A stretch of 64,000 nt of DNA from Ginglymostoma cirratum (Eukaryota), in the NCBI GenBank assembly GCA_024137785.1, contig JAHRHZ010000067.1, positions 5,729,016 through 5,793,015 of the forward strand. Reading direction: 5' to 3'. Within the stretch, counting starts at the first letter, position 1. Every line of letters starts with the position of its first letter. Positions 1 to 64,000 of this stretch are shown here, in pieces. Position numbers and translations under genes: made by a program. Below the pieces are notes generated by a model. That model did not search any database and had not been told where the DNA came from. It saw only the letters and a program-made list of their open reading frames with translations.

Positions 1-179
1 GTTTTTTTTTGTTATGTTTCAGACAGTTTTTTGGAAGTATATTGCAGCAACTCAGACTGTTGTGACACGGAACTACTGATGGTTGTTCGGGGTTGAAGAT
101 TCATTATCATTGAAAGAACTATAATTTTTTTGCAATATCATTATCCCTTTACTTAACTGTCTCAGGCAGTGAGAGACAC

Positions 180-748
180 TGTCTAGTCTTGTCGCAGCTG
201 TACAGGCCTTTGGTTCAGTCACTTTTGAAATACTGTGTACAATTCTGGTCTCCCTACTATAGGAAGGATGTTGTGAAACTAGAAAGGATTCAAAAAAGAT
301 TTACGAAGATGTTGCCAGGGTTGGAGGGTTTAAGCTACAGGGATAGGTTGAATAGGCTGGGGTATTTTCCCTGGAGTATCTGGGGCTGAGAGGTGATGTT
401 ATAGAGGTTTATAAAGTCATGAAGGGCATGGATAAGGTAAATAGGCAAGGTCTTTTCCCCAGAGTGGGGGAGTCCAAAATTAGACGGCATAGGTTTAAGC
501 TGAGGGGGAAAGATATAAAATGGACCAAAGGAGCAACTTTTTCATGCAGAGGATGGTCCATGTATGAAATGAGCTGCCAGGGGAAGTGGTGGAGGCTGGT
601 ATGATTACAACATTTAAAAGGCATCTGGATGGGTATACGAAATATTTAGAGGGATGCGGGCCTAGATTTATGCAGAATATCTGGTTGTCATGGACAAGTT
701 GGACCGAAGGGTCTGTTTCTGTGCTGTATACCTCTTATAACTCTATGA
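180..748 (+). mobile_element. CR1 LINE 3' fragment
   Basis: YCVQFWSPYYRKD..LERIQKRFT. Confidence 0.9.
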
Positions 749-3687
749 TGGTGATATGGAGTACGATGTCTGCTGGATATTTTGTATTTGCTTAGCATTT
801 AGCTTTTGCTCAGCAAACCACTGCAACACTCCCATCACACTGAGATCAGAAAAATGTGCAGAATCATTAGATGAGCCTGCAACTTACTGTCATTTATCTC
901 TTTAGCCACAATCGCCTCCTTGATTTCTCTTCAGATTATAAAATATCTTTTTTGTATCCTGATAGGAATGTAAATAAGAAATCTGCTTAGGGTGCCTGCT
1001 AATGCTACTCTGAATTATTTAAAAGAAAGTAGTGAAGAATGGTGATTTGAACTCCCTTTTGAAAAAAATGATAAGGCCACCAGATTTCTCTAGTTATATC
1101 GTGCATATACTGACATGAAAAATTGCAGGTGTGACTACTATAAAGTTTTATTCTGCACTCATAATATAATAAAACATAACTCTACTTGGAGAAAGTTAGC
1201 AGTTGAAATTCAGTCTGGTGATTCAGCTACCATTTACAAAACATTTTAGCATGCAGTGCCACATGAACCCTGTGATTCTGTAAATATTCTACATCATTCC
1301 CAGGTACCTATTTATTCTGTAACTTAGTAAGGGGCGCATTCACATCAGCATTAAGCAATACTATTCCAGGCGTGCAAACTCATGCTTGTTCTGTTACAAC
1401 TTGTAATCACAGGATGCCATCTACTGGAATCCATACAATTTGCAATAAAATAATCCTACCGTAAGAATTTGGCAGTATTCCTATTATAGTAATGTTTTGC
1501 CATGTGGGTGATGCTGTTTTAATTATACAGTAATGAGAAGCAATTAAGACTTGATTATACAGATTGCACGGATTCAGAATAAATCTGAGCTCTGCTGAGC
1601 TTCAGGCAGCTTTCTATAGCAAACTTCCACCTCTGGTACAAGATGGTAACTGGGAAACAGTCCAAATACATTTGTATATATTCACTGCCATTTGCTTCAT
1701 TTCTCCATGGAAAATTATATGATATTAAGGGGAAGGTAAATTATCTTTAAATTAACAAACTTGGGACTTTTAAAATGATTCTTTTGTCCAGCATCTTGAG
1801 GAAGTATGCTTGGAAGTAAACTGGGTTTACAGTTAACAATTTGTTTGTAAGATGAAAAACAACTCAAATGGGGAGTCCAAAATTAGATGGCATAGGTTTA
1901 AGGTGCAGGGGAAAGATTTATTGTTATAATGCCAGAAAAAAGTGACTTAAACTTTACTATGAAGTTGACTTCAGTCAGAAAAATCATATCTCGCAATTGT
2001 TAAATATCACACTTCTGTGGTTGCAAAAGATGTGAATACTTTTGAGCAAGTACAGAAGAAATTTACCAGATTGCTTCCAGGGATGAGGAATTACAATTAT
2101 GTGGACAGACTGGAGAAACTGAGGTTCTTCTATTTAAAGCAGAGAAAGCAAAGTTTAAAGTAACGAAGGCTTTAGATAAATGAAAAAAAAATGCTTGTGA
2201 TGGTTGAAAGGATGACACAACTGAGCATAAATTTAAGGCGATTGGTAAAAGAAGTGGCAAAAGGGATATGCTTTTATATGTAACAAGTGGTTAGGATTTG
2301 GAATGTTTTGCCTGATCAGGTGATGGGAACAGATTCAATATCCTAGAAAAGGGAATTGGATAAATTTTTGGTGGAGAAAAAGATTCAGGGAAATAGAGAA
2401 AAAGCAGGTGAGTTCTTTAAAAGAGGTGGTGGAGACTTCCTTTAAGGGACAAGCACATCATTGACAAGACCAGCATTTGTTGCCCATCCCTAATTCACTT
2501 GAACAGAGTTGCTTGCTAATGCCACTTTAGACAGTAGTTTAGAATCAACCACAATGCTCCGTGTCAGGAGCCAAACTTGGCCACACTAGGCAAGGAAGGC
2601 AGACTTCCCTCCCTTTCAGGACATCAGTGAACCAGATGGATTTTTGTGACAGTCAATGATAATTTTCAGGGTCACCATCAATGAGACTAGCTTTGAATTC
2701 CAGATTTATTGGTTGAATTTAAATTCCATCAGCTGCCATTGCTGGGATTTGAACGTGTATCACCATTAGCCTGGGCTGTTGCATTACTAGACCAGTGACA
2801 TGAAAACTATGTCATGGTGTCCTTCTTAAATGAGCAGGCTATACTATGCCATCATTCTGTGATACAGAGGAGTAAAGCATGTCTTCTTATTTTCTTAGAA
2901 AAGTAAAGTATTACACATGCTGCAGATTTGAAACAAAAACAGAAGGTGCAGGGGAAACTCAGCAGGTCTGGCAACATCTGTGGAGACAGCAGCAAAGTTA
3001 ACATTTCAAGTCTAATATGACTCTCCTTTGGACTCTTCTGCTTCCAGCGCTTATTATTTTTATTCCTCTTTGTTTCTGTTTAGGTCATTAAAAACATTGC
3101 TACGGTAAAAGAAAATGGAGGAAAAATCCATATTAGCAAGATATTAAAGCACAACTGGAAACAAAAGCAGACTGGATGAGAGATGAGTTGGTGCTGAGTT
3201 CAGGCTCTTCACTACAAAAGAAGTTTGATGTGTAGGAAGGCTGTACCTAACCCTGATGACCAGCTTTGTATCATTTTAAGGCTTGGTGGCCCACTGTTTA
3301 CTTCCCATTTCAAACGTTTACCAAGTTTTTCGACTTTCCAATTTTTTCCCCTTTGCTTTAGTCTTCCTACTGAGCTATTCACTTTTTAAAAATATATTTA
3401 ATTTGGTTGAACACCAACAGATAATTCCCTTGCCATTTTCTCTGTGTTGTCTTTTTATATCTATAGTTTTTCTCCCTCCAATTCACTTTCTGATGCCAGT
3501 ATACTTCTACATTCCTGAGTAAGTGCACAAGTCCAAAATGTTATCTCCTGTCATCAAAGGTGCTGACAGACCAGTCACTTTTCTTGCAGCTTTCTATGGT
3601 TACTTTTACTAAAGGCAGTGTATTTCTTGTCTTCCATGTATTTCACAATCTTAGATTTTAATAATCCAAATTTGAAATGTGCCCTAC

Positions 3688-3887
3688 CCAGAACTGTCTC
3701 ATCTGAAGTCGATGGAGTACTTGAAGAATTTCTTCTTGTCTTAGAGGATTTCTTCTTTGCCTTATCTCTCTTCTTAATTTTCTTCTTTTCTGCTGATTCG
3801 ACACTCACATTTGTGGTTGACTTCATCTTACATTTGCTGGTGGGTGTTTTATCCTCCATTCCTTGATAACTATTGATCTTGCTCAAC
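3688..3887 (-). CDS. Possible exon of an unidentified divergent gene (Lys/Ser-rich, MEDKTPTSK...)
   Basis: Open frame 3575-3901; ATG at 3859 in good context; donor G|GTAGGG at 3687; weak acceptor; no recognisable homology. Confidence 0.3.
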
Positions 3888-4428
3888 CTGCAATTTTGCA
3901 TCCAATTTCATAAATTTCCCCTTTTCCTTTTTTTCATGTCAAAGAATCTTTTGTTTCATTTTATTAATATTACTGACCTGTTTTACAGGGCAGGGATTTT
4001 CAAAAGAATATTTTTGGATGCACTAATCCCTAGGTCTCAAAAGCACATTCGCAACAGAATTTAAGTAGAAACTATTTTCAACGCTTTCCTTCTCCTCCAA
4101 ACTGTCCCGGATTATAATTTGTAGTCATTTCCTCCAGTTCTTTATCGTTAAAAGTTTTTTTTAAAAATTACATTATTATATCATTTGATCTTTTGCTGTG
4201 AAGCAACTGCTCTCACCTAGAGCGAACAGGCCAGCCTGTACCTCATGCTTACTCAGACAGCTTCCGGTTTAATCTATCACTTTTTCTTTTTATTGTTCTT
4301 CGCATTCTTTCCCCAGTCAAAGTTTGTTGATTTATCTCCCCCTCTCTCTCACTGTTTTAAGCTAGAAATCCTACTTATCCAGCCTGCACACTGTTGTGTC
4401 TTAGTCACTCTCAGGATCCAAACGACTT

Positions 4429-4442
4429 GTCACCATGGAAAC
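4429..4442. promoter_or_regulatory. RFX X-box-like motif GTCACCATGGAAAC
   Basis: Close match to the RFX consensus GTNNCC-AT-GGNAAC, next to the CpG island. Confidence 0.45.
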
Positions 4443-4569
4443 GCCTCTTCACTTTCCCTTGATACATCCGCCTAAGAACATAGTTCCCATAAAAATATCC
4501 ACAGTACCAATTAAAACAAAAACAAACTGAAATCGTCAAGGACCCTCCAGGAATTTTCAGCTAACAACA

Positions 4570-5035
4570 TCTTATGGTCGTGACTCTGTTTCGCTTCGCG
4601 GTTCCCTAATCATTTTTGATTTATGTATCATTCCGCGGCCGTACCACTTTGCGCCTGGTTTGAGCTTCGTCCGGCTGCGGCTACAAAATGCCGGGCGGCT
4701 TTCTGGGTTTCCGTTCCCAGTTTTAGAGCCGTGATGTTATCAGCCGTGCTCGGGGGCGGCGGAAGCAATGAAGGATGATCGGTTTTGGAATCTAAGAATA
4801 GTCTCAGTGCGGCTGAAGTATGAACCCTGAGGCGGAACCGACCTTCGACGTGAGCTTCGAAGGCCCTGGAGGGGCGGCTGATGGGGACGGACAATCACAG
4901 GCCGGGCGGTGCTGGAGGGATGGTTGATGCGGACGGACAAACTTGCCGGAAGTCAACTGGAACGATGCAGCCGGAGCTTAGTGATGCGGAGCTCCTCGCA
5001 TTGGAATTGGATTTGTTCTGCGCCGAATGTGGTAC
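4570..5035. promoter_or_regulatory. CpG island / EXO5 promoter, possibly bidirectional
   Basis: Locally GC- and CpG-rich in a CpG-poor window; GC boxes (GGGGCGG) and ETS-like CGGAAG motifs; overlaps EXO5 exon 1. Confidence 0.75.
4881..5031 (+). CDS. EXO5: EXO5 coding exon 1 ([10 protein letters not shown]...[19 protein letters not shown])
   Basis: ATG in CpG island with an in-frame stop upstream at 4851; alternative in-frame ATGs at 4920 and 4965. [13 protein letters not shown] resembles the acidic N-terminal DLSDSEFL motif of EXO5. Weak donor G|GTACCT. Confidence 0.7.
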
Positions 5036-8000
5036 CTGGTTCATTGATACTTGTAGATGAAGCATTACAGTGAAGCTGATCCTGTCTGTTACAGAGCATA
5101 CAGCACGGAAACAGACTCTTCGGTCCAACTCGACCGTGCCGAACAAATTTCCCAAACTACGTCCTATTTGCCTGCATTTGGACCATATCCCTCTAAACCC
5201 TTCCGTTTCAGATACCTATTCAAGTGTTTTTTAAACGTTGTACTGTACCTGCATCTGCCACTTCCTCTGGCAGATCATTCCACATACGAACAACTCTGCG
5301 TGTGAAAGAAAACATAACGTGTGCATAGATCCCTGAAAGTTGCCACCCAGGTTGATAGGGTTGTTAAGAAGGCGTACGGTGTGTTAGGTTTTATTGATAG
5401 AGGGATTGAGTTTTGGAGCCATGAAGTCATGTTGCAGCTGTACAAAACTCTGGTGCGGCCGCACTTGGAGTATTGCGTACGGTTCTGGTCACCGCATTAT
5501 AGGAAGGATGTGGAAGCATTGGAAAGGGTGCAGAGGAGATTTACCAGGATGTTGCCTGGTATGGAGGGAAGGTCTTATGAGGAAAGGCTGAGGGACTTGA
5601 GGCTGTTTTCATTAGACAGAAGAAGGTTAACAGGTGACTTAATAGAGACATACAAGATGATCAGAAGATTGGATAGGGTGGACTGTGAGAGCCTTTTTCC
5701 TCAGATGGTGATGGCTAGCAAGAGGGGACATAGTTTTAAATTGAGGGGTGATAGATATAGGACAGATGTCAGAGGTAGATTCTTTACTCAGAGAGTAGTC
5801 AGGGCATGGAACGCCTTGCCTGCAGCAGTTGTAGTCTTGCCAACTTTAAGGGCATTTAAATGGTCGTTGGATAAACATATGGATAATAATGGAATAGTGT
5901 AGATTAGATGGGCTTCAGATTGGTTTCACAGGTCAGCGCAACATCAAGGGCCGAAGGACTGCGCTGTAATGTTCTACGTTCTATAAGTTGCTGGAAAAGT
6001 TCAGCAGTTCTGGCAGCATCTGTGAAGGAAAAAATTCAGAGTGAATGTTTCAGGTCCTCTTCCTCAGAACTGCATGTGGAAAAGGCTGTCCCTCAAGGTC
6101 CCTTTTAAATCTTTCTTCTCTCACCTTAAAGATATGCCACCCTCGGGAAAAGACTCTTGTTATTCACCTTATCTATGCCCCTCATGATTTTATAGACCTC
6201 TTATAAGGTCACCTCTCAACTTCCTACACTCCAGTGAAAAAGTCCCAGCCTATCCCTATAACACGAATCCTTCCTTCCTGGTAAGTCTTTTCTTAACCTC
6301 TCCAACTTAATAATATCCCATCCTGTAGGGTGACCAGAACTGAAGACTACTCCAAAAGTGATTTCACCAGTGTCTTGTACAGTCTCAACATGATGTCCCA
6401 ACTCCTATACTCAGTGGTCTGACCAATGAAAGCAAGTGTGCTAAATGCCTTTTTAACCACTCTGTCTACCTCTGATACAATTTTCAAAGAACTAGGTACC
6501 TGAACCCCCTAGGTCTGCCTGTTCAACAACACTACCCAGGGCCCTACCGTTAACTCTTTGTTTTCCTTTTCAGGTGGCTGTTTAAAGATTCGTTAGCAGC
6601 AGAATCAATAGCCTAATGTTATTACTGCTAGACTATTAATTCAGAAACCCAATTTCCAATCTGCAATTAAAGGTCTAACAGTGACTGTCAATTGTTGGGA
6701 AAAAATACATGTGGCTAAATAATGTCTTATGGGAAGGAAACTGCTGCCTCAGTGTGACTTCAGATCCACAGAAATGACAATAGATGCTTGTCAAAATAGT
6801 GGTGTCCACATTCCACCAGCAACTAAAAACAACTCCTGTGACTCAGAAGGGTCTGCGTTCAATTAGCATCCAGAATTGGAGTTCAGGCTGACCTTCCCTT
6901 CTGGTGCAGTACCGAGAGCATAGCACACTTATTGGAAGAGCAGGGAAATTACTCTCAATACACTCATCTGTTCAGTAATTATCCCTCAATTAGCAGTTCG
7001 GGCGGCTGTGATTTGGTGGTAATATCACTGAATTAGTAATCTAGAGACTAACCCTTGGGTTTTAATTCAACCTTGCTAAAAATCAGGAGTTGAAAACTGG
7101 TATAACAAGGTGTAGAGCTGGATGAACACAGCAGGCCAAGCAGCATCAGAGGAGCAGGACAGCTGACGTTTTGGGTCTGGACCCTTCTTCAGANNNNNNN
7201 NNNNNNNNNNNNNNNNNNNNNNNNNNNNNNNNNNNNNNNNNNNNNNNNNNNNNNNNNNNNNNNNNNNNNNNNNNNNNNNNNNNNNNNNNNNNNNNNNNNN
7301 NNNNNNNNNNNNNNNNNNNNNNNNNNNNNNNNNNNNNNNNNNNNNNNNNNNNNNNNNNNNNNNNNNNNNNNNNNNNNNNNNNNNNNNNNNNNNNNNNNNN
7401 NNNNNNNNNNNNNNNNNNNNNNNNNNNNNNNNNNNNNNNNNNNNNNNNNNNNNNNNNNNNNNNNNNNNNNNNNNNNNNNNNNNNNNNNNNNNNNNNNNNN
7501 NNNNNNNNNNNNNNNNNNNNNNNNNNNNNNNNNNNNNNNNNNNNNNNNNNNNNNNNNNNNNNNNNNNNNNNNNNNNNNNNNNNNNNNNNNNNNCTGGACC
7601 CTTCTTCTGAAGAAGGGTCCAGACCCAAAACGTCAGCTTTCCTGCTCCTCTGATGCTGCTTGGCCTGCTGTGTTCATCCAGCTCTACACCTTGTTATCTC
7701 AGATTCTCCAGCATTGGCAGTTCCTACTATCTCTGTTGAAAACTAGTGTTGTGAAACTATTGTCAGTTGCTGTAAAAATCTCATCTACTTCACTGTCATT
7801 CTTACCAACTCTAGCCTATATGTGACTCCAGACCTACAGCTGTGTGGTTGACTCCATGTGGCCTGCTAGCCACAATTCAAGGGCAGGCAGGGATGAACAA
7901 CAATAGGGAAGTCACAGCTCACAACAGAAAATCAAATCATTCTCACGTTATTGCTTGTGAGAGCTCGCGTGCGTATTGACCAATATTACTTTAGAGACTA

Positions 8001-11000
8001 CACTTTTTAGATGGCTTGATTTGTTGTGAAGTGCTCTGGGATGTCCTGTGGCTGTGGAATGTGTTGTGTAGATGCCAGTCTTTCTTTTAGGAGCAGGCAA
8101 CTTCTTAGTAACCTGACCAACATTCTTCTCAATTAACAAAAAACACAAATTGGCCTAAAATAAAAATATAAAATGCTGGAGCAAATCAGCAGGTCTGGCA
8201 GTTCTGTGGAGAGAGAAACCATGAACATTTCAAGTCCAGTTCAGCTTTGCTGAATATTAGCTCAAATATTAGCTGTATTGCTCCATTGATGTCTTTCTTC
8301 CCACATTTTCTCTTTTTATTTCAGATTTACACCATAGGTGGAATTTGACTTGTGTTTTTCCAGCATTTTCTATTATTTCAACTGGTCATTTCTCTGATTT
8401 TTCTGTTTGTGGGATTTTGTTGTGTTCGAATTGGTTATCAGATTTATGAGTAAACAACAGTAATTACAATTTAAAAAGTAATGCAGAATCTGTTTTGAGG
8501 TCCTGAGGATAGGCTATAAATACTGTATATTTTTTCTGTAATTTTGTTTGTGGACTGAAAACGGAACAGACGGTTTGTTTTAAAAGCCAACGATATTGGA
8601 AAGGAATACTACACTTTTTGTTTTTTAAAAGCAAGTTACTTGACCTTCATTGTAAATGCTATTTTAAACTGCTGTTTGCTCAAACAGAGTGGAAGTCTAG
8701 TTGCAGGCAAACCTGAGCCAAGGGGTGTGTATGAATGGAGCTTTTGTCAGGCAACAGATAGCTGATGGACAACTGGTCACTACCCACCAGACCAATAACA
8801 AACACCTGTCAACAACTGTGTAATTGGCTCCCAGGTAACTGACCATCTTGTGGGTGTGAATGTTTCAGTAGGAGTCATTGGACCTCCAGGAAAGAAGGAG
8901 CTATCCTCTCTGCAGTAAAAACGTTTTACACCTGAAGAAAGTCTATTTCCCTTCAATTGCTGTAAGCTGTGGTGGTTAACCAATAAGTGAGATACTTTAT
9001 TAGCGTGAACCAGTCACCCTGTATCTCCTGCAAGCAAATGAAAGTACTTGGAATGTTGAGGAGCAGCAAGCCAGGGCAAGCTGAGCAGGGACCATTTCGA
9101 CTGCCTTCCTCCGCCTATGAGTCCTGTATTTTATATTCTCTCTGTAGGTGTGTGTATAGGGGAATTTTATAAGGTGCTTGGAGTTTCAACTAGTAGAGTT
9201 ATACATTGATGGTTCACTGTTATTTACCTGTAGCTAAATCTATTTATTTGTAATAAATATTAATTTTTAAGTACAGAAACCTGGTCTGTGATTTCTGTCA
9301 ACCTCGGTCTGAAAGACAGATAAATTGGGGAATTTTGTGAGCTGTTATGTTAAATTTTGTGATGACTGTAGGAATAGCCAACTTGATTGCTCACATGCTA
9401 CCCCAGTGAGATGTAACAATGCCAATCTTGTGCCTTTTTTGTAAAACTACCCATCTTTTGATTAATCCTTTGTCACTTGTGTTTTTCCTAAGCTGTCTTT
9501 ATAGTTCATCACCTGTCTCGCTCATTGAAATAGCTTGAGATTTTTTCTATCAACAAATCATAGTTTTTTTTTTAAGAAAGGCGTGTTGTCATCTTCCTGA
9601 ATTCTGTTGCCCTATGTATGATGGCGAAGTATATTTTCAGTATGATTAATATAGTGTGTCAGCATCAAGGTATGGGCTTAAGTGGCTCAATGGGTAATCT
9701 TCCTACCTCTGAGCCAGAAAAGCTTGAGTTCAAGTTCCAGTCCTGGACTTGTTCACTATGAAAGAACCTACCCATTGATGCAAGCATGGCAATCTGTCAT
9801 TGCTGCTGAAACACTCATTCATGATTTTATTACCACTTGACTATTCTGTCACACTCCTGGCTGGTCTCTTATATTCCAACCTCTATTTGCTCAAAGTCTT
9901 CCAAAACTTTGCTAACCTCTTCTCAGGTTTTGTTCCCCTATCACTCCTATGTTTGCTGACCCACAATCACTTGGAAAAATTCTCAGCCTTTATTCTCAAA
10001 TCCCTCCAGAACCCATTCAGTCCCACGATTCCCTAAGATGTGTGTCCCTCTAATTCTCGCCTCCTGGGCATTCCCATTTTTAACTGTTCCATCATTGATA
10101 AACATCCCCTCTGTTGCCTAGGCCCCAAGGTCTCCACTTCTCCCCATCTGTGTCTTCCTTTAAGCCATTTTTAAAACCTGCTTCTTTGACCAATCATTCA
10201 GTCATCTGACTAATGTCACCTTTGTGACTGAATGTCTCTGTTTTTATAACACTCCTGTGGAGTAACTTAGGACACTCATGAGATAGAAGACTTAAGTTCA
10301 TATAAGCTAATGGTGTCCCCTATTTATCTGTATACTTATAAATTTTCTTTGTCCAAAATGAAGACTCTGATTTTATTTCCAGTTATGACTGAATAGACTT
10401 GATAAATATTCATTTATCATTTGGTAGAATTTGGATTTTATATGTGTGCCATCAGATATCACTCTGCTTTTATTTTGCCCCCTCTCACCCATGAAAGTAC
10501 CCACATCAAATCTTGTTTAGTCAACCTGACTTTGTATCCTTTTTTTAATCTTGCTGATATTCTTCCCACCAGCTTCCTATCACAATGCTGCACACTGGCC
10601 TATGTGTGGTCAGCCATCTGATGTAAGCTCGCACGACGGAAGAGTACTCGTGGTAATTGCTGTCCCATGATGTAGTAAGATGCCTAGAATTGGAAATAAG
10701 TACAGGTTGCGTGGAAGCACAAAGACTTGAATTTATGTAGCACCTCAGGAGGCCTCCAAGCACTTCACAGCCAATTAAATATTTGTGAAATGTTACTGTA
10801 ATGTAGGAAAGAATGGCAGCCAATCTACACACACCAAATCCAGCAATGAGACAATGACCAACTGTCTATTTCAGTGGTGTGAGTTGAGGGTTAAATGTTG
10901 AGCAAGTAGGCAGATATTGATGCTGGAACTTTTGTTTTTGTGAATAATATTGACAGCACAAGCATGCACGTAAAGTTGTGAAATTATTGATAAATTGCAT

Positions 11001-14000
11001 CACCTATTGTCATTAAATCTTATGCATCATTCTGTCTGTCAACCAGTTTACTTTTTTTTTGAATGAGCATGCAATTTACTTTAAAGTTCAACAAGCTGAA
11101 TGTTTCTTAATAGTTGTATGAAGTTATAATGTCAGAGTAGACTGGGATTATACTCATTGGAATTCAGAAGAATGAGGGGAGATCTTATAGAAACATACAA
11201 GATTATGAAGGGAATAGATAAAGTGGAGGCAGGGAGGTTGTTTCCGCTAGCAGGTGAAATTAGGACTAGAGGGGCATCGCCTCAAAATAAAGGGAAGCAG
11301 ATGTAGGACTGAGGTCGGGAGGAACTTCTTCACCCAAAGGGTTGTGAATCTGTGAAATTCCCTGCCCAGTGAAGTGGTTGGAGCTACCTCGCTGAATGTT
11401 TTTAAGGCAAGGCTAGATAAATTTTTGAACAGTAAGGGAATTAAGGGTTATGGTGAGTGGGCGGGTAAGTGGAGCTGAGTCTCAAAGATCAGCCAAGATC
11501 TTATTAAATGGCGGGGCAGGCTTGAGGGGCCAGATGGCCTACTCCTGCTCCTAGTTCTTATGTTCTTATATACATTTCCTGAAGTATTATACAGCTTTGT
11601 AACTTTTTTTGTAGCCCGTTGGAGGGAAGTATAGGTTTTCAGTTTTAGCACAACTGAAATTTTAAATCAGTTTGAAAAGAGAATGCGTAAAGTTTACAAA
11701 AATATGTATCCTGACCTGTTTGTTTAATTTCTGATCTCCTAGACAGACCTGAGCTAAATGAGGGAGATGATGGTCAAACTTCTGGCAGATCTGCTGAATC
11801 TTGCTGTACTGGACAAAGAACTGTTGAAGATATTTGTAGGTAATTTTTAAGTATTTAATATCATTTATATATTACTGTGGCTAATCCTTATAGTACATTA
11901 TAATAAGTCTTGGCTTGGAGATATGGGTTAGATTGCTCATTTATCATTTAAATAGCTGAATGTGTCAATGCTTTTTGTCAATTCAGCTGTTCTAGCAATG
12001 TTAAACAAAACATTGTTGGTGCCTTCCTACAGGTTCCAACACTGGCAATTGCAGTTCTTGTGAAATCCTTTTTTAATACTTTTTGGTGAAATGAAAGAAG
12101 AAATGAAGGTGCAAAACATTAAATGGGTGAAAGTTTGGAAAGTGTTGTGTTGAAAGACATCTTTTTTCATAAGTCACTGAAAGCTAGCATTCAGGTCCAA
12201 CAAGCAGTTCTGAAGACAAATAGTGTATTTGCCTTAATTACAAGAGAAGTCTTGCTTCAATTGTATAGGAACACCATACCTCTACTATTGAATGCAGTCT
12301 GGTCCCCTTGCCTAAGGAAGGATATACATGCCGTAGAGGGAGTACAGTGGAAATTCACCAGGTTAAACCCTGGGATTGTCGGACTGTTCTACGAGGAGAC
12401 TTGGCCTGTATTCTCTATTCAGAATTTAGAAAAGCAAGAGGCAGTCTCATAGGAAGTTACACAGTTCTTAATGGGATAAACTGTATATACAGAAGGATTG
12501 CTTATTCTGTCTGTGGTGTCTAGAACTGCGTGACATAGCCTCTTATTCTGGGACTGGGATGAGGAGGAACTACTTCACGTGGAGGGTGTCGAATCTTTGG
12601 AATTCTCTTCCCTCAGAGGGCTGAGTAAGCTCAGTCATTAAGTAAATTTCAGGACGAAAATTGATATATTTCCAGTTACCAATAACATTGAGGGATTTGA
12701 GACAACATGAGCATTGAGGTAACTGATGACCGTGACTTAAAATGGCTGTATGGACTTAAAGGGCTGAATGACCTATTCCTGCTCCTATGTTCTAGTGATT
12801 ATTTAGGAGAAGGAAACTGTTTTCTGTTTTAGGTAGAGCAATCTAATAATTAAAATGTCCCATAATTGCATGCTTTAACACCACACATCACCCCTGGTTT
12901 TGACAGCTGGTCATTAATTACAATTATTTCCTATTAAAAGGAGAATTTGATGCTGAGGTGTTCTTTGCTTGCTTCTGCCCCCATAATTGAAAAGTAAATT
13001 TGGGCAATCAATCTTTCTCTTCCCCTCCCCTGACCCCAGTAGAAATGAGCAATCCTCCAATCAGTCTGAACAGAAAAGCGAAATGCTACCTGAGGGAAGT
13101 AGCACTAAACGGAGAAAGCAGGATGAAAGGATCCCGCTGGAGCGCTTTGGCCGAAAATACCTGAACGTCACTGACCTGAGTAGACAGATTTGGTGTGAGC
13201 AGCAAGTGATTTATGGACTGGAACTGCCACACATTGAACAACTGCGAGAAGAAGTTCCAGTTGTGAAAGCTGGTAGCTGTCTACACCTGGCAAGAGGTAA
13301 CTTTTTTTACACTGAAATGAACGTTGTTTGACCCAGCGTCATGGTGTAATAGCTGGAAACCACACGATCCTAAGATGCAGACCTTCATCAACAATTCTTA
13401 TGCTCTTGGAAAACAAAACCTGGCTGATGGTGGGAGGGGTGATTTTAATACTGGTTTTAAAATTAGAGTGGATGCAAAAAGAATGTTGTGGGGGAATAGC
13501 CTAACCAGAGATCACTAATATAAATCACCTGAGAAATCTAGTGGAGAATTCAGAAGAAACCTCTTCATCTAAAGAGTGGTGAGATTATGGAACCTGGTGC
13601 CACACTGAGTGTTTAAGGTGTATAGAAAGATGCACTTAAGCGGAGACGAGACAAATGTGAGAAAGTGAATAGAGGATTTAGATGAGGAAAGACTGGAAGC
13701 ATCTTGAGTGGAGCTGGCATGGACCACATGTCCTGTGAAATCCTATGCTGTGCCTTTTAGATCAGTAAATAGGAATAAAGTGCTTTCCGGAAAAGAGAAA
13801 AGAAAGCTATTACAGCCAAGTGTTATTCATGTGCACCTTCTAACATCCAGTTCAAAAGGTCCCTGTTACTGGTTGGCTGTATTTATCCATCCGGCCCCAT
13901 TGATCAAAGGTCAACTGGTATCAACATAGGCATATCATAGCTTCAAAATTGGGAGGGGTAAGAGAGGTAAAGTGATCCTGTACTTCCAAGTAAATAAAAT

Positions 14001-17000
14001 ATTGATTTTTCAGTAGCACCTTTTTAAATTGTTGGCAGTTGACTTTTGTTTAAGCCTAGCACCATAAATACACAGTGTACTTTTGCAAGTGTCCCTTTTT
14101 AAATTTCCACTTTAAGTTTAAAGTGTTTTGTTCTGTATGGTCAATAGACTTATTACTCTTTTATGCATGCACCGAAAATATTGCTAAATAATAGTTGCAC
14201 TGATCTGCTCGCTTGCCTGCCTGGTGATTTTCCTACGTATACAGCTCATAGGTGAGGGAATCTATTTTTCACTGTTTTTATTTCTTGCTTCTCATCCCCC
14301 TTCTTCTAAAGGCACAAATGTGCTGAGGGTCCACAGTCACTTCATCTTTGTGTTTGCATTCCAAGCTTGGGCTTGTTATTTGGTTCTGAGCTGCATTGCG
14401 ACAAAGTCCAATCCTATCCGCATATTTAGGGGGAGATGGTGCAGTGGTAATGTCACTGGACTGGTAATCCAGAGATACAACCTAATGCTGTGGTGATTAC
14501 TGATTGAAAACCCATCGTGGCAGCTGGTGGAATCTAAATCTTAGTAATGGTGAATGATTGTCATAAAAACTCATCTGGCAGTCTGCTGTTCTTATGTGGG
14601 CTGGCTCATGTGAGAATCAGACTGACAGCGATGTGATGACTCTTAACTACCCTCACACAAATGGCCAAGCAAACCACTCAGTACAAGGGCAGTTGGGGAT
14701 AGGCAACAAATTCTGACCTTGCCAACAATGACCATTTCCTATTAAATACTTTATAGGGTACACATTTTCCAGCAGGGACACTGGGTAATGATCAGAAGTT
14801 GGAACTGTGTATTATGCACTATTTTCTGCAATAATCTAACATGAATAGAGGAGGAATCAGAAGCTGATTCTGCATCTGAATGAGGCCCCATTTACCTGTT
14901 CGTTTTGTTAAATAAACTGCTGCCTTGGCAGACTCAAGGCTGATCTTGAGATTTAATTGAATCACTGCTCCTGACAATTATTTAAGAACCAGTGCTGCTC
15001 CATTAATGAACAAAGTGGGCTGGGATTGAAATGTTTTCCTTTTAATGTAGATATTTTTCAAACTTTTAGTGGCAGGCTTAAACTCTCCCTATCTACCCAG
15101 TTTAATTCACACTGCAATTCTGCTGTGTGTTGTAGTCCTGGTATTAAAGGAGAAGTTTCAGTAAAGTGTATTTCTGTTTCTTCTGTTTTAGAATTGGAGA
15201 TCCAGGATATTGTCCCGATAAATGTAGAGAGTCGGGAAGATAGCTGGGCTGTGAAGATACTTAATCTTCTCTCAATGATCCAGTTCTTGCAAGCAGGTAT
15301 GTTAAAGTATTGTCAGGTATTTACCTTAAAAGTAGGAAACTTCTTTCATAATTTAAAAAAACTCAAACATATTTTATACTACAAAGTATCTTACTGTGGC
15401 CTCTGCTTTGGTAGCACTTTCCACAGTATCATCCACTTTGCCTAACCTGCTGGATAGGATTTTTTAAAAGATTGCCGCTTCAGAATATGACCAGCATCAT
15501 AATGGTGAGATGTACCACCTATGCAAACAACAGCTGAAAACTGCCTAGCTGAAAGATAATTAAGTTTGAGTAATTGTCAACATAGGACTCAAATTTCTAA
15601 CCGTCTGCATGAGTAGTGAATGTCACCGTGGCTGTCCATTCAACTGTACTGTAACAGAGCGATTTGGTTGTGTATTGAATAGGAGAGCGTGTCCGAGAGC
15701 TGCCAGTGTTTGGAGAGCTAGAGGGGATTTTTCTTGTTGGTGTTGTTGATGAGCTGTGCTATAATTCCAAAGGTGAACTGGAATTGTGTGAACTGAAAAC
15801 TCGTGGTCAGCGAACATATCCCAGTGCAGCCCAAAGGAAGAGTCATCTGTTTCAAGTGAGTGGGTGCAGTAATTTGGAAAGGATCTGTTTTCATGGCTCA
15901 CTTCAGTGGGTTATTTAAAACACCAACAATATCCTTTTGCATCATGCTTTACACCATTTGGAACAACAATGACTGGTAATTGGATTGGTAAAGCATACAT
16001 CCTAATTATGTTTTGTACCACTGTTTAGTAGGGTCATATCGACACAACACTAACTCTAACTTTACAGTTCAATATGTTCATGGAGTCTGTGCACATTAGT
16101 GCAATTTCAGAGTTGGGACTGTGGAGATACTTTCACGAACTGTCTCTTTGGCTTATTCGATAGCTGTCTCACCTATTGGTCAGAAAGTTTTAAGCCTCCC
16201 ATCAAGTCTCTAGTGAACAAACACGTCCAGTGCACTGTTGCTGGAGTTTAGGAGAAGTCAAATTTAAATATTATCTGCTCACATCAGTAGTTCAATTAGA
16301 CATGGAAAACATTGGGGTTCTCTTTCTTTTTTAAAAAAAAACATTCCTTAGATTTATTGCTGTCTTTGGTTCCATTTCCTTTCTTGCTCTGTGTTTAGCC
16401 AGTAGTTCTCAAGCTTTGTTGATGAAGGGCCAACTTTAAATATGTTAATAATTATGGCCATAATATTGTATGAGATTTCTCTTTCAAGTTGTGCATGTTG
16501 TGGTTTAGAAATGTCTTTAGGTAAGTGAATGTACCTTCCTTTTTAAAAACATTTATTTTTAAAGACTGCCTTTCGTGAGCAAGCTGAACTCGCCCAATGC
16601 CCACCAGCAGCCTTGGTGACAGCAAGTCTACCCGATGAACTCTGAAGCTGCTCCATATGCTCTTGTGCTTCGAGATAACCAGCGCCTCTGCGTATCATTT
16701 GTGGCCTCTACACTTCACTCCACCCTCCCACCTTACAACAGACCCATCTCTGGCTGCTGCCCATTTGTTCACTTACTGATTTCCCCTGGAAAGGAGTCTG
16801 TAGTCTCCAGCTTGAGAACCATGGTTAGATTAATCTCTGGTAATTCTCAATGCCCTTTGAAAGTATTTTCACTTATTAATATTCTTAACTCAAGATAATG
16901 ATCAGAACAACTATTAATTATTTAACTACTGAAAAATCTTGGAGGCGATTAGATTTTCTGAAGTGTCAAGACTTTAGACCTGATATTTATTTTGATTAAT

Positions 17001-18445
17001 TCTCTTCTAAAAAATCATATTCTAAAACTATAAAATTCTGTATTATAGAATTTATGGAAAATGTTGTTATATCCTTAAAAACAGTAAAGATAATATTTCC
17101 ATACAATTTTTGTCTTGTAATCTCTAGCTACAAAATCTTGGTACTCCACTGTGCCTCTCTGTGATTCAGTACAGTTTGATAAAGCAGCAGCCAGGATTTA
17201 CAGGGTTTCATGTAGATTGATTAGTTGCTGGCTGGACTTAAATGACTTGATACGTAAATTCAACAATAATTGGCTGTTACATGTGTCTACACTGTGCATA
17301 TATTGGCAACATGAAGCTTGGTTTCTCTCCAACTACAGAAATCAATTGGAAAAGCTCTTATTTCTATCATGTGCTGGTTTTTAATCCTGTAATTATAGTT
17401 ACCGAATGTGATAGCAGCCTGATTCAAAATAAGGCTTCATTTAGTCTCGCTGATCAATATTCCTTCTTCAGCCAATTTCTCATTAATACTTGTGGGGCAC
17501 TGCTGCTGCACTGTCGCTGCTGTGGTTCCACACAGAACAGTTTTAGCACTCTTAAAAAGGGAAGCTCGTCAATGAGAAAACCCACTGTTTAAATGCCAGT
17601 ATTTATTTCCCGGTGTTGTTGTGTTTTGTGATCACATTCGGTAAATTAAACATGATGTCACTACATTCCAGTTGGGGAGCAGTTATAAATTACTGTCATG
17701 TCATTTGTGCATGGATTATAAAGCTTTTAAAAAAAAAAAAAAAAATACGCTGCACAACCAGGGAACTAATGAAGACCTCTGGTGTGTGAAATGAATAGCA
17801 AAGGTATGTTGAAGTGAAATTAGGAACTGCGCATACTAGAGATCTGAAACAAAAAGACAGGAAATTTGTGAAGAAACTCCATTCTGGTAGCATGTGTGGA
17901 GATGTTAAGTTTATACTTGAGTGATGTTGGCTCTGTGTATTGATCATTTCATAAAACTAAATCCTTTTTATTACCAGGTTAGCATATACAAACTTCTCTT
18001 CGAGGGTATGATGAAAGGCCAACTGAACAAGGAAACCATCACTGATCACCTTCACTTACGGAGAGAGCAGCCGTTTAGTTCGGAGATTCTGATGCATGCT
18101 CAAAAGGTGGGATTTTCCACAAACACGTTTGGTGACCTTCTGGATTTAATGTTGCTAAACCTGACGTATGCAGAGATCCCCAATATTGACACCATGAAGA
18201 TAGAATACTGTTACCAAGCGGATGCCTCTCTAATTGGAACAGAAGTGGTGTACTTTGACGAGGCGTGGGTTAAAAGTGAGTTAAAGCATTATTGCTCTTT
18301 CTGGAAGGGCCAGAGGGAGGCCAAGGGTGTGGATATTGAGGAGGCATGGAAATGTCAGTCTTGTGACTTTGCAGACATTTGTGAGTGGAGACAAAGTAAA
18401 GCTGAAGAAGCTACGCTAAAGAATCGAGCAAATCAAAGCAAATGA
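4881..18445 (+). CDS. EXO5: Exonuclease V (Fe-S cluster ssDNA exonuclease), join(4881..5031,11743..11839,13040..13296,15192..15296,15683..15855,17978..18445), 416 aa
   Basis: Translation matches vertebrate EXO5 motifs: [41 protein letters not shown]...[39 protein letters not shown] (4 Fe-S Cys). All introns are GT-AG, phases agree, total 1251 nt. Exons 1-2 are less certain than exons 3-6. Confidence 0.93.
5085..6555. mobile_element. Nested CR1 fragments: minus copy (5085-5305 and 6073-6555) split by a plus copy (5318-5985) and a PLE scrap
   Basis: ORF 5321-5902 is the CR1 ORF2 C-terminus; the flanks are contiguous reverse-strand CR1 3' sequence. Confidence 0.85.
7102..7734. mobile_element. 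Palindromic PLE-derived element spanning a 400-N gap
   Basis: Inverted ~90-bp arms; TSD GTTGAAAACT(G/A)GT at 7089-7101 and 7735-7747. Confidence 0.8.
11135..11570 (+). mobile_element. CR1 LINE 3' end
   Basis: Near-identical reverse complement of 41029-41460. Confidence 0.9.
11743..11839 (+). CDS. EXO5: EXO5 coding exon 2 (low-complexity linker)
   Basis: ctcctAG acceptor and AG|GTAATT donor; open frame that bridges phase 1 to phase 2 exactly as exons 1 and 3 require. Confidence 0.7.
12100..12795 (+). mobile_element. Degenerate CR1 fragment
   Basis: [21 protein letters not shown]. Confidence 0.75.
13040..13296 (+). CDS. EXO5: EXO5 coding exon 3
   Basis: Pyrimidine tract plus CAG acceptor; encodes [16 protein letters not shown] and HLAR; donor G|GTAACT. 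Confidence 0.92.
15192..15296 (+). CDS. EXO5: EXO5 coding exon 4
   Basis: ttttAG acceptor; encodes [27 protein letters not shown]; donor G|GTATGT. Confidence 0.93.
15683..15855 (+). CDS. EXO5: EXO5 coding exon 5 (catalytic PD-(D/E)xK core)
   Basis: Encodes [23 protein letters not shown]...ELKTR; donor CAA|GTGAGT. Confidence 0.93.
17978..18445 (+). CDS. EXO5: EXO5 coding exon 6 (C-terminal Fe-S cysteines, stop)
   Basis: ttaccAG acceptor; encodes [10 protein letters not shown]...[14 protein letters not shown], then TGA. Confidence 0.95.
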   Translation, partial: VSIYKLLFEGMMKGQLNKETITDHLHLRREQPFSSEILMHAQKVGFSTNTFGDLLDLMLLNLTYAEIPNIDTMKIEYCYQADASLIGTEVVYFDEAWVKSELKHYCSFWKGQREAKGVDIEEAWKCQSCDFADICEWRQSKAEEATLKNRANQSK

Positions 18446-19609
18446 GGATTGCAATCAACATCTGGTTTTAAACCAGGACCAACAGATTTGCCATCTAACT
18501 AGAAGGAAGCCACCATCGCGGTACTGCTGTAGGATGTAAGCACAGTAATATCTGAATGCTCCTCGATTAATGCCAGCATACTGATTCCATTCTGTGACTT
18601 TGCTGCCCAGAACATAACTTGCCAAATATTGTCTGGGAATTCCTGCTTTCTGCAGAGGGGATTTCCATTAACGCCTTTCTACTGCCTCACAGCAGTTTTC
18701 ACTCTAATGTATTTTTGTATGTGAAGTGCCTCGTGATACTGTTAACTATTGACATTAAGTTAGTGGCCTTTTGGGCAGTTGTGATTTCCAACAGGCTAAG
18801 GTTGTAAGGAGTTAGTGTCTCTTTCAGCGTTTGTTGATCTCTGCCTAAATGCTGCCACTTTCTTTAAAAATGTAAACCTTGCCCATCATATTTTTGTGTG
18901 CGAGTCTCCTGGCCTTAAATAGTTGATGTAAAAGTGGAGGAAAGGAAAACAGGTTCAATTGCTCCAATCTGATAGGCCATGCAATGAAATGATTTTGAAG
19001 TATAGTGATTGTTGTAAAGTGGAGCTAGTAATTTTGTGTTGATGATGTACAGTACAAGTGGTCATCATCACTAAGCTTGCCAAATTTCTCTTTTCACAGC
19101 TCTTTGCTGTCAGTCTTATACAATACAACCTAAAACATCTTACTCTCATTCCTTCTAATTTGGGAAACATGGTTCTAAACTGAGGAGGGAGTTTGAAAGA
19201 AAAAGTAATAATTTTTAGCTATCACTTATTTTCTGCCCTTCATCTTCCCTACCTTCTTTCCCCTTCCGCTTCCTCTTTTGAAAGAACTAACTTCCTGGAA
19301 GTACAAGCCTCCAGGTGTCTCCTCTAAATAGCCCTGATGCACACATGAATCATGGCTTTAGAGCAGGGGCATCACATACACTAAACTTACCGTCACCAAA
19401 CATCTACGTGCACCCAGCTAGGGTCAATAAATACTGAAAACTCCAGTAATTTTTGCATCTTCTCATTCCTCTATGTTGACTTTGTACTTTCCCTTCTCCT
19501 ACTCTGCTTGTGTAAGACCAGTTTGTTAATTGAAGACACATTGTGAATTGAATTTGGAACTTTCTTGATGTGACTGGTTTGATTCATCCTGGAAAATTAT
19601 AGGCTCATA

Positions 19610-20490
19610 CAGCATAGAAACAGACCTTTCAGTCCAACCAGTCCACGCTGACCATGTTCCCAAACTAAACTAGTCCCACTTGCCCGTACTTGGCCCATAT
19701 CCCCCCAAACATTTCTTATTCATGAACTTATCCAAATGTTGTAGCTGTACCTACATCCACCACTTCCTGTGGCAGTTCATTTGACACACAAACCACTCTG
19801 TGTTTTAAAGAAAAAAGTTACCATTATGTCCTTTTCCAAAACTTTCTCCTCTCACCTTCAAAACTAAGGGGCATATTTTTAACTCCCCCACCCCCCCCAC
19901 TAAGGAAAAGAGCCTTGCTATTCACCTCATCTATACCCCTCATGATTAGATAAACCTCTAGAAGGTCACCCCCTCAACCTCCTATGCTCCAGTGCAAAAG
20001 TCCCAGGCTAATTTTTAATAACCCAATCTCTCCATTCCTGGTAACATCCTGGTCAATCTTTTCTGAACCGTCTCCAATTTAATAATATCCTTCCAATAAG
20101 TGGGTGACCAGAACTGCACACAGTACTCCAGAAGAGGCCTCCCCCAGAGTCCTTTTCAACCTCAACATGACATCCCAACTCCTACACTCCAAGAAAAACA
20201 GAAAGAACTGCAGATGCTGTAAATCAGGAACAAAAACAAGTTGCTGGAAAAGCTCAGCAGGTCAAGCAGCATCTGTGAAGAGAAAGGAACTCCGTTCTGA
20301 GGAAGGACCCGAAAGGTTAAATCTGATTTTTTTGTTTTTCTTCGCAGATGCTGCCATATCTGCTGAGCTTTTCCAGCAACTTTGTCTTTGTTCGTATACT
20401 CAAAGGACCGAGAAATGAAGCATGCTAAACACATCTTTAACTACCCTGTCTATCTGTGACACAAATTTCAAAGAACTATGTACCGGAACC
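19610..20490 (-). mobile_element. Degenerate CR1 fragment
   Basis: Reverse-strand CR1 3' sequence (gaccagaactgcacacagtactcca). Confidence 0.8.
20194..20393. mobile_element. Palindromic PLE-derived element inside a CR1 fragment
   Basis: GTTGCTGGAAAAGCTCAGCAG...CTGCTGAGCTTTTCCAGCAAC inverted arms around a degenerate CTGAGGA..GAAA core. Confidence 0.7.
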
Positions 20491-21169
20491 CCCTTAAAGG
20501 TAAAATGCTTCAGGATTATCTTGATATCATTAAATCTCTGAATCAATGTTGGATCATTATGGAGTTGTATTCAGAAGGTCCATATTACAAAGGGTGAAAC
20601 AATCCTTTTCAAGCAGGGGTCTGCCACTTGTGGGGCACCAGCATATGGTGCCATACCATGTGAATGTCTGTGTCACGCAAAAACCCTACCGAAAGTATTT
20701 TTTCATAGGAGCAAGTCATCTGTCCACATTTTTGGTTACAATTAATAATAAAACCTGCAGGAATTTGAACGGGAATAAAACTAGGGTGGTGGGGGAATGT
20801 TACTTTTGAAATAAGGGTGATTCCATGAACTTAAGGCTAAGACTTTGTACTTAAACTTCAGGATATCAGCATCTGCATGTTTAGCATGTGTTCATGCAAA
20901 ATTCCTTTACACAGTACTCAAGCTAATTGTAATAGTTCATTTTTAATGGCACAAAAAGAATTTCATAGGAAAAGCTAAGCAGTGTTCTATAATGTAATCA
21001 CAGTCTTCTGTCTCTATAAGAGTTAAGCTACACTTACTAATAAGCTAGATATTACAATTATTAAGTTCCAAAAATGTCCAAATTTTATAGGGACAGTTTT
21101 TGGTAAAGTAGAACTTATGGTCCTGGCTATAAAGTTCAATACACTACGTTTACACATTTAGAAGTAAAG

Positions 21170-21740
21170 AACGATGGAAGCTGGAGTTCTGAAATAAAAA
21201 CAAAGTGCTGGAGAAAAGCAGCAGGTCTAGTAGCATCTGTAGAGAGAAAGAGACCGGAATTAATGTTTCAAGTTGAATAACTCTTCAGATCTGAAGACGG
21301 CTGGAAAATTATGGTTTTTATGCTGCAGTCAAAGAGAGAGGAGGAGCAAGTTGAACAGATGGTGAGGCTGCCTGGAGCAAAAGGCAAAGGGAATGCTGAC
21401 GGTAGTAGAGGACAGCTATAGATGTAGCGTGTGTTTATGGAAGTTGTAAGTAGCAGAAAATAGGTCAGCTCTGCTACTAACATCTACCATTAACACCTGT
21501 TCTACATCTATATCTCTCCATTACTACTATTAGTATCCCGTTGCCTTTGACTGTGGGCAGCCTCACCATTTGTTCAACTTTTTCCTCCTGCTGTTCCCTT
21601 TTTTTTTTGCTAACAGCAAAAATGCCATCATTTTCCAGCCCCCTTCAGTTCTGAAGAATTTCCATTGGACTTGAAACATTAATTCTGTTTCTCTTTCCAC
21701 AGATGCTGCTGGACCTGCTGAGTTTCTTCAACATTGTATT
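21170..21740. mobile_element. Older, long palindromic PLE-derived element (~230-bp arms)
   Basis: 21205-21440 is an imperfect reverse complement of 21487-21736; degenerate hammerhead at ~21651. Confidence 0.7.
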
Positions 21741-22084
21741 ATTTTCACTACATTCGCATACTTACACTGAATTTTTTCTTCATGGTTTTATTCTCTAAAT
21801 GATCACTAATGTAATGTTTCATGTCCATTCCTGTATCAGATTTCCTTAACTTGGAGTATTTTAATGTTATAATGTAAAATGCACTTTATTTTTATTATAA
21901 ATAAACAACATTGTCTCATATACCATTTAAGTATGTTATTTTTTGAACTTCTGTAAAGCTCACATATTAAAATTGTTTGCAAAGTTTTGATTGATCCTGT
22001 TTCAGATTTTTATCCTGCGATAGAAATGCAAATATTTCTGTCACTTTAGCATTGCATGGATGATGTCTGTTAGGCCATCGCCTC

Positions 22085-22430
22085 CCCTAGTGGTATTAAT
22101 GCTGGACTATTAATCCAGAGACACTGTTCAGGGGACCTAGGTTCAAATCCTGCCATGGCAGATGGTGGAATTTGAATTCAATAAAATATCTGGAATTAAG
22201 AATCTAATGATGACTGTGAATCCATTGTTGATTGTCAGGACAAACCCATCTGGTTCACTAATCCCCTTTAGGGAAGGAAACTGCCATGCTTACCTGGTCT
22301 GGCCTACATGTGACTCCAGACCCACAGCAATGTGACTGACTCTTATCTGCCCTCTGAGCAATTAGGGATGGACAATAAATGTTGCCTGGCCAGCGATGCC
22401 CTCATCCTGTGAATGAATAAAGAAAAAAAA
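22085..22430 (+). mobile_element. tRNA-derived SINE (DeuSINE/SacSINE1-like)
   Basis: A/B boxes (TAGTGG..GGTTCAAATCC), conserved core and A-rich tail; related copies at ~6600, ~7000-7920, ~14430 (+) and ~2455-2820, ~58230-58740 (-). Confidence 0.7.
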
Positions 22431-25400
22431 ACGTGGAGCTGTAGAGAGACAAAATGCTTTTTATTTTTGTGAATAATGGTTATTTGTTCATGGGCTATAG
22501 GTGTCTCCAGGCCAACATTTAGTGTGCATTTCTAATTGCACTCGAGAGTGCTGGTGAACTGTCTTCCTGAACCATTGCAGTCCATGACAGATAGGTACAC
22601 CCACTGTACTGTTTAGAGGGGAGTTCCAGGATTTGGCCTGGCAACAGTGAAGGAGCAGCAATGTGGTTCCAAGTCCAGTTGGTGTGTGGCTTGGAGGTAA
22701 TGTTCCTTGTTGCTCTTGTCCTTCTATTGGTGGTGGAGGTTGCAGGTTTGAGTGGTGCTGCAGTGCATGGGTGGTCTCAGCAAATTGAAGGGTGTGCAGA
22801 ACTGACAGTCGTTGCAGTACATCTTTGTAGATGGCACATGCTACCAGATGGGCAATGAATATCTTCAAGAAGTGAATGTGTTCTGATCAAGTAAGTTTTT
22901 TTAAAAAAATTCTGGTACTGAGCTTCTTGAGTGTTATTAAACACCAAAAACTAGGGGCAGGAGTCGGCTATTCAGCAGGTTCCAGTATTCAATAAGATCA
23001 TGGATACTCTGGTCATGTTTTGAGTTTCTCATTCCCATCTACCCTGAATCTTTTGAGCTTGTTGTCCAACAAAAATCTATCTAACTCTGTCTTAAAAGTA
23101 TTTAATTACCTTGTCTTCAATGCCCTTGGAGGGAAAAAAAATACATCACCTCTACACTGAAAGGCTGACCCCTAACTTTTATACAGTGGTCCCTAACTCT
23201 GGGCTCACCCACAAAGGAAACATCCTTTGCTTGTAAAGGCTGTTCAGCATCTTATATACTTCAATTCAGTGACGCCTCTCTCTTCTAAACTCCAGTAAAA
23301 CTACCAAGTCTGTCCAACCTTTCCTCGAAGGACAACACACTCATTCCAGGTATCAACCTACTATACTTCCTCTGATCCATCTCCAATGTTTATAGATCCT
23401 TTAACAAGGAAACCAAAACTGCACATAATATTCAGAATGTTGTCTTATTAATGCTGTATTTAACTGAGACAGAATGTCCGAACTTTACTGTTCATTTCCT
23501 CTCAATAAATGATAGTATTCCATTAGTGTTTCTAATTACTTGCTGTACCAGCATACTCATGTTTTGTGACTTAAGCACCAGAACACTTACATTCCTCTCT
23601 ACCTCAATTCTATAGTTGTTCTCTGTTTTGAATCATACTGTTTTTTTTCCAATCTTTCTGCCAAAATGAATAGCTCCACACTTACCCACATTATACTCCT
23701 GCTGGATTTTTGCCCACTCACTCAATCAATCGAAATCTGTCTGCATGTCTTGATCCCTATGCGTTGAAAACATTGAAGTAGATGCTGAAGCATGAGCTCT
23801 TTCACGCAGCATTGTGCTCGCATTGTCAACAAAATCTTGAAGGGGTTTGAGTGACTTGGGCTATGGCGAGATGTGTAGTAGGATCAGTCCAGTGAGGCCC
23901 TTCTCGACCTTGGGAGCAACTTGAGCCATATTTATGCTTTTCAGAAGTGACTTGATAAGATTTGAGCTAGGCAGTGGTGTATTGCCAACTGGCAGTGATT
24001 ATTGCTTATTAAACATTTGACAGTAACCCATTAATCAACTTTCTATCTTAACAAACTTGCCCAACAAGTTCAATATCTGGAAAATTCAACTTGGAAACCA
24101 ACGTGTACCTAGTGGACATAGCTTGCTTTTGTTCCAAACAGCCTCCATGTTGTCTGAGACAAAAGTGCAGTTCAAGACCAGGCCCTCATCTAAAGACGTT
24201 GGCATCTGCCAAACTATCATAGTACTTCTCTGATACAGTGGAATACCTCAGACGAAATACTTTGTTGGGTATACTGACAACTAGCATTGAAAGGCCTCGG
24301 CAGTGATGTTTTGTGTCCAGTACAAATACCTAGCTCATGGATTGAACCAGGCTACATCTCAGGCCTGCTCGCTCACTCAGGACCTACATATAGGCTTACA
24401 GCATCCATGGCTTGCAATACCTCACCATGTTGTGCCTGGAGCTTTAGCCAAAGGCTGTTACTGCCATTTTGAGCTGCTCTTTAGTGCGGACACTCAAAGA
24501 TTGCTTGTTGTTAGAGACTTTTCTGGAAAGGGTGACAGGTTGACAAATGGCACATCCAAACATCAATCTAACTTGGACAGCAAGAGCTAGCTGCCTGCAC
24601 TGCAAACACACTGCATGTAAATTCAATAAATTGGCCATGTTGGCAACTGGTTGGGGGCTAGTCCTCAGTCTGGTCAGGTGGAGAGAGTTCCGGTACTGTC
24701 ATTCAGTGTCACTGTCAGGGGAGCTACCTCAGTACAGTCTGGCGAGGTGTTCAGTGGTCAGTCCGTGAGTGCCTGTACAAGCAGTCAGGAGAACCCCGTA
24801 TTGTCAGTCGGAAATGATCAGGGGTCTGGTCCGTCATGCCCAGAGACCGCTCGTTAAAGTTGGTCACAGCTCTGGGACAAAAATGGTCCTGGGTGTCCAA
24901 CTTTCAGGATGGCTTTACAGGAGGGGACTTGGGTGGCAGTTGTGGGGGTGGGGGGTATCAGAAATATTTGGACATCTCAATAATGTGGAATTGAGCAGCA
25001 AGGTGTTACGAAAGGCCAAAGGTGAGGCTGAAGGGTAACCACAGTTCATCCATTTCCAAGGATCCTGTGCAAGCTGTGCCAATTGCATCCTCATCTATCC
25101 TATCTGTAATGACGGTCTGTCCTGAATGCAGTGTGAGCTGGAGTATTTGATGTGTGTCCACTGTACGTAGGGTGCTAGTGTATTGCAGGCAGACATTTCT
25201 TGAAGACACTGGGTGGCACCTTCAAGTTAGTGCATGCAGAGCCTAGGTGTGGATCAACAGTGCCGATATGCCCCTCATGATCCATGTGGAACATGTGTCG
25301 ATTTATGGTGATGTGTGCCCTCAGCCTCCGCTGCAGGGTATGCCACCCTGAACTGTTCTGAGATCTAAGAAATGGTCCTTCTATTCCTGTTTTATGTTAT

Positions 25401-25679
25401 TTCCAGCAGGGATTGTGGAATGGGAACAGTCTGAGGAGGAAGAAGCAGCTGTATTGCCCAATGTCAGAGCTCAGCTGTGTCTGGTGCTACAAGCCAAACA
25501 AAACATCATTCATACCCACTTCCAATGGAATGACAGGTAGCAGACAATTGTGCACTGCAAATTAATTTTTGGTCATGATGCATTGTTGGGGTAAAATTCG
25601 GCCTCGATTGGTTTTGTTTGTGTTCCTTTTTGCTTTCTGTAAATGAAAGCTCATGTTTGTATTTGTCCACTTACTCTGA

Positions 25680-25985
25680 TAAAAACCGGAAGAACTGCAG
25701 ATGCTGTAAATCAGGAACAAAAANNNNNNNNNNNNNNNNNNNNNNNNNNNNNNNNNNNNNNNNNNNNNNNNNNNNNNNNNNNNNNNNNNNNNNNNNNNNN
25801 NNNNNNNNNNNNNNNNNNNNNNNAAGCTCAGCAGGTCTGGCAGCATCTGTGAAGAAAAGATCAGAGTTAATGTTTTGGGTCCGGTGACTGAGGAAGGGTC
25901 ACTGGATTCAAAACATTAACTCTGATCTTTTCTTCACAGATGCTGCCAGACCTGCTGAGCTTTTCGTGCAACTTTGTTTTTATTG
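25680..25985. mobile_element. Palindromic PLE-derived element containing a 100-N gap
   Basis: Inverted arms AAGCTCAGCAGGTCTGGCAGCATCTGTGAAGAAAAGATCAGAGTTAATGTTTTG and its reverse complement. Confidence 0.75.
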
Positions 25986-27842
25986 CCAAATCTGATGTTC
26001 CTCTACTGGCCGATGACAAGCTATGAGTCTATAGTGGGCATTGGGAATACTTTACGTGTCCATTGCCTACGTACCTCTGTACACCTTCCAAGTATGTGGC
26101 CTGATGGTTAAACAGCAACTTAGGTGAAAGATGGGATTATATGTCCAATGGAATGCTAGCCATGTGCTGTGAGCAGTGTGGCTTTTTTGGGGCAGCTGTA
26201 CCATGATGTTGCTGCTGAGGGGGCCACACTGGATTGCCAACACTTGTCTGGGTGCACAGCGGCCTTTCAAAGGTGGCACAGGTGCAAGTGCTGTCAGTTT
26301 TTTCAGTGGATATCTGCTGAGTGAAATGTTGTTCTGGGAATGGTGCATGGTAAGACAGAGCGGAAATCGGATGTTAGAGATGCCATAGGGGTGTAGTAGG
26401 CAATTTTAGTGCCGTAAATTTGGTAAGATTAAACAAGAAAACTTGCCAAGCCTCGTGGAAAAAAATATAATGCAACTTCAGCCAAAAAAAAAAATCATTT
26501 GTGTCTGCTTGATTCCCAAATTTGCACTCATGGAATTGGGAGATGCCTCCTATTTTTAAAAAGGATTGAAAATTCAGAGGAAAATATGAAGGTATCATTA
26601 GTGTAGTACATTGTAATTGCTTTACAACATAGAGCTTAGCATTGCTAAAAACAGACACAGAGTCAAAGTTTTTGATCCTACACTCGTCAGGATTGGATGC
26701 TACAAACCAGCCCTGTACAGTTGAATATCTAAAAGTTCAGACAAACATCATGGCCTAGCCACATATTTGTGTTTTCATGAAAAGCAATGAGGATGTTACA
26801 ACTAAAGATTGACTATCCCACATCCTCAAAGTAAGGTCACCACAGTGCAACTCTTTCATTTAAAGGTAGGTAGGACTGGTGGTGGTTTAACCTGTGTGTC
26901 ACCAGAGCTCAGGTGAGGGGAAGAGGCTGAGAAGGAGAGTCCTTCATGGTAACCTCAGCTGGTGCAGGAAATGAACCCACGCTGTTGGTGTTTGCAAACC
27001 AGCCGTCCAGCTAATTGATTCCTCAATAATGAAAAAGGCACAGAGCTTTCATACAACAACAATAATGCATGATTTTTGTGACAGTGCACTACAGAGTTTC
27101 ACCATGTTTAATTCTAAGCTTAATTATGGTAAACAAGTGGAACTTGTGACAACTTTTCTGCAAAGCATTTGGCTGCTGCAGTGATGTTACAAAATGTCTG
27201 GAATCTATAAGACTGTAAGAAATAGGAACAGCAGCAGGCCGGTCAGTCCCCTCAAGCCTGTTCTGCCATTCAAAAGGATCATGACTGATCCAACGTTCCT
27301 CATGTCCACCTTCCTGCCCTTTCCCCATAACTCTTGATCCACCTACTGATCAAGAATCTATCTATCTATCTCAGCCTTAACTACACAGAAAGACTCTGTC
27401 CCCACAGTTCTCTGTGGCAAGGAGTTCCAAAGGCTCCCGAGAAATTCCTCCTCAGGCTTAAATTGGCAGCGGGGGCTGGAATGTTAAATGTCTTCAAGGC
27501 AGAGATTGATAATTTCTTGATCTCGCAAGGAATTAAGGGCTATGGGGAGAGTGCGGGTAAGTGAAGTTGAAATGCCCATCAGCCATGATTAAATGGCAGA
27601 GTGGACTCGATGGGCCGAATGGCCTTACTTCCACTCCTATGTCTTATGGTCTTATGAAAGGATTGTTGTATATCAAGGATTATCCTAGTGAACCTTCTCT
27701 GAACTAACTCCAAGGAAATGATATCTTTCCTTAAATAAGAGGGCCAAACTGCTCACAGTATCCCAGATATGGTTTCAATAGCGCCTTGTCCAGTTACTAG
27801 TAAGACTTCCATACTTGTTGAAATAAAAGCCAACATTCCATT

Positions 27843-27944
27843 CAGGTCTGAGGAAGGGTCACTGGACCTGAAACGTTAACTCTGTTTTCTACTTCATAGG
27901 TGCTGCCAGACCTGCTGAGCTTTTCCAGCAACTTTGTTTTTGTT
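27843..27944 (+). mobile_element. Short PLE terminal fragment with hammerhead core (27848-27877)
   Basis: CUGAGGA-A-GGGUC-acug-GACCU-GAAA-C-GUU; perfect 13-bp TSD CCAACATTCCATT at 27830-27842 and 27945-27957. Confidence 0.75.
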
Positions 27945-28519
27945 CCAACATTCCATTAGCCTGCTAGATTACTTGCTGCACCTAGTTTTGTGTTTCGTGC
28001 ACAATCCCGAATACCCTTTATGGTGCAGCTTTCAGTAGCTTGTCTTCATATAAATAATACTCTTTTTGTTTTCCTTTCTAAAATGAACACCTTGGCATTT
28101 TCCCACATTATGCTCCAGAAAATGCTGGAAATATCCAGTGGGTCAAAGGTTACTGGCATTGTCTTCAGTGTGTATCTGACTCAAATGTTTCAGACTCCCC
28201 TTTTCTCCCTTAAAGCTCCCTCCCTTCCATTCCACCCCTACCCTTGACTAAAGCTGTCCAGCAAATATCCACTGTACTTCCCCAGCCTTACCGCAGCTCC
28301 CATTCGTAAAGGGCTGCTGTGTGAGTGTATTTGAAAATCGTGAATGCATACTAAATACTGTTCCCAGTAATTTGTTTTTACAAACGCAAATTAAAGGTGG
28401 AATAGCACATCAGAAACACACAGCGCCCCGCCTCCCGCTGAAACCTCGCAACGCTCCGTTCTTATTGCGAAACTGATGTCCCTTCAAACTGCAATTACCA
28501 GAAACGTCCTGGTTAAATC

Positions 28520-28531
28520 GAAACCGAAACT
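28520..28531 (+). promoter_or_regulatory. ISRE / IRF element GAAACCGAAACT
   Basis: Perfect GAAANNGAAACT just upstream of the tapasin-like ATG; GC box GCCCCGCCTCC at 28425-28435. Confidence 0.75.
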
Positions 28532-28559
28532 GTCGCTGCGCCTGGGCCGACAGTGCACA

Positions 28560-28605
28560 ATGTATCTGGAGATGTTCCTGTTGCATTTTTGGATTCTCGG
28601 AGCCG
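28560..28605 (+). CDS. TAPBPL: Tapasin-like exon 1 (signal peptide MYLEMFLLHFWILGA)
   Basis: ATG in a small CpG-rich patch; hydrophobic leader; donor G|GTAAGA. Confidence 0.85.
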
Positions 28606-31600
28606 GTAAGAAAGTCGAACGCTTCCAGGATGAAAGAGGCAGATCGTGTTTTAAATTTTGACGTTTGTCATTTGACGATTGGAAAGCGGCGTTTCGAATG
28701 AAACTAAGTGCTTGTGGGATCCTTAAAGTGCAAGACCAGATTAAAATGGCAGTGCAGCTGCTTATCTTTCGGTTCCTGGTGATATCTGCAAATGGTCTTG
28801 AATATAATGAACACATCAATACGCGATGAACGTCATTGGCTCACTATGGCAATGACGGGAGAATAAAATGGCTTTTGGGACCCTTCCCCTTCTTTTCCAG
28901 TTGGGAGAAGATTAGAAGCTCATGCATAATAAGGACCGAGGGTTGGGTGAAACATCTTTCTGACTGCCATTGTGATTGTGAAGATTTCCTCTTTGGATCA
29001 ATTTAGCTCAGTATACTTGGACTATTCCCCCTGAACTACAAGGTACTGCCACCACAATGCAGTGCTGAAGGAGCAAGTCCTTCAGGGTGGGAGTATGGTG
29101 ATAGGTGAGTGCAGGTAGGGAGTGGTCAGTGAGGTGGGCGAAGTGGATAGGTGGGAAAGAAGATGGACAGGTTGTGTCAGGACAAGGAGGTCGGGATGAG
29201 AGGGAGGGTTGGTCATGGAATGAGGCTGGGGGGTGGTGGGGAGATTTTGAAACTGGTAAAGTCCACGTTTAGGCCTTTGGGTTGTAGGCTCCCCAGGCGG
29301 AATATGAGGTGCTGCTCCTCCACTTTCTGGGTGGTGCCATTGTGACACAGGAGAAGGCCCAGGATGGACATGTCACCCAGGGAATGGGAGGGAGAGTTGA
29401 CCGGAAGGTGTTGTTGTTTGTTGCGAACAGAGCGCAGGTGCTGTACAAAGCGGTCTCTGAGCCTCCACTTGGCCTCACCGATGTAGAGGAGGCCACATCA
29501 GAAGCAGCGGATGCAATAAACCACATTGATGGATGTGCAGGTGAACCTCAGTCTGATGTGAAAGGTTTGTTTGGTGCCTTGAATGAAGGTAAAGGGGGAG
29601 GAGTAGGGGCAGGTGTAGCACTTCCTGCGGTTGCAGGGAAAGGTGCCGGGGGTGGTGGTGCTAGTGGGGGAGTTATGGAGAGAGCAGTCCCTACGAAAGG
29701 CAGATGGGGGTGGGGACGGAAATATATCTTTGGTTGTGGGGTTGGATTGTAGGTGGTGGAAGTGGCGGAGAATGATACATTGGATATGGAGGTTAGTGGG
29801 GTGATATGTGAGGACAAGGGGGATTCTGTCTTTGTTTTTGTTGGGGGGAGGGAATGAGAGGACAGAGGTGCGGGAAACATAACAGATGTGGTCGAGAGCA
29901 TTTTTGACCACTGAAGAGGAGAAGTTGAGGTCTTTGAAATAAGATGACATCTGAGATGTTTGGGAGTGGAACGCCCCACCTTGGGAGCAGATGCGGCAAA
30001 TGCGGAGGAATTGGGAATAGGGGATTGCATTCTTGCAGGAAGGTGGGTGAGAGGAGGTGCAGTCTAGGTAGCTGTGGGAGTCGGTGGGCTTGAAATAGAC
30101 GACGGTTTTGAGGCAGTCACCAGAGATGGAGACAGAGAGGTCCAGGAAGGAGAGGGAGGTATCAGAGATGGTCCAGGTGAACTTGAGGTTGGGGTGAAAG
30201 GTGTTAGTAAAGTTGATGAACTGTTCAAGCTCCTCATGGGAGCACGAGGCAGCGCTGATACAGTCATCGATGTATTGGAGGAAGAGGTGGGGGATGGGGC
30301 CAGTGTAGATGCGGAAGAGGGACTGTTCCACGTATCCTACAAAGAAGCAGGCATAGCTTGGGCCCATGCCGGTACCCATGACCACCCGCTTTGTCTGTAG
30401 GAAGTGGGAGTTCCCTATCTTCCCCAGCCACACCCCTCCTCTCTCTATTTATTTCTGAGCTCCCTTCCCCCTCCTGCTTTTCTGAAGAAGGGTCCTAACC
30501 CGAAACGTCAACTTTCCTCTCTTGCTGCCTGGCCTGCTGTGTTCCTCAGTGTGTGTTATCGCTGAAGGAGTAAGGTTTGGTAGCCATAGTCTTACCAGAC
30601 CATAGGGCTGCTGTCTACTGGAGAGAGAGAGAGAGAGATGGAGAAAGAGAGAGATAACTGGTGGTGGTTTAACCTCAGCTGAGTGGTAGTGGTAGTCCTT
30701 CATAGTAATCTAAGCTGTTGCAGGAATTGAACCCACGCTAGTGGTATCTCTCTGCAGCACAACTGGCCATAAAACCAACTGAGCTCAATGCTGTTGTAAT
30801 GCTTTTCATGACTGATGGAATTGTAAACTCCTTATGACAGACAGCTAGATGTTAAAATGTCGCTACCTCTAGGCAATTAGAGATGGGCAATAAATGCTGG
30901 TCTAACCAATGACGTCTACATCCCATGAACAAAATAAAGTAAAGAAGGGGGTTGGCTAGTCAGTTGGTTGAGTGCAGAGTGACACCAACGATGTGGGTTC
31001 AGTTCCTACGTCAGCTGAGGTCAATGTGAGAGTCCTGCCTTCTCAGCCTTAGCCCCTCACCTGAGGTGTGGTGACCCTCAGGTTAAACTACCCATCAAAC
31101 ATGTCACTGTCTAATGGACAAGCAGCCCTATGATCATCTGGAACCATGGTGACTTCACCTTGTCTTCATTTTAAAGAAGAACAGAGAGTTCTTTGTTATC
31201 TGTGGAAGTGTCCTGGCCACTGAGGGAGTGCAACTGATTCCAGGGATGGCACGATTGACAGTGGGGGGAGATTGGACTGGTTAGGACTATGCTCACTGGA
31301 GTTTAGAAGAATGAAGGGGAGATCTGCTAGAAACCTATAAAATTTCAACAGGACTAGACAGGGTAAATGCAGTAAGGATGTTCCTTATGACCAGGGAGTC
31401 AATAGCCGGAGATCTCAGTACAAGGATACAGGGTAGATCATTTAGGATCAAGATGACGAGAAATTCCTTCACCCTGGGAGTGGTGAGCCTGTGGAATTGT
31501 CTGCCTCAGAAAGCAGTTGAGGACAAAAATATTTGATCTTTTCAAGAAGGAGGTAGACATAGTTCTTGGGGACATAAAAGAGTACGTGGAGAACAGTGTA

Positions 31601-34600
31601 CTGAGATAACAAGGTGTAGAGCTGGATGAACACAGCAGGCCAAGCAACATCAGAGGAGCAGGAAAGCTGACGTTTCGGGTCTAGACCCTTCTTCAGAAAT
31701 GGGGGAGGGGAAGGGGTGTCTGAAATAAATAGGGAGAAAGGGGGAGTTGGATAGAAGATGGATAAAGGAGAACAGTGTACCGAGTTGGATCAGAAACAGA
31801 AGTTGGTGGAAAAGCTCAGCAGGTCTGGCAGCATCTGTGAAGAGGAAGAGCCACCGGACCCAAAACGTTAACTCTGATCTTTTTTCTTCACAGATGCTGC
31901 AGATCTGCTGAGCTTTTCCAGCAACTTCTGTTTTTGTTCCTGATTTACAGCATGTGCAGTTCTTTCGGTTTTTATGTACTAAGCTGGATGATCAGCTATG
32001 ATCATACTGAATGGCAATGCAGGCTCCCAGGGCTCAATGGCCAAATCCTGCTCCTATTTTCTATGTTTCTATGTGTCTTATCCCTCAGCAAACACATCAG
32101 CCAATATCACCCATTCATGTAATTCATTTCTGTGAAGTGTATGTGGCCTGTGTTTGGCTCTGTGTTCAATCAACTTACATTTATATGATGGCTAACTTAT
32201 GACCAACTTACTCAGAGAAAGGTAGATCAAAGGCACTCCTTCAGTTGTTTACGGAAATCTAAGGGTTTTATTTAGGAGCTTTCTGTGAGCTTGTGGACTG
32301 ATTGAGTGGACAGAGTGAAGTGCAGTCTGGTTGAAAGCCTTTGAAACATACAACTGGATCCATATCATGGAGACCTATTCATACTTAACTTCATATTAGG
32401 GCTGAGGCTAGTTTAACTGCAGTCAGTTCAATAACATAACATCATTGTGCATGTATACTTGCATTTAAGACTACTTTAATTTCAGGAGTCACAATCTAAT
32501 CCATGTAAAATGAATTAGCTTCAGAATATAACCCACTAATTGAAAACTTTAGGAGCAGAACAAAATCTTAGCTAATATTCTCAAGTGCTCCAATCTTTTT
32601 GTAAGACGGAAAATTGACCTTGTTAAAAATGGACTAAAATGTTCAATTTTTAATCTACTACATGTTTTTGAACTTTAAACTCATGGGCCACTGTGACATC
32701 ATATGATGGGAATCAATGTTAAAAGATTTGTTTTTTCATTGAGGTGCCTGGGTAATTTGTGGAGTGTTGGTATGCATTTGGTATTAAAAGTTTTGTATTT
32801 AGATGCTTTTATGTATTTTTAAGGAATTGTGCAGGCGCAGAATGGACGCAGGATTCCAGGCAGAAAGTTGGACTGCGCGTTTGTAGAACAAAAGCAAAAT
32901 GAACAGGCTGAAGTGTTTGGGCCAATCATCATCAAAAGGAAGGCAATCCTACTGTTTGGTGATATTGTTACAAATGAAGAGGCCATTATTTTTAAAGTTC
33001 AAGGTAAAGATGAAACATATCTTCAAATTAATTCTCTCAGGCAAGCCCCCTCTGCTGTACATAGAGTAAAACAACATAAAAGTGCTTTAATGCTCCCAAA
33101 GTTACTTGTAATAAAGTCCTGCATTGTTTATTTTGTTAGAGTAGCAGATCTCCCATGGCATTGCTCATAATAATTCAGACAATCCACTGATATCTAAGAA
33201 GTAATAAATGCTGTAAAACACAAGAGAGGTAATTTGTAACACCCATCAATCCATTGGAAAATGAATAAATTAAGCACGATTCTGGTTTTATATCCAGCCT
33301 GATTATTTTTTATTGAAGTCACTGGTGAGTAATATTGTCCAGAGATTTAAACAGATGTTCCATATGATCCCTTGGTTTCCTAGGCAGCAAGTTCAGTCAA
33401 AAACATCCTCAAAACGAATTATTCTCCAGATAAACGTAAGTATGCATCTCTTTAATTGTACAACACTAATTGAATCCAGGGTTTGAAGCTGAGCAAGGAA
33501 ACTCGTAGGCTGATTCATGGCCAGCTCAAGGCAACACTTTAAAAGGACCAGAACCGCATCAGCCCTGGTCTTTATTAAATGGTTGAACAGGCTTGGAGGA
33601 TCAGATGGCCACCTTCTGTTCCTAAATTTTATGTTTCCGTGTCCTGCAGCACAGTTTCAGTAAATGACTTCAACCTAGACTTCCTAGATCAAAGGCAGGG
33701 ACAGTACCACTAATGATCAAGTTTGTAGTTCATTTTCAATTAAACCGATTTTTCTAATCAACTGTTCAGAGTTGTTTTTACACATCTCTGGAGCAGGTAG
33801 GATTTGAATCCAGGGACACAACCACTGCACCACAAGAGGGTCCCCTTATGTGCATTCAAGTGAAGCCTCAATGAATGCCATTCACCTGCATATAATTAAA
33901 CATAATTGACAAAAAATTAATCTGGGTATTAGTGGATACTATTTACCTGGCCTTTTGATCGTAATCCAATAGAATATATAATTGATGCAATCATTTAAGT
34001 CTCATATCAACCATAGGTTATGTGACTTGCCATGTCACAGTACACAGCGTGAAAGAATGAACAATCTTGCACACCCCATTTCAATTTGGTGCAAATGGAG
34101 CTTAACATAGTGAAGCAATTCATTTACTGAGACTTACCAATAAGGTGATATTATAGGGGTATATCTGGGCAGATTGCTGTGCTTAAGTTGGCTTCTGCAT
34201 TTCTTACATTACTACAGGGATTACTTGTCAAATGTAAGTCCTTGGCTGAAAAACTCTTGGAGATGTCTTGAGCTTGTAAAAGGTGCTAAACAAATGCATT
34301 TCTTTCTGTTTCATGAAGGACAAGGTGTTAACAAGAATCCATTGCTGGAAGAAAACAATTCTGCGCAACTTATGAAATTAAAACATGACAGGGCTAGCTT
34401 ACTCATTTAAGAGTGACTTGTTTCAATCAAAAGTTAGGCTGCATTTTCAATGTTTTGTTTGAAAACATCTTTTGGGACAGACAAGTCTACAGGTTCTTCA
34501 GCTCCCTGAAGTCAGCCTATTAAATATATATATTCAAGATGTAAATGCAATTTTTCAGAAAAATTTATAGGATCTTACAATGTGGGAGGAACAGCAAACT

Positions 34601-37600
34601 GTGCTTCATTAATATTGAGACCTCTCTCTATGTGACTAATTTCCATCATTTCTAATAATTTGCTGTTACTTATTATGTGAATCAATTTTTTTTTTTTTTA
34701 ACAGAGTCTTCATTAGATGTTTTCCAGTATGTGGACGAGAAACTGGACACATTGGGATGTGAAATTAATAGGTATTCTACTCTCGGCATCCATATGCCCT
34801 GGCCGCATGAGGGTAAGGAGGCTATTGAAGACATATGGTTCACAGTGACTTTAAAGCATTTAAGTAGCAGGTTCACTGTAACCAGCTTCATGAGGAAGAT
34901 AGAAGAGCCCGATAGCCAGAAAGTTGAGAAAAGTGAAGCAAAAACTGATGGTGAAGATTTATCCATTGGTGACACTGACACTCTGTTTGTTCAAGGTAAT
35001 GTTTTGATGTTGACCAGCTGAGTGCATGTTCAGAGTGAGTGCTGCAAGAATGTGTGTGAGATGTGCGCAATATTTGTTTTGCATAAGCATATTAAACTCT
35101 ATCAACTCCAACGATAATACAAGAGATGAAACATCCAAAGAAATATAAACAACTTACGACTGCATATTTAAGATGCTGAAATTCAGAGAACATGCAATTT
35201 CAAATAGTTTTGGCTGAGTTATTAGTAGTGATCTAACTGTCAGAAAAATGGACGGTCATGACTGTTTGTTTTTATTTGTTAGTGACCTATATTGTACACA
35301 CCAGGACCCCATTGATCAGAACTAAACTGAAGCAAGACCTCGTTCTGGACTGCGGCTACAAAATTGATCACAGTACAGACTTTAACGTTGACTGGCGGTA
35401 TCAGCACAAAGGGAGCAAGAAGAAATTGTTCTCCTACAATGGGCGACATCAGCGGATTGAATTCATTGAGAAAGGAGTTGAAGTATTCATGGACCAGATC
35501 AAGAAGGGAAATGCTTCACTCCGTTTAAGAAACATTGGTGTTCAAGATGAGGGATCCTACATGTGTTCTGTATATGTGCCTCCACTCTTTGGAACACACA
35601 CCATTGAGGTCGAGATTATGGGTAAGATGTTGAATCCAGTGAATTAATCAACATGGAAAGTTAACAGATTAGTGGAAATGTATTCATTCATTTGGTAACA
35701 AAACAGCGCAGAAGTCAGTAGAAGGTTGAAAGGATCATTTTCACCTTACTGCCTCCTAAGTATAGCTGAGGTTGTTGCTCCAGTAGTAGTGCCTGGATTA
35801 ATTATTCCAACCTACAGCAAGGTGCGTTTTAACATCATGCAGAAATGTAGAGTGCAAGTTGTTCAGATTTGTACCAGCGCACCAAAAAAAAAACCTTCAC
35901 CCTGGTTATCTTCTAATCAACCTGCTCAAGGGTGTTGTGACCTCCAGAGCAGATGGGAATTGAACCTAGATAACAAGGTGTGGGGCTGGATGAACACAGC
36001 AGGCCAAGCAGCATCATAGGAGCAGGAAAGCTTGACGTTTCGGGCCTAGACCCTTATCTAGTTGAGAGGTAGCATCACGAGAGCCTTGCCGTGACTATTA
36101 GCGATCAGAGTGATTGCAATCCAGCTCAGCTATGCATCAGGTTGTTTCTATTTACTGAAGAGGGACTCAGTGGCTTGCTCCTGGTCTTATGTTCTCCTCA
36201 TTAGAAGAGGAGTCATACCAGACACACAGTGGCAACTCTGCTCCTCTCTTCACAGATGCTGAGTTTCTCCAGCATTCTCTGTGTTTGGATATGGGCCTGG
36301 ATTGTGATTCTGTGGTAGAGACAAGTGAGACAAATATAGCAATGTAAACTTAAGGAAGCAGCATGGGATTGCCATTGTCCCTGTTCCGTAAACTGAGCAA
36401 ATGCCAAACCTTCACAGATGGATGTTGTAGTCTGCGCCCTGCTGCTATCATCATAATTTTGCCTCGAATGCAAACTGTTTCAGCAGCTTTTTGTTACAGT
36501 GTGTTAACTGTGTAATGTGATTGTACAGAAAATATTACTATCAAAAGCTGTTGAAACTACTGATTTTTAAAAGAAATTTTCTTGGTTACTTGTCATGTTC
36601 TCAATGAAAAGCTCTCTTATTCTAATCTGGTTCCAATTAAATGGATTGAAAGCTGAAAATCCCAAGTGTCAAAAAGCACCTGTGAATCTTGAATGTGTAT
36701 TCAGTTGATGTGAAGTGTTGCAATACAGCGTGTTTGCTTATGTTATAGAGTCGCCCGTTGTCTCTGTGAACCCTGATTCGGTTTCCCTTATCGAAGGGGA
36801 TGAACAGAAGCTGGTCTGTGATGCAGGGCGGTATTATCCACTTGATGTAGCGGTGAAGTGGCTGCGGCAAAGGGACGAGGGGCACATGCTGCCCGTTTAC
36901 ATGACGAATGTTGTCTTCTCCCCCCACAAGCAGAACATGGATGGCACCTACAACATGACCAGTTATTTCAGGTTCACAGCATCCCTCCAGGACAATGGTG
37001 TTACTTATGTATGTCGAGTTGAGCACGCCAGCTTAGTGAAACCAATCAAACAGTACGTCCAAGTGAATGTAGAAGGTAAGCAATGAACAGAGTCCTATGG
37101 TACTTATAATTGTTTGTGGTAAAACGTTCAATATGCAATAAAATTTGACGCCAGAGCTGCTCATGAATTTTATTTAACCTCTCATATTTATATTGAAGCT
37201 GCACTGGTGTAGTGAAAACCTCCTATGAGTTCACCTATCATGGGTTTTGAAACCAATCTGGTCCATTCATTTAAACTGATTAGCCTTCCCAAAGGTCCAA
37301 TCTTTGTGTCAGTTTTCTAGCAGTCATACACACCTGTTTTCTCAAAATCTGCTTCAGTCAGGAGAAAGGAGCTAAGTGAAACGAGGAATTCTGTACACAT
37401 TGACACATTTCTCTCCAGTGGAATATAGATGGCCATGGTAGTTACCCTCCATAATTTCCAAGCTCTTACCAAGCTTTTACAATACTTTGTTTCTTATGCA
37501 GATATTGTGGAGAAAGTTAAACTGATTGTAAGAAAAGTTCTTGCAATTACTTTGTTACTTTTTGTTGTACATTCAGTATATCATCACCCCATAGTTTATG

Positions 37601-40600
37601 CCCCATTTGAATGAGCAACAATTCCTTTAGCCTGCTTAGGTTTGGCATTATAGGCTCCATATTCTAAAATGGCTATTGTTAGTGTCACCATCCTCTGACA
37701 GGGAAGGATAGGTTAGTCTTTGACCTTTTTGCTCACAACGGATCACTCTGGCTTTGCCAAGCAAGCTGGGCTCCTAAGAACAATTCACAGATGGCAAGAA
37801 CTGCAGATGCTGGAGTCAGAGACAACACTGTGGAACACAGCAGGCCAGGCAGCATCAGAAGAGCAGGAACGTTAATGTTATAGATCATGTTTTGTTTTCT
37901 TTTAATGTGGCTTTCTTTCATTGAAACACAATGCTACAGATTTGGTACTAACAATAAAACAGAAGTTTATTGCACAGAAGGCATAAAGTTAAAATAAGAC
38001 AAACAAAGCTATCTAAATTTAACACGGTTTGAAAAAAAATTAAAACACACAGTGAAGCATAATCCCAGCCACTAGCCAAGGCCATCACTTGACAAGCTCC
38101 AGAGAAATTCCTTCCTTATCAAATCTGTAGGTTTGACTTAACTGCGTCTTCTCAGTTCTGGTCCCATGAGCTGTGAAGCTTTTTCAGTTGAAGAAGCAAA
38201 CCGTCAAGAGCTTAGATTTCCTCAGTATTTAAATAATCTGCAGTGTTATAACCAAACACTGCTGGTCTGTTAGTTTCACAGACTACGCTTTTCACTGAGG
38301 CAACTTATTTCCTTAACTGCTCTGAACAGTCTCCCACTGAAGATGAAGATATACCTGTTTCTCACCCCAGTCAGGTTCTCCAATGATCTCCCCACAAGCT
38401 TTTGAACTAAATTTAAAAACTTACTCATCCTAGCTTCTGCTAAGCTAATGACTTAATGTTTTCTCTCTCTGGTCACAATCCCCCACAATACAAACACGCT
38501 TGCATTAACACTCGAGAAGGCAAATACTGGTTTAAAATTGTGGTTCTGGAAAGACTGACCTAGTTAATTTCTAAAACCCTTCACAAAAATAGACAAACAC
38601 GTGGCAGAGATAGTAAGAACTGCAGACGCTGGAGTCAGAGAAAACACTGCGTAGAGCTGGAGGAACACAGCAGGCCAGGCAGCATCAAAGGAGCAGGAAA
38701 GCTGATGTTTCAGGTCAGGACCCTTCTTCAGACCCATTTCTGAAGAAGCGTCCCAATCCAAAACATCAGCTTTCCTGCTCCTTTGATGCTGCCTGGCCTG
38801 CTGTGTTCCTCCACCTCCACACTGTAAACACATGTGGTACTAGTTCAAGATCCAAACTCTCAAAAAAAGGTTAGTGTAGTTAAATTACACACTTTTCATC
38901 ACAACACTGTTACCACTGTGCATTGAATGTTGCTGGTGGCTAATGGCTTGCCAGTTAAGCAGACTGCTTTGTCCTGAATGGTGTTAGGTTTTGTTCGCGT
39001 TGTAGCTCCAAGTGGAGTGTGTTCCATCATATTCCTGACTATTACCTCATAGATTGACAAACTTTGAGGAGTAAGGATGTCAGTCAGTCTAAGCAGAATT
39101 CCATTTCTAGTCAATGGAAATACCCAGAATGTTAATAATAAGAGATAAATGCCATTGAATGTTGGGTAGCAGGCTAGATTTTATTTTCTTAGAGATGTTC
39201 ATTGTCTGGCAGTTGTGTGGCACAAATGTATTTTGCTACTTATCAGATAAGCCTGATTGTTGTCCGGGCCTTGCCACATATGGGCAAGAATTAATTATCT
39301 GAGGAGTTGTAAATTGTGCAGAGCATCATGTGATCATAAGTAATCTTGAAATTACATGCTTACTATTTGTTGTACATTCAGTATATCATTATTCCGTAGT
39401 TCATTCCCTATCTGCATCAACAATGACTCCTTTAGCCTACTTAATTTTGGCACTATGGGCTCTACATTCTAACATGGCTATTGCCAATGTCACCACGAGA
39501 CCGTTTGACTGGGAAGGATAGGTCAGTCAAACCATCAATATTACCACTCTGGCCTTATGATGGAGAGAAGATTATTGATGAAGCAGATGAAGATGATTGG
39601 GTCAAGAATACTATCGTGAGGAACTCCAACAATAATGTCCCTGGGCTAAGATTATTGACCTCTAATGACGACAACTACCTTCCTTTGTACTAGACATGAC
39701 TCTAACCAGCAGAGAGTTTTGCTCTGATTCCCACTAACTTCAGTTTTGCTGAGGCTCCTGGATTCCATTCTCAATGTATTACTGCCTTGATGCCAATGGC
39801 AGTCACAGTCATTTTCACTCATGGGTTCAGCTTTTTGGTACTTGTTTGAACCAAGGCTGTCATGAGGTCAAGATCTATACTGAGGACATTGCAAATGGAG
39901 CAGTGGAATTTCTCGCCATATGTATTAACTTGATTTTTAAACAATTGTTGGAAATTTCAACTAGAAAGATATATAACAAAACTTAAAACCATCAAAAGTT
40001 GGGATGAAATCTGGGGACTGGACATGATGTTGAATAAATAAAGGCTGCACAGTGTGTATAATGATAGCAAGGTCAGAGGGGTTGTACAGGGTGGGGATGA
40101 TGTGTTGATTATTTTAGGATTTTTTTTCTTTGGCTTCTTGCTTTGCGTCAACATGAATTACCTTGGAAGTGGACATCCACTTGTCAGTGATTGAACAGTT
40201 TTGAAATTGAGTAATTAAATTAAGTTCTACCAATAAACGTATTGAGTGAAAAATGAAAGATCTGTTTTCTGGTATTGGTTTGAAGGATAAATGTTGGCTA
40301 AGATACCCTGCTCTTCAAATTCATGACCTGGAGTAGCAATCTCAAAATACTGACACTGATTAAATGTTTCTTTAATTCCACAGCGCAATCTCAGACACTT
40401 CAATTTATCTTACTGTCAATTGTGATCGTCTTTATCTGTGCTGTTGTGATCATGCTGCTGGTTTACTTGAAAAAAGGTTAGTATTCTGCTATTACAGATG
40501 CTGTGCTGTTAGTCAGCATTCTCTGATTCAGACCGTCAACTTTCACTATAATCACCTTCTGTCTCGACTAATTTTCATTTGGTAGTGCAGAACTGAGCTT

Positions 40601-43600
40601 TGCTGAAAAAAGACACGTTTTGACAATGCTTTTCATCTTATACCCATCAGGACATTTCAAAAGAATATTAAGAAAGGAGAAAACCAGCATTTATATAGCA
40701 TGAGAGGAATGTGTTGATTGGTTGGCAATTGGATTCTGATTGGTAAAGGTGTTGCCATGAAGTATGCACCTATGTATGTAACACTGATTGACAGTTAACA
40801 GCCAGGCTTTGTTTACATTTTTTAAACTTGGCAGGTAGGCTCTGATTAGCCAGGGCGTTGCCCTCCGAATTGAACCAGCAAATGGCTGTTGTAACAGGTG
40901 TAGCCCATGTACATGTTATTTCTATCTGCAAAGATAAGGGCTTTGTGCATTAATGCAACTTCCAGTAGGTGACAACACCACTATCCATAAGAGGACACTT
41001 AATCAACTTCTCCTCTCATGCAATATAAGAACATAAGAACTAGGAGCAGGAGTAGGCCATCTGGCCCCTCGAGCCTGCCCCACCATTTAATAAGATCATG
41101 GCTGATCTTTGAGACTCAGCTCCACTTACCTGCCCACTCACCATAACCCTTAATTCCTTTACCTTTCAAAAATTTATCTAGCCTTGCCTTAAAAACATTC
41201 AGCGAGGTAGCTTCAACCACTTCACTGGGCAGGGAATTCCACAGATTCACAACCCTTTGGGTGAAGAAGTTCCTCCCGACCTCAGTCCTACATCTGCTTC
41301 CCTTTATTTTGAGGCGATGCCTTCTAGTCCTAGTTTCACCTGCTAGCGGGAACAACCTCCCTGCCTCCACCTTATCTATTCCCTTCATAATCTTACATCT
41401 TTCTATAAGATCTCCTTTCATTCTTCTGAATTCCAATGAGTATAATCCCAGCCTACTCAGTCTCTCCTCGTAATCCAACCCTCTCAACTCTGGAATCAAC
41501 TGAGTGAATCTCCTCTGCACCCCCTCCAGTGCTAGTATATCTCTTCTCAAGTAAGGAGACCAAAACTGCACACAGTACTCCAGGCGTGGCCTCACCAGGA
41601 CCCTATACAGCTGCAGCATAGCCTCCCTGTTTTTAAACTCCATCCCTCGAGCAATGGCAGACAAAATTCCATTTGCCTTTTTAATCACCTGCTGCACCTG
41701 CAATCCCACCTTCAGCGATTCATGCATAAGGACACCCAAGTCCCTTTGCACAGCAGCGTGCTGCAATTTTTTATCATATAAAACATAGTCCATTTTGCTG
41801 TTATTCCTACCAAAATGGATGACCTCACACTTATCAACATTGCACTCCATCTGCCAGACCTTTGCCCACTCGCTCAGACTATCTATATCCCTCTGCCGAC
41901 TTTCAGTGTCTTCTGCACACTTTGCTCTACCACTCACCTTAGTGTTATTTGCAAATTTTGACACACCACACTTAGTCCCCAACTCCAAATCATCTGTGTA
42001 AATTGTAAACAATTGCGGTCCCAACACTGATCCCTGAGGGACACCACTAGCCACTGACCGCCAGCCAGAAAAACACCCACTTACTCTTTGCTTGCTACTG
42101 GTCAACCAATCCTCTATCCATGCCAATACCTTACCTGTAATACCATGTAACTTTATCTTATGTAGCAGCCTTTGGTGTGGCACCTTGTCAAATGCCTTCT
42201 GGAAATCCAGATACACAACATATAGATGTTGATTTTTTTTTTTTTGTTCTTCCCTTGAAGTACCCTTAAGTCTTCCCAATCTCTTAAACATTCAATCTGT
42301 TCACAAAATGATGTGGTTGTTGAGTTTTTAACTGCTTTCTGTCCTTTCCTTTGCAGTTGCAGAAAAAAACAAGGTAAGAGCAATATAATTTGAAATTTTA
42401 CTAAAGCCATAAAGTTTTGCAAAGAAATTGTGCAAGAAAAGGATAATTTTAGAAGATCAATTGATATATTCACAATGCAGTTGTTTTTTTTTTTAATTCC
42501 CCTGACTATGAGAAAGAGATTAAACAGTTTGGGCCTAAACCTGTGCGGTTTTTAAAAATGAGAGATGGCCCAAAGAGGCTTTGCTGAGGGGCTGATGCTG
42601 AGAGGATGTTTCTCCTCCTGCCAGAATCTAGAACTAAGAGGCCCAGTTTCAAAATAAGGGCTGCCTGATTTAAGGTGGAGGCGAGGAGACATTTCCTCTC
42701 TCTGAGGCTCATTCACATTTGGAAGTCACTACCCTATAAGGAATGGTCAGTGAAGGTACTTAAGGCTGGGTTAAGTGACGGAGGTTGCAAATGGCAAGGA
42801 GCTATCAAAGGAGCCTTGGTGAGTTGCTGCAGTGAGTCTTTAGGTAGTATTCACATTTGCCACTGACCGTCAATGGTGGAGGAAGTAAATGTTGAAGATG
42901 GGGAGCCAACCAAGCGGGCTCTTTGTCTTGGATGATGCCAAGCTTCTTGAGGGTTGATGGAACTGCAGCCGCCTTGGCCAGTGGAAAATGTTCCATTACT
43001 GACTCATACCTTGCAGACAGTGGGCAGGCTTCAGTGAATCAGGAATTGAGTTATTGTCACAAACGTCCCAGCCTCTGACCTGCTGTTATAGCTGCAGTAT
43101 TTATATGATTAGTCCGGTTCAGTTTGTGGATAGTGGAGGATTCTGTGTTTGTGATACCCTGTAACGTCAAGGGGAGATGGTTACATTCTCTCTTGTTGGA
43201 GATGGTCATTGCCAGGCATTTGGGTGGCATGAAAATTATTTGCCACTTATCAGCCCAAGCCTGAGTGTTGTCCATGTGTTGCTGCATTTGTACATGGACT
43301 GCCTCCGTAGCCAAGGAGTCTTGAATAGCACTGAACATTGTTAATAATTGTACCTCTGAGGTTCACTTGGCAAACGTCCCCTCATCCCTAATCCCTGCTC
43401 CCCCTGTGGCCCCAGAATGTGGCATTTTTCCCCCTTAAGTCCTCAGCTGCTTTTCGCACCTGCCAGGAAGGCAGGCAGTCAGGCCAGTGGTGAATGAGGC
43501 CCTGAGCTGACTGGTCATGAACCACAAGGGTCTTATTCAGTGCTAAGCTGAGTAAGTGCCTACTGTAATTGCTAAAAAGGGGGCAGATATCTCTGCACAC

Positions 43601-43934
43601 ATACCTGTATGTCTTACCACCTGCATAGAGTGAATAGTCACACCTTTTGAATTTGGAATGGTCAAATTTTTCCACTGGGTTGAGGTCGGAGTAGATAGCG
43701 GAGATGTTGGGCTGGAGATTGATGATGCAACTAATGGTCTGTGGAGTTGGAAGTTTGGATTAAAAATTTAAACCTATTAATCAAAGTCAATGTGATTCAA
43801 TGAAGGGCTTTTTTTAAATTCCCTTATCTTTCAACTATTCTGAATAGCCCTTAAACTTAACATGTTGCTATAATATGGGAGTGTATTTTCTAATGTTCTT
43901 CCTTTTATCTCTTCAACAGAAAAAGCCGTATTGA
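28560..43934 (+). CDS. TAPBPL: Tapasin-related / tapasin-like type I membrane protein, join(28560..28605,32824..33003,34705..34995,35283..35621,36749..37075,40384..40476,42357..42373,43920..43934), 435 aa
   Basis: Signal peptide; N-domain LDCAFVE / CEINRY / WFTVT; IgV domain DC..DWRYQHKG..GNASL.L..V.DEGSYMCSV; IgC1 domain LVC...YYPLDV..W..HKQNMDGTY..YVCRVEHASL; TM segment; KKPY stop. All introns GT-AG, total 1308 nt. Family assignment is secure; the exact paralog is not. Confidence 0.88.
29078..30560 (-). mobile_element. Penelope-like retroelement, 5'-truncated with inverted body (RT + GIY-YIG, disrupted)
   Basis: Minus frame encodes MGTGMGPSYA, YIDD, FLDL and VVYCIRCF*CGLLYIGE (GIY-YIG); plus-strand 3' tail at ~30411-30560; TSD GCTGAAGGAG(C/T)AAG. 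Confidence 0.9.
30482..30509 (+). ncRNA. Minimal hammerhead ribozyme core in PLE terminus
   Basis: CUGAAGA-A-GGGU-ccua-ACCC-GAAA-C-GUC; helix I pairing is weak. Confidence 0.6.
31602..31766 (-). mobile_element. PLE terminal fragment with hammerhead core (31669-31696, minus)
   Basis: Reverse complement reads CUGAAGA-A-GGGUC-ua-GACCC-GAAA-C-GUC; TSD GGAGAACAGTGTAC. Confidence 0.75.
31791..31975. mobile_element. Palindromic PLE-derived element
   Basis: Same family as the 20194 and 25680 copies; degenerate 14-bp TSD. Confidence 0.7.
32824..33003 (+). CDS. TAPBPL: Tapasin-like exon 2 (N-domain)
   Basis: LDCAFVEQ resembles tapasin IECWFVED; donor G|GTAAAG. Confidence 0.88.
34705..34995 (+). CDS. 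TAPBPL: Tapasin-like exon 3 (N-domain)
   Basis: Poly-T plus ACAG acceptor; CEINRY and WFTVTL motifs; donor G|GTAATG. Confidence 0.9.
35283..35621 (+). CDS. TAPBPL: Tapasin-like exon 4 (IgV)
   Basis: VHTRTP, LDC, WRYQHKG, GNASL and DEGSYMC motifs; donor G|GTAAGA. Confidence 0.93.
36749..37075 (+). CDS. TAPBPL: Tapasin-like exon 5 (IgC1)
   Basis: LVC..YYPLDV..W and YVCRVEHASL motifs; donor G|GTAAGC. Confidence 0.93.
38607..38824. mobile_element. Palindromic PLE-derived element
   Basis: Inverted arms GGAGGAACACAGCAGGCCAGGCAGCATCAAAGGAGCAGGAAAGCTGATGTTT and its reverse complement. Confidence 0.75.
40384..40476 (+). CDS. TAPBPL: Tapasin-like exon 6 (transmembrane)
   Basis: ccacAG acceptor; encodes FILLSIVIVFICAVVIMLLVYLKK; donor G|GTTAGT. 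Confidence 0.88.
41029..42222 (-). mobile_element. CR1 LINE 3' fragment, antisense in tapasin-like intron 6
   Basis: Long open RT frame DFQKAFDKV..GVPQGSVLGP..FANN..LVRPRLEYC; (TTCTTATG) tail. Confidence 0.95.
42357..42373 (+). CDS. TAPBPL: Tapasin-like exon 7 (17-nt micro-exon, VAEKNK)
   Basis: Strong pyrimidine tract plus TTGCAG acceptor; donor AAG|GTAAGA. Confidence 0.75.
43920..43934 (+). CDS. TAPBPL: Tapasin-like exon 8 (KKPY-stop)
   Basis: Long pyrimidine tract plus AACAG acceptor; yields a terminal KKxx motif. Confidence 0.75.
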   Translation, partial: KKPY

Positions 43935-45312
43935 GACTGTAAAAGAGGATTCAGCGTAAGTCCTGATAAGGAAAGAAAGTAAAAACTTCTATTTATTATG
44001 GACCTTTAGCATGTCCTTGGAGCATTTGCAAAAGCTTCACCAGCAATGAATTACTTTGAAGGACTGAGAGTACAAGCACATGCTGCAGGGAACACGTGCA
44101 TAGCACCATCCCACAGAGAGCAAGCAATTGGCTGATTCATCAGTTTTGATGTTGTTCTCAGAGGGAGGAATGTGGATCAAGGCACAGAATTAACTCTCTG
44201 CACTTGTTCAGGTAGATGCTTTACACCCACTTGAACGAGTGGAAGTGGAGGACAGAGCCGCCCTTTAATGCCTGATCTGAAAGATGGCCATCATAAATGA
44301 CCCATTACTTCCTCAGCACCCTGTTGATGTGTAATTGTCAGGTCCCAGATTGAAACTTAACCTACAAGGTTCTGACTCAGACCAGAAGTGCTCTGAACTG
44401 AGCCAAACTCATCGAGACGTGAATTTCACCTTTACCTATCTCCAAACTATCAGTCATTGATTAGTGACAGAACCCGCAGCGTACCTATGACAACGTAAGC
44501 TCTACCATAATGCTCACCTACCCCTGACCCAGGCAGCTGTAAATTCTGTTAAACTGAACAGGTTTGTGTTTAAAGTTGAAACTAAGTTTAGATCAGTTGT
44601 TTGTAGAACAGTCCATTCCAAATTGTTCTCTTCATCTTCCGTTCTGTTTGTTCTAAATTATGGAGAACGAGTAGGACATTCACTCGTGCTAAGGTGAATT
44701 TAGTTGCCAGCTCAATGCCAGACCTCTCGTTCTCCTGATGAGAAATATGAAAGCAAGCCAGCAGTGTAACTCCGGTCTACTGGCCAGAAAATTGGTGATT
44801 GGTTTTGTAACAATCCCATTTGGACACAAACTTTACAGAAACATGAAAAACAGATGCAGGAGTAGACCATTCGGCCCTTCGAGCCTACACCACCATCAGT
44901 ATGATGATGGCTGATCATGCAATTTCAGTATCCCATACCCCTTGATCCCTTGAGCCACAAGGGCCACGTCTGGCTCCCTCTTGATTATATCTAACAAACT
45001 AGCCACAACAGCTTTCTGTGGTCGAGAATTCCACAGAACTCTCAAAGTGAAGAAATTCTTCCTCATCTCAGTCCTGAAAGGCTTACCCCTTATTCTTAGA
45101 CCATGCCCCCTAGTTCTGGATTTGCCCAACATCAAGGAAATTCTTCCCGTATCTAGCCTGTCCAGTCCCAACAGGACCTTTTATATGTTTCTATGAGGTC
45201 TCTCCTCATTCTTTTAAATTCCGGTGAGTAAAAGCCAATTCGATCCAGTCTTTCTTTTTATGTCAGTCCTGCCATCCCGGGAATCAGTCTGGCGAACCTC
45301 CGCCAGACTCTC

Positions 45313-45412
45313 TCATTTTCTGAAGAAGGGTCTAGGCCCGAAACGTCAGCTTGCCTGCTCCTCTGATGCTGCTTGGCCTGCTGTGTTCATCCAGCTCTGC
45401 ATCTTGTTATCC
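45313..45412 (+). mobile_element. PLE terminal fragment with hammerhead core (45320-45347)
   Basis: CUGAAGA-A-GGGUC-ua-GGCCC-GAAA-C-GUC followed by the common PLE tail. Confidence 0.7.
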
Positions 45413-45419
45413 CTCGATG

Positions 45420-45663
45420 TAGGTTGTTCTGCTATAATGCGTCTTTCTTTAACATGAATTGGCTGTAATGCAAATAATGAATATTGGATGCTGTTTGGGT
45501 AATGCAAACTTTCTTCTGTACAGGTATAGTGACTTTCTGTAGTGATCTCCCTATAACGTGATTTTCTGTGGCAATTTTCTATAGTGCGATTTTCTACAGC
45601 GCAATTTTCTACAGTGCGAGGTCAAGCAAGAACACGACTATCACGTTATAGGAGAACTACCTT
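45420..45663. mobile_element. Non-autonomous DNA transposon (Tigger/pogo-like MITE)
   Basis: Imperfect 21-bp TIRs AGGT(T/A)GTTCT(G/C)CTATAA(T/C)G(C/T)G; TA at the right flank; internal ~15-bp repeats. Confidence 0.6.
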
Positions 45664-48600
45664 TAGCAACGATGTCCTTCCTCAGACTAGGAGACCAAAA
45701 GTGCGCACAATACTCAAGCTGGGGCCCCGCCAAGGCCTGGTATAACTGCAGCCAGACATCCCTACTTCTAAGCTCAAATTCTCAGTTATGCCTAGTTTCC
45801 CACTGCTGTTATTCCGTGAAGACTATCTCCCATGAATGACATTCATCGAAGAAGTCTAATAGCAAAACAAGGCACAATTGACAACTCTTCATTCAGTTTT
45901 CTTCAGTAATTTAATCCAAGACAGCAGTCTCTTTATTCCAGAGATATGCAATCCGTCCTGCAGTTTATATGTTTTTGAGAAATTTTGTTTTAACATTTTG
46001 CCTGAAAATATCATTCCTTACCGTTTGTTCAGAACTACCACTGAACACACCTAAGTATCCACTGAAGTCCTTAAAGTGGGACCTTCTTATTTAGCATTGC
46101 CAAAAATCAGGACGAATGTTTCCAGACGTTCCTGACTTGGCTATAATTTATTACCAGGTCACCGACTAGAAGCTGTTTTTTTTTAAAATTATTATTATGA
46201 TGGAAAGGGTCACCTGCCTGGAGAAAATGGTGCCAAAGCTGCGGTTCTGGAAGCCTCACTCCCAAACTTGGCGCCCGCCATTTTCATAGAACATAGAACA
46301 ATACAGCGCAGAACAGGCCCTTTGGCCCTCGATGTTGCGCCGCCCTGTGAACTAATCTAAGCCCATCCCTCATCATGAGGGTGTGTGTGAGGGCAGGTTG
46401 TGGATTACGCAACTGTGCTGAACAGATGCTGCTGCATATGAGCTGCCCTCAGTCTTCACGAGAGCGTTGTCCCCAACACGATGGTCTACATTTTACACTG
46501 CTGGGAGAAGGCCGAAAACTACAAAATAATTGAGAGGGTAGTACCCTTTGGAACCATCAAGCACATTAGAACTATTTTAATTCACAACTCCAAATGCTTA
46601 TGAAGTCCTTATTGCATGTTTATGAATGCAAATACTTGCTTTTTTTTTATATAAAGGATTAAGTTGTTGAAGAAATTTCAATGGAGCAAACGGATTTTTA
46701 ATCATGGGGAGTGTTTCTTCTCCTTGTCTGGCAGCTCCTGTGGCTTCCTTTGCATTGCCTCTGGGGCAGCAGGACTGAATTTACACCTGGCCACTCCTTG
46801 CAATCCACAGCCAGGTCAAGTCAGGTTTGCAGGCTTCCGATCAGTACTCCTGACTTGGTATGGAAATTCATGCCAAAAAAAGACGCAGTAAAGGCTGTTC
46901 AGAATGTGACACGTGAATTCAGGTGACTAATCACTGAATGAGATATTATTGACTGAATGTGAATGGAAACAATGTGACTAATTGTCCCCTTTCTCCTGTC
47001 AGGAGAAGTTGCATTTTCCTACGGAAGTGGGCTGTAGGACCTGACTTATTGTTTTGTTGAACTCTCCCCTGAAGCTGTGATATTCCAACTCTGTCCATCA
47101 AGCCACAACCCGACCCCGAAGGATGCTCTTTATCTTCAAGGACTGGTTATGACAATGGTCCCCAGTGAGAGTATTCACAGTTTGAAACCTGGAAATTGAG
47201 CATTGTGGAACGGTGACATCATTGAGATGGTAAAACCTTTCAGCCAATATGTCCCTGTCTACTGATACAGCCAAGACATTTCTTCTGTGCATTCTGTCCA
47301 CATTGTTTTGAATGTTAGCATTAACACATTCTTTTATAACTTGGCTGAAGTGTTACATTTTATTCAGTTCCATTCATTTTTTCTCCAAAACTTGCATCTC
47401 CTCATGTTCACATTCTTTTTCAAAGAAGGCGATATAAGGAGAGCACGTTCCTTGTAACGGTATGAAGGTGGTGGATATTGAATGGGGATTCATTATAAAT
47501 AGGAAAAGACTGAAACAACAGTTGTTGAGTTAGGAGATGCGTGCTTGTAATGCATTACTCTGCAAATAAAGGGTCATAGAATATGCACCAGTCCTATCCC
47601 TCACTGCCTGACATCCTGGAATGGAGCAGGACCCATTGTTCAAATGCCCACGTTGCATATGAGGCCCAGTAGGTCACAGACGGTGGGGTAAATGCCATCT
47701 GTATCACAGTGGTGTGCCAGAAAGCGTAGCAGCAGCTACAAAACTGGCACACAACCTAGGCCTGGCCTGATTTTCCTTCCACCCAGTTCACTGGTGGAAC
47801 AATTGAGCTCTGTTTGAAATCTGTGACCCTGATTTATTCTCTTTTCCGCATGCTCTCAGGTAGTTCTTTACACAGATACTGTTGCTGATTGACTCCAAGA
47901 TCTCTCAGTATTTATCTGCTGCAGCCTAAACGTTCCTCAATGTTGGAATTTTGTGGGAATATAGCACATTTTGTAGTTTAATTTCAAAGAGCTGATTTTT
48001 CTGTCTGAGGTTTTGCTCAGAACTCACTGTTGTATTATCCCACCTCTTTGTCACTGTTTGGATGCCCTGCTTTACTATGAGACCAGCTGGAAGCTAAACT
48101 AAGTGCCGCCCTGAAACTAAATGTTTGGAACCATTCATATCACCTTGTGGTTCCCAACCCTTTCCCTTTGTCCTGGGATTCTTCATGAGTTAAAGGTCAA
48201 TCTCCTGGACACTGCTTCAGGCAAATTGGAGAAAGAAACAGAACAGCATTAATTAAGGATTTTTTTTCCTCTCATTTTGTGGAAGACTTGCATTCTGTCC
48301 TTAAAGAAATGTGTGTGGATATGGAGAGAAAAGGAAGATCTTCTTTGACCAGTCAGAGGGGTGGGAGGGTCACTTATTAAATTTCCTGGACAATGCCCAA
48401 GCGGAGCTGGCAAAAGCCATTCCAAGTGAACTTATTCCCATCCCCATTCCCCCAACTGTCACCAAACCCCACCTCCCAGTGGCTCCGTAGCTGATTCCCA
48501 GTCTGAACAGCACTGTAAAAGTATTGTCATCACCAGAGGGATTTTACTGATTCAAGGAGAGAGCACACCATCACCAACTCAGCGCACTCAGCGACGGACT

Positions 48601-50279
48601 GTAAATGCACCCTTGCCAGCATCACCCATGCCCTGAGAACTGGAATAAATATCGGGAAAACTCACTACTACCTCAATCTCTCAATGTTTGCTTGCAACCT
48701 CCCTTGTTTTGATGACTGAGTTCCAACAATCTTACTGGCATTGTTGGCTGCATGTGTTGAGCTTTGAATCAACCAGGGCTCCTAGCTCTTGTTCATTTTC
48801 TTCTTCAGCTATTTAAGGGTCTTCTATGGCCTTGGGTATGTTGCGCCTTTCTCCTTGCAGTATGTGCTAGTCTGCATTACACCTCACGGCCAACTGCTCT
48901 GCCTGTTTCCACATTCTGCCCGCCCCATCGTGCCACTTCTGAGCCTGCCTGGTAAAACTCCACTGTCTCCCGCTTTGGTTTGGTATCATCTGCAGATCTG
49001 ACCACTTTACACCAAGATTCTGAAATCCGGCCACCCAGTCCAGCTGTCTCACTACGAATAAGTCCAGAGCTGAAATGTGCCTCGGCTTTGGTGACAGGGA
49101 ATCTAGCTAAAATACAGCAGAATACCACCAGGGGGTGAGCTTTCCAAGCACTTGTTGCTTTCTCCCATTCTTGCAATGCAGTTGTGACAACGTTTTCTGT
49201 TGTCCTTAATTGTTCCATCTCCAGAGGTAAATTGTTTACATTGTCAATGAAAGTAGTTTGCTTACCTGCGTACATTATCTGGCATACAGTTTTTTTGTAA
49301 AGGGAACATCTGTGTAGTAAGAAAGAGCTGTACACGTTCCCTGATGTAATGAATCGAATAAAGACTTGTTTTTACTGAGTTTGTAAGAGTCATAGGTAAT
49401 GTACAGCCATTATTACTCTGTACTTGACGTTTCGGGCCTAAACTCTCCAGCATCTGCAGTACCTTTTATGTCAAGTTTTCCTGCTCCTATGATGCTGCTT
49501 GACCTGCTGCGTTCATCCAGCCCCATGCTTGTTATCTCCATTACTCTGTACTTGGTTAGTTCACTGGAATAAATACACTAGTTCTATGACCTGTCAGACT
49601 TAACATTGGTACAAAAATAAATGCAAATAACAGTTAAAGTGAGCAAGTCTCTAGTCATTTAATTCTTAATAGGTAAATCAATATCATTTAAACAAAATGT
49701 TCTTGTTGCCGATCGTATTCAGTGATGCTCCAGTGTGGTACTGAGGAAATGCTACACTGTTGGAGGTGCCATCTATGGATGAGAGCTTGAATTAAGACCC
49801 CATCCGTTTTCTTGGGTGGACATAAAAGATCCCATGGCAATATTCAAGATGGACTAAGACATTCTCCTTTCCTGTTGAAACTTTTAGGCATTCAAATACC
49901 TGGGTGAGGCAAGGAAAGTAAACCATATTGAAAATGAGAAAATCGGAAACTAGTTTTTCATGTTTGGTGAAACTAGTGGGACAGGTTTTTAATCATCCAA
50001 TAATAGCAAGGACCCTGATAATGATCTTGTAATTAATAACTATCATTAGGCATTTTATTCATATGAATGTGCTTGTCAATATTTAGCCCTCACCCAGCAT
50101 AATTGAAATATTCACAAGATTTTTTTAAGGTTTTTTTTCTCATTAAGGTTTATGGGATGTTACTTTACGCAAATTGATTGCTGCTTTTGCCTAAATGGTG
50201 ACCATGCTTCAAAAGCAAGTAAATAATTTGCAAAATGCTTTGAGGTGTTCTGACCTTGTGGAAGGCATTATATAGATGC

Positions 50280-53200
50280 CACTTTAACACACCACCCTGC
50301 TCCCTGGCCAACATCTCTGCCTCTGAGATAGTAGGAACTGCAGGTGCTGGAGAATCTGAGATAACAAGGTGTAGACCTGGGTGACTGGAAATGCTATAAC
50401 TCTAGTACGTTGGATGGATTGGTTTTTGTCCAATGTGTGCAGGAGGGTTTCCTGACACAGTATGTCGAAGGGCCGACAAGAGGGGAGGCCACACTGGATC
50501 TGCTACTTGGTAATGATTTAGTGGTAGGTGAGCACTTTGGAGAGAGTGATCATAATTCGGTTACGTTTAGTTTAGCGATGGAAAGGGATAGGAACACGCC
50601 ACTGGGCAAGAGTTATAGATGGGGGCAGGGCAATTATAATGCGATTAGGCAAGACTTAGGAGGGATAGAATGGGGTAGCAAAATGCAGGGGATGGGGACA
50701 ATCGAAATGTGGAGCTGGTTTAAGAAACAGATATTGCGTGTCCTTGATAGGTATGTCCCTGTCAGGCAGGGAGGAAGTGATAAGGTAAGGGAACCTTGGT
50801 TTACAAAAGAAATTGTATCTCTTCTTAAGCGGTAGAGGGAGGCTTATGTGACATTGAGACGAGATGGTTCAGATGAGGCGATGGAGAGTTACAGATTAGC
50901 TAGGAAGGATTTAAAGAGAGAGTTAAGAAGAGCAAGGAGGGGACATGAGCAGTCATTAGCAGGTAGAATTAAGGAGAACCCTAAAGCTTTCTATAGATAA
51001 GTGGGGAATAAAAGGATGACTAGGGTAAGAATAGGGCCAGTCAAAGACAGAAGTGGGAAGTTGTGTGTGGACCCTGTGGAGATCGGAGAGGTGCTAAACA
51101 AATATTTCTCATCTGTTTTCACTCGGGAAAAGGAGAATATTGTAGAGGAGAAGACTGAGATACAGGCTATTAGACTTGAAAGGATTGAGGTTAGTAAGGA
51201 GGAGGTGTTATCAATCCTAGAAGGTGTGAAGATAGATAAACCTCCTGGGCTGGATGGGATTTTTCCGAGGATTCTCTGGGAAGCTAGGGAGGAGATGGCG
51301 GAACCTTTGGCCTTGATCTTTGAGTCGTCATTGGCTACAGGTTTAGTACCAGATGACTGGAGGATTGCAAATGTTGTGCCCTTGTTCAAGAAGTGCAGTA
51401 GAGATGACCCAGGCAATTATAGACCAGTGAGCCTTACATCTGTTGTAGGAAAAGTTTTGGAAAGGATTATAAGAGATAGGATTTATAATCATCTAGCAAG
51501 CAACAATTTGGAGATAGTCAACGTGGATTTGTCAAGGGCAGGTCGTGTCTCACAAACCTCATTGAGTTTTTTGAGAAGGTGACCAAGCATGTGGATGAGG
51601 GTAGGGCAGTTGACGTGGTGTACATGGACTTCAGTAAAGCCTTTGATAAGGTTCCACATGGTAGGCTATTGGAGAAAATGCGGAGGCATGGGATTGAGGG
51701 AGATTTAGCAGTTTGGATTAGAAACTGGCTTTCTGAAAGAAGCCAAAGAGTGGTGGTTGATGGAACATATTCAGCCTGGAGTCCGGTTACTAGTGGTGTG
51801 CCACAAGGATCTGTTTTGGGACCACTGCTGTTTGTCATTTTTATAAATGACTTGGACGCAGACATAGGTGGATGGGTTAGTAAGTTTGCAGATGACATTA
51901 AAGTCGGTGGAGTGGTGGACAGTGTGGAAGAATGTTGCAGGTTGCAGGGAGACTTGGATAAACTGCAGAATTGGGCTGAAAGGTGGCAAATAGAGTTCAA
52001 TGCAGATAAATGTGAGATGATGCACTTTGGGAAGAATAATAGGAAGGCAGAATACTGGTCAATGGAAACATTCTTGGTAGTGTGGATGTGCAGAGGGATC
52101 TTGGTGTCCAGGTATGTAGATCCCTGAAAGTTGCCACCCAGGTTGATAGCACTGTTAAGAAGGCATACGGTGTGTTAGGTTTCATTGGTAGAGGGATTGA
52201 GTTCCGGAGCCGTGATGTCATGCTGCAACTGTACAAAACGCTGGTGCGGCCTCACTTGGAATATTGTGTACAGTTCTGGTCGCCCCATTACAGGAAGGAT
52301 GTGGAAGCATTGGAAAAGGTGCAGAGGAGATTTACCAGGATGTTGCCTGGTCTGGAGCGAAGGTCTTATGAGGAAAGGCTGAGGGACTATGGTCTGTTCT
52401 CATTGGAGAGAAGAAGGCTAAGAGGGGATTTAATAGAGACATACAAAATGATCAGAGGATTAGATAGGGTGGACAGTGAGAGTCTTTTTCCTAGGATGAT
52501 GATGTCGGCTAGTACGAGGGGGCATAGCTGCAAATTGAGGGTTGATAGATTTAAGACAGATGTCAGAGGCAGGTTCTTTACTCAGAGAGTGGTAAGGGCG
52601 TGGAATGCCCTGCCTGCCAATGTAGTTAACTCAGCCATATTAGGGGCATTTAAACAGTCCTTGGATAAGCATATGGATGATGATGGGATAGTGTAGGGGG
52701 ATGGGCTTAGATTAGTTCACAGGTCGGTGCAACATCGAGGGCCGAAGGGCCTGTTCTGCGCTGTATTGTTCTATGTTCTATGTTCTATGTTCTATGTTCT
52801 ATGTTCTAACACAGCAGGCCAAGCCGCATCAGAGGAGCAGGCAGGCTGACGTTCCGGGCCTAGACCCTTCCATTTCTGAAAAAGGGTCTAGGCCCAAAAC
52901 GTCAGCCTTCCTGCTCCTCTGATGCTGCTTGGCTTGCTGTGTTCATCCAGCTCTACACCTTGTTATCTCTGTCTCTGGCTTGCTACAGTGTTCCAGTGAA
53001 GCCCAACGCAAGCTGGAGGAACAATGCCTCATTTTCCACTTGGGGACCCTACAATCCTCCGGACTCAATATTGAGTTCAATAATTTTAGGGCCTAAACTC
53101 TCCCATGTCCCAGCCTCCCCACCCCACATACCAGGCCTTGTTACCACATAGCCGGTCATTACACACCTCCTGTTGTTAGTCACTAACAGTCCCCATTAAC

Positions 53201-53368
53201 AACTATTCACCCTCCCAGCCTGATCGTTAGCAACTCCTTTGTCTGTCCGACTGTCTTTCTCTCTATTCGGGCCCTATCCTATCATTTACTCCGTACCCCA
53301 CCCACCTCCCTATTTACTGCATATAAACTGGTGTTTTCCCAGCTACCAGCAGTTCTGAGGAAGGGTCA
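50280..53368 (+). mobile_element. Penelope 3' fragment interrupted by a PLE palindrome, itself interrupted by CR1
   Basis: Joined flanks translate HFNTPPCSLANIS|SGLLQCSSEAQRKLEEQCLIFHLGTLQSSGLNIEFNNFRA*; ends in AGTTCTGAGGAAGGGTCA. Confidence 0.75.
50381..52807 (+). mobile_element. CR1-clade LINE, 2.4 kb 5'-truncated copy (frameshifted ORF2)
   Basis: Endonuclease C-terminus (LDLLL, SDHN), RT (DFSKAFDKV, GVPQGSVLGP, FADD), LVRPHLEYC; (TTCTATG)n tail at ~52768-52807. Confidence 0.95.
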
Positions 53369-54331
53369 TGCGAAATGAAATCAAATCTGAAACTAGTGGG
53401 ACACAGGTCTTTAATCTTCTGATTGTAACATGGACCCTAATATGATTTTGTACCTAATGACAATATCATCATGTATTTTATTGCAATACCTCCAGGTTTT
53501 TGTCCATCCAGAGTTACCTGTAATGGACTTCCAGGTGACATGATATGATTTCCTACAGTAGTACAAGCCAGAATCCTGCTAGTTTTCAGATGGTTTCATG
53601 TGTAACACGGTGTGAGGTGTGACACATCCTCAAAATTTAGAACATGCGTATATAAATTCACATTTGATAAATAGAATGGGGCCTTTGTTCTAGAATTTGT
53701 CTCTATTTTGTTGCTTGACTAGGTCATGCGGATACGTCATTGAAAATGAAGATGTCGAAGGATGTGGGATTGCATGTAGAAATCTGATTAGGATAGAAAC
53801 TGTACGAGCCTGCCTGGCCTCTGTGTAGTAATGTAGATCATTTATTGAGTTTAAAAAAATTTGGCAATATGGCAAAACAGAAAATAGCAGAATCATACAG
53901 CTTCTCCCATCGACACTTGCTAAAGAAAGACAGATCAGCCTTTTTAACGGACCGTTCTGCAGACCAGCTCTGACTAAGGGTCACACAAGAAAGTTGTTCT
54001 GCCAGTTGTGTCTGTCCTGGTTAACAGAACTACCTTACCAGTCTTATTTTTGCTTTCCCACCATTAATTCTCTACTGATTTAATCTGTTTGGGTATTTAT
54101 TCAGTTCCTTTTAGCAAGTTATGATTCAGTCAGTCTCCCCACCCGTTCAGGCAATGCTGTTCAGTTTATAATTACCTGCAGCACGGAGAGATTTATCAGC
54201 ACAACCGAATTAGGAGTAGGCCATTTGGCTGTTGGTGTCTGCTCTGCTAATCGTTAACATAGCAGATCGTGACCTTAACTTTCATGCCTACCCCAGGTAA
54301 CCTTCGACCCCTGTTGTCAGTTAAGAATCAA

Positions 54332-54595
54332 CCCTCTTGTGGCGCAGTAGTAGTGTCCCTACCCCTGGACTGAGAGGGCCGGATTCAAGTCCCACCTGCG
54401 CCAGAGGTGTGTAATAACATCACTGAGCTGGTTGATTAAAAAAATAGGGGAAAAAAAAATTTAAAAAGCAGATGCAAGAGAGCCCTGTTGTGGCACAGTG
54501 GTAGTGTCGTTACCCCTACGCTGAGAGGCCTGAGTTCAAGTCCCACCTGCTCCAGAGGTGTGTAATAACATCTCTGAACAGATGGATTAGAAATA
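54332..54595 (+). repeat. Two tandem ~110-bp tRNA-derived short SINEs
   Basis: Both copies read TGGC(G/A)CAGT(A/G)GTAG...TTCAAGTCCC..CCAGAGGTGTGTAATAACATC; a minus-strand copy lies near 33740-33845. Confidence 0.7.
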
Positions 54596-54842
54596 TAGGT
54601 TACAAAAAATCGAATGAGCAACTAACTTAAAAATATTCAGTGACCTCCTAACTCCAGTGCCCGTTGTAATGAAGTCAGCCAGGTGGACCTCATAGAATAT
54701 GAGTTGGACCAGATTAACAGGCCCCATCAGGGAGCCCTGGCTGACAGATGATAAAGTGGAGTTTCAGAGATTCTGACATTCAGGATCAGGCAAGGCTGTG
54801 CCAGAGTCAAAGACTTTCCACGTGTAAGTAAAGGGTGACAGT

Positions 54843-55430
54843 TATAGTCGTGTTGCAGTTGTATAGGACTTTGGTTCGACCACTTTTGGAATACTGCGTA
54901 CAGTTCCGGTCGCCACATTACCAAAAGGATGTGGATGCTTTGGAGAGGGTGCAGAGGAGGTTCACCAGGATGTTGCCTGGTATGGAGGGCGCTAGCTATG
55001 AAGAGAGGTTGAGGCTTTTACTATTATTTACACTAGAAAGATGGAGTTTGAAGGGGGACCTGATTGAGGCCCACAAAATCATGAGAGGTATAGACAGGGT
55101 GGATAGCAAGAAGCTTTTTCCCAGAGTGGGGGACTCAATTACTAGGGGTCACAATTCAAGGTGAGAGGGGAAAATTTTAAGGGAGATATGCGTGGAAAGT
55201 TCTTTACGCAGAGGGTGGTGGGTGCCTGGAATGTGTTGCCAGTGGAGGTGGTAGAGGCGGGCACGATAGCGTCATTTAAGATGTATCTAGACAGATACAC
55301 GAATGGGCAGGGAGCAGAGGGGTACAGCTCCTTGGAAAATAAGTGACAGGTTTAGATAGAGGATCTGAATCGGCGCAGGCTTGAAAGGCTGAAAGGCCTT
55401 GTTCCTGTGCTGTAATTTTCTTTGTTCTTT
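54843..55430 (+). mobile_element. CR1 LINE 3' fragment
   Basis: Nearly identical to 60695-61278. Confidence 0.9.
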
Positions 55431-56814
55431 GTCTTTGGTGGCTTGGTGACTGGATGCCAGCCTCTGTGGAGATATTTCACCCATTGGGCCAGGGAATTCC
55501 ACAGACCATCAGCCTGTGAGAGAAGAATGTTCCCCCTCTTAAACTAAGTGGGGAGACCCCTTATCTTTGTGCTGCATCTCAAAGTACAAGACTTTTCCAC
55601 AAGCATAAACATCCTCACAACATCCAGCCCGTCAACCCCACCATTTCAATAAAATCACCTCATTCTTCCAAACTCCAATGGATACAGGCTCCCACCTGTC
55701 CAATGTTCCCTCATGTGACAGCATCATCAACATCACAAAGGTGTGCTAAATTAAATATTTAAATTATAATTCCATTGGCTGGTGGTACATGGAACTATTT
55801 TGCACAGAAGATTATTTTACTTAACGAAGGAACTGGCTGGAAGCAGCTGTTAATTTGCACTTCAAAAACCACATTCAACTCCATGGAGTGTCAACAGAGT
55901 CTCCGATAGATACATAGAGACCAGGAGCACAAAGAGGCTATTCAGCTCCTCAAGCCTGCTTTGCCATTCAATATGACCAGAGCTGCTCCTTCATCTCCCA
56001 CGATCACATTGAATGAGGCAGAGATGGTGATGGTGTGAACAGAGGTGTGAACAGCTCCTTCCAAACTCTTCAAGATGGAGATTGGACCATTCTGGAGTCA
56101 TAGCTAGCATCTGTTTGTTAACAGACCCTCCCCATTCCTCAGATACATGTAAATTGTACCGTACATAATCAAGAAATGCCTTTGAGTTCGTTATGACTGT
56201 GGAGAAAGTCAAACCCCAATGTTTGTTCTCCAGACATTACAGAACTGAACTGCTTTAATAACTGTGTATTATGTAAAGATTTTTAACGAATAAAGTATAT
56301 TCCTGCTATACAAAAAATAGCTGGGATGTTAAAAATGAAATCCCTCAGCTAACACATGAGGCTAAGGAGAAACTATGCAAGACATTCTGTATTCTTTGGA
56401 ATGTACAACCAACACGTAGACAGATCCATAAGATCCATGCTTTAGCGTCTGTGGCTCCTGGATTCAAAAGTGCAGAGATTGGTGCAGGGCAGTGAGCAGA
56501 CACTGTGTTACCACCCCACACCCACATCTCTCTCACTCTCCCTCAAACCGATAAAAGATAACGGTGGGCCCTGTTTGTAGTTTGTAAAACAATCAGTAAA
56601 CCTCCTCGCTGCAAAGAGACTTTTAAAGGAAGATTTCAACTCAGCAACGGTGATCTAATAACCAATACTGCAAAGAGAACTGCTTCAGACAGGGCCAAAA
56701 CATGAAACCTTACGTATTTCCCTATTTTAAAATCTGCATTGTTAATTTAGGTTAACTCTGCAAAGTTGTATTTTTCTGCATGTTTGGGGTTTGAGTGTGT
56801 CTTAGTGTGCACTA

Positions 56815-57140
56815 GGATCATAGAGTCATACAGACCGGAAAAAAAAAAATCCATTGATCCTTATCACCCATGCTGAGCAGATGTTCTAAACTGAACTAGC
56901 CCCATTTGTCTGTGTTTGGCCCATGTCCCTCTGAACCTTTTGAATTCATGCACCTGTCCAGATGACTCTTAAATGTTGTAATTGTACCCACCTCTACCAC
57001 TTCCTGTGGCAGCTCATTCCATATATGCACCACCCTCTGTATGATAAAGTTAGCCTCTCAGGTCCCTTTTCAATCTTTCTTCTCTCACCTTAAACCCATG
57101 CCCTCTAATTTTGGACTCTCCTACCCTGGGAAAAAGATGT
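56815..57140 (-). mobile_element. CR1 3' end
   Basis: Reverse complement resembles 440-745. Confidence 0.75.
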
Positions 57141-58849
57141 TGAAAGTGGGCAATGTTTGTACACTTAAAAAAATATTTTTAGTATATTTTTAACCAAAAT
57201 TGGTTGTATCAATAAAACGAATTTCTTATTTGTTAACTCTGGATGTTTGACTTAATTCTTGCAAACTGCACAGGTTCAGCCTAGAATATAATGAATTGGC
57301 AATCCAGTATCATATTCTAAAATTGAAAAAACCTGTTGCTGTCACCAATGTAGTGGGAGAAGAGAAAAAAACAGTTAACCCTCCTCACTTGGGTGTATCA
57401 ATAACCTTTCTTATTCTTCTGTGTGTGTTTTCAATTGCTGTGTGCTATGAAATGGTAGAATTACTTTGATGACTGGTTTATTTTGATAATGTATTTGCAT
57501 AAACTGTATGGGCTGGTATCAAGAAACTGAAACTGCAAGGAATGAAGAGTCACTTATTTCACCAAACTCGCCCTCTCTGACAGTGTGTGGGGTAGTGATG
57601 GCACCGGTATTGTCTTCAAGTGGCCAAACTGCCTCTGATTTGCCCCTACCATTTCAGGCACTTCAGTAAATCACCACATCGCTGACCATCCTGGCTATTG
57701 CTCCTGTGGGAAAATACCTCTTTCTTTGCAGGATCTTGTGGGTCATTCTGGGGAGGGGAGGATGGTGTCTCCTGCAAAAGTGCTGAGTCACACATTGTAC
57801 CCCACCCCCACCAGTACACCTTGTTGGCAAACCCCACCCTATGGCTCCACCCTCCTCAATGCAATCTCTTATCTGAGCCTGGGTCTCTCTGGTCTCCGGA
57901 GCCTCAGTTGGATGTAGTCCCAGTAGCAGTCACAGTGTCCCCATTGGGTGCTGTTAAATACAGAAGATCTGCCCTGATCTTAATTGACTCTTCAGGGGCT
58001 GACCACCTCTGACCCTGTATCCTGTTTGATTTCATAAGAAGTCATTCAGGACTTATAGATTCTAGTGTACATTTTTAACCTGGGGTCTGTAGCCTCCAGA
58101 GGACTGTGAGTGAAGCCCAGACTCTGAAGACTGTCATCAGGTTGTTAACTTGCATTTATCTGAAATCTCTCATATGGAGTCCATGTTGAAAACAACCAAG
58201 AGAGTTCTCCCTGATTAATACTTGTATTTCTTTTATTCTTTCATGGGATGTGGGGCTTTGTTTAGCGATGTCAGAATTTATTACCCATCTCAAATCGCTC
58301 TTGAATTGAATGGTTCATTAGGCCAGTTTAGAGGTCAGTGAAGAGTCAACCACCTTGCTATGGGTCTGGAATTACATATATTTGGTTCAGTCATGTAGAC
58401 ATCACTGGCCAGTCTTGCATTTATTGCTCATCCCTAGATGCCTTGGAGAAGGTAGTGGCCAATGTCCCTCTTAAAATGTTGCAGTCCATTCACAGCAGGA
58501 ATAGCAGATTTCTTTCCCTGAAGGGGCACCTGTGAACCAGATGTGTCTTTACAACAATCAATGATAGTTTCACAGTCATTGTTCCTGAGAACAGCTTTCA
58601 ATTCCAGGCTTCTTTTTGATTAATTGAATTCAAATTTTGTCACCTGCCACGTAGGATTTGAATCCAGGTCGCTAAAGCATAGGCCTGGGCCTCTGGATCG
58701 CTGCTTCAGTGACAATACCATTACGTCATGCCCTCTCCCACCAAAACAACATTGTTAGAGCATATGAACTGGTTGTTATGATAATACTGTTAATGGGATC
58801 TTGCTGTGTCTGAACTGGTTGCTGCATTTCCTACGTTCTGACACTAACT

Positions 58850-59786
58850 ATCTGGATGAGAATATAGAAGTCATGGTTAGTAATTTTGTGGATGACACTG
58901 AAATTGGTGGCATTGTAGACCATGAAGAAGGTTTTTAAAATTACAAAGGGATCTTCATCAAATGGGTCAATGGGCTGAAAAATGGCAGATGGAGTTCAAT
59001 CTGGATAAATGCAAGGTCTTGCATTTTGGTACAACAAACAGGGGTATGACTTATACAATTAATGGCAGGGCCTTGGGTAGCTTTGTAGAACAGAGGGACC
59101 TGGGGGTGCAGGTACATAATTCTTTAAAGTTTGTATCACATATAGACAGAATGGTTAAAAAGGCATTTGGCAGGCTTGCCTTCACTGCTCAGTCCTTTGA
59201 GTATAGGAGTTGGGATGTTATTTTGATGTTGTACAGGACATTGGTGAGGCCTCTTCTGGAATACTGTGTCCAGTTCTGGTCACCCAATTATAGGAAGGAT
59301 ATTACCAAGGTGGAGAGGATTGAGAAGAGATTTACCAGGATGTTGGAGGGTGTGGAAAGTTTGAGTTATAAGGAAAGGCTGGATAGGCTGCAACTTTTTT
59401 CACTGGAGCGTAAGAGTTTGAGAGGTGACCTGACAGAAGTTTATGAAGTAATGAGAAGTATAGATAGAGTTTTCCCTAGGATTGGGGATTTCAAGACTAG
59501 GGGGCACATTTTTAAGGTGAGAGGAGAGAGATTTAAAAAAGACATGAAGAGCAAATTTTTTACTCAGAGGGTGGTTCACTTGTAGAATGAACTTCCTGAC
59601 GAAGTGGCGGATGTGGGTACAATTACAACATTTAAAAGATAGTTGGATGGAGAGATGAACAGGAAAGATCTGGAGGGATATGGGCTAGTAGCTAGTAGGA
59701 TATGGGACTAGTTTAGTTTGGGATTATATTCGGCATGGACTGACTGGACCAAAGGGTCTGTTTCTGTGCTGTATGACTCTATGAGT
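58850..59786 (+). mobile_element. CR1 LINE 3' fragment (different subfamily)
   Basis: WQMEFN..KC and LVRPLLEYCVQFW motifs; (CTCTATGA)-type tail. Confidence 0.9.
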
Positions 59787-59789
59787 CTA

Positions 59790-61278
59790 TACTTTGCAGC
59801 ATCCTTGAGTACGGGTGAAGTCCTGGAGGACTGGAGAATTGCTAATGTTGTCCCCTTGTTTAAGAAGGGTAGCAAGGATAATCCAGGTAATTATAGATCA
59901 GTGAGCCTGACGTCAGTGGTGGGGAAGCTGCTGGAGAAGATACTGAGGGATAGGATCTATTTACATTTGGAAGAAAATGGGCTTATTAGTGATAGGCAGC
60001 ATGGTTTTGTGCAGGGAAGGTCACGTCTTACCAACTTGATAGAATTCTTTGAGGAAGTGACAAAGTTGATAGATGAGGGAAGGGCTGTAGATGTCATATA
60101 CATGGACTTCAGTAAGGCGTTTGATAAGGTTTCCCATGGTAGGCTGATGGAGAAAGTGAAGTCACATGGGGTCCAGAGTATACTAGCTAGATGGATAGAG
60201 AACTGGCTGGGCAACAGGAGACAGAGAGTTGTAGTGGAAGGGAGTTTCTCAAAATGGAGAACTGTGACCAGTGGTGTTCCACAGGGATCCGTATTGGGAC
60301 CACTGTTGTTTGTGATATACGTAAATGATCTGGAGGAAGGTATAGATGGCCTGATTAGCAAGTTTGCAGATGACACTAAGATTGGTGGAGAAGCAGATAG
60401 TGAAGGGGACTGTCAGAGTATGCAGCAGAATATAGACAGATTGGAGAGTTGGGTGGAGAAAAGGCAGATGGAGTTCAATCCAGGAAAATGCGAGGTGATG
60501 CATTTTGGAAGGTCCAATTCAAGAGTGAACTTTATGGTAAATGGAAAAGCCCTGGGGAAAGTTGATGCACAGAGAGATCTGGGTGTTCAGGTCCATTGTA
60601 CCCTGAAGGTAGCAACACAGGTCGATAGAGTGGTCAAGAAGGCATACGGCATGCTTTCATTCATCGATGGGGTATTGAGTACAAGAGTTGGCAGGTCATG
60701 TTACAGTTGTATAGGACTTTGGTTCAACCACATTTGGAATACTGCGTACAGTTCCGGTCGCCACATTACCAAAAGGATGTGGATGCTTTGGAGAGGGTGC
60801 AGAGGATGTTCACCAGGATGTTGCCTGGTATGGAGGGCGCTAGCTATGAAGAGAGGTTGAGTAGATTCAGATTATTTACATTAGAAAGACGGAGATTGAG
60901 GGGGGACCTGATTGAGGTCTACAAAATCATGAGAGGTATAGACAGGGTGGATAGCAAGAAGCTTTTTCCCAGATTGGGGGTCTCAATTCCTAGGGGCCAT
61001 GATTTCAAGGTGAGAGGGAACAAGTTTAAGGGAGATATGCGTGGAAAGTTCTTTACGCAGAGGTTGGTGGGTGCCTGGAACGCGTTGCCAGCGGAGGTGG
61101 TAGAGGCGGGCACGCTAGCGTCATTTAAGATGTATCTAGACAGATACACGAATGGGCAGGGAGCAGAGGGATACAGATCCTTGGAAAATAGGTGACAGGT
61201 TTAGATAGAGGATCTGGATCGGCACAGGCTTAGAGGGCTGAAGGGCCTGTTCCTGTGCTGTAATTTTCTTTGTTCTTT
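59790..61278 (+). mobile_element. CR1 LINE 3' fragment
   Basis: WRIANVVPLFKKG, QHGF, DFSKAFDKV and FADD motifs; 3' tail. Confidence 0.95.
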
Positions 61279-61699
61279 ATTCTGTGACGATACCTGAAAA
61301 CTATGTAGTTAGCTGTGAAGTGTTTTGGCATGCCCAGAGATGTTGAAAGGTGCTATATAATTGTTAAATCTTCCATTACAAACACACTATTCCTATTCCT
61401 GAATGGGGAGAATAAGCAATGCTGGGGGTAATTTCACTTTGAATTAATTGCTGGGTGAAAATACGTGATTGTGAGTTGGCACCTCTTTTCACACTGGATA
61501 TAACGTTCCTTTTCACTGTGGACCTGCTTGTTTATTACAACCTCCATTGTGTATTTAGTGGTATCATTTTCTAAGAGTAAGTGGCAGTTTCTTGGTAGCC
61601 AGAACTGTCACCCCCAAGACCGTGTTGCTCTTTAAAAGTGGTGCTTGTACAGGGAAGTTTGAACAAAGTCCGCTGACCTATCACAGAACTTTTAACAAC

Positions 61700-62050
61700 A
61701 CAGAAAGAGGCCCTTCCAATTACTGCGTCTGTACTGGCTGTCAAATCAGGGATGCACTAAAGCTTGGGGCAGTTGCTGCCAAGGTGCAATGGGGAAAGAT
61801 CCATCCAAGGTCTTCTTGCTGAAATTAAATGGGGGTCCTTTCAGTTATCAGACCACCCCCATAGTGTCTCAAATATACGTAAATATGGTCTTGCACAAGT
61901 CAGAAATGTCGTTGGTTTGATGTTGGATGGAGCCAAACTCGAATGCTTGCTCGTTTCTTCTTATGCTACTGTGCAGAACCGAACTGCTTTAGGGACTCTA
62001 TGTTTACATATTTATTTTTATGAATAAAGTATGTTTTTGAAATGAGAAAA
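61700..62050 (+). mobile_element. Tx1/L1-clade LINE 3' remnant
   Basis: RDALKLGAVAAKVQWGK C-terminal motif, then AATAAA and an A-rich end; similar tail near 56240-56320. Confidence 0.45.
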
Positions 62051-64000
62051 AGCTCTCCAAATCAGCATATTGCATAATGCCAGTCTCCTGTCTTCTTCTC
62101 GAAACCCAGGATATTGCTCCCTTTCAAACAAGCAGGTAATTCATTGGTGAATGGCTTCCACCACAATCTCAGGCAATGCAATTCCTGATCCTAAGCATTC
62201 ACTGAAAATGTGCATAAGCTTTTCCTAATATTGTTTTTGCTTCTTTGACTGCTTAACTTAAATCTGTACCTTCTCCTTTCTGAATAAGTACACTTCCTCA
62301 AGCTCCCAGCCTAACCATATTCCCTCTGGCCTCTATGTACGGAACTTACGGACGTGTTATGAGCCCGTCATAAGAAATACTTAATTTATGACTCAAATCC
62401 TTCTGACACAAAATACATTTATTATTTGTAGCATCACACAGAAACGTGGGCAAAATATACAAACAAAGATTTTTGATATCCTCCAGTTTTTACATCACAA
62501 CAAAAGAAATTTGCCAAGGTAGCAATAAATTAATTGTACAATATTTACATCCGTGGATAGATCAGGCAGCTTCATAAAGCTCTGTCACATCTCATTAACA
62601 GTTCCATACACATAATCCTAACCATTCACCTTAGTTTACCTCATAAAGGCCTCAATTGTAGGTCTCGACTCCACTATTTCAAATTTCAAGTCTTCTGCAT
62701 TCTGTGTTTGATCAATACATTATGGCAGGACTGTAGCTCCAGGAACTTCTTGCATTTCAAAGATTACACCTTCTGGGGCATGTTTATATACATGTGTGAC
62801 AGTGAGTTGGAAGAAAAATCACATTACAGACACATTAGCATTAGATTGTGCCTATTGATGTTCAGTGATGCCATCAACCGCAATGAGAATTGTGCTTTTA
62901 ATGGAACCGCACTGTTCAATATCGTAAACATCCCAAAGGTTCTTCACAAAGACAAAAGAATGCCAAATGTTAGTGAAAATACTCAGAGAAATGGCCAATA
63001 AAATAGGCCCCAAGGAGACTTTTACTAGCAGGCACCAAAGGGGCAAAGAAGAATGCTTCAGCCAGCGAGGCGGCTGATGTGTTTGACACCTTGGTGACAG
63101 GTTGGGACAGATGTACAGCCCACCAGAGCTTGACAATATCAGACATGCCAATTCGCCAGGTCTCTGCAATCAGGGTTCCCTTACAGAGCCTGTCCAGTCC
63201 ATCTCCCTTTGACCTGCAACTTAGCTCAGCCCAGGGGTCAGGAGGACAAGAAGTCTGGCTGACCAGCTCGCTCCTTGAGCTAATCTCACTGTGCGACAGA
63301 AATCCTGTGTGATTTTCACCACTCTGCAGTACCAACAAGAACATGTCTCCCAGTAAAGAATATTCTCATCGCTCTAACAGTGCGTGAAGTCTCAAACTCA
63401 TGACCACGGGGAAAGTGCCCACCAGTTAGAGGCCCACTGAGTGTTTTCATTCTCTCTACCCTTTGAGCATTTTAAACAAACAGAATTACAAATTAAGCTG
63501 AATTTTATGGTTTATCTAAAAGACAAACTAAGATTTATCCAGACTTGTAATGCTTAATAAATATTTTCCATAAACCTGTCAGCCATTTTGTTCAATCTGA
63601 CAATGGTGAAAGTCATACTCAGAAAATCAAGATGGCAGAACTGATGTCTGGTTATAGACTGTGATAATACCTGAGGTAATAAAGTGCTGCTTGCTCATTA
63701 TATAAGGTAGATTCTTGTGTTTCTATTTCTTTGTTTATCATTCCTTTGTGAACAGCTTGATATTTTTGCAATGTCTGAAAGAAAATACATTTATTTGTAA
63801 TGAGGTGAATCCCTCTTGGATGACCATGCGGGGGTGAGAGACTGTACAGGAAAGTGTGGGGAACCAGGAGCTAACATCTACCTGTCACCAAACTAGGGCA
63901 AGAAGTTTTCCAAGATGCAAGAAGTGGGGAGTACAACTTTAAATTCCAACACCCAAGGATATTGTCGTTGATTACATGGGAAATCTTGCAAATTCTTTTC

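Follow-up and report, generated by a model that had tools for sequence, protein, structure and literature searches.

Minimal hammerhead cores with a one-base insertion in Penelope-like pseudo-LTRs of Ginglymostoma cirratum and the record left by the ends of their copies

Introduction

The window analysed here, a stretch of 64,000 nucleotides from the genome of Ginglymostoma cirratum, contains several copies of a minimal hammerhead ribozyme core with an additional A between positions A9 and G10.1. The locus raises the questions of which element carries these cores, whether the additional base sets them apart from hammerheads already described, and whether insertions of the element were copied from cut or uncut RNA.

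Hammerhead cores in the window

The conserved core letters (CUGANGA-A-helix II-GAAA-CGUH) are present at 27848-27877(+), 30482-30509(+), 31669-31696(-) and 45320-45347(+). These four cores had been described as intact in an earlier note on this DNA, which is correct for the conserved letters and not for helix I, since a 4-bp helix I is retained in none of them. The copy at 27848 has a single contiguous helix I pair (CAGGU instead of CAGUU) and a G10.1-U in place of the G-C pair, while the copies at 30482, 31669 and 45320 have two contiguous helix I pairs each. Two further copies were said to have lost the GAAA; one reads CAAAA at 7626-7630, and the other is found at 52895-52899, ten bases away from the approximate position 52885 given for it, and has lost G8 as well. 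The palindrome to which helix III is reduced, given as AACGUU or ACGU, has ACGU as its working form in both families, and the longer form would additionally pair A14 with N17.

A blastn comparison within the window identified 28 related stretches that belong to two families, A and B, many of them arranged as head-to-head pairs. The features referred to below are as follows.

27843..27944, + strand: family B insertion of 102 bp, the front of a Penelope-like element (PLE) pseudo-LTR, flanked by a 13-bp direct repeat; contains the helix I 5' strand, the hammerhead and the downstream part to the first common 3' end
27848..27877, + strand: minimal hammerhead core of family B, C3 to N17=U, with the extra A at 27855 and a 5-bp helix II
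27830..27842, + strand: left target-site duplication (TSD) of the 102-bp insert, 13 bp
27945..27957, + strand: right TSD of the 102-bp insert, 13 bp
29186..30410, - strand: 5'-truncated PLE ORF fragment with RT core, thumb, cysteine linker and the start of GIY-YIG; its nucleotide sequence is 78% identical to that of L225, the copy with an intact ORF
30433..30547, + strand: PLE end piece in inverted orientation that faces the ORF fragment head to head; contains the core at 30482-30509, subfamily A4
31602..31766, - strand: family A insertion with native upstream 3' UTR; contains the core at 31669-31696, subfamily A3
31588-31601 and 31767-31780: 14-bp TSD of the insertion at 31602..31766
45317..45411, + strand: short family A copy that begins 3 bases before the core at 45320-45347, subfamily A3
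7607..7634, + strand: family A core in which CpG decay has turned G12 into A
7096-7193, - strand: inverted partner of 7607..7634 on the other side of an N run, also with G12 changed to A
52876..52903, + strand: family A core, G8 and G12 both mutated to A, with its fold-back partner at 52808-52870(-)
38638..38822, no strand assigned: head-to-head pair of decayed family A ends, with cores at 38704-38731(-) and from 38739(+)
25824..26000, no strand assigned: head-to-head pair of decayed family B ends, with false matches to miRNA families of Rfam below the gathering score
20227..20393, no strand assigned: head-to-head pair of decayed family B ends, with a core carrying an internal deletion at 20297(+)
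21182..21760, no strand assigned: inverted pair of older B-related ends, with decayed cores at 21288(-) and 21651(+)
31784..31940, no strand assigned: head-to-head pair of decayed family B ends

An Rfam scan of the window at E values up to 10 gave 19 matches with no hammerhead family among them, only miRNA and lncRNA matches below threshold. The window also contains a frame at 17921-18445(+) that matches the C-terminal part of Pfam Exo5 (E 3.7e-26), and exons with Ig V-set and C1-set domains at 35237-35647 and 36709-37086(+), a pairing that we take to resemble a tapasin-related gene. LINE RT fragments are located at 5318-5902, 41116-42291, 51001-52696 and 58926-61195; two of these match RVT_1, their ends are short tandem repeats, and they are presumably CR1-like.

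Abundance of the motif

For the motif counts, we used a strict descriptor consisting of CUGANGA, n extra bases, a helix II that starts with G and has four pairs or more, GAAA, a paired dinucleotide and UH. A descriptor search that allows the extra A had been proposed as a check, and all 4 sites that it recovered in the window have one extra base; sites with no or two extra bases were absent, and no match was obtained in any of 20 dinucleotide shuffles of the window. A sample of the genome made of 100 evenly placed 10-kb stretches, 548,678 bases of which were lettered, yielded 33 matches with one extra base, none without and 2 with two, and the one-base form was absent from all 10 shuffles of this sample. 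Searches of the whole assembly (4.36 Gb) with exact patterns gave 82,468 matches for family A and 8,910 for family B, with no matches for the reversed controls. Since the patterns were tight and a large share of the fetched bases were N, these counts, at least 91,000 cores in total, are lower bounds. All 11 scored core letters were intact in 38 of the 65 family A copies and 9 of the 24 family B copies sampled.

Runs of N are often located between head-to-head PLE ends, as at 7194-7593 in the window and at four other loci (L063, L077, L157 and L188). Young fold-back inserts therefore seem to interrupt the assembly, and their number is probably underestimated.

The host element

The core at 30482 is adjoined in the window by a broken ORF at 29498-30448(-), on which Pfam identified no family at E 0.001. 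A search of the 4.36-Gb genome with this ORF gave 110,434 candidates, of which 126 were scored. A family A core was located downstream of the ORF stop on the sense strand in 25 of the 29 other ORF loci that were fetched, mostly 256 bases past the stop, and the longer ORF of locus L055 matched Pfam RVT_1 (E 8.7e-7, just below the curated cut-off) and GIY-YIG (E 4.7e-5). The family A ORF carries the DKG and YIDD motifs and a CX4CX2C linker, the latter at residue 886 of the L225 ORF. Its N-terminal part contains a Thr/Ala/Pro-rich repeat that varies in length between L195, L199, L204, L205 and L220.

Of the six loci that we extended, L221 carries cores at both of its ends (3,546 bases apart) and is enclosed by an 11-bp TSD. 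L225 (G000:C39) has an open frame of 1,037 amino acids, a 5' end at the hammerhead cut site and a TSD of about 13 bp. The distance from the cut site to the first ATG is 139 bases in the full element. The single ORF encodes RT followed by GIY-YIG, as in EN+ Penelope-like elements, and partial tandems, inverted 5' copies and an optional tail of 30-40 bases, all traits of these elements, were also seen. Family B cores are likewise found behind the ends of PLE ORFs, with 40-60% protein identity to family A, and a further set of cores, family D, is found near more distant RT fragments (27-30%). The loci analysed exclude full-length ORF copies whose repeats lack the motif.

The cores thus sit in the pseudo-LTRs of Penelope-like retrotransposons with RT, GIY-YIG and a Neptune-type linker. 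The match of the core and the linkage to PLE ORFs bear out the earlier assignment to the minimal type I hammerheads of such pseudo-LTRs.

Two side observations concern single groups of loci. The family D loci (L227-L240) have an extra U, a helix II of 6 bp and a helix I that starts from UGCA, and their distant RT is possibly Poseidon-like. In L205 (G000:C20), an inverted PLE end is joined to a 5'-truncated ORF through about seven CCCTAA telomere-type repeats, at roughly 460-500 of the ORF strand, as if telomerase had healed a break or the RT had copied telomeric RNA.

The base between positions 9 and 10.1

The extra base was A in 28 of the 33 matches from the sampled genome. It is A in families A and B, where it was conserved like the core letters (61 of 65 family A and 23 of 24 family B copies), and family D has U in 25 of 27 copies. 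According to the available excerpt of Cervera and de la Pena 2014 (PMC4209133), a base between positions 9 and 10.1 is conserved in the minimal hammerheads of metazoan PLEs. Because it is a published consensus feature of these elements and family D has U, the extra A is not a new variant, and the hypothesis that it defines a distinct ribozyme, for which its prevalence and its conservation could be cited, is highly improbable. Of the earlier description of a very abundant ribozyme variant in this genome, the abundance is therefore retained and the novelty is not.

Helices, decay and predicted folding

In the majority lines of the subfamilies, helix I comprises 4 pairs in B (AGUU/AACU), A1 (AUUU/AAGU) and D1 (UGCA/UGCG), 3 pairs in A2 and only 2 contiguous pairs in A3, which expanded nonetheless. 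These lines agree with the earlier judgement that helix I is plausible for the CUGAGGA type and weak for the CUGAAGA type. The subfamilies visible in the window are older ones; the youngest and largest subfamily (CUGAUGA) has a 4-bp helix I. CG is found at 15.2-16.2 in the majority line of every subfamily with at least 10 copies.

Covariation in helix I was assessed in 10 hand-picked, related sequences. All four pairs showed double-sided changes, with 12 cells compared to 4.6 in shuffles and none of 500 shuffles as high, 9 of the 12 cells coming from three family D rows. Sliding the alignment by one column reduced pairing from 91% to about 30%. Two other covariation measures on the same 10 copies were not above the shuffles (210 and 229 of 500). 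Helix II is 4-5 bp long in families A and B and opens with G10.1-C11.1 across subfamilies, the G-U of the 27848 copy being an exception. Covariation in helix II, also suggested as a check, was observed in family D, where one subfamily has U-A as the third pair and another has C-G; counts within families are biased, since the patterns used to fetch many of the loci prescribe helix II.

The changes in family A are concentrated at CpG positions, with 11 at C11.1, 12 at G12, 11 at C15.2 and 13 at G16.2 among 65 copies. The changes of CGAAA to CAAAA and to UGAAA are accounted for by CpG positions mutating most. The covariation in helices I and II speaks for selection in the lineage, but no selection on single copies was seen, in that the non-CpG core letters were kept no better than the tail. 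In the window, the copies are decaying insertions, which have probably lost the ability to cut.

The active fold was not the predicted minimum at any of 8 sites that were folded as monomer or dimer, and in family A the strand that holds the cut site is predicted to be paired with the core. Inactive folds of lower energy agree with the low activity described in the available text of PMC4209133 and with the need of the anole element for protein in the corresponding excerpt of PMC11167929.

Ends of the copies

The 3' ends of the copies in the genome sample and the window are bimodal and fall near +66 and +100 in family A and near +67 and +94-103 in family B. The two sites are about 35 bases apart and match the PLE tail and the RT starts described in the accessible part of PMC11167929.

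The 5' ends fall within 10 bases at the upstream edge of the core in 46 of 87 family A copies, after 13 of 100 that abut N had been set aside, and in 26 of 65 family B copies. This corresponds to a rate of about 0.11 ends per base at the upstream edge, compared to 0.005-0.011 downstream. Among 28,412 identical young cores, the next 8 bases were kept downstream in 25,153 and upstream in 15,192. Of the youngest copies that extend as far as the core, about 40% thus have their end no more than 8 bases upstream of it, on an initiator-like motif. Gaps beside hairpins inflate the number of ends at the upstream edge, as at 13 of 151 family A sites. In A1, A5 and B, the 5' strand of helix I matches initiator strings such that their A falls on the first helix I base; the consensus strings used (YYANWYY, TCAKTY and BBCABW) have backgrounds of 1.3%, 0.18% and 1.8% per base, respectively. 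The structural 5' edge is the same in families A and B despite the difference in sequence (CAUUU and CAGUU), both of which are initiator-like. L224, an ORF-bearing copy with a unique flank, also begins at the upstream edge.

An untemplated G before the copy, the mark of a cap, was found in 9 of 43 short family A copies compared to 12.8 expected, and a cap-derived G in 6 of 15 eligible flank-joined copies of family B compared to 4.5 expected; in the inverted junctions of family B it was found in 8 of 15 (P 0.05, one of four tests). A strict script resolved TSDs in 5 of 43 short family A and 9 of 22 short family B copies, and 27 of 70 lettered short family A ends were junctions of inverted copies. 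In 20 of 43 flank-joined family A copies, a T precedes the native start, often as one extra T of the helix I strand, which may be due to RT slippage or microhomology.

The cut site was considered as the main 5' peak and rejected, with starts at +1 in 1 of 87 family A and 0 of 65 family B sampled copies. Across the genome, apparent 5' starts numbered 582 at +1, 145 at 0 and 207 at +3. Unrelated flank was joined at 14 of the 30 loci inspected at +1 and at 7 of 20 at 0, the rest being inverted junctions, internal variants and gaps, and clean TSDs were present at 5 of the 30 inspected loci with +1 starts. By our own estimate, A-rich flanks alone would predict an excess at +1 of about 1.2-fold over 0 and about 1.7-fold over +3. 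The minor excess of copies that start at the cut site is suggestive only, and RT stalling at the foot of an inactive hairpin could also produce it. Since insertions contain the cut site and both of its sides, most of them were copied from uncut RNA.

Transcripts

In a poly(A) run with the same species label (X21), 41,045 reads mapped to the front of the full element, with both strands about equally represented, and the depth was lower over the part unique to full elements. There was no pile of molecule ends in this run and hence cleavage was not seen in it, passive copies swamping the signal. Another run (X22) yielded 13 reads, and no RNA-seq reads were found for the unique flanks of the 27848 copy.

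A model for the inserts and its alternatives

Taken as a whole, the reading that we consider highly probable is that these are minimal type I hammerheads of PLE pseudo-LTRs with the one-base insertion that is standard for the class, that the copies in the window are decayed, and that the inserts arose by run-off copying. By analogy with related elements, cutting in the active lineage is likely to be weak, with dimers formed via the ACGU palindrome, and is likely to be helped by the protein of the element. The template for most insertions was uncut RNA. Reverse transcription would probably begin at two sites, about 65 and about 100 bases past the cut site, and would in many cases probably run off the 5' end of an RNA that itself probably begins at the first helix I base, which would give hammerhead-headed inserts of about 100-135 bp.

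More tentatively, and with less than even confidence, we suggest that the hammerhead constitutes the very 5' end of the mRNA, with the 5' strand of helix I doubling as initiator, and that the genome records both cut and uncut states. If so, cleavage would remove the cap and the first 32 or so bases and thereby switch the message off; tens of thousands of copies would represent uncut run-off products from helix I, and a few hundred, including the copy with the 1,037-aa ORF, would start from the cut site.

The accumulation of 5' ends could instead have been generated at the DNA level, by the endonuclease of the element acting on AT-rich cDNA or by fold-back of a cDNA hairpin, rather than by a transcription start, an explanation to which we attach appreciable weight short of thinking it probable. 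The anole enzyme favours ATT sites in its own pseudo-LTR according to the excerpt of PMC11167929, the whole motif is predicted to be able to fold as a single hairpin with its base at C3/U4, many of the short family A ends are junctions of inverted copies, and the cap mark is absent. However, a structural edge shared by two families in different, initiator-like sequence is not easily reconciled with such an origin, nor is the start of the ORF-bearing L224 at this edge next to a unique flank, and the Penelope pseudo-LTR is described as having an internal promoter in the available part of PMC2377424. It is unlikely, though less so than the other alternative below, that the motif is kept for a non-catalytic role, as a core promoter or as a protein-binding or priming structure, with self-cleavage being vestigial. 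Copying from mostly uncut RNA, the inactive predicted folds, the spread of A3 with its weak helix I and the initiator-like helix I strand are consistent with such a role, as are the hammerhead mutants of the anole element, which left insertion in vitro unchanged (PMC11167929, in part), and the Naiad elements, which thrive without canonical hammerheads (PMC8557442, in part). Against it, the conserved core letters are all kept across families with ORFs only 27-60% identical, helices I and II covary, the youngest subfamily has a 4-bp helix I, and apparent 5' ends at the cut site are fourfold over those one base upstream (582 compared to 145). Finally, the regular size, TSDs and very high copy number of the short units might suggest an independent non-autonomous family, a SINE or retrozyme that copies itself. 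This is very improbable, since their sequence is that of the front of the full element with subfamilies matched letter for letter, both ends are ragged over several bases, and tandem arrays of short units are absent among the repeats of the window.

Comparison with known systems

De la Pena and Flores reportedly described in 2001 that the hammerhead of the chrysanthemum chlorotic mottle viroid has an additional nucleotide in its core, located between A9 and G10.1. The viroid hammerhead is a complete ribozyme that acts as a monomer, has a stable helix III and is not part of a retroelement. The comparison of the extra A with this viroid, made in the earlier note, has already been drawn in print (PMC4209133).

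For Penelope-like elements, both the motif and the extra base are already in the literature, and the find is of a known kind. The minimal hammerheads in the available excerpt of PMC4209133 share the type I core, the unpaired base between 9 and 10.1, G10.1-C11.1, the palindromic 15.2-16.2 and, in some of the subfamilies, a helix I of 4 bp, as well as the location in both pseudo-LTRs, the mostly solo copies and the close pairs on opposite strands. Helix II is 4-5 bp in families A and B whereas it is 7-8 bp in Schistosoma (PMC4209133), and helix I, 4-5 bp in the PLE minimal hammerheads of that excerpt, is 4 bp in B, A1 and D1, 3 bp in A2, 2 contiguous bp in A3 and 1-2 bp in the four named copies of the window. 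The copy number of at least 91,000 compares to about 4,000 in coelacanth and 9,000 in Xenopus in the same source, the excerpt of which does not name cartilaginous fish. A literature search for Penelope hammerheads in sharks gave a single review, in which the word 'shark' only describes a shape.

We also considered a non-LTR retrozyme and rejected it, as the copies in the window are solo or inverted and do not form tandem units with complete hammerheads. As presented in the accessible part of bioRxiv 10.64898/2026.07.22.740005, these retrozymes share type I hammerheads derived from PLE pseudo-LTRs and occur in the one chondrichthyan sampled there, but form tandem arrays, in contrast to the solo or head-to-head copies observed here. 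Neptune elements share the order of RT and GIY-YIG, the CX2-5CxxC linker and DKG, and also 5' truncation, partial tandems, inverted 5' copies and a tail (Craig et al. 2021, PMC8557442, in part). This linker is common to Neptune, Nematis and Naiad according to the same text, and the likeness to Neptune seen here is one of linker type.

The role of PLE hammerheads is presented as unsettled in the available parts of PMC8557442 and PMC11167929. The Poseidon element PAc of Anolis carolinensis (Frangieh et al. 2024, PMC11167929), the hammerhead of which cuts only with protein according to the excerpt, has in common with the elements studied here a pseudo-LTR hammerhead upstream of two internal RT starts that give an optional tail of 30-40 bases, uncut RNA as the main template and the absence of RNA-seq ends at the cut site. 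The PAc ORF starts inside the ribozyme, whereas the first ATG is located 139 bases past the cut site in our elements, which have the Neptune-type linker. For PAc, that excerpt mentions no accumulation of 5' ends at the edge of the ribozyme, and a literature search of titles and abstract openings found no description of a shared 5' edge of copies. This record of copy ends could matter, as the genome provides a young family with over 28,000 identical cores, ORFs that are intact and sharp statistics on copy ends, in which the start site and the proportion of cut templates can be tested directly.

Follow-up and report, generated by a model that had tools for sequence, protein, structure and literature searches.

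Which member of the tapasin family is encoded at this locus of the nurse shark, Ginglymostoma cirratum, and would its product act inside or outside the TAP complex? An initial annotation of the 64-kb window (the whole stretch of DNA that was analysed) had described a tapasin-family protein matching neither tapasin (TAPBP) nor TAPBPR, probably of a third lineage, and had proposed a phylogeny as the check. The gene belongs to TAPBPL, as its shark ortholog. Grimholt defined this third lineage of the family in 2018 (PMC5824609), where it is reported to be lost in placental mammals. As a third arm of MHC class I quality control TAPBPL is known, though blank in its function, and the shark locus adds to it an ISRE-type candidate site, a lack of free ectodomain cysteines and a threonine in place of an MHC-I contact glutamine.

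Gene structure and transcript support

The gene has eight coding exons on the plus strand, all with GT-AG introns, which join into an open frame of 435 aa. The features of the locus are as follows.

12987..18445, plus strand: EXO5, upstream neighbour, coded in four or more pieces (four ORFs match Pfam Exo5)
28520..28531, plus strand: ISRE/IRF-element-type candidate site GAAACCGAAACT, in a promoter rich in CpG, 40 bp ahead of the start codon
28560..28605, plus strand: exon 1, with the start codon and the greater part of the signal peptide; shark orthologs share this N-terminus
32824..33003, plus strand: exon 2, first half of the tapasin N-terminal domain, with Cys33 and the equivalent of the TAPBPR G24-R36 loop
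34705..34995, plus strand: exon 3, second half of the N-terminal domain, with Cys94, Glu87 (TAPBPR C94 column) and Val123 (column of the bony-vertebrate TAPBPL cysteine)
35283..35621, plus strand: exon 4, IgV domain (Pfam V-set, alignment to 5WER), with Cys196/267, sequon N249, and contact residues D209, R211 and Q213 (TAPBPR E205/R207/Q209) and T277 (TAPBPR Q272 site)
36749..37075, plus strand: exon 5, IgC1 domain (Pfam C1-set), with Cys309/374, sequon N354 and K346-Q347-N348 at the TAPBPR R335/Q336/S337 positions
40384..40476, plus strand: exon 6, 93 nt, phase 1-1, uncharged transmembrane (TM) helix by hydropathy (about residues 402-423) with Cys413
42357..42373, plus strand: exon 7, micro-exon of 17 nt coding for part of the cytosolic tail, read-supported
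43920..43934, plus strand: exon 8, coding part, KKPY and stop, read-supported

The joint of exons 6, 7 and 8 was seen in three of four sequencing runs, from three studies, with nothing matched in the fourth, X16, and the letters of exon 7 sit inside the 40476-43918 joint in runs X1, X3 and X15. This support consists of three polyA raw reads (X15) and of contigs of X1 and X3, whose status as RNA is a guess; in X15, the single recorded RNA run, three joint reads in about a quarter of the run point to low expression. Exon 6 is covered by contigs from reads with zero differences. The junctions of exons 1 to 6 fit indirectly: the modelled coding sequence ahead of exon 6 measures 1183 nt, and the X1 and X3 contigs extend 1166 and 1216 nt on that side. 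Tails with exon 7 skipped or with an intron read through were both computed, and no such joint is among the read joints listed.

The protein is 91.5% identical to an annotated zebra-shark protein over 435 of 435 aa and 94% identical to the whale-shark one over 396 aa. Annotations of the gene exist for many sharks, but with ambiguous labels, either 'tapasin-related protein(-like)' or 'tapasin-like', and the gene symbol of human TAPBPR is itself TAPBPL, which is a source of confusion.

Assignment to the third tapasin lineage

In our trees the nurse-shark protein lies within a clade of 28 rows (support 100/100) together with kiwi XP_013817376.1, the sole TAPBPL reference of PMC5824609 included there, the other references being compared by eye. 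The AU test rejects its placement both with TAPBPR (p 8.1e-7) and with TAPBP (p 1.1e-4). Neither a grouping in TAPBP or TAPBPR with matching synteny nor a different tail, the two outcomes that the annotation had named as contrary to it, was found, and its suggestion of a third tapasin-like lineage is upheld by the trees and the AU tests.

It is barely conceivable that we deal with an ordinary but diverged ortholog of TAPBP or TAPBPR. Such an identity is hinted at by the tapasin-related or tapasin-like labels of the orthologs in databases and by TAPBPR being the best PDB match by sequence, but it is refuted by the tree and the AU tests, barring model failure, and the same species hold TAPBPL beside true TAPBP (whale, zebra and elephant shark) or beside TAPBPR (Heptranchias). 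As other sharks carry true TAPBP and TAPBPR, all three lineages are present in cartilaginous fish, and the three-way split therefore predates the parting of sharks and bony vertebrates. Grimholt sampled no cartilaginous fish (the word 'shark' occurs 0 times in the supplement), so the cartilaginous-fish sequences extend the bony-vertebrate-only data of the defining paper (PMC5824609).

A rooted tree of the V+C1 part places TAPBPL as sister to TAPBP plus TAPBPR (95/93), with the other two roots not rejected by the AU test (p 0.26 and 0.07). With much reservation one could suggest that TAPBPL split off first in the family and that its least altered form is the shark protein, a stand-alone interferon-driven class I chaperone predating both the TAP anchor of tapasin and the UGT1 cysteine of TAPBPR, whose changed contact residue might direct it to another class I client, perhaps a non-classical one.

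As a separate observation, sharks nest with coelacanth in the rooted tree, contrary to the species tree.

Protein features and their diagnostic value

The features on which the initial annotation relied are all present: six ectodomain cysteines (33, 94, 196, 267, 309 and 374), a TM segment with no charged residue, the DWRYQHKG motif (residues 209-216), the GNAS glycan site at N249 and the KKPY end, which the reads confirm. Cys413, a seventh cysteine lying within the TM, was absent from that list, and cleavage of the signal peptide was placed by eye near residue 21. The listed features are real, but most are not diagnostic. The set that was said to match neither paralog equals the published TAPBPL set (no TM lysine, glycan site, ER motif; PMC5824609). 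The missing Cys95 does not distinguish the protein from shark tapasin, since zebra-shark tapasin has a threonine at that position, and among the sequences of PMC5824609 C95 is kept only in human TAPBP; similarly, WRYQ and GNAS are family-wide and occur in shark tapasin too.

Other positions separate the lineages better. The TAPBPR C94 column holds cysteine in 13 of 14 TAPBPR rows and in 0 of 62 TAPBPL rows, and KPY is terminal in 42 of 62 TAPBPL rows versus 0 of 26 rows of TAPBP and TAPBPR. The complete KKKPY end, which fits both KKxx and KxKxx, is the same in 16 of 18 chondrichthyan TAPBPL rows. The TM lysine and acidic pair of the human tapasin type is kept in shark tapasin (TM lysine or arginine in 5/7 TAPBP rows, acidic residue at the TM start in 7/7), whereas both are absent from the nurse-shark protein.

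A 'unique cysteine' downstream of the C95 position was described as a TAPBPL feature, missing in frog, turtle and opossum of the published alignment (PMC5824609). In our alignment its column is cysteine in 24 of 44 bony-vertebrate and 0 of 18 chondrichthyan TAPBPL rows, leaving the shark protein with no free ectodomain cysteine, unlike many bony-vertebrate TAPBPL; since the residue varies within TAPBPL, its lack does not exclude membership.

Genomic neighbourhood and promoter

EXO5 had been named as the visible neighbour, and the upstream Pfam Exo5 match agrees with this, the locus being the only EXO5 found in the nurse-shark genome. The neighbours VPS53, refilin (FAM101), EXO5 and a RapGAP gene may form the same block as at bony-vertebrate TAPBPL loci. 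No MHC gene was found among 280 candidate ORFs scanned in 464 kb, and the 28 MHC_I profile matches of the genome fall on contigs C2 (25), C146 (2) and C197 (1), none on the TAPBPL contig C67 (these being contigs, not chromosomes), in agreement with the claim that no MHC genes lie nearby. Gar TAPBPL is on LG22 (PMC5824609).

It is improbable, in our opinion, that TAPBPL replaces lost TAPBP and TAPBPR in the nurse shark. Searches of its genome with whale-shark and zebra-shark tapasin and shark TAPBPR gave no match better than the TAPBPL gene itself, part of them with a stricter first look, which would fit such a replacement, but searches for BING4CT and Cnd1_N, housekeeping families that we assume to be neighbours of TAPBP and TAPBPR, were equally blank, with no positive control, and for this reason a loss is not accepted. 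Moreover, TAPBP is present in two close relatives, and the cited part of PMC10751288 gives it likewise as 'not found' in the catshark assembly while including it among the listed MHC genes of white shark and sawfish. A gap in the assembly or in the search is more likely than gene loss.

The promoter is CpG-rich, with a CpG observed/expected ratio of 1.13 at 28401-28600 versus 0.28 for the window. The pattern GAAANNGAAACT, behind which stands the ISRE consensus, matches 2 times in the window against 0.23 expected and 3 times in 464 kb, the pattern having been chosen after the site was seen; no GAS or NF-kB match lies within 200 bp ahead of the start codon. In salmon, according to the cited part of PMC7573153, three TAPBPL genes are up by 1.5-3 log2 with IFN-gamma.

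Fold and class I contact residues

The Pfam V-set and C1-set matches of the ORF scan and a predicted AF2 model of the whale-shark ortholog, 94% identical (pLDDT 84, with TAPBP and TAPBPR rows included in the alignment), indicate the tapasin-family architecture of N-terminal tapasin domain, IgV, IgC1 and TM. An earlier model from 13 sequences (pLDDT 41) was unusable, and exon 3 alone found no tapasin in the PDB by sequence search. Structurally, the whale-shark model matches tapasin best (Z 27.3, rmsd 2.6 A over 325 aligned residues), followed by TAPBPR (Z 24.0), and both rank above B7-H6 (Z 16.9).

Three of the four TN6 sites (E205, R207, Q209 and Q272) are kept in the nurse-shark protein as D, R and Q. 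Among the 18 chondrichthyan TAPBPL rows the E205 site is D/E in 18, the R207 site is R in 18, the Q209 site is Q in 17, and the R335 site is K/R in 16. The Q272 site is glutamine in 26/26 TAPBP and TAPBPR rows, 0/18 chondrichthyan and 3/44 bony-vertebrate TAPBPL rows; it is threonine here, and the TN6 mutant carries serine at it. The rest of the patch decays in bony-vertebrate TAPBPL, where the R207 site is arginine in 12 of 44 rows. The TN5 residue of Hermann 2013 is reportedly I261.

From these data one might argue that TAPBPL has abandoned class I peptide editing and either serves another Ig-type partner or works as a decoy or brake on tapasin and TAPBPR, a view that we find unlikely. The invariant glutamine is lost, the TN6 patch has decayed in tetrapods, and the score of the V+C1 part against B7-H6 (96 bits) nearly equals that of the protein against TAPBPR (100 bits). 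However, the N-terminal domain specific to tapasins is retained and, in the predicted model, folded, sharks retain three of the four TN6 sites and the IgC contact, the di-lysine tail speaks against a surface ligand, and the reported IFN-gamma induction in salmon points the same way.

A complex prediction of the bamboo-shark TAPBPL ectodomain with bamboo-shark class I and the nurse-shark beta2m exon, run with alignments not used, scored 0.22 versus the mark of 0.34, which speaks neither for nor against binding. The beta2m exon is identical (90/90 aa) to a shark beta2m chain of solved structures (top match 9CH4, with 6LUO/6LUP of equal score), and therefore reagents for a direct binding test exist.

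Proposed function

The function of TAPBPL was given as unknown in 2018 (PMC5824609), and the cited part of a 2022 review states that knowledge of its interaction with non-mammalian MHC is entirely lacking (PMC9372762). We propose, with a probability of roughly 0.6, that TAPBPL is an interferon-induced chaperone that would act outside the TAP complex and keep MHC class I/beta-2-microglobulin in a peptide-receptive state in the ER and ERGIC. IRF factors would bind the promoter site, and COPI would retrieve the protein via KKKPY. Like tapasin and TAPBPR, it may grip class I at alpha3/beta2m and below the alpha2-1 helix, and threonine in place of glutamine at the Q272 site probably alters the choice of class I client or the strength of binding. 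For want of the TM lysine and acidic pair the protein would not dock on TAP; having no free luminal cysteine, it would form no disulfide link to ERp57, and the residue that TAPBPR requires for UGT1 is missing. From such missing residues we infer that the protein may be ER-retained and independent of TAP, ERp57 and UGT1, as had been suggested.

The N249 sequon, which all 18 chondrichthyan TAPBPL rows share, matches the tapasin N233 glycan linked to calreticulin (PMC5824609), so that the protein might be tied indirectly to ERp57 or the TAP complex. TAPBPL might then belong to an alternative peptide-loading complex, connected to TAP through this glycan and through calreticulin(-like) and ERp57(-like) proteins. 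Grimholt speculated that duplicated CALR, ERp57 and TAPBP genes form alternative complexes (PMC5824609), and the ER-type tail resembles that of tapasin. We nevertheless consider this option rather improbable, because the TM lysine and acidic pair are missing though shark tapasin has kept them, no luminal cysteine is free, and the gene is off the MHC contig.

Comparison with known tapasin-family members

With TAPBPR the shark protein shares the fold (Z 24), the long N-terminal loop, the lack of a TAP anchor and, as far as the cited part of PMC4008236 describes it, the coding of IgV by exon 4 and IgC by exon 5. It differs from TAPBPR by the di-lysine end and by Glu87 in place of C94, the residue required for UGT1 according to the cited part of PMC5441866, and ectodomain identity is 25-30%.

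The three-domain fold (Z 27), the eight coding exons, the IgV glycan site, the WRYQ-type motif and the lysine-rich end are common with tapasin, the ectodomain being 36% identical to that of zebra-shark tapasin. Unlike tapasin, the protein has neither TM lysine nor acidic pair, carries threonine at the contact glutamine and is not MHC-linked; from human tapasin it also differs by the lack of Cys95, as does shark tapasin.

The closest relatives are TAPBPL of bony fish, amphibians, reptiles, birds and marsupials (PMC5824609), with which it shares the clade (100/100), the absence of a TM lysine, the glycan site, the KPY end (in some members), the six canonical cysteines and the lack of any MHC gene seen nearby. 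In contrast to them, the shark protein is without the 'unique cysteine' and retains more of the class I contact patch than the tetrapod copies, in which E205/R207/Q209 decays.

Gene structure and transcripts

The gene comprises eight exons on the plus strand (28560-43934), every intron being GT-AG, with an open frame of 435 aa colinear with the annotated proteins of zebra shark (91.5%, 435 aa) and whale shark (94%, 396 aa), identities that make the source a carpet shark. According to our model its parts are:

Exon 1, + strand: start codon and most of the signal peptide
Exons 2-3, + strand: tapasin N-terminal domain
Exon 4, + strand: IgV domain
Exon 5, + strand: IgC1 domain
Exon 6, 40384-40476, + strand: transmembrane segment (TM)
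Exons 7-8, + strand: short tail

The six ectodomain cysteines (33, 94, 196, 267, 309, 374) and the uncharged TM described in the initial annotation are present in this model; Cys413 lies within the TM, and the protein ends in KKKPY. Reads of four sequencing runs were placed on 40300-44900, and in three of the four, from three studies, the sequence runs from position 40476 through the letters of exon 7 into the last exon; since this is the exon 6-7-8 joint, the terminal KKPY proposed earlier is confirmed. Run X15 contributes polyA raw reads (3 reads, 3 different starts), X1 and X3 contribute contigs, the RNA origin of both being a guess, and nothing from X16 aligned on this stretch. Reads from other repeat copies stack up on 40916-42300. 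Four LINE-type reverse-transcriptase ORFs, labelled by eye, occur in the window (29498-30448 and 41116-42291 on the minus strand, 50365-52696, 58926-61195), of which two fall within its introns, and two runs of N (7194-7593, 25724-25823) lie outside the gene.

The TM exon is 93 nt long with phase 1-1, so that the frame survives its skipping. The elephant-shark database protein P0051 is 31 aa shorter and has no TM, hinting at a soluble isoform. Reading through exon 5 (37076-37086) meets a stop within a few codons, and the whale-shark database protein P0001 ends as such read-through would, also without TM, so that it is either a mistake of annotation or a form that is secreted.

Lineage

The IgV exon as a query retrieved 15 proteins among 218 candidates (13 named, all from cartilaginous fish), and a profile of 13 of those proteins gave 34 matches out of 4619, which extend the set to coelacanth, bony fish, frogs, turtles and birds. 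One resulting cluster includes kiwi XP_013817376.1, the accession used by Grimholt 2018 (PMC5824609) for the third tapasin-family lineage, TAPBPL. The human symbol TAPBPL denotes TAPBPR, a different lineage, which blurs literature searches, and the two are easily confused: opossum XP_007485846.1, also Grimholt's TAPBPL accession, is listed in the phylogeny of a TAPBPR-ortholog study (PMC9956121). A mis-assignment of our protein is practically negligible, and the third-lineage placement suspected in the initial annotation is borne out by phylogeny. TAPBP and TAPBPR sequences were taken from the best 150 matches among representative sequences and identified by name. In a tree of 43 rows, selected by hand and mostly full-length, the clades TAPBP (7 rows, 99/97), TAPBPR (8 rows, 100/100) and TAPBPL (28 rows, 100/100) separate, with our protein among the sharks of the last. 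Its forced placement (23 rows) as TAPBPR or as TAPBP was rejected (AU p 8.1e-7 and 1.1e-4, respectively). When ten unnamed V-C1 proteins served as outgroup, TAPBPL was sister to TAPBP+TAPBPR (95/93), two alternative roots not being rejected (p 0.26, 0.07).

Whale, zebra and elephant shark have both true tapasin and TAPBPL, and Heptranchias has TAPBPR and TAPBPL; therefore cartilaginous fish possess all three lineages. TAPBP and TAPBPR orthologs were not found in the G. cirratum assembly, although the queries included tapasin of both whale shark and zebra shark, and BING4CT and Cnd1_N gave no match there either. An assembly or search gap is probably a better explanation than loss, and it is very improbable that TAPBPL substitutes for lost paralogs in this species.

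The lineage is already published (PMC5824609) and is mentioned in PMC9586880 and PMC9372762 too, and databases already contain orthologs labelled 'tapasin-related protein-like'. The literature searched, with subscription papers and bioRxiv supplements outside its scope, gave no account of TAPBPL in these fish and no biochemical test; the available text of PMC10534222, on chicken tapasin, mentions TAPBPL 0 times, and PMC13262535 uses the name in the human-symbol sense. With shark TAPBPL, the question of what this lineage does becomes testable in the oldest group of jawed vertebrates.

Genomic surroundings

EXO5, not MHC, adjoins the gene, as noticed initially: 25 of the 28 MHC class I matches in the assembly lie on contig C2 and the rest on C146 and C197, the window belonging to C67. 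A beta2-microglobulin exon (L015:242-511, minus strand), identical to a shark beta2m chain in PDB over 90/90 aa, is also on C2, with most of the class I genes. Scanning the window plus 200 kb either side (280 of 2535 non-repeat candidate ORFs) gave the order VPS53, FAM101 (refilin), EXO5, TAPBPL, RapGAP. An ORF between refilin and EXO5 (L040:8920-9402, minus strand), without Pfam match, looks LIAT1-like, and the one at L046:1483-1878 (minus strand) is presumably RAP1GAP2-like. EXO5 (12987-18445) is split by introns into at least four coding pieces, versus human EXO5 on chromosome 1, where no intron interrupts the coding region; this would suggest that a retrocopy took over from the gene at this locus. 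The VPS53-refilin-EXO5-TAPBPL-RapGAP block presumably matches human 17p13.3 and gar LG22, and VPS53, refilin and the LIAT1-like and RAP1GAP2-like ORFs point to 17p13.3 rather than to one of the classical regions paralogous to the MHC. Gar TAPBPL is located on LG22 (PMC5824609), and VPS53 and RAP1GAP2 have 0 occurrences in the available supplementary gene lists of PMC10751288, devoted to shark MHC and its paralogous regions.

Fold, residues and proposed function

A model of the whale-shark ortholog built from 88 family sequences (pLDDT 84) best matches tapasin (Z 27.3, rmsd 2.6 A, 325 aligned), then TAPBPR (Z 24.0) and B7-H6 (16.9), the tapasin-fold match not being entirely independent, given the TAPBP and TAPBPR rows in the input alignment. 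Residues were counted in a family alignment of 18 chondrichthyan and 44 bony-vertebrate TAPBPL, 12 TAPBP and 14 TAPBPR rows, the 44 having been assigned on similarity; they include fragments and isoforms, and only part of them were placed in a tree. The KPY end occurs in 16/18 chondrichthyan and 26/44 bony TAPBPL rows and in 0/26 TAPBP/TAPBPR rows; COPI binds KKxx and KxKxx ends.

Association of TAPBPR with UGT1 requires C94 (PMC5441866), and this column is Cys in 13/14 TAPBPR and 0/62 TAPBPL rows. The contrast with tapasin Cys95 drawn initially holds insofar as our protein lacks it, but its absence is no hallmark of TAPBPL, because zebra-shark tapasin has Thr there. One cysteine was described as unique to TAPBPL (PMC5824609); it is present in 24/44 bony rows and 0/18 chondrichthyan ones, leaving shark TAPBPL without any free luminal Cys. 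The WRYQ motif and GNAS site (N249 sequon) are indeed present but not distinctive, shark tapasin having both. It is rather improbable that TAPBPL works in an alternative loading complex, tied via that glycan and calreticulin.

The TAPBPR class I contact mutant TN6 covers E205, R207, Q209 and Q272 (PMC9956121, PMC11745410), equivalent here to D209, R211, Q213 and T277 by alignment to PDB entry 5WER. The first three sites are conserved in nearly all chondrichthyan TAPBPL rows, Arg at the R207 site being found in only 12/44 bony ones. The Q272 site is Gln in all 26 TAPBP/TAPBPR rows, in 3/44 bony TAPBPL rows and in 0/18 chondrichthyan ones, where Thr prevails (16/18). R335, the IgC contact of TAPBPR (PMC4008236), corresponds to K346. 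Thr at the Gln site would favour, and the three kept sites oppose, the improbable reading that TAPBPL no longer takes part in peptide editing or serves as a brake.

Forty bp upstream of the ATG, in CpG-rich surroundings, lies GAAACCGAAACT (28520-28531). The pattern GAAANNGAAACT, which we take to follow the ISRE consensus and which was picked after the site had been seen, has 2 matches in the window vs 0.23 expected, and 3 in 464 kb; the other window match (57523-57534) is near no gene found. Salmon TAPBPL genes rise by 1.5-3 log2 under IFN-gamma (PMC7573153).

It would be logical to suggest, with a probability of roughly 60% and with every functional step being what we infer, that TAPBPL is an interferon-raised class I chaperone cycling between ER and ERGIC without a TAP anchor. 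Interferon would raise the gene, the di-lysine end would keep the protein cycling, its tapasin-type surface may grip peptide-receptive class I/beta2m without TAP anchor or free Cys, and Thr at the Gln site may change client range or affinity. Human and shark tapasin keep the TM Lys and the acidic pair, whereas the window protein has neither.

Follow-up and report, generated by a model that had tools for sequence, protein, structure and literature searches.

A 17-nt exon 7 in shark TAPBPL and the predicted ER-retention tail that it completes

Structure and identity of the gene

The window, the 64,000-nucleotide stretch of Ginglymostoma cirratum DNA analyzed here, contains an eight-exon shark TAPBPL gene, and a previously noted 17-nt exon is exon 7 of it. 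TAPBPL is the third tapasin-family paralogue and distinct from TAPBPR. The features of the locus are the following:

28560..28605, forward strand: coding part of exon 1 (ATG and signal peptide); the N-terminus matches whale shark P0001
32824..33003, forward strand: exon 2 (N-terminal domain, Cys33)
34705..34995, forward strand: exon 3 (N-terminal domain, Cys94, TAPBPL-type block)
35283..35621, forward strand: exon 4 (IgV; Pfam V-set, E 6.9e-12)
36749..37075, forward strand: exon 5 (IgC1; Pfam C1-set, E 2.6e-12)
40384..40476, forward strand: exon 6 (transmembrane, phase 1-1, 93 nt, GT donor), covered by spliced contigs
41116..42291, reverse strand: LINE reverse-transcriptase ORF in intron 6 (RVT_1, E 3.7e-19)
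42357..42373, forward strand: exon 7 (17 nt, phase 1-0), encoding (V)AEKNK with the -5 lysine of the tail; included in 5/5 informative runs
42361..42362, forward strand: second AG within exon 7 (Ala-Glu codons), use not seen
43920..43934, forward strand: coding part of exon 8, KKPY-stop (lysines -4 and -3), its start preceded by CAG
43935..44700, forward strand: 3' UTR, extending to at least 44700 and containing the skip-frame stop at 43940-43942; supported by colinear contigs of run X2, with a 12-nt coverage gap at 44607-44618

The LINE ORF ends approximately 65 nt upstream of the exon 7 acceptor. An additional ORF at 39445-39693 was considered as an exon and left out, because the eight-exon model alone accounts for all 435 columns of the alignment with P0016.

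The encoded protein is 91-94% identical to the zebra and whale shark orthologues, and RefSeq already annotates orthologues in many sharks. Its domain order of N-domain, IgV, IgC1 and transmembrane segment (Pfam for the Ig domains) matches TAPBPL, six conserved cysteines are found at positions 33, 94, 196, 267, 309 and 374, and the transmembrane segment lacks the lysine characteristic of tapasin. In maximum likelihood trees, TAPBP, TAPBPR and TAPBPL formed three groups, each on a branch with SH-aLRT support of 100 (two quick runs without bootstrap, the group labels being assigned from names and motifs). The window protein was placed in the group ending in KPY, and cartilaginous fish were present in all three. 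Identity was 32% to bamboo shark tapasin (P0228) and 27% to shark TAPBPR (P0085), both of which belong to separate clades, and the LLHADC (C94) block of TAPBPR was found in P0085 but not in the window protein.

A sequence-only reading of the locus had drawn its analogy from TAPBPR. That TAPBPR can leave the ER is confirmed by PMC4008236, but the analogy does not carry over, as this gene belongs to TAPBPL, and TAPBP and TAPBPR are separate genes in other sharks. We also dropped a TAPBPR assignment based on PDB matches, because these contained no TAPBPL; B7-H6 scored equally high among them. Searches of the shark's own genome for TAPBP and TAPBPR matched only this TAPBPL gene, three of the searches starting with a stricter first step and none demonstrating absence.

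Splicing of exon 7 and the resulting tails

Exon 7 has a CAG acceptor and a GTAAGA donor, and the pyrimidine fraction of 0.90 at -25 to -5 is the highest of the eight acceptors scored; its splice sites look the strongest of the gene. The exon is real, since spliced records contain it. With the exon included, the protein ends in ...YLKKVAEKNKKKPY with a stop at 43932-43934; with the exon skipped, the end reads ...YLKKEKAVLRL and the stop falls at 43940-43942, 8 nt downstream of the inclusion stop. Use of the second AG (42361-42362) as the acceptor would give an 11-nt form of the exon, ending in ...YLKKEKNKKKPY. The sequence thus holds the exon, both of its splice sites and the three conceptual tails as first described, and the translations bear out the frame logic and the di-lysine tail on inclusion.

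Both the doubled acceptor and the proximity of the skip-frame stop are within chance. A stop occurred within seven codons in 30% of the frames sampled from this 3' UTR, and an AG falls among the first 11 nt of six of the seven non-first exons of the gene. The genome contains 286 copies of the 13-mer across the doubled acceptor, compared with an arithmetic expectation of about 130 for uniform 13-mers; the reversed control holds CpGs and makes an unfair comparison. We do not regard the duplication as a designed element: it is not rare, and the second AG arises because Val-Ala-Glu codons come right after a common acceptor.

RNA evidence was sought in 8 of the 16 listed runs. Three of these speak neither for nor against skipping: X16 yielded no reads, and nothing in X1 or X5 spanned the junction. 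Although the RNA label is attached to X15 and X16 only, intron-free contigs imply cDNA. All five runs with a record across 40476-43918, representing four studies and two species, contained the full 17-nt exon, supported by three raw reads in X15 and by contigs at depths of 22.8 (X2), 27.7 (X3), 44.3 (X4) and 26.2 (X6, organism B). Neither the skip nor the 11-nt form appeared among the joints listed for these five informative runs, which are of unspecified tissue and stimulation state. The three junction reads of X15 came from approximately 24% of the run and place the 95% upper bound on skipping at 63%. Raw-read joints with fewer than three reads were not counted (five weak joints were left out), and Logan contigs drop rare variants. 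Inclusion of exon 7 thus dominates in the contigs, while the power for rare forms is low. The proposed alternative use of exon 7 in G. cirratum accordingly found no backing at this low power, with no skip junction in the five informative runs and three raw reads.

Conservation of the tail and the meaning of skipping

We compared the tail among 47 protein records of sharks, rays and chimaeras, a set whose cluster listings may omit some isoforms. The C-terminus KKKPY was found in 40 of the 47, with an exon 7 segment of constant length. The exon 7/8 boundary appears conserved, as the sequences of chimaera P0047 and frog P0052 change exactly there. No record had the 11-nt form (0/47, including 0/40 of the KKKPY-ending homologues), and 26 of these 40 carry Met or Trp at the position that needs an A for the second AG. 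Of the suggested in-frame variant, the doubled AG itself stands, but its use was dropped as unsupported (0/5 runs, 0/40 proteins).

The inclusion tail K-K-K-P-Y places lysines at -5, -4 and -3 and satisfies both the K/R-x-K-P-Y pattern of TAPBPL and the KKxx and KxKxx patterns. In type I membrane proteins, lysines at -3 and -4 (KKxx) or at -3 and -5 (KxKxx) direct COPI-mediated retrieval to the ER. By this rule, the KKKPY form is predicted to bind COPI and to reside in the ER; family homology further suggests a role as an MHC class I chaperone, although the function of TAPBPL is described as speculative (PMC5824609). We consider it probable that exon 7 is a default-included exon completing the predicted COPI signal, and that its skipping is no selected switch but a by-product at low level. 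Inclusion would give the KKKPY tail and COPI would return the protein to the ER. An occasional skip would shift the frame and lose the signal, and would probably escape nonsense-mediated decay, because the exon has 3n+2 nt and is penultimate. Skipping at such a low level would account for the skip-type annotations scattered across the family with no need of selection.

The skip form is represented by one of the 47 records, the basking shark RefSeq isoform X1 (P0021, XP_078404205.1), corresponding to 1 of 22 named species; it indicates that the form can exist, as had been supposed. Catshark isoform X1 (P0024, XP_072325823.1) arrives at the same skip frame by a different route, and a caecilian tapasin isoform, X2 (P0082), is compatible with an exon 7 skip. 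P0021 and P0024 match the set of 12 possible skip-frame pentapeptides, compared with 0 of 15,782 background windows. The skip-frame tail is, however, not conserved: it reads EKAVLRL in G. cirratum and ...GKEDS(M/V) in basking shark and catshark, the two being separated by an indel, and KEDS lies in the skip frame of the latter sharks but in the third frame of G. cirratum. While the KKPY frame is invariant, the alternative frame differs in both sequence and length (7 vs. 13 residues).

The sequence-only reading had proposed a regulated switch in localization, in which some cells or states deliberately skip exon 7 and make, in addition to the ER form, a TAPBPL that is exported or displayed at the surface. 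The frame logic holds, the skip stop lies in the apparent last exon, and records of the skip type are available from basking shark TAPBPL, caecilian tapasin and human tapasin (isoform 2); loss of the signal alone would suffice, making a conserved new tail unnecessary. Against this, the skip was seen in none of the five informative runs and in one named species, the new tail differs between sharks, and a distinct TAPBPR lacking the di-lysine tail already exists in other sharks (P0085, P0256). Human tapasin isoform 2, moreover, is described as mainly ER-localized and as working like isoform 1 (PMC11959276). The two outcomes named beforehand as refuting the switch, constant inclusion of the exon and a nonconserved skip tail, both lean against it within the depth of the RNA data, and we consider the switch very unlikely. 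Equally doubtful is its broader version, an ancestral regulated toggle of the tapasin family that would release shark TAPBPL to act in the Golgi or at the surface, in certain tissues or upon immune stimulation.

Human tapasin also offers a precedent for a milder alternative, that the skip form is noticeable in some tissues and has little effect, the protein staying in the ER via its partners or transmembrane segment. The basking shark annotation agrees with this, and a minor form is compatible with the RNA depth here; the five informative runs held no skip record in G. cirratum or organism B, and we find this alternative unlikely.

Finally, KKKPY may not be, or not solely be, a COPI signal: the near-invariant K-P-Y could bind another factor or permit cycling between ER and Golgi, and exon 7 would therefore be less important than exon 8. 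Outside cartilaginous fish, KPY is the C-terminus of 14 of 20 TAPBPL-clade proteins and RPY that of one, with positions -4 and -5 varying (for example REKPY, PKKPY, QRPY), and yeast Emp47p illustrates that proteins with a di-lysine tail need not reside in the ER (PMC2200007). The tail nevertheless matches KKxx and KxKxx in 40 of the 47 cartilaginous-fish records, and for some TAPBPL, PMC5824609 interprets the KxKPY-type tail as a signal for ER retention; we judge this alternative to a COPI signal unlikely.

With default inclusion as the preferred reading, the result matters little as it stands beyond a correct gene model for the shark TAPBPL orthologue, and it extends the tapasin-type layout of exons 6, 7 and 8, with its split di-lysine signal, to cartilaginous-fish TAPBPL. 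If skipping were regulated, it would provide the first handle on the working place of the uncharacterized third paralogue and point to an origin of splice-controlled ER retention in the family before the split of sharks and bony fish.

Comparison with known tapasin-family genes

TAPBPL was described as a third tapasin paralogue of nonplacental jawed vertebrates (Grimholt 2018, PMC5824609); the human symbol TAPBPL instead encodes TAPBPR. No shark TAPBPL and no discussion of exons was found in the passages and supplement parts consulted from that article, the word "exon" having no hit in its main text, and no paper on splicing of shark TAPBPL in the literature searched, mostly without subscription papers. 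The window protein resembles TAPBPL in its clade (SH-aLRT 100), six cysteines, domain order, KxKPY tail and absence of a transmembrane lysine. According to the supplement of PMC5824609, K-x-K-P-Y ends the TAPBPL of gar, chicken, kiwi, turtle and opossum, and R/K-R-K-P-Y that of salmon 1a/1b. The window protein differs in lacking the extra cysteine that many TAPBPL have approximately 11 residues after the tapasin C95 position, reading WFTV where salmon and gar have WFTC; this cysteine is not universal, as turtle has WFTG in a by-eye comparison.

Human tapasin isoform 2 is a published case of exon 7 skipping of this kind. Tapasin and TAPBPR have eight exons each (PMC4008236), and human tapasin (TAPBP) shares with the shark gene a short 3n+2 exon 7 between the transmembrane exon and an exon 8 starting in lysines, with the di-lysine signal split across exons 7 and 8 and removed by the skip. 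It is a paralogue, however, and its exon 7 is 35 nt in contrast to 17 nt, as implied by amplicons of 235 and 200 bp (PMC11959276). Its skip form is reported to be expressed, while the shark skip was not seen in the five informative runs. In isoform 2, which joins exon 6 to exon 8, the ER signal is missing, yet MHC I leaves the ER at similar rates and is similarly thermostable with either isoform (PMC11959276). A legend there has isoform 2 retaining the last three residues, although a frameshift agrees better with the stated length of 459 aa. A further likeness is found in human TAPBPR alpha and beta, where trafficking is altered by a short, optional cytoplasmic exon (7a) lying between the transmembrane and last exons (PMC4008236).

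Structure and identity of the locus

The TAPBPL coding region comprises eight exons (28560 to 43934) and encodes 435 residues, arranged as signal peptide, N-terminal domain, IgV, IgC1, TM and short tail. The features of the locus are as follows.

12987-13328 and 17921-18442, + strand: exonuclease V, upstream neighbour, Pfam Exo5 matches in two separate ORFs
40384-40476: TM exon (exon 6), phase 1-1, end phase 1
41116-42291, - strand: LINE reverse-transcriptase ORF in intron 6, 391 codons, with ~65 nt between its end and the acceptor of exon 7
42357-42373: exon 7, 17 nt, acceptor CAG, donor GTAAGA
43920 (start): last exon (exon 8)

As its Exo5 matches lie in separate ORFs, the exonuclease V coding region appears split by introns. 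Many further LINE fragments occupy 50-61 kb and 5.3-5.9 kb of the window, and an RT-like ORF at 29498-30448 had no Pfam match.

Whale shark and zebra shark supplied the nearest proteins (94% over 397 columns and 91% over 435, respectively), which places the window in a carpet shark. Quick ML trees gave three tapasin-family groups (SH-aLRT 100 each), all including cartilaginous fish, and placed the window protein with the KPY-tail proteins. This group matches TAPBPL as defined in PMC5824609, where this third tapasin paralogue is described as missing from placental mammals and a K-x-K-P-Y tail ends TAPBPL of gar, chicken, kiwi, turtle and opossum (supplement). Compared by eye, the N-domain block resembles the TAPBPL rows of that supplement and not the LLHADC block of TAPBPR. 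Tree placement, tail and N-domain block thus identify the gene, by sequence, as TAPBPL; it is not TAPBPR, to which the sequence-only reading had likened it and from which tree group and block set it apart. Searches with shark and chimaera queries found no tapasin or TAPBPR orthologue in the assembly, the top match always being the window TAPBPL (29-44%). Since other sharks possess both genes, the likely cause is a gap in the assembly or a limit of the search, and genuine loss from the species is conceivable.

Exon 7 in sequence and RNA

Re-reading the sequence bore out the coordinates, splice sites and tails proposed for exon 7. By conceptual translation, inclusion gives the tail YLKKVAEKNKKKPY*, with the -5 lysine from exon 7 and the -4 and -3 lysines from exon 8. 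Skipping gives YLKKEKAVLRL*, with the stop 8 nt further downstream, and use of the second AG inside exon 7 (the 11-nt form) keeps the frame and shortens the tail by two residues. The near skip-frame stop and the doubled acceptor are within chance expectation: 30% of frames in the window 3' UTR reach a stop within 7 codons, an AG lies within the first 11 nt of 6/7 non-first exons of the gene, and the genome holds 286 copies of the 13-mer around the doubled acceptor. Exon 8 also has an AG at +5/+6 (43924-43925), whose use would remove two lysines in frame; no joint there was among those listed for the examined runs.

Eight of the 16 listed sequencing runs were examined over the exon 6-8 region, and in five a record crossed the junction: three raw reads in X15 and contigs in X2, X3, X4 and, from a second species, X6 (depths 22.8, 27.7, 44.3 and 26.2). 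All five contained the whole of exon 7 (displayed as 15 letters between the sides, its final AG being counted with the far side), and in four studies the form that was assembled is the one with exon 7. Neither the skip joint nor the 11-nt form was among the joints listed for these five runs, which is weak evidence on rare forms, as three raw reads are compatible with skipping up to 63% at 95%, raw-read joints are listed only from three reads up, five weak joints fall outside the list and minor variants drop out of contigs. At this low power, the junctions lent no support to alternative use of the exon. In the junction-crossing records of all five runs the exon 8 side comprises 39 letters, to ~43957, and in X2 the next contig has half the depth; together these suggest that the 3' UTR holds a variant or branch near its start.

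Conservation of the tail and the alternative frame

The protein records compared from cartilaginous fish numbered 47 (22 named species and 12 unnamed Logan entries); 40 of them ended in KKKPY, and in these the exon-7 segment did not vary in length. The 11-nt variant, already missing from the listed joints, was found in 0/47; given the same exon boundary, Met or Trp at the relevant codon would exclude the AG in 26 of the 40. In chimaera P0047 and frog P0052 the sequence diverges precisely after the exon-7 residues, suggesting an ancient exon 7/8 boundary.

In two of the seven non-KKKPY records, both from automatic annotation, exon 8 is translated in the skip frame. One of them, basking shark X1 (P0021, ...QLKK-EETILNIGKEDSM), represents the skip form; the other, catshark X1 (P0024), enters the frame seemingly via an upstream acceptor. 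They match the 12 possible skip-frame pentapeptides (background windows, 0/15,782) and count against default inclusion. A minor skip isoform that is real but neutral seems unlikely. The KEDS ending of both tails lies in the third frame of the window UTR, moved there by an indel, so that skipping in the window gives another peptide, of 7 residues. The tails thus show that the alternative frame is not maintained. A regulated localisation switch by skipping is very improbable.

KKKPY is kept in two further annotated carpet-shark isoforms, epaulette shark X2 (P0003, in-frame deletion in exon 3) and bamboo shark X2 (P0019, in-frame deletion at the exon 5 start), and in chimaera P0049 (UniRef V9KWE2), a predicted soluble form without TM exon 6 that retains exon 7; exon 6 of the window gene is likewise phase 1-1. 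Across TAPBPL, sharks to opossum, the Pro-Tyr end (43926-43931) is near-invariant and the adjoining lysines are variable, a conservation beyond what the di-lysine rule alone explains. Outside sharks it exceeds that of the -4 and -5 lysines, and KKKPY might not be purely a COPI signal; we think this improbable, and it is compatible with the other readings.

Interpretation and precedents

Quite probably, exon 7 is included by default, the tail serves di-lysine return to the ER, and skips are leak without selection. Exon 7 is included in the RNA and completes lysines -5, -4 and -3. Di-lysine tails are subject to COPI retrieval to the ER; COPI would thereby return TAPBPL to that compartment, where, by homology, it would act on MHC class I. 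As a 3n+2 exon adjoining the last exon, exon 7 when skipped by leak would shift the frame, remove the signal and probably escape decay, and such survivors would explain the scattered skip records without selection. Overall, the observation of exon 7 is confirmed, and its interpretation as a frame switch between an ER-resident and an exported or surface peptide editor is partly supported.

According to PMC4008236, tapasin and TAPBPR have eight exons each, three of which encode TM and tail, and TAPBPR has an optional exon for the tail that changes trafficking without ER retention. Human tapasin isoform 2 was amplified with an exon 6-8 primer, and the amplicons of 235 and 200 bp (PMC11959276) imply an exon 7 of 35 nt, which like the 17-nt window exon is 3n+2. 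The caecilian tapasin X2 sequence is compatible with the same skip, and the predicted P0049 form parallels human tapasin isoform 3, both being of soluble type. In PMC11959276, isoform 2 misses the ER signal yet is described as mainly ER-localised, and both the rate of MHC I exit and MHC I thermostability were similar; the skip mechanism is thus already in print for the paralogue tapasin, where it made little measured difference.
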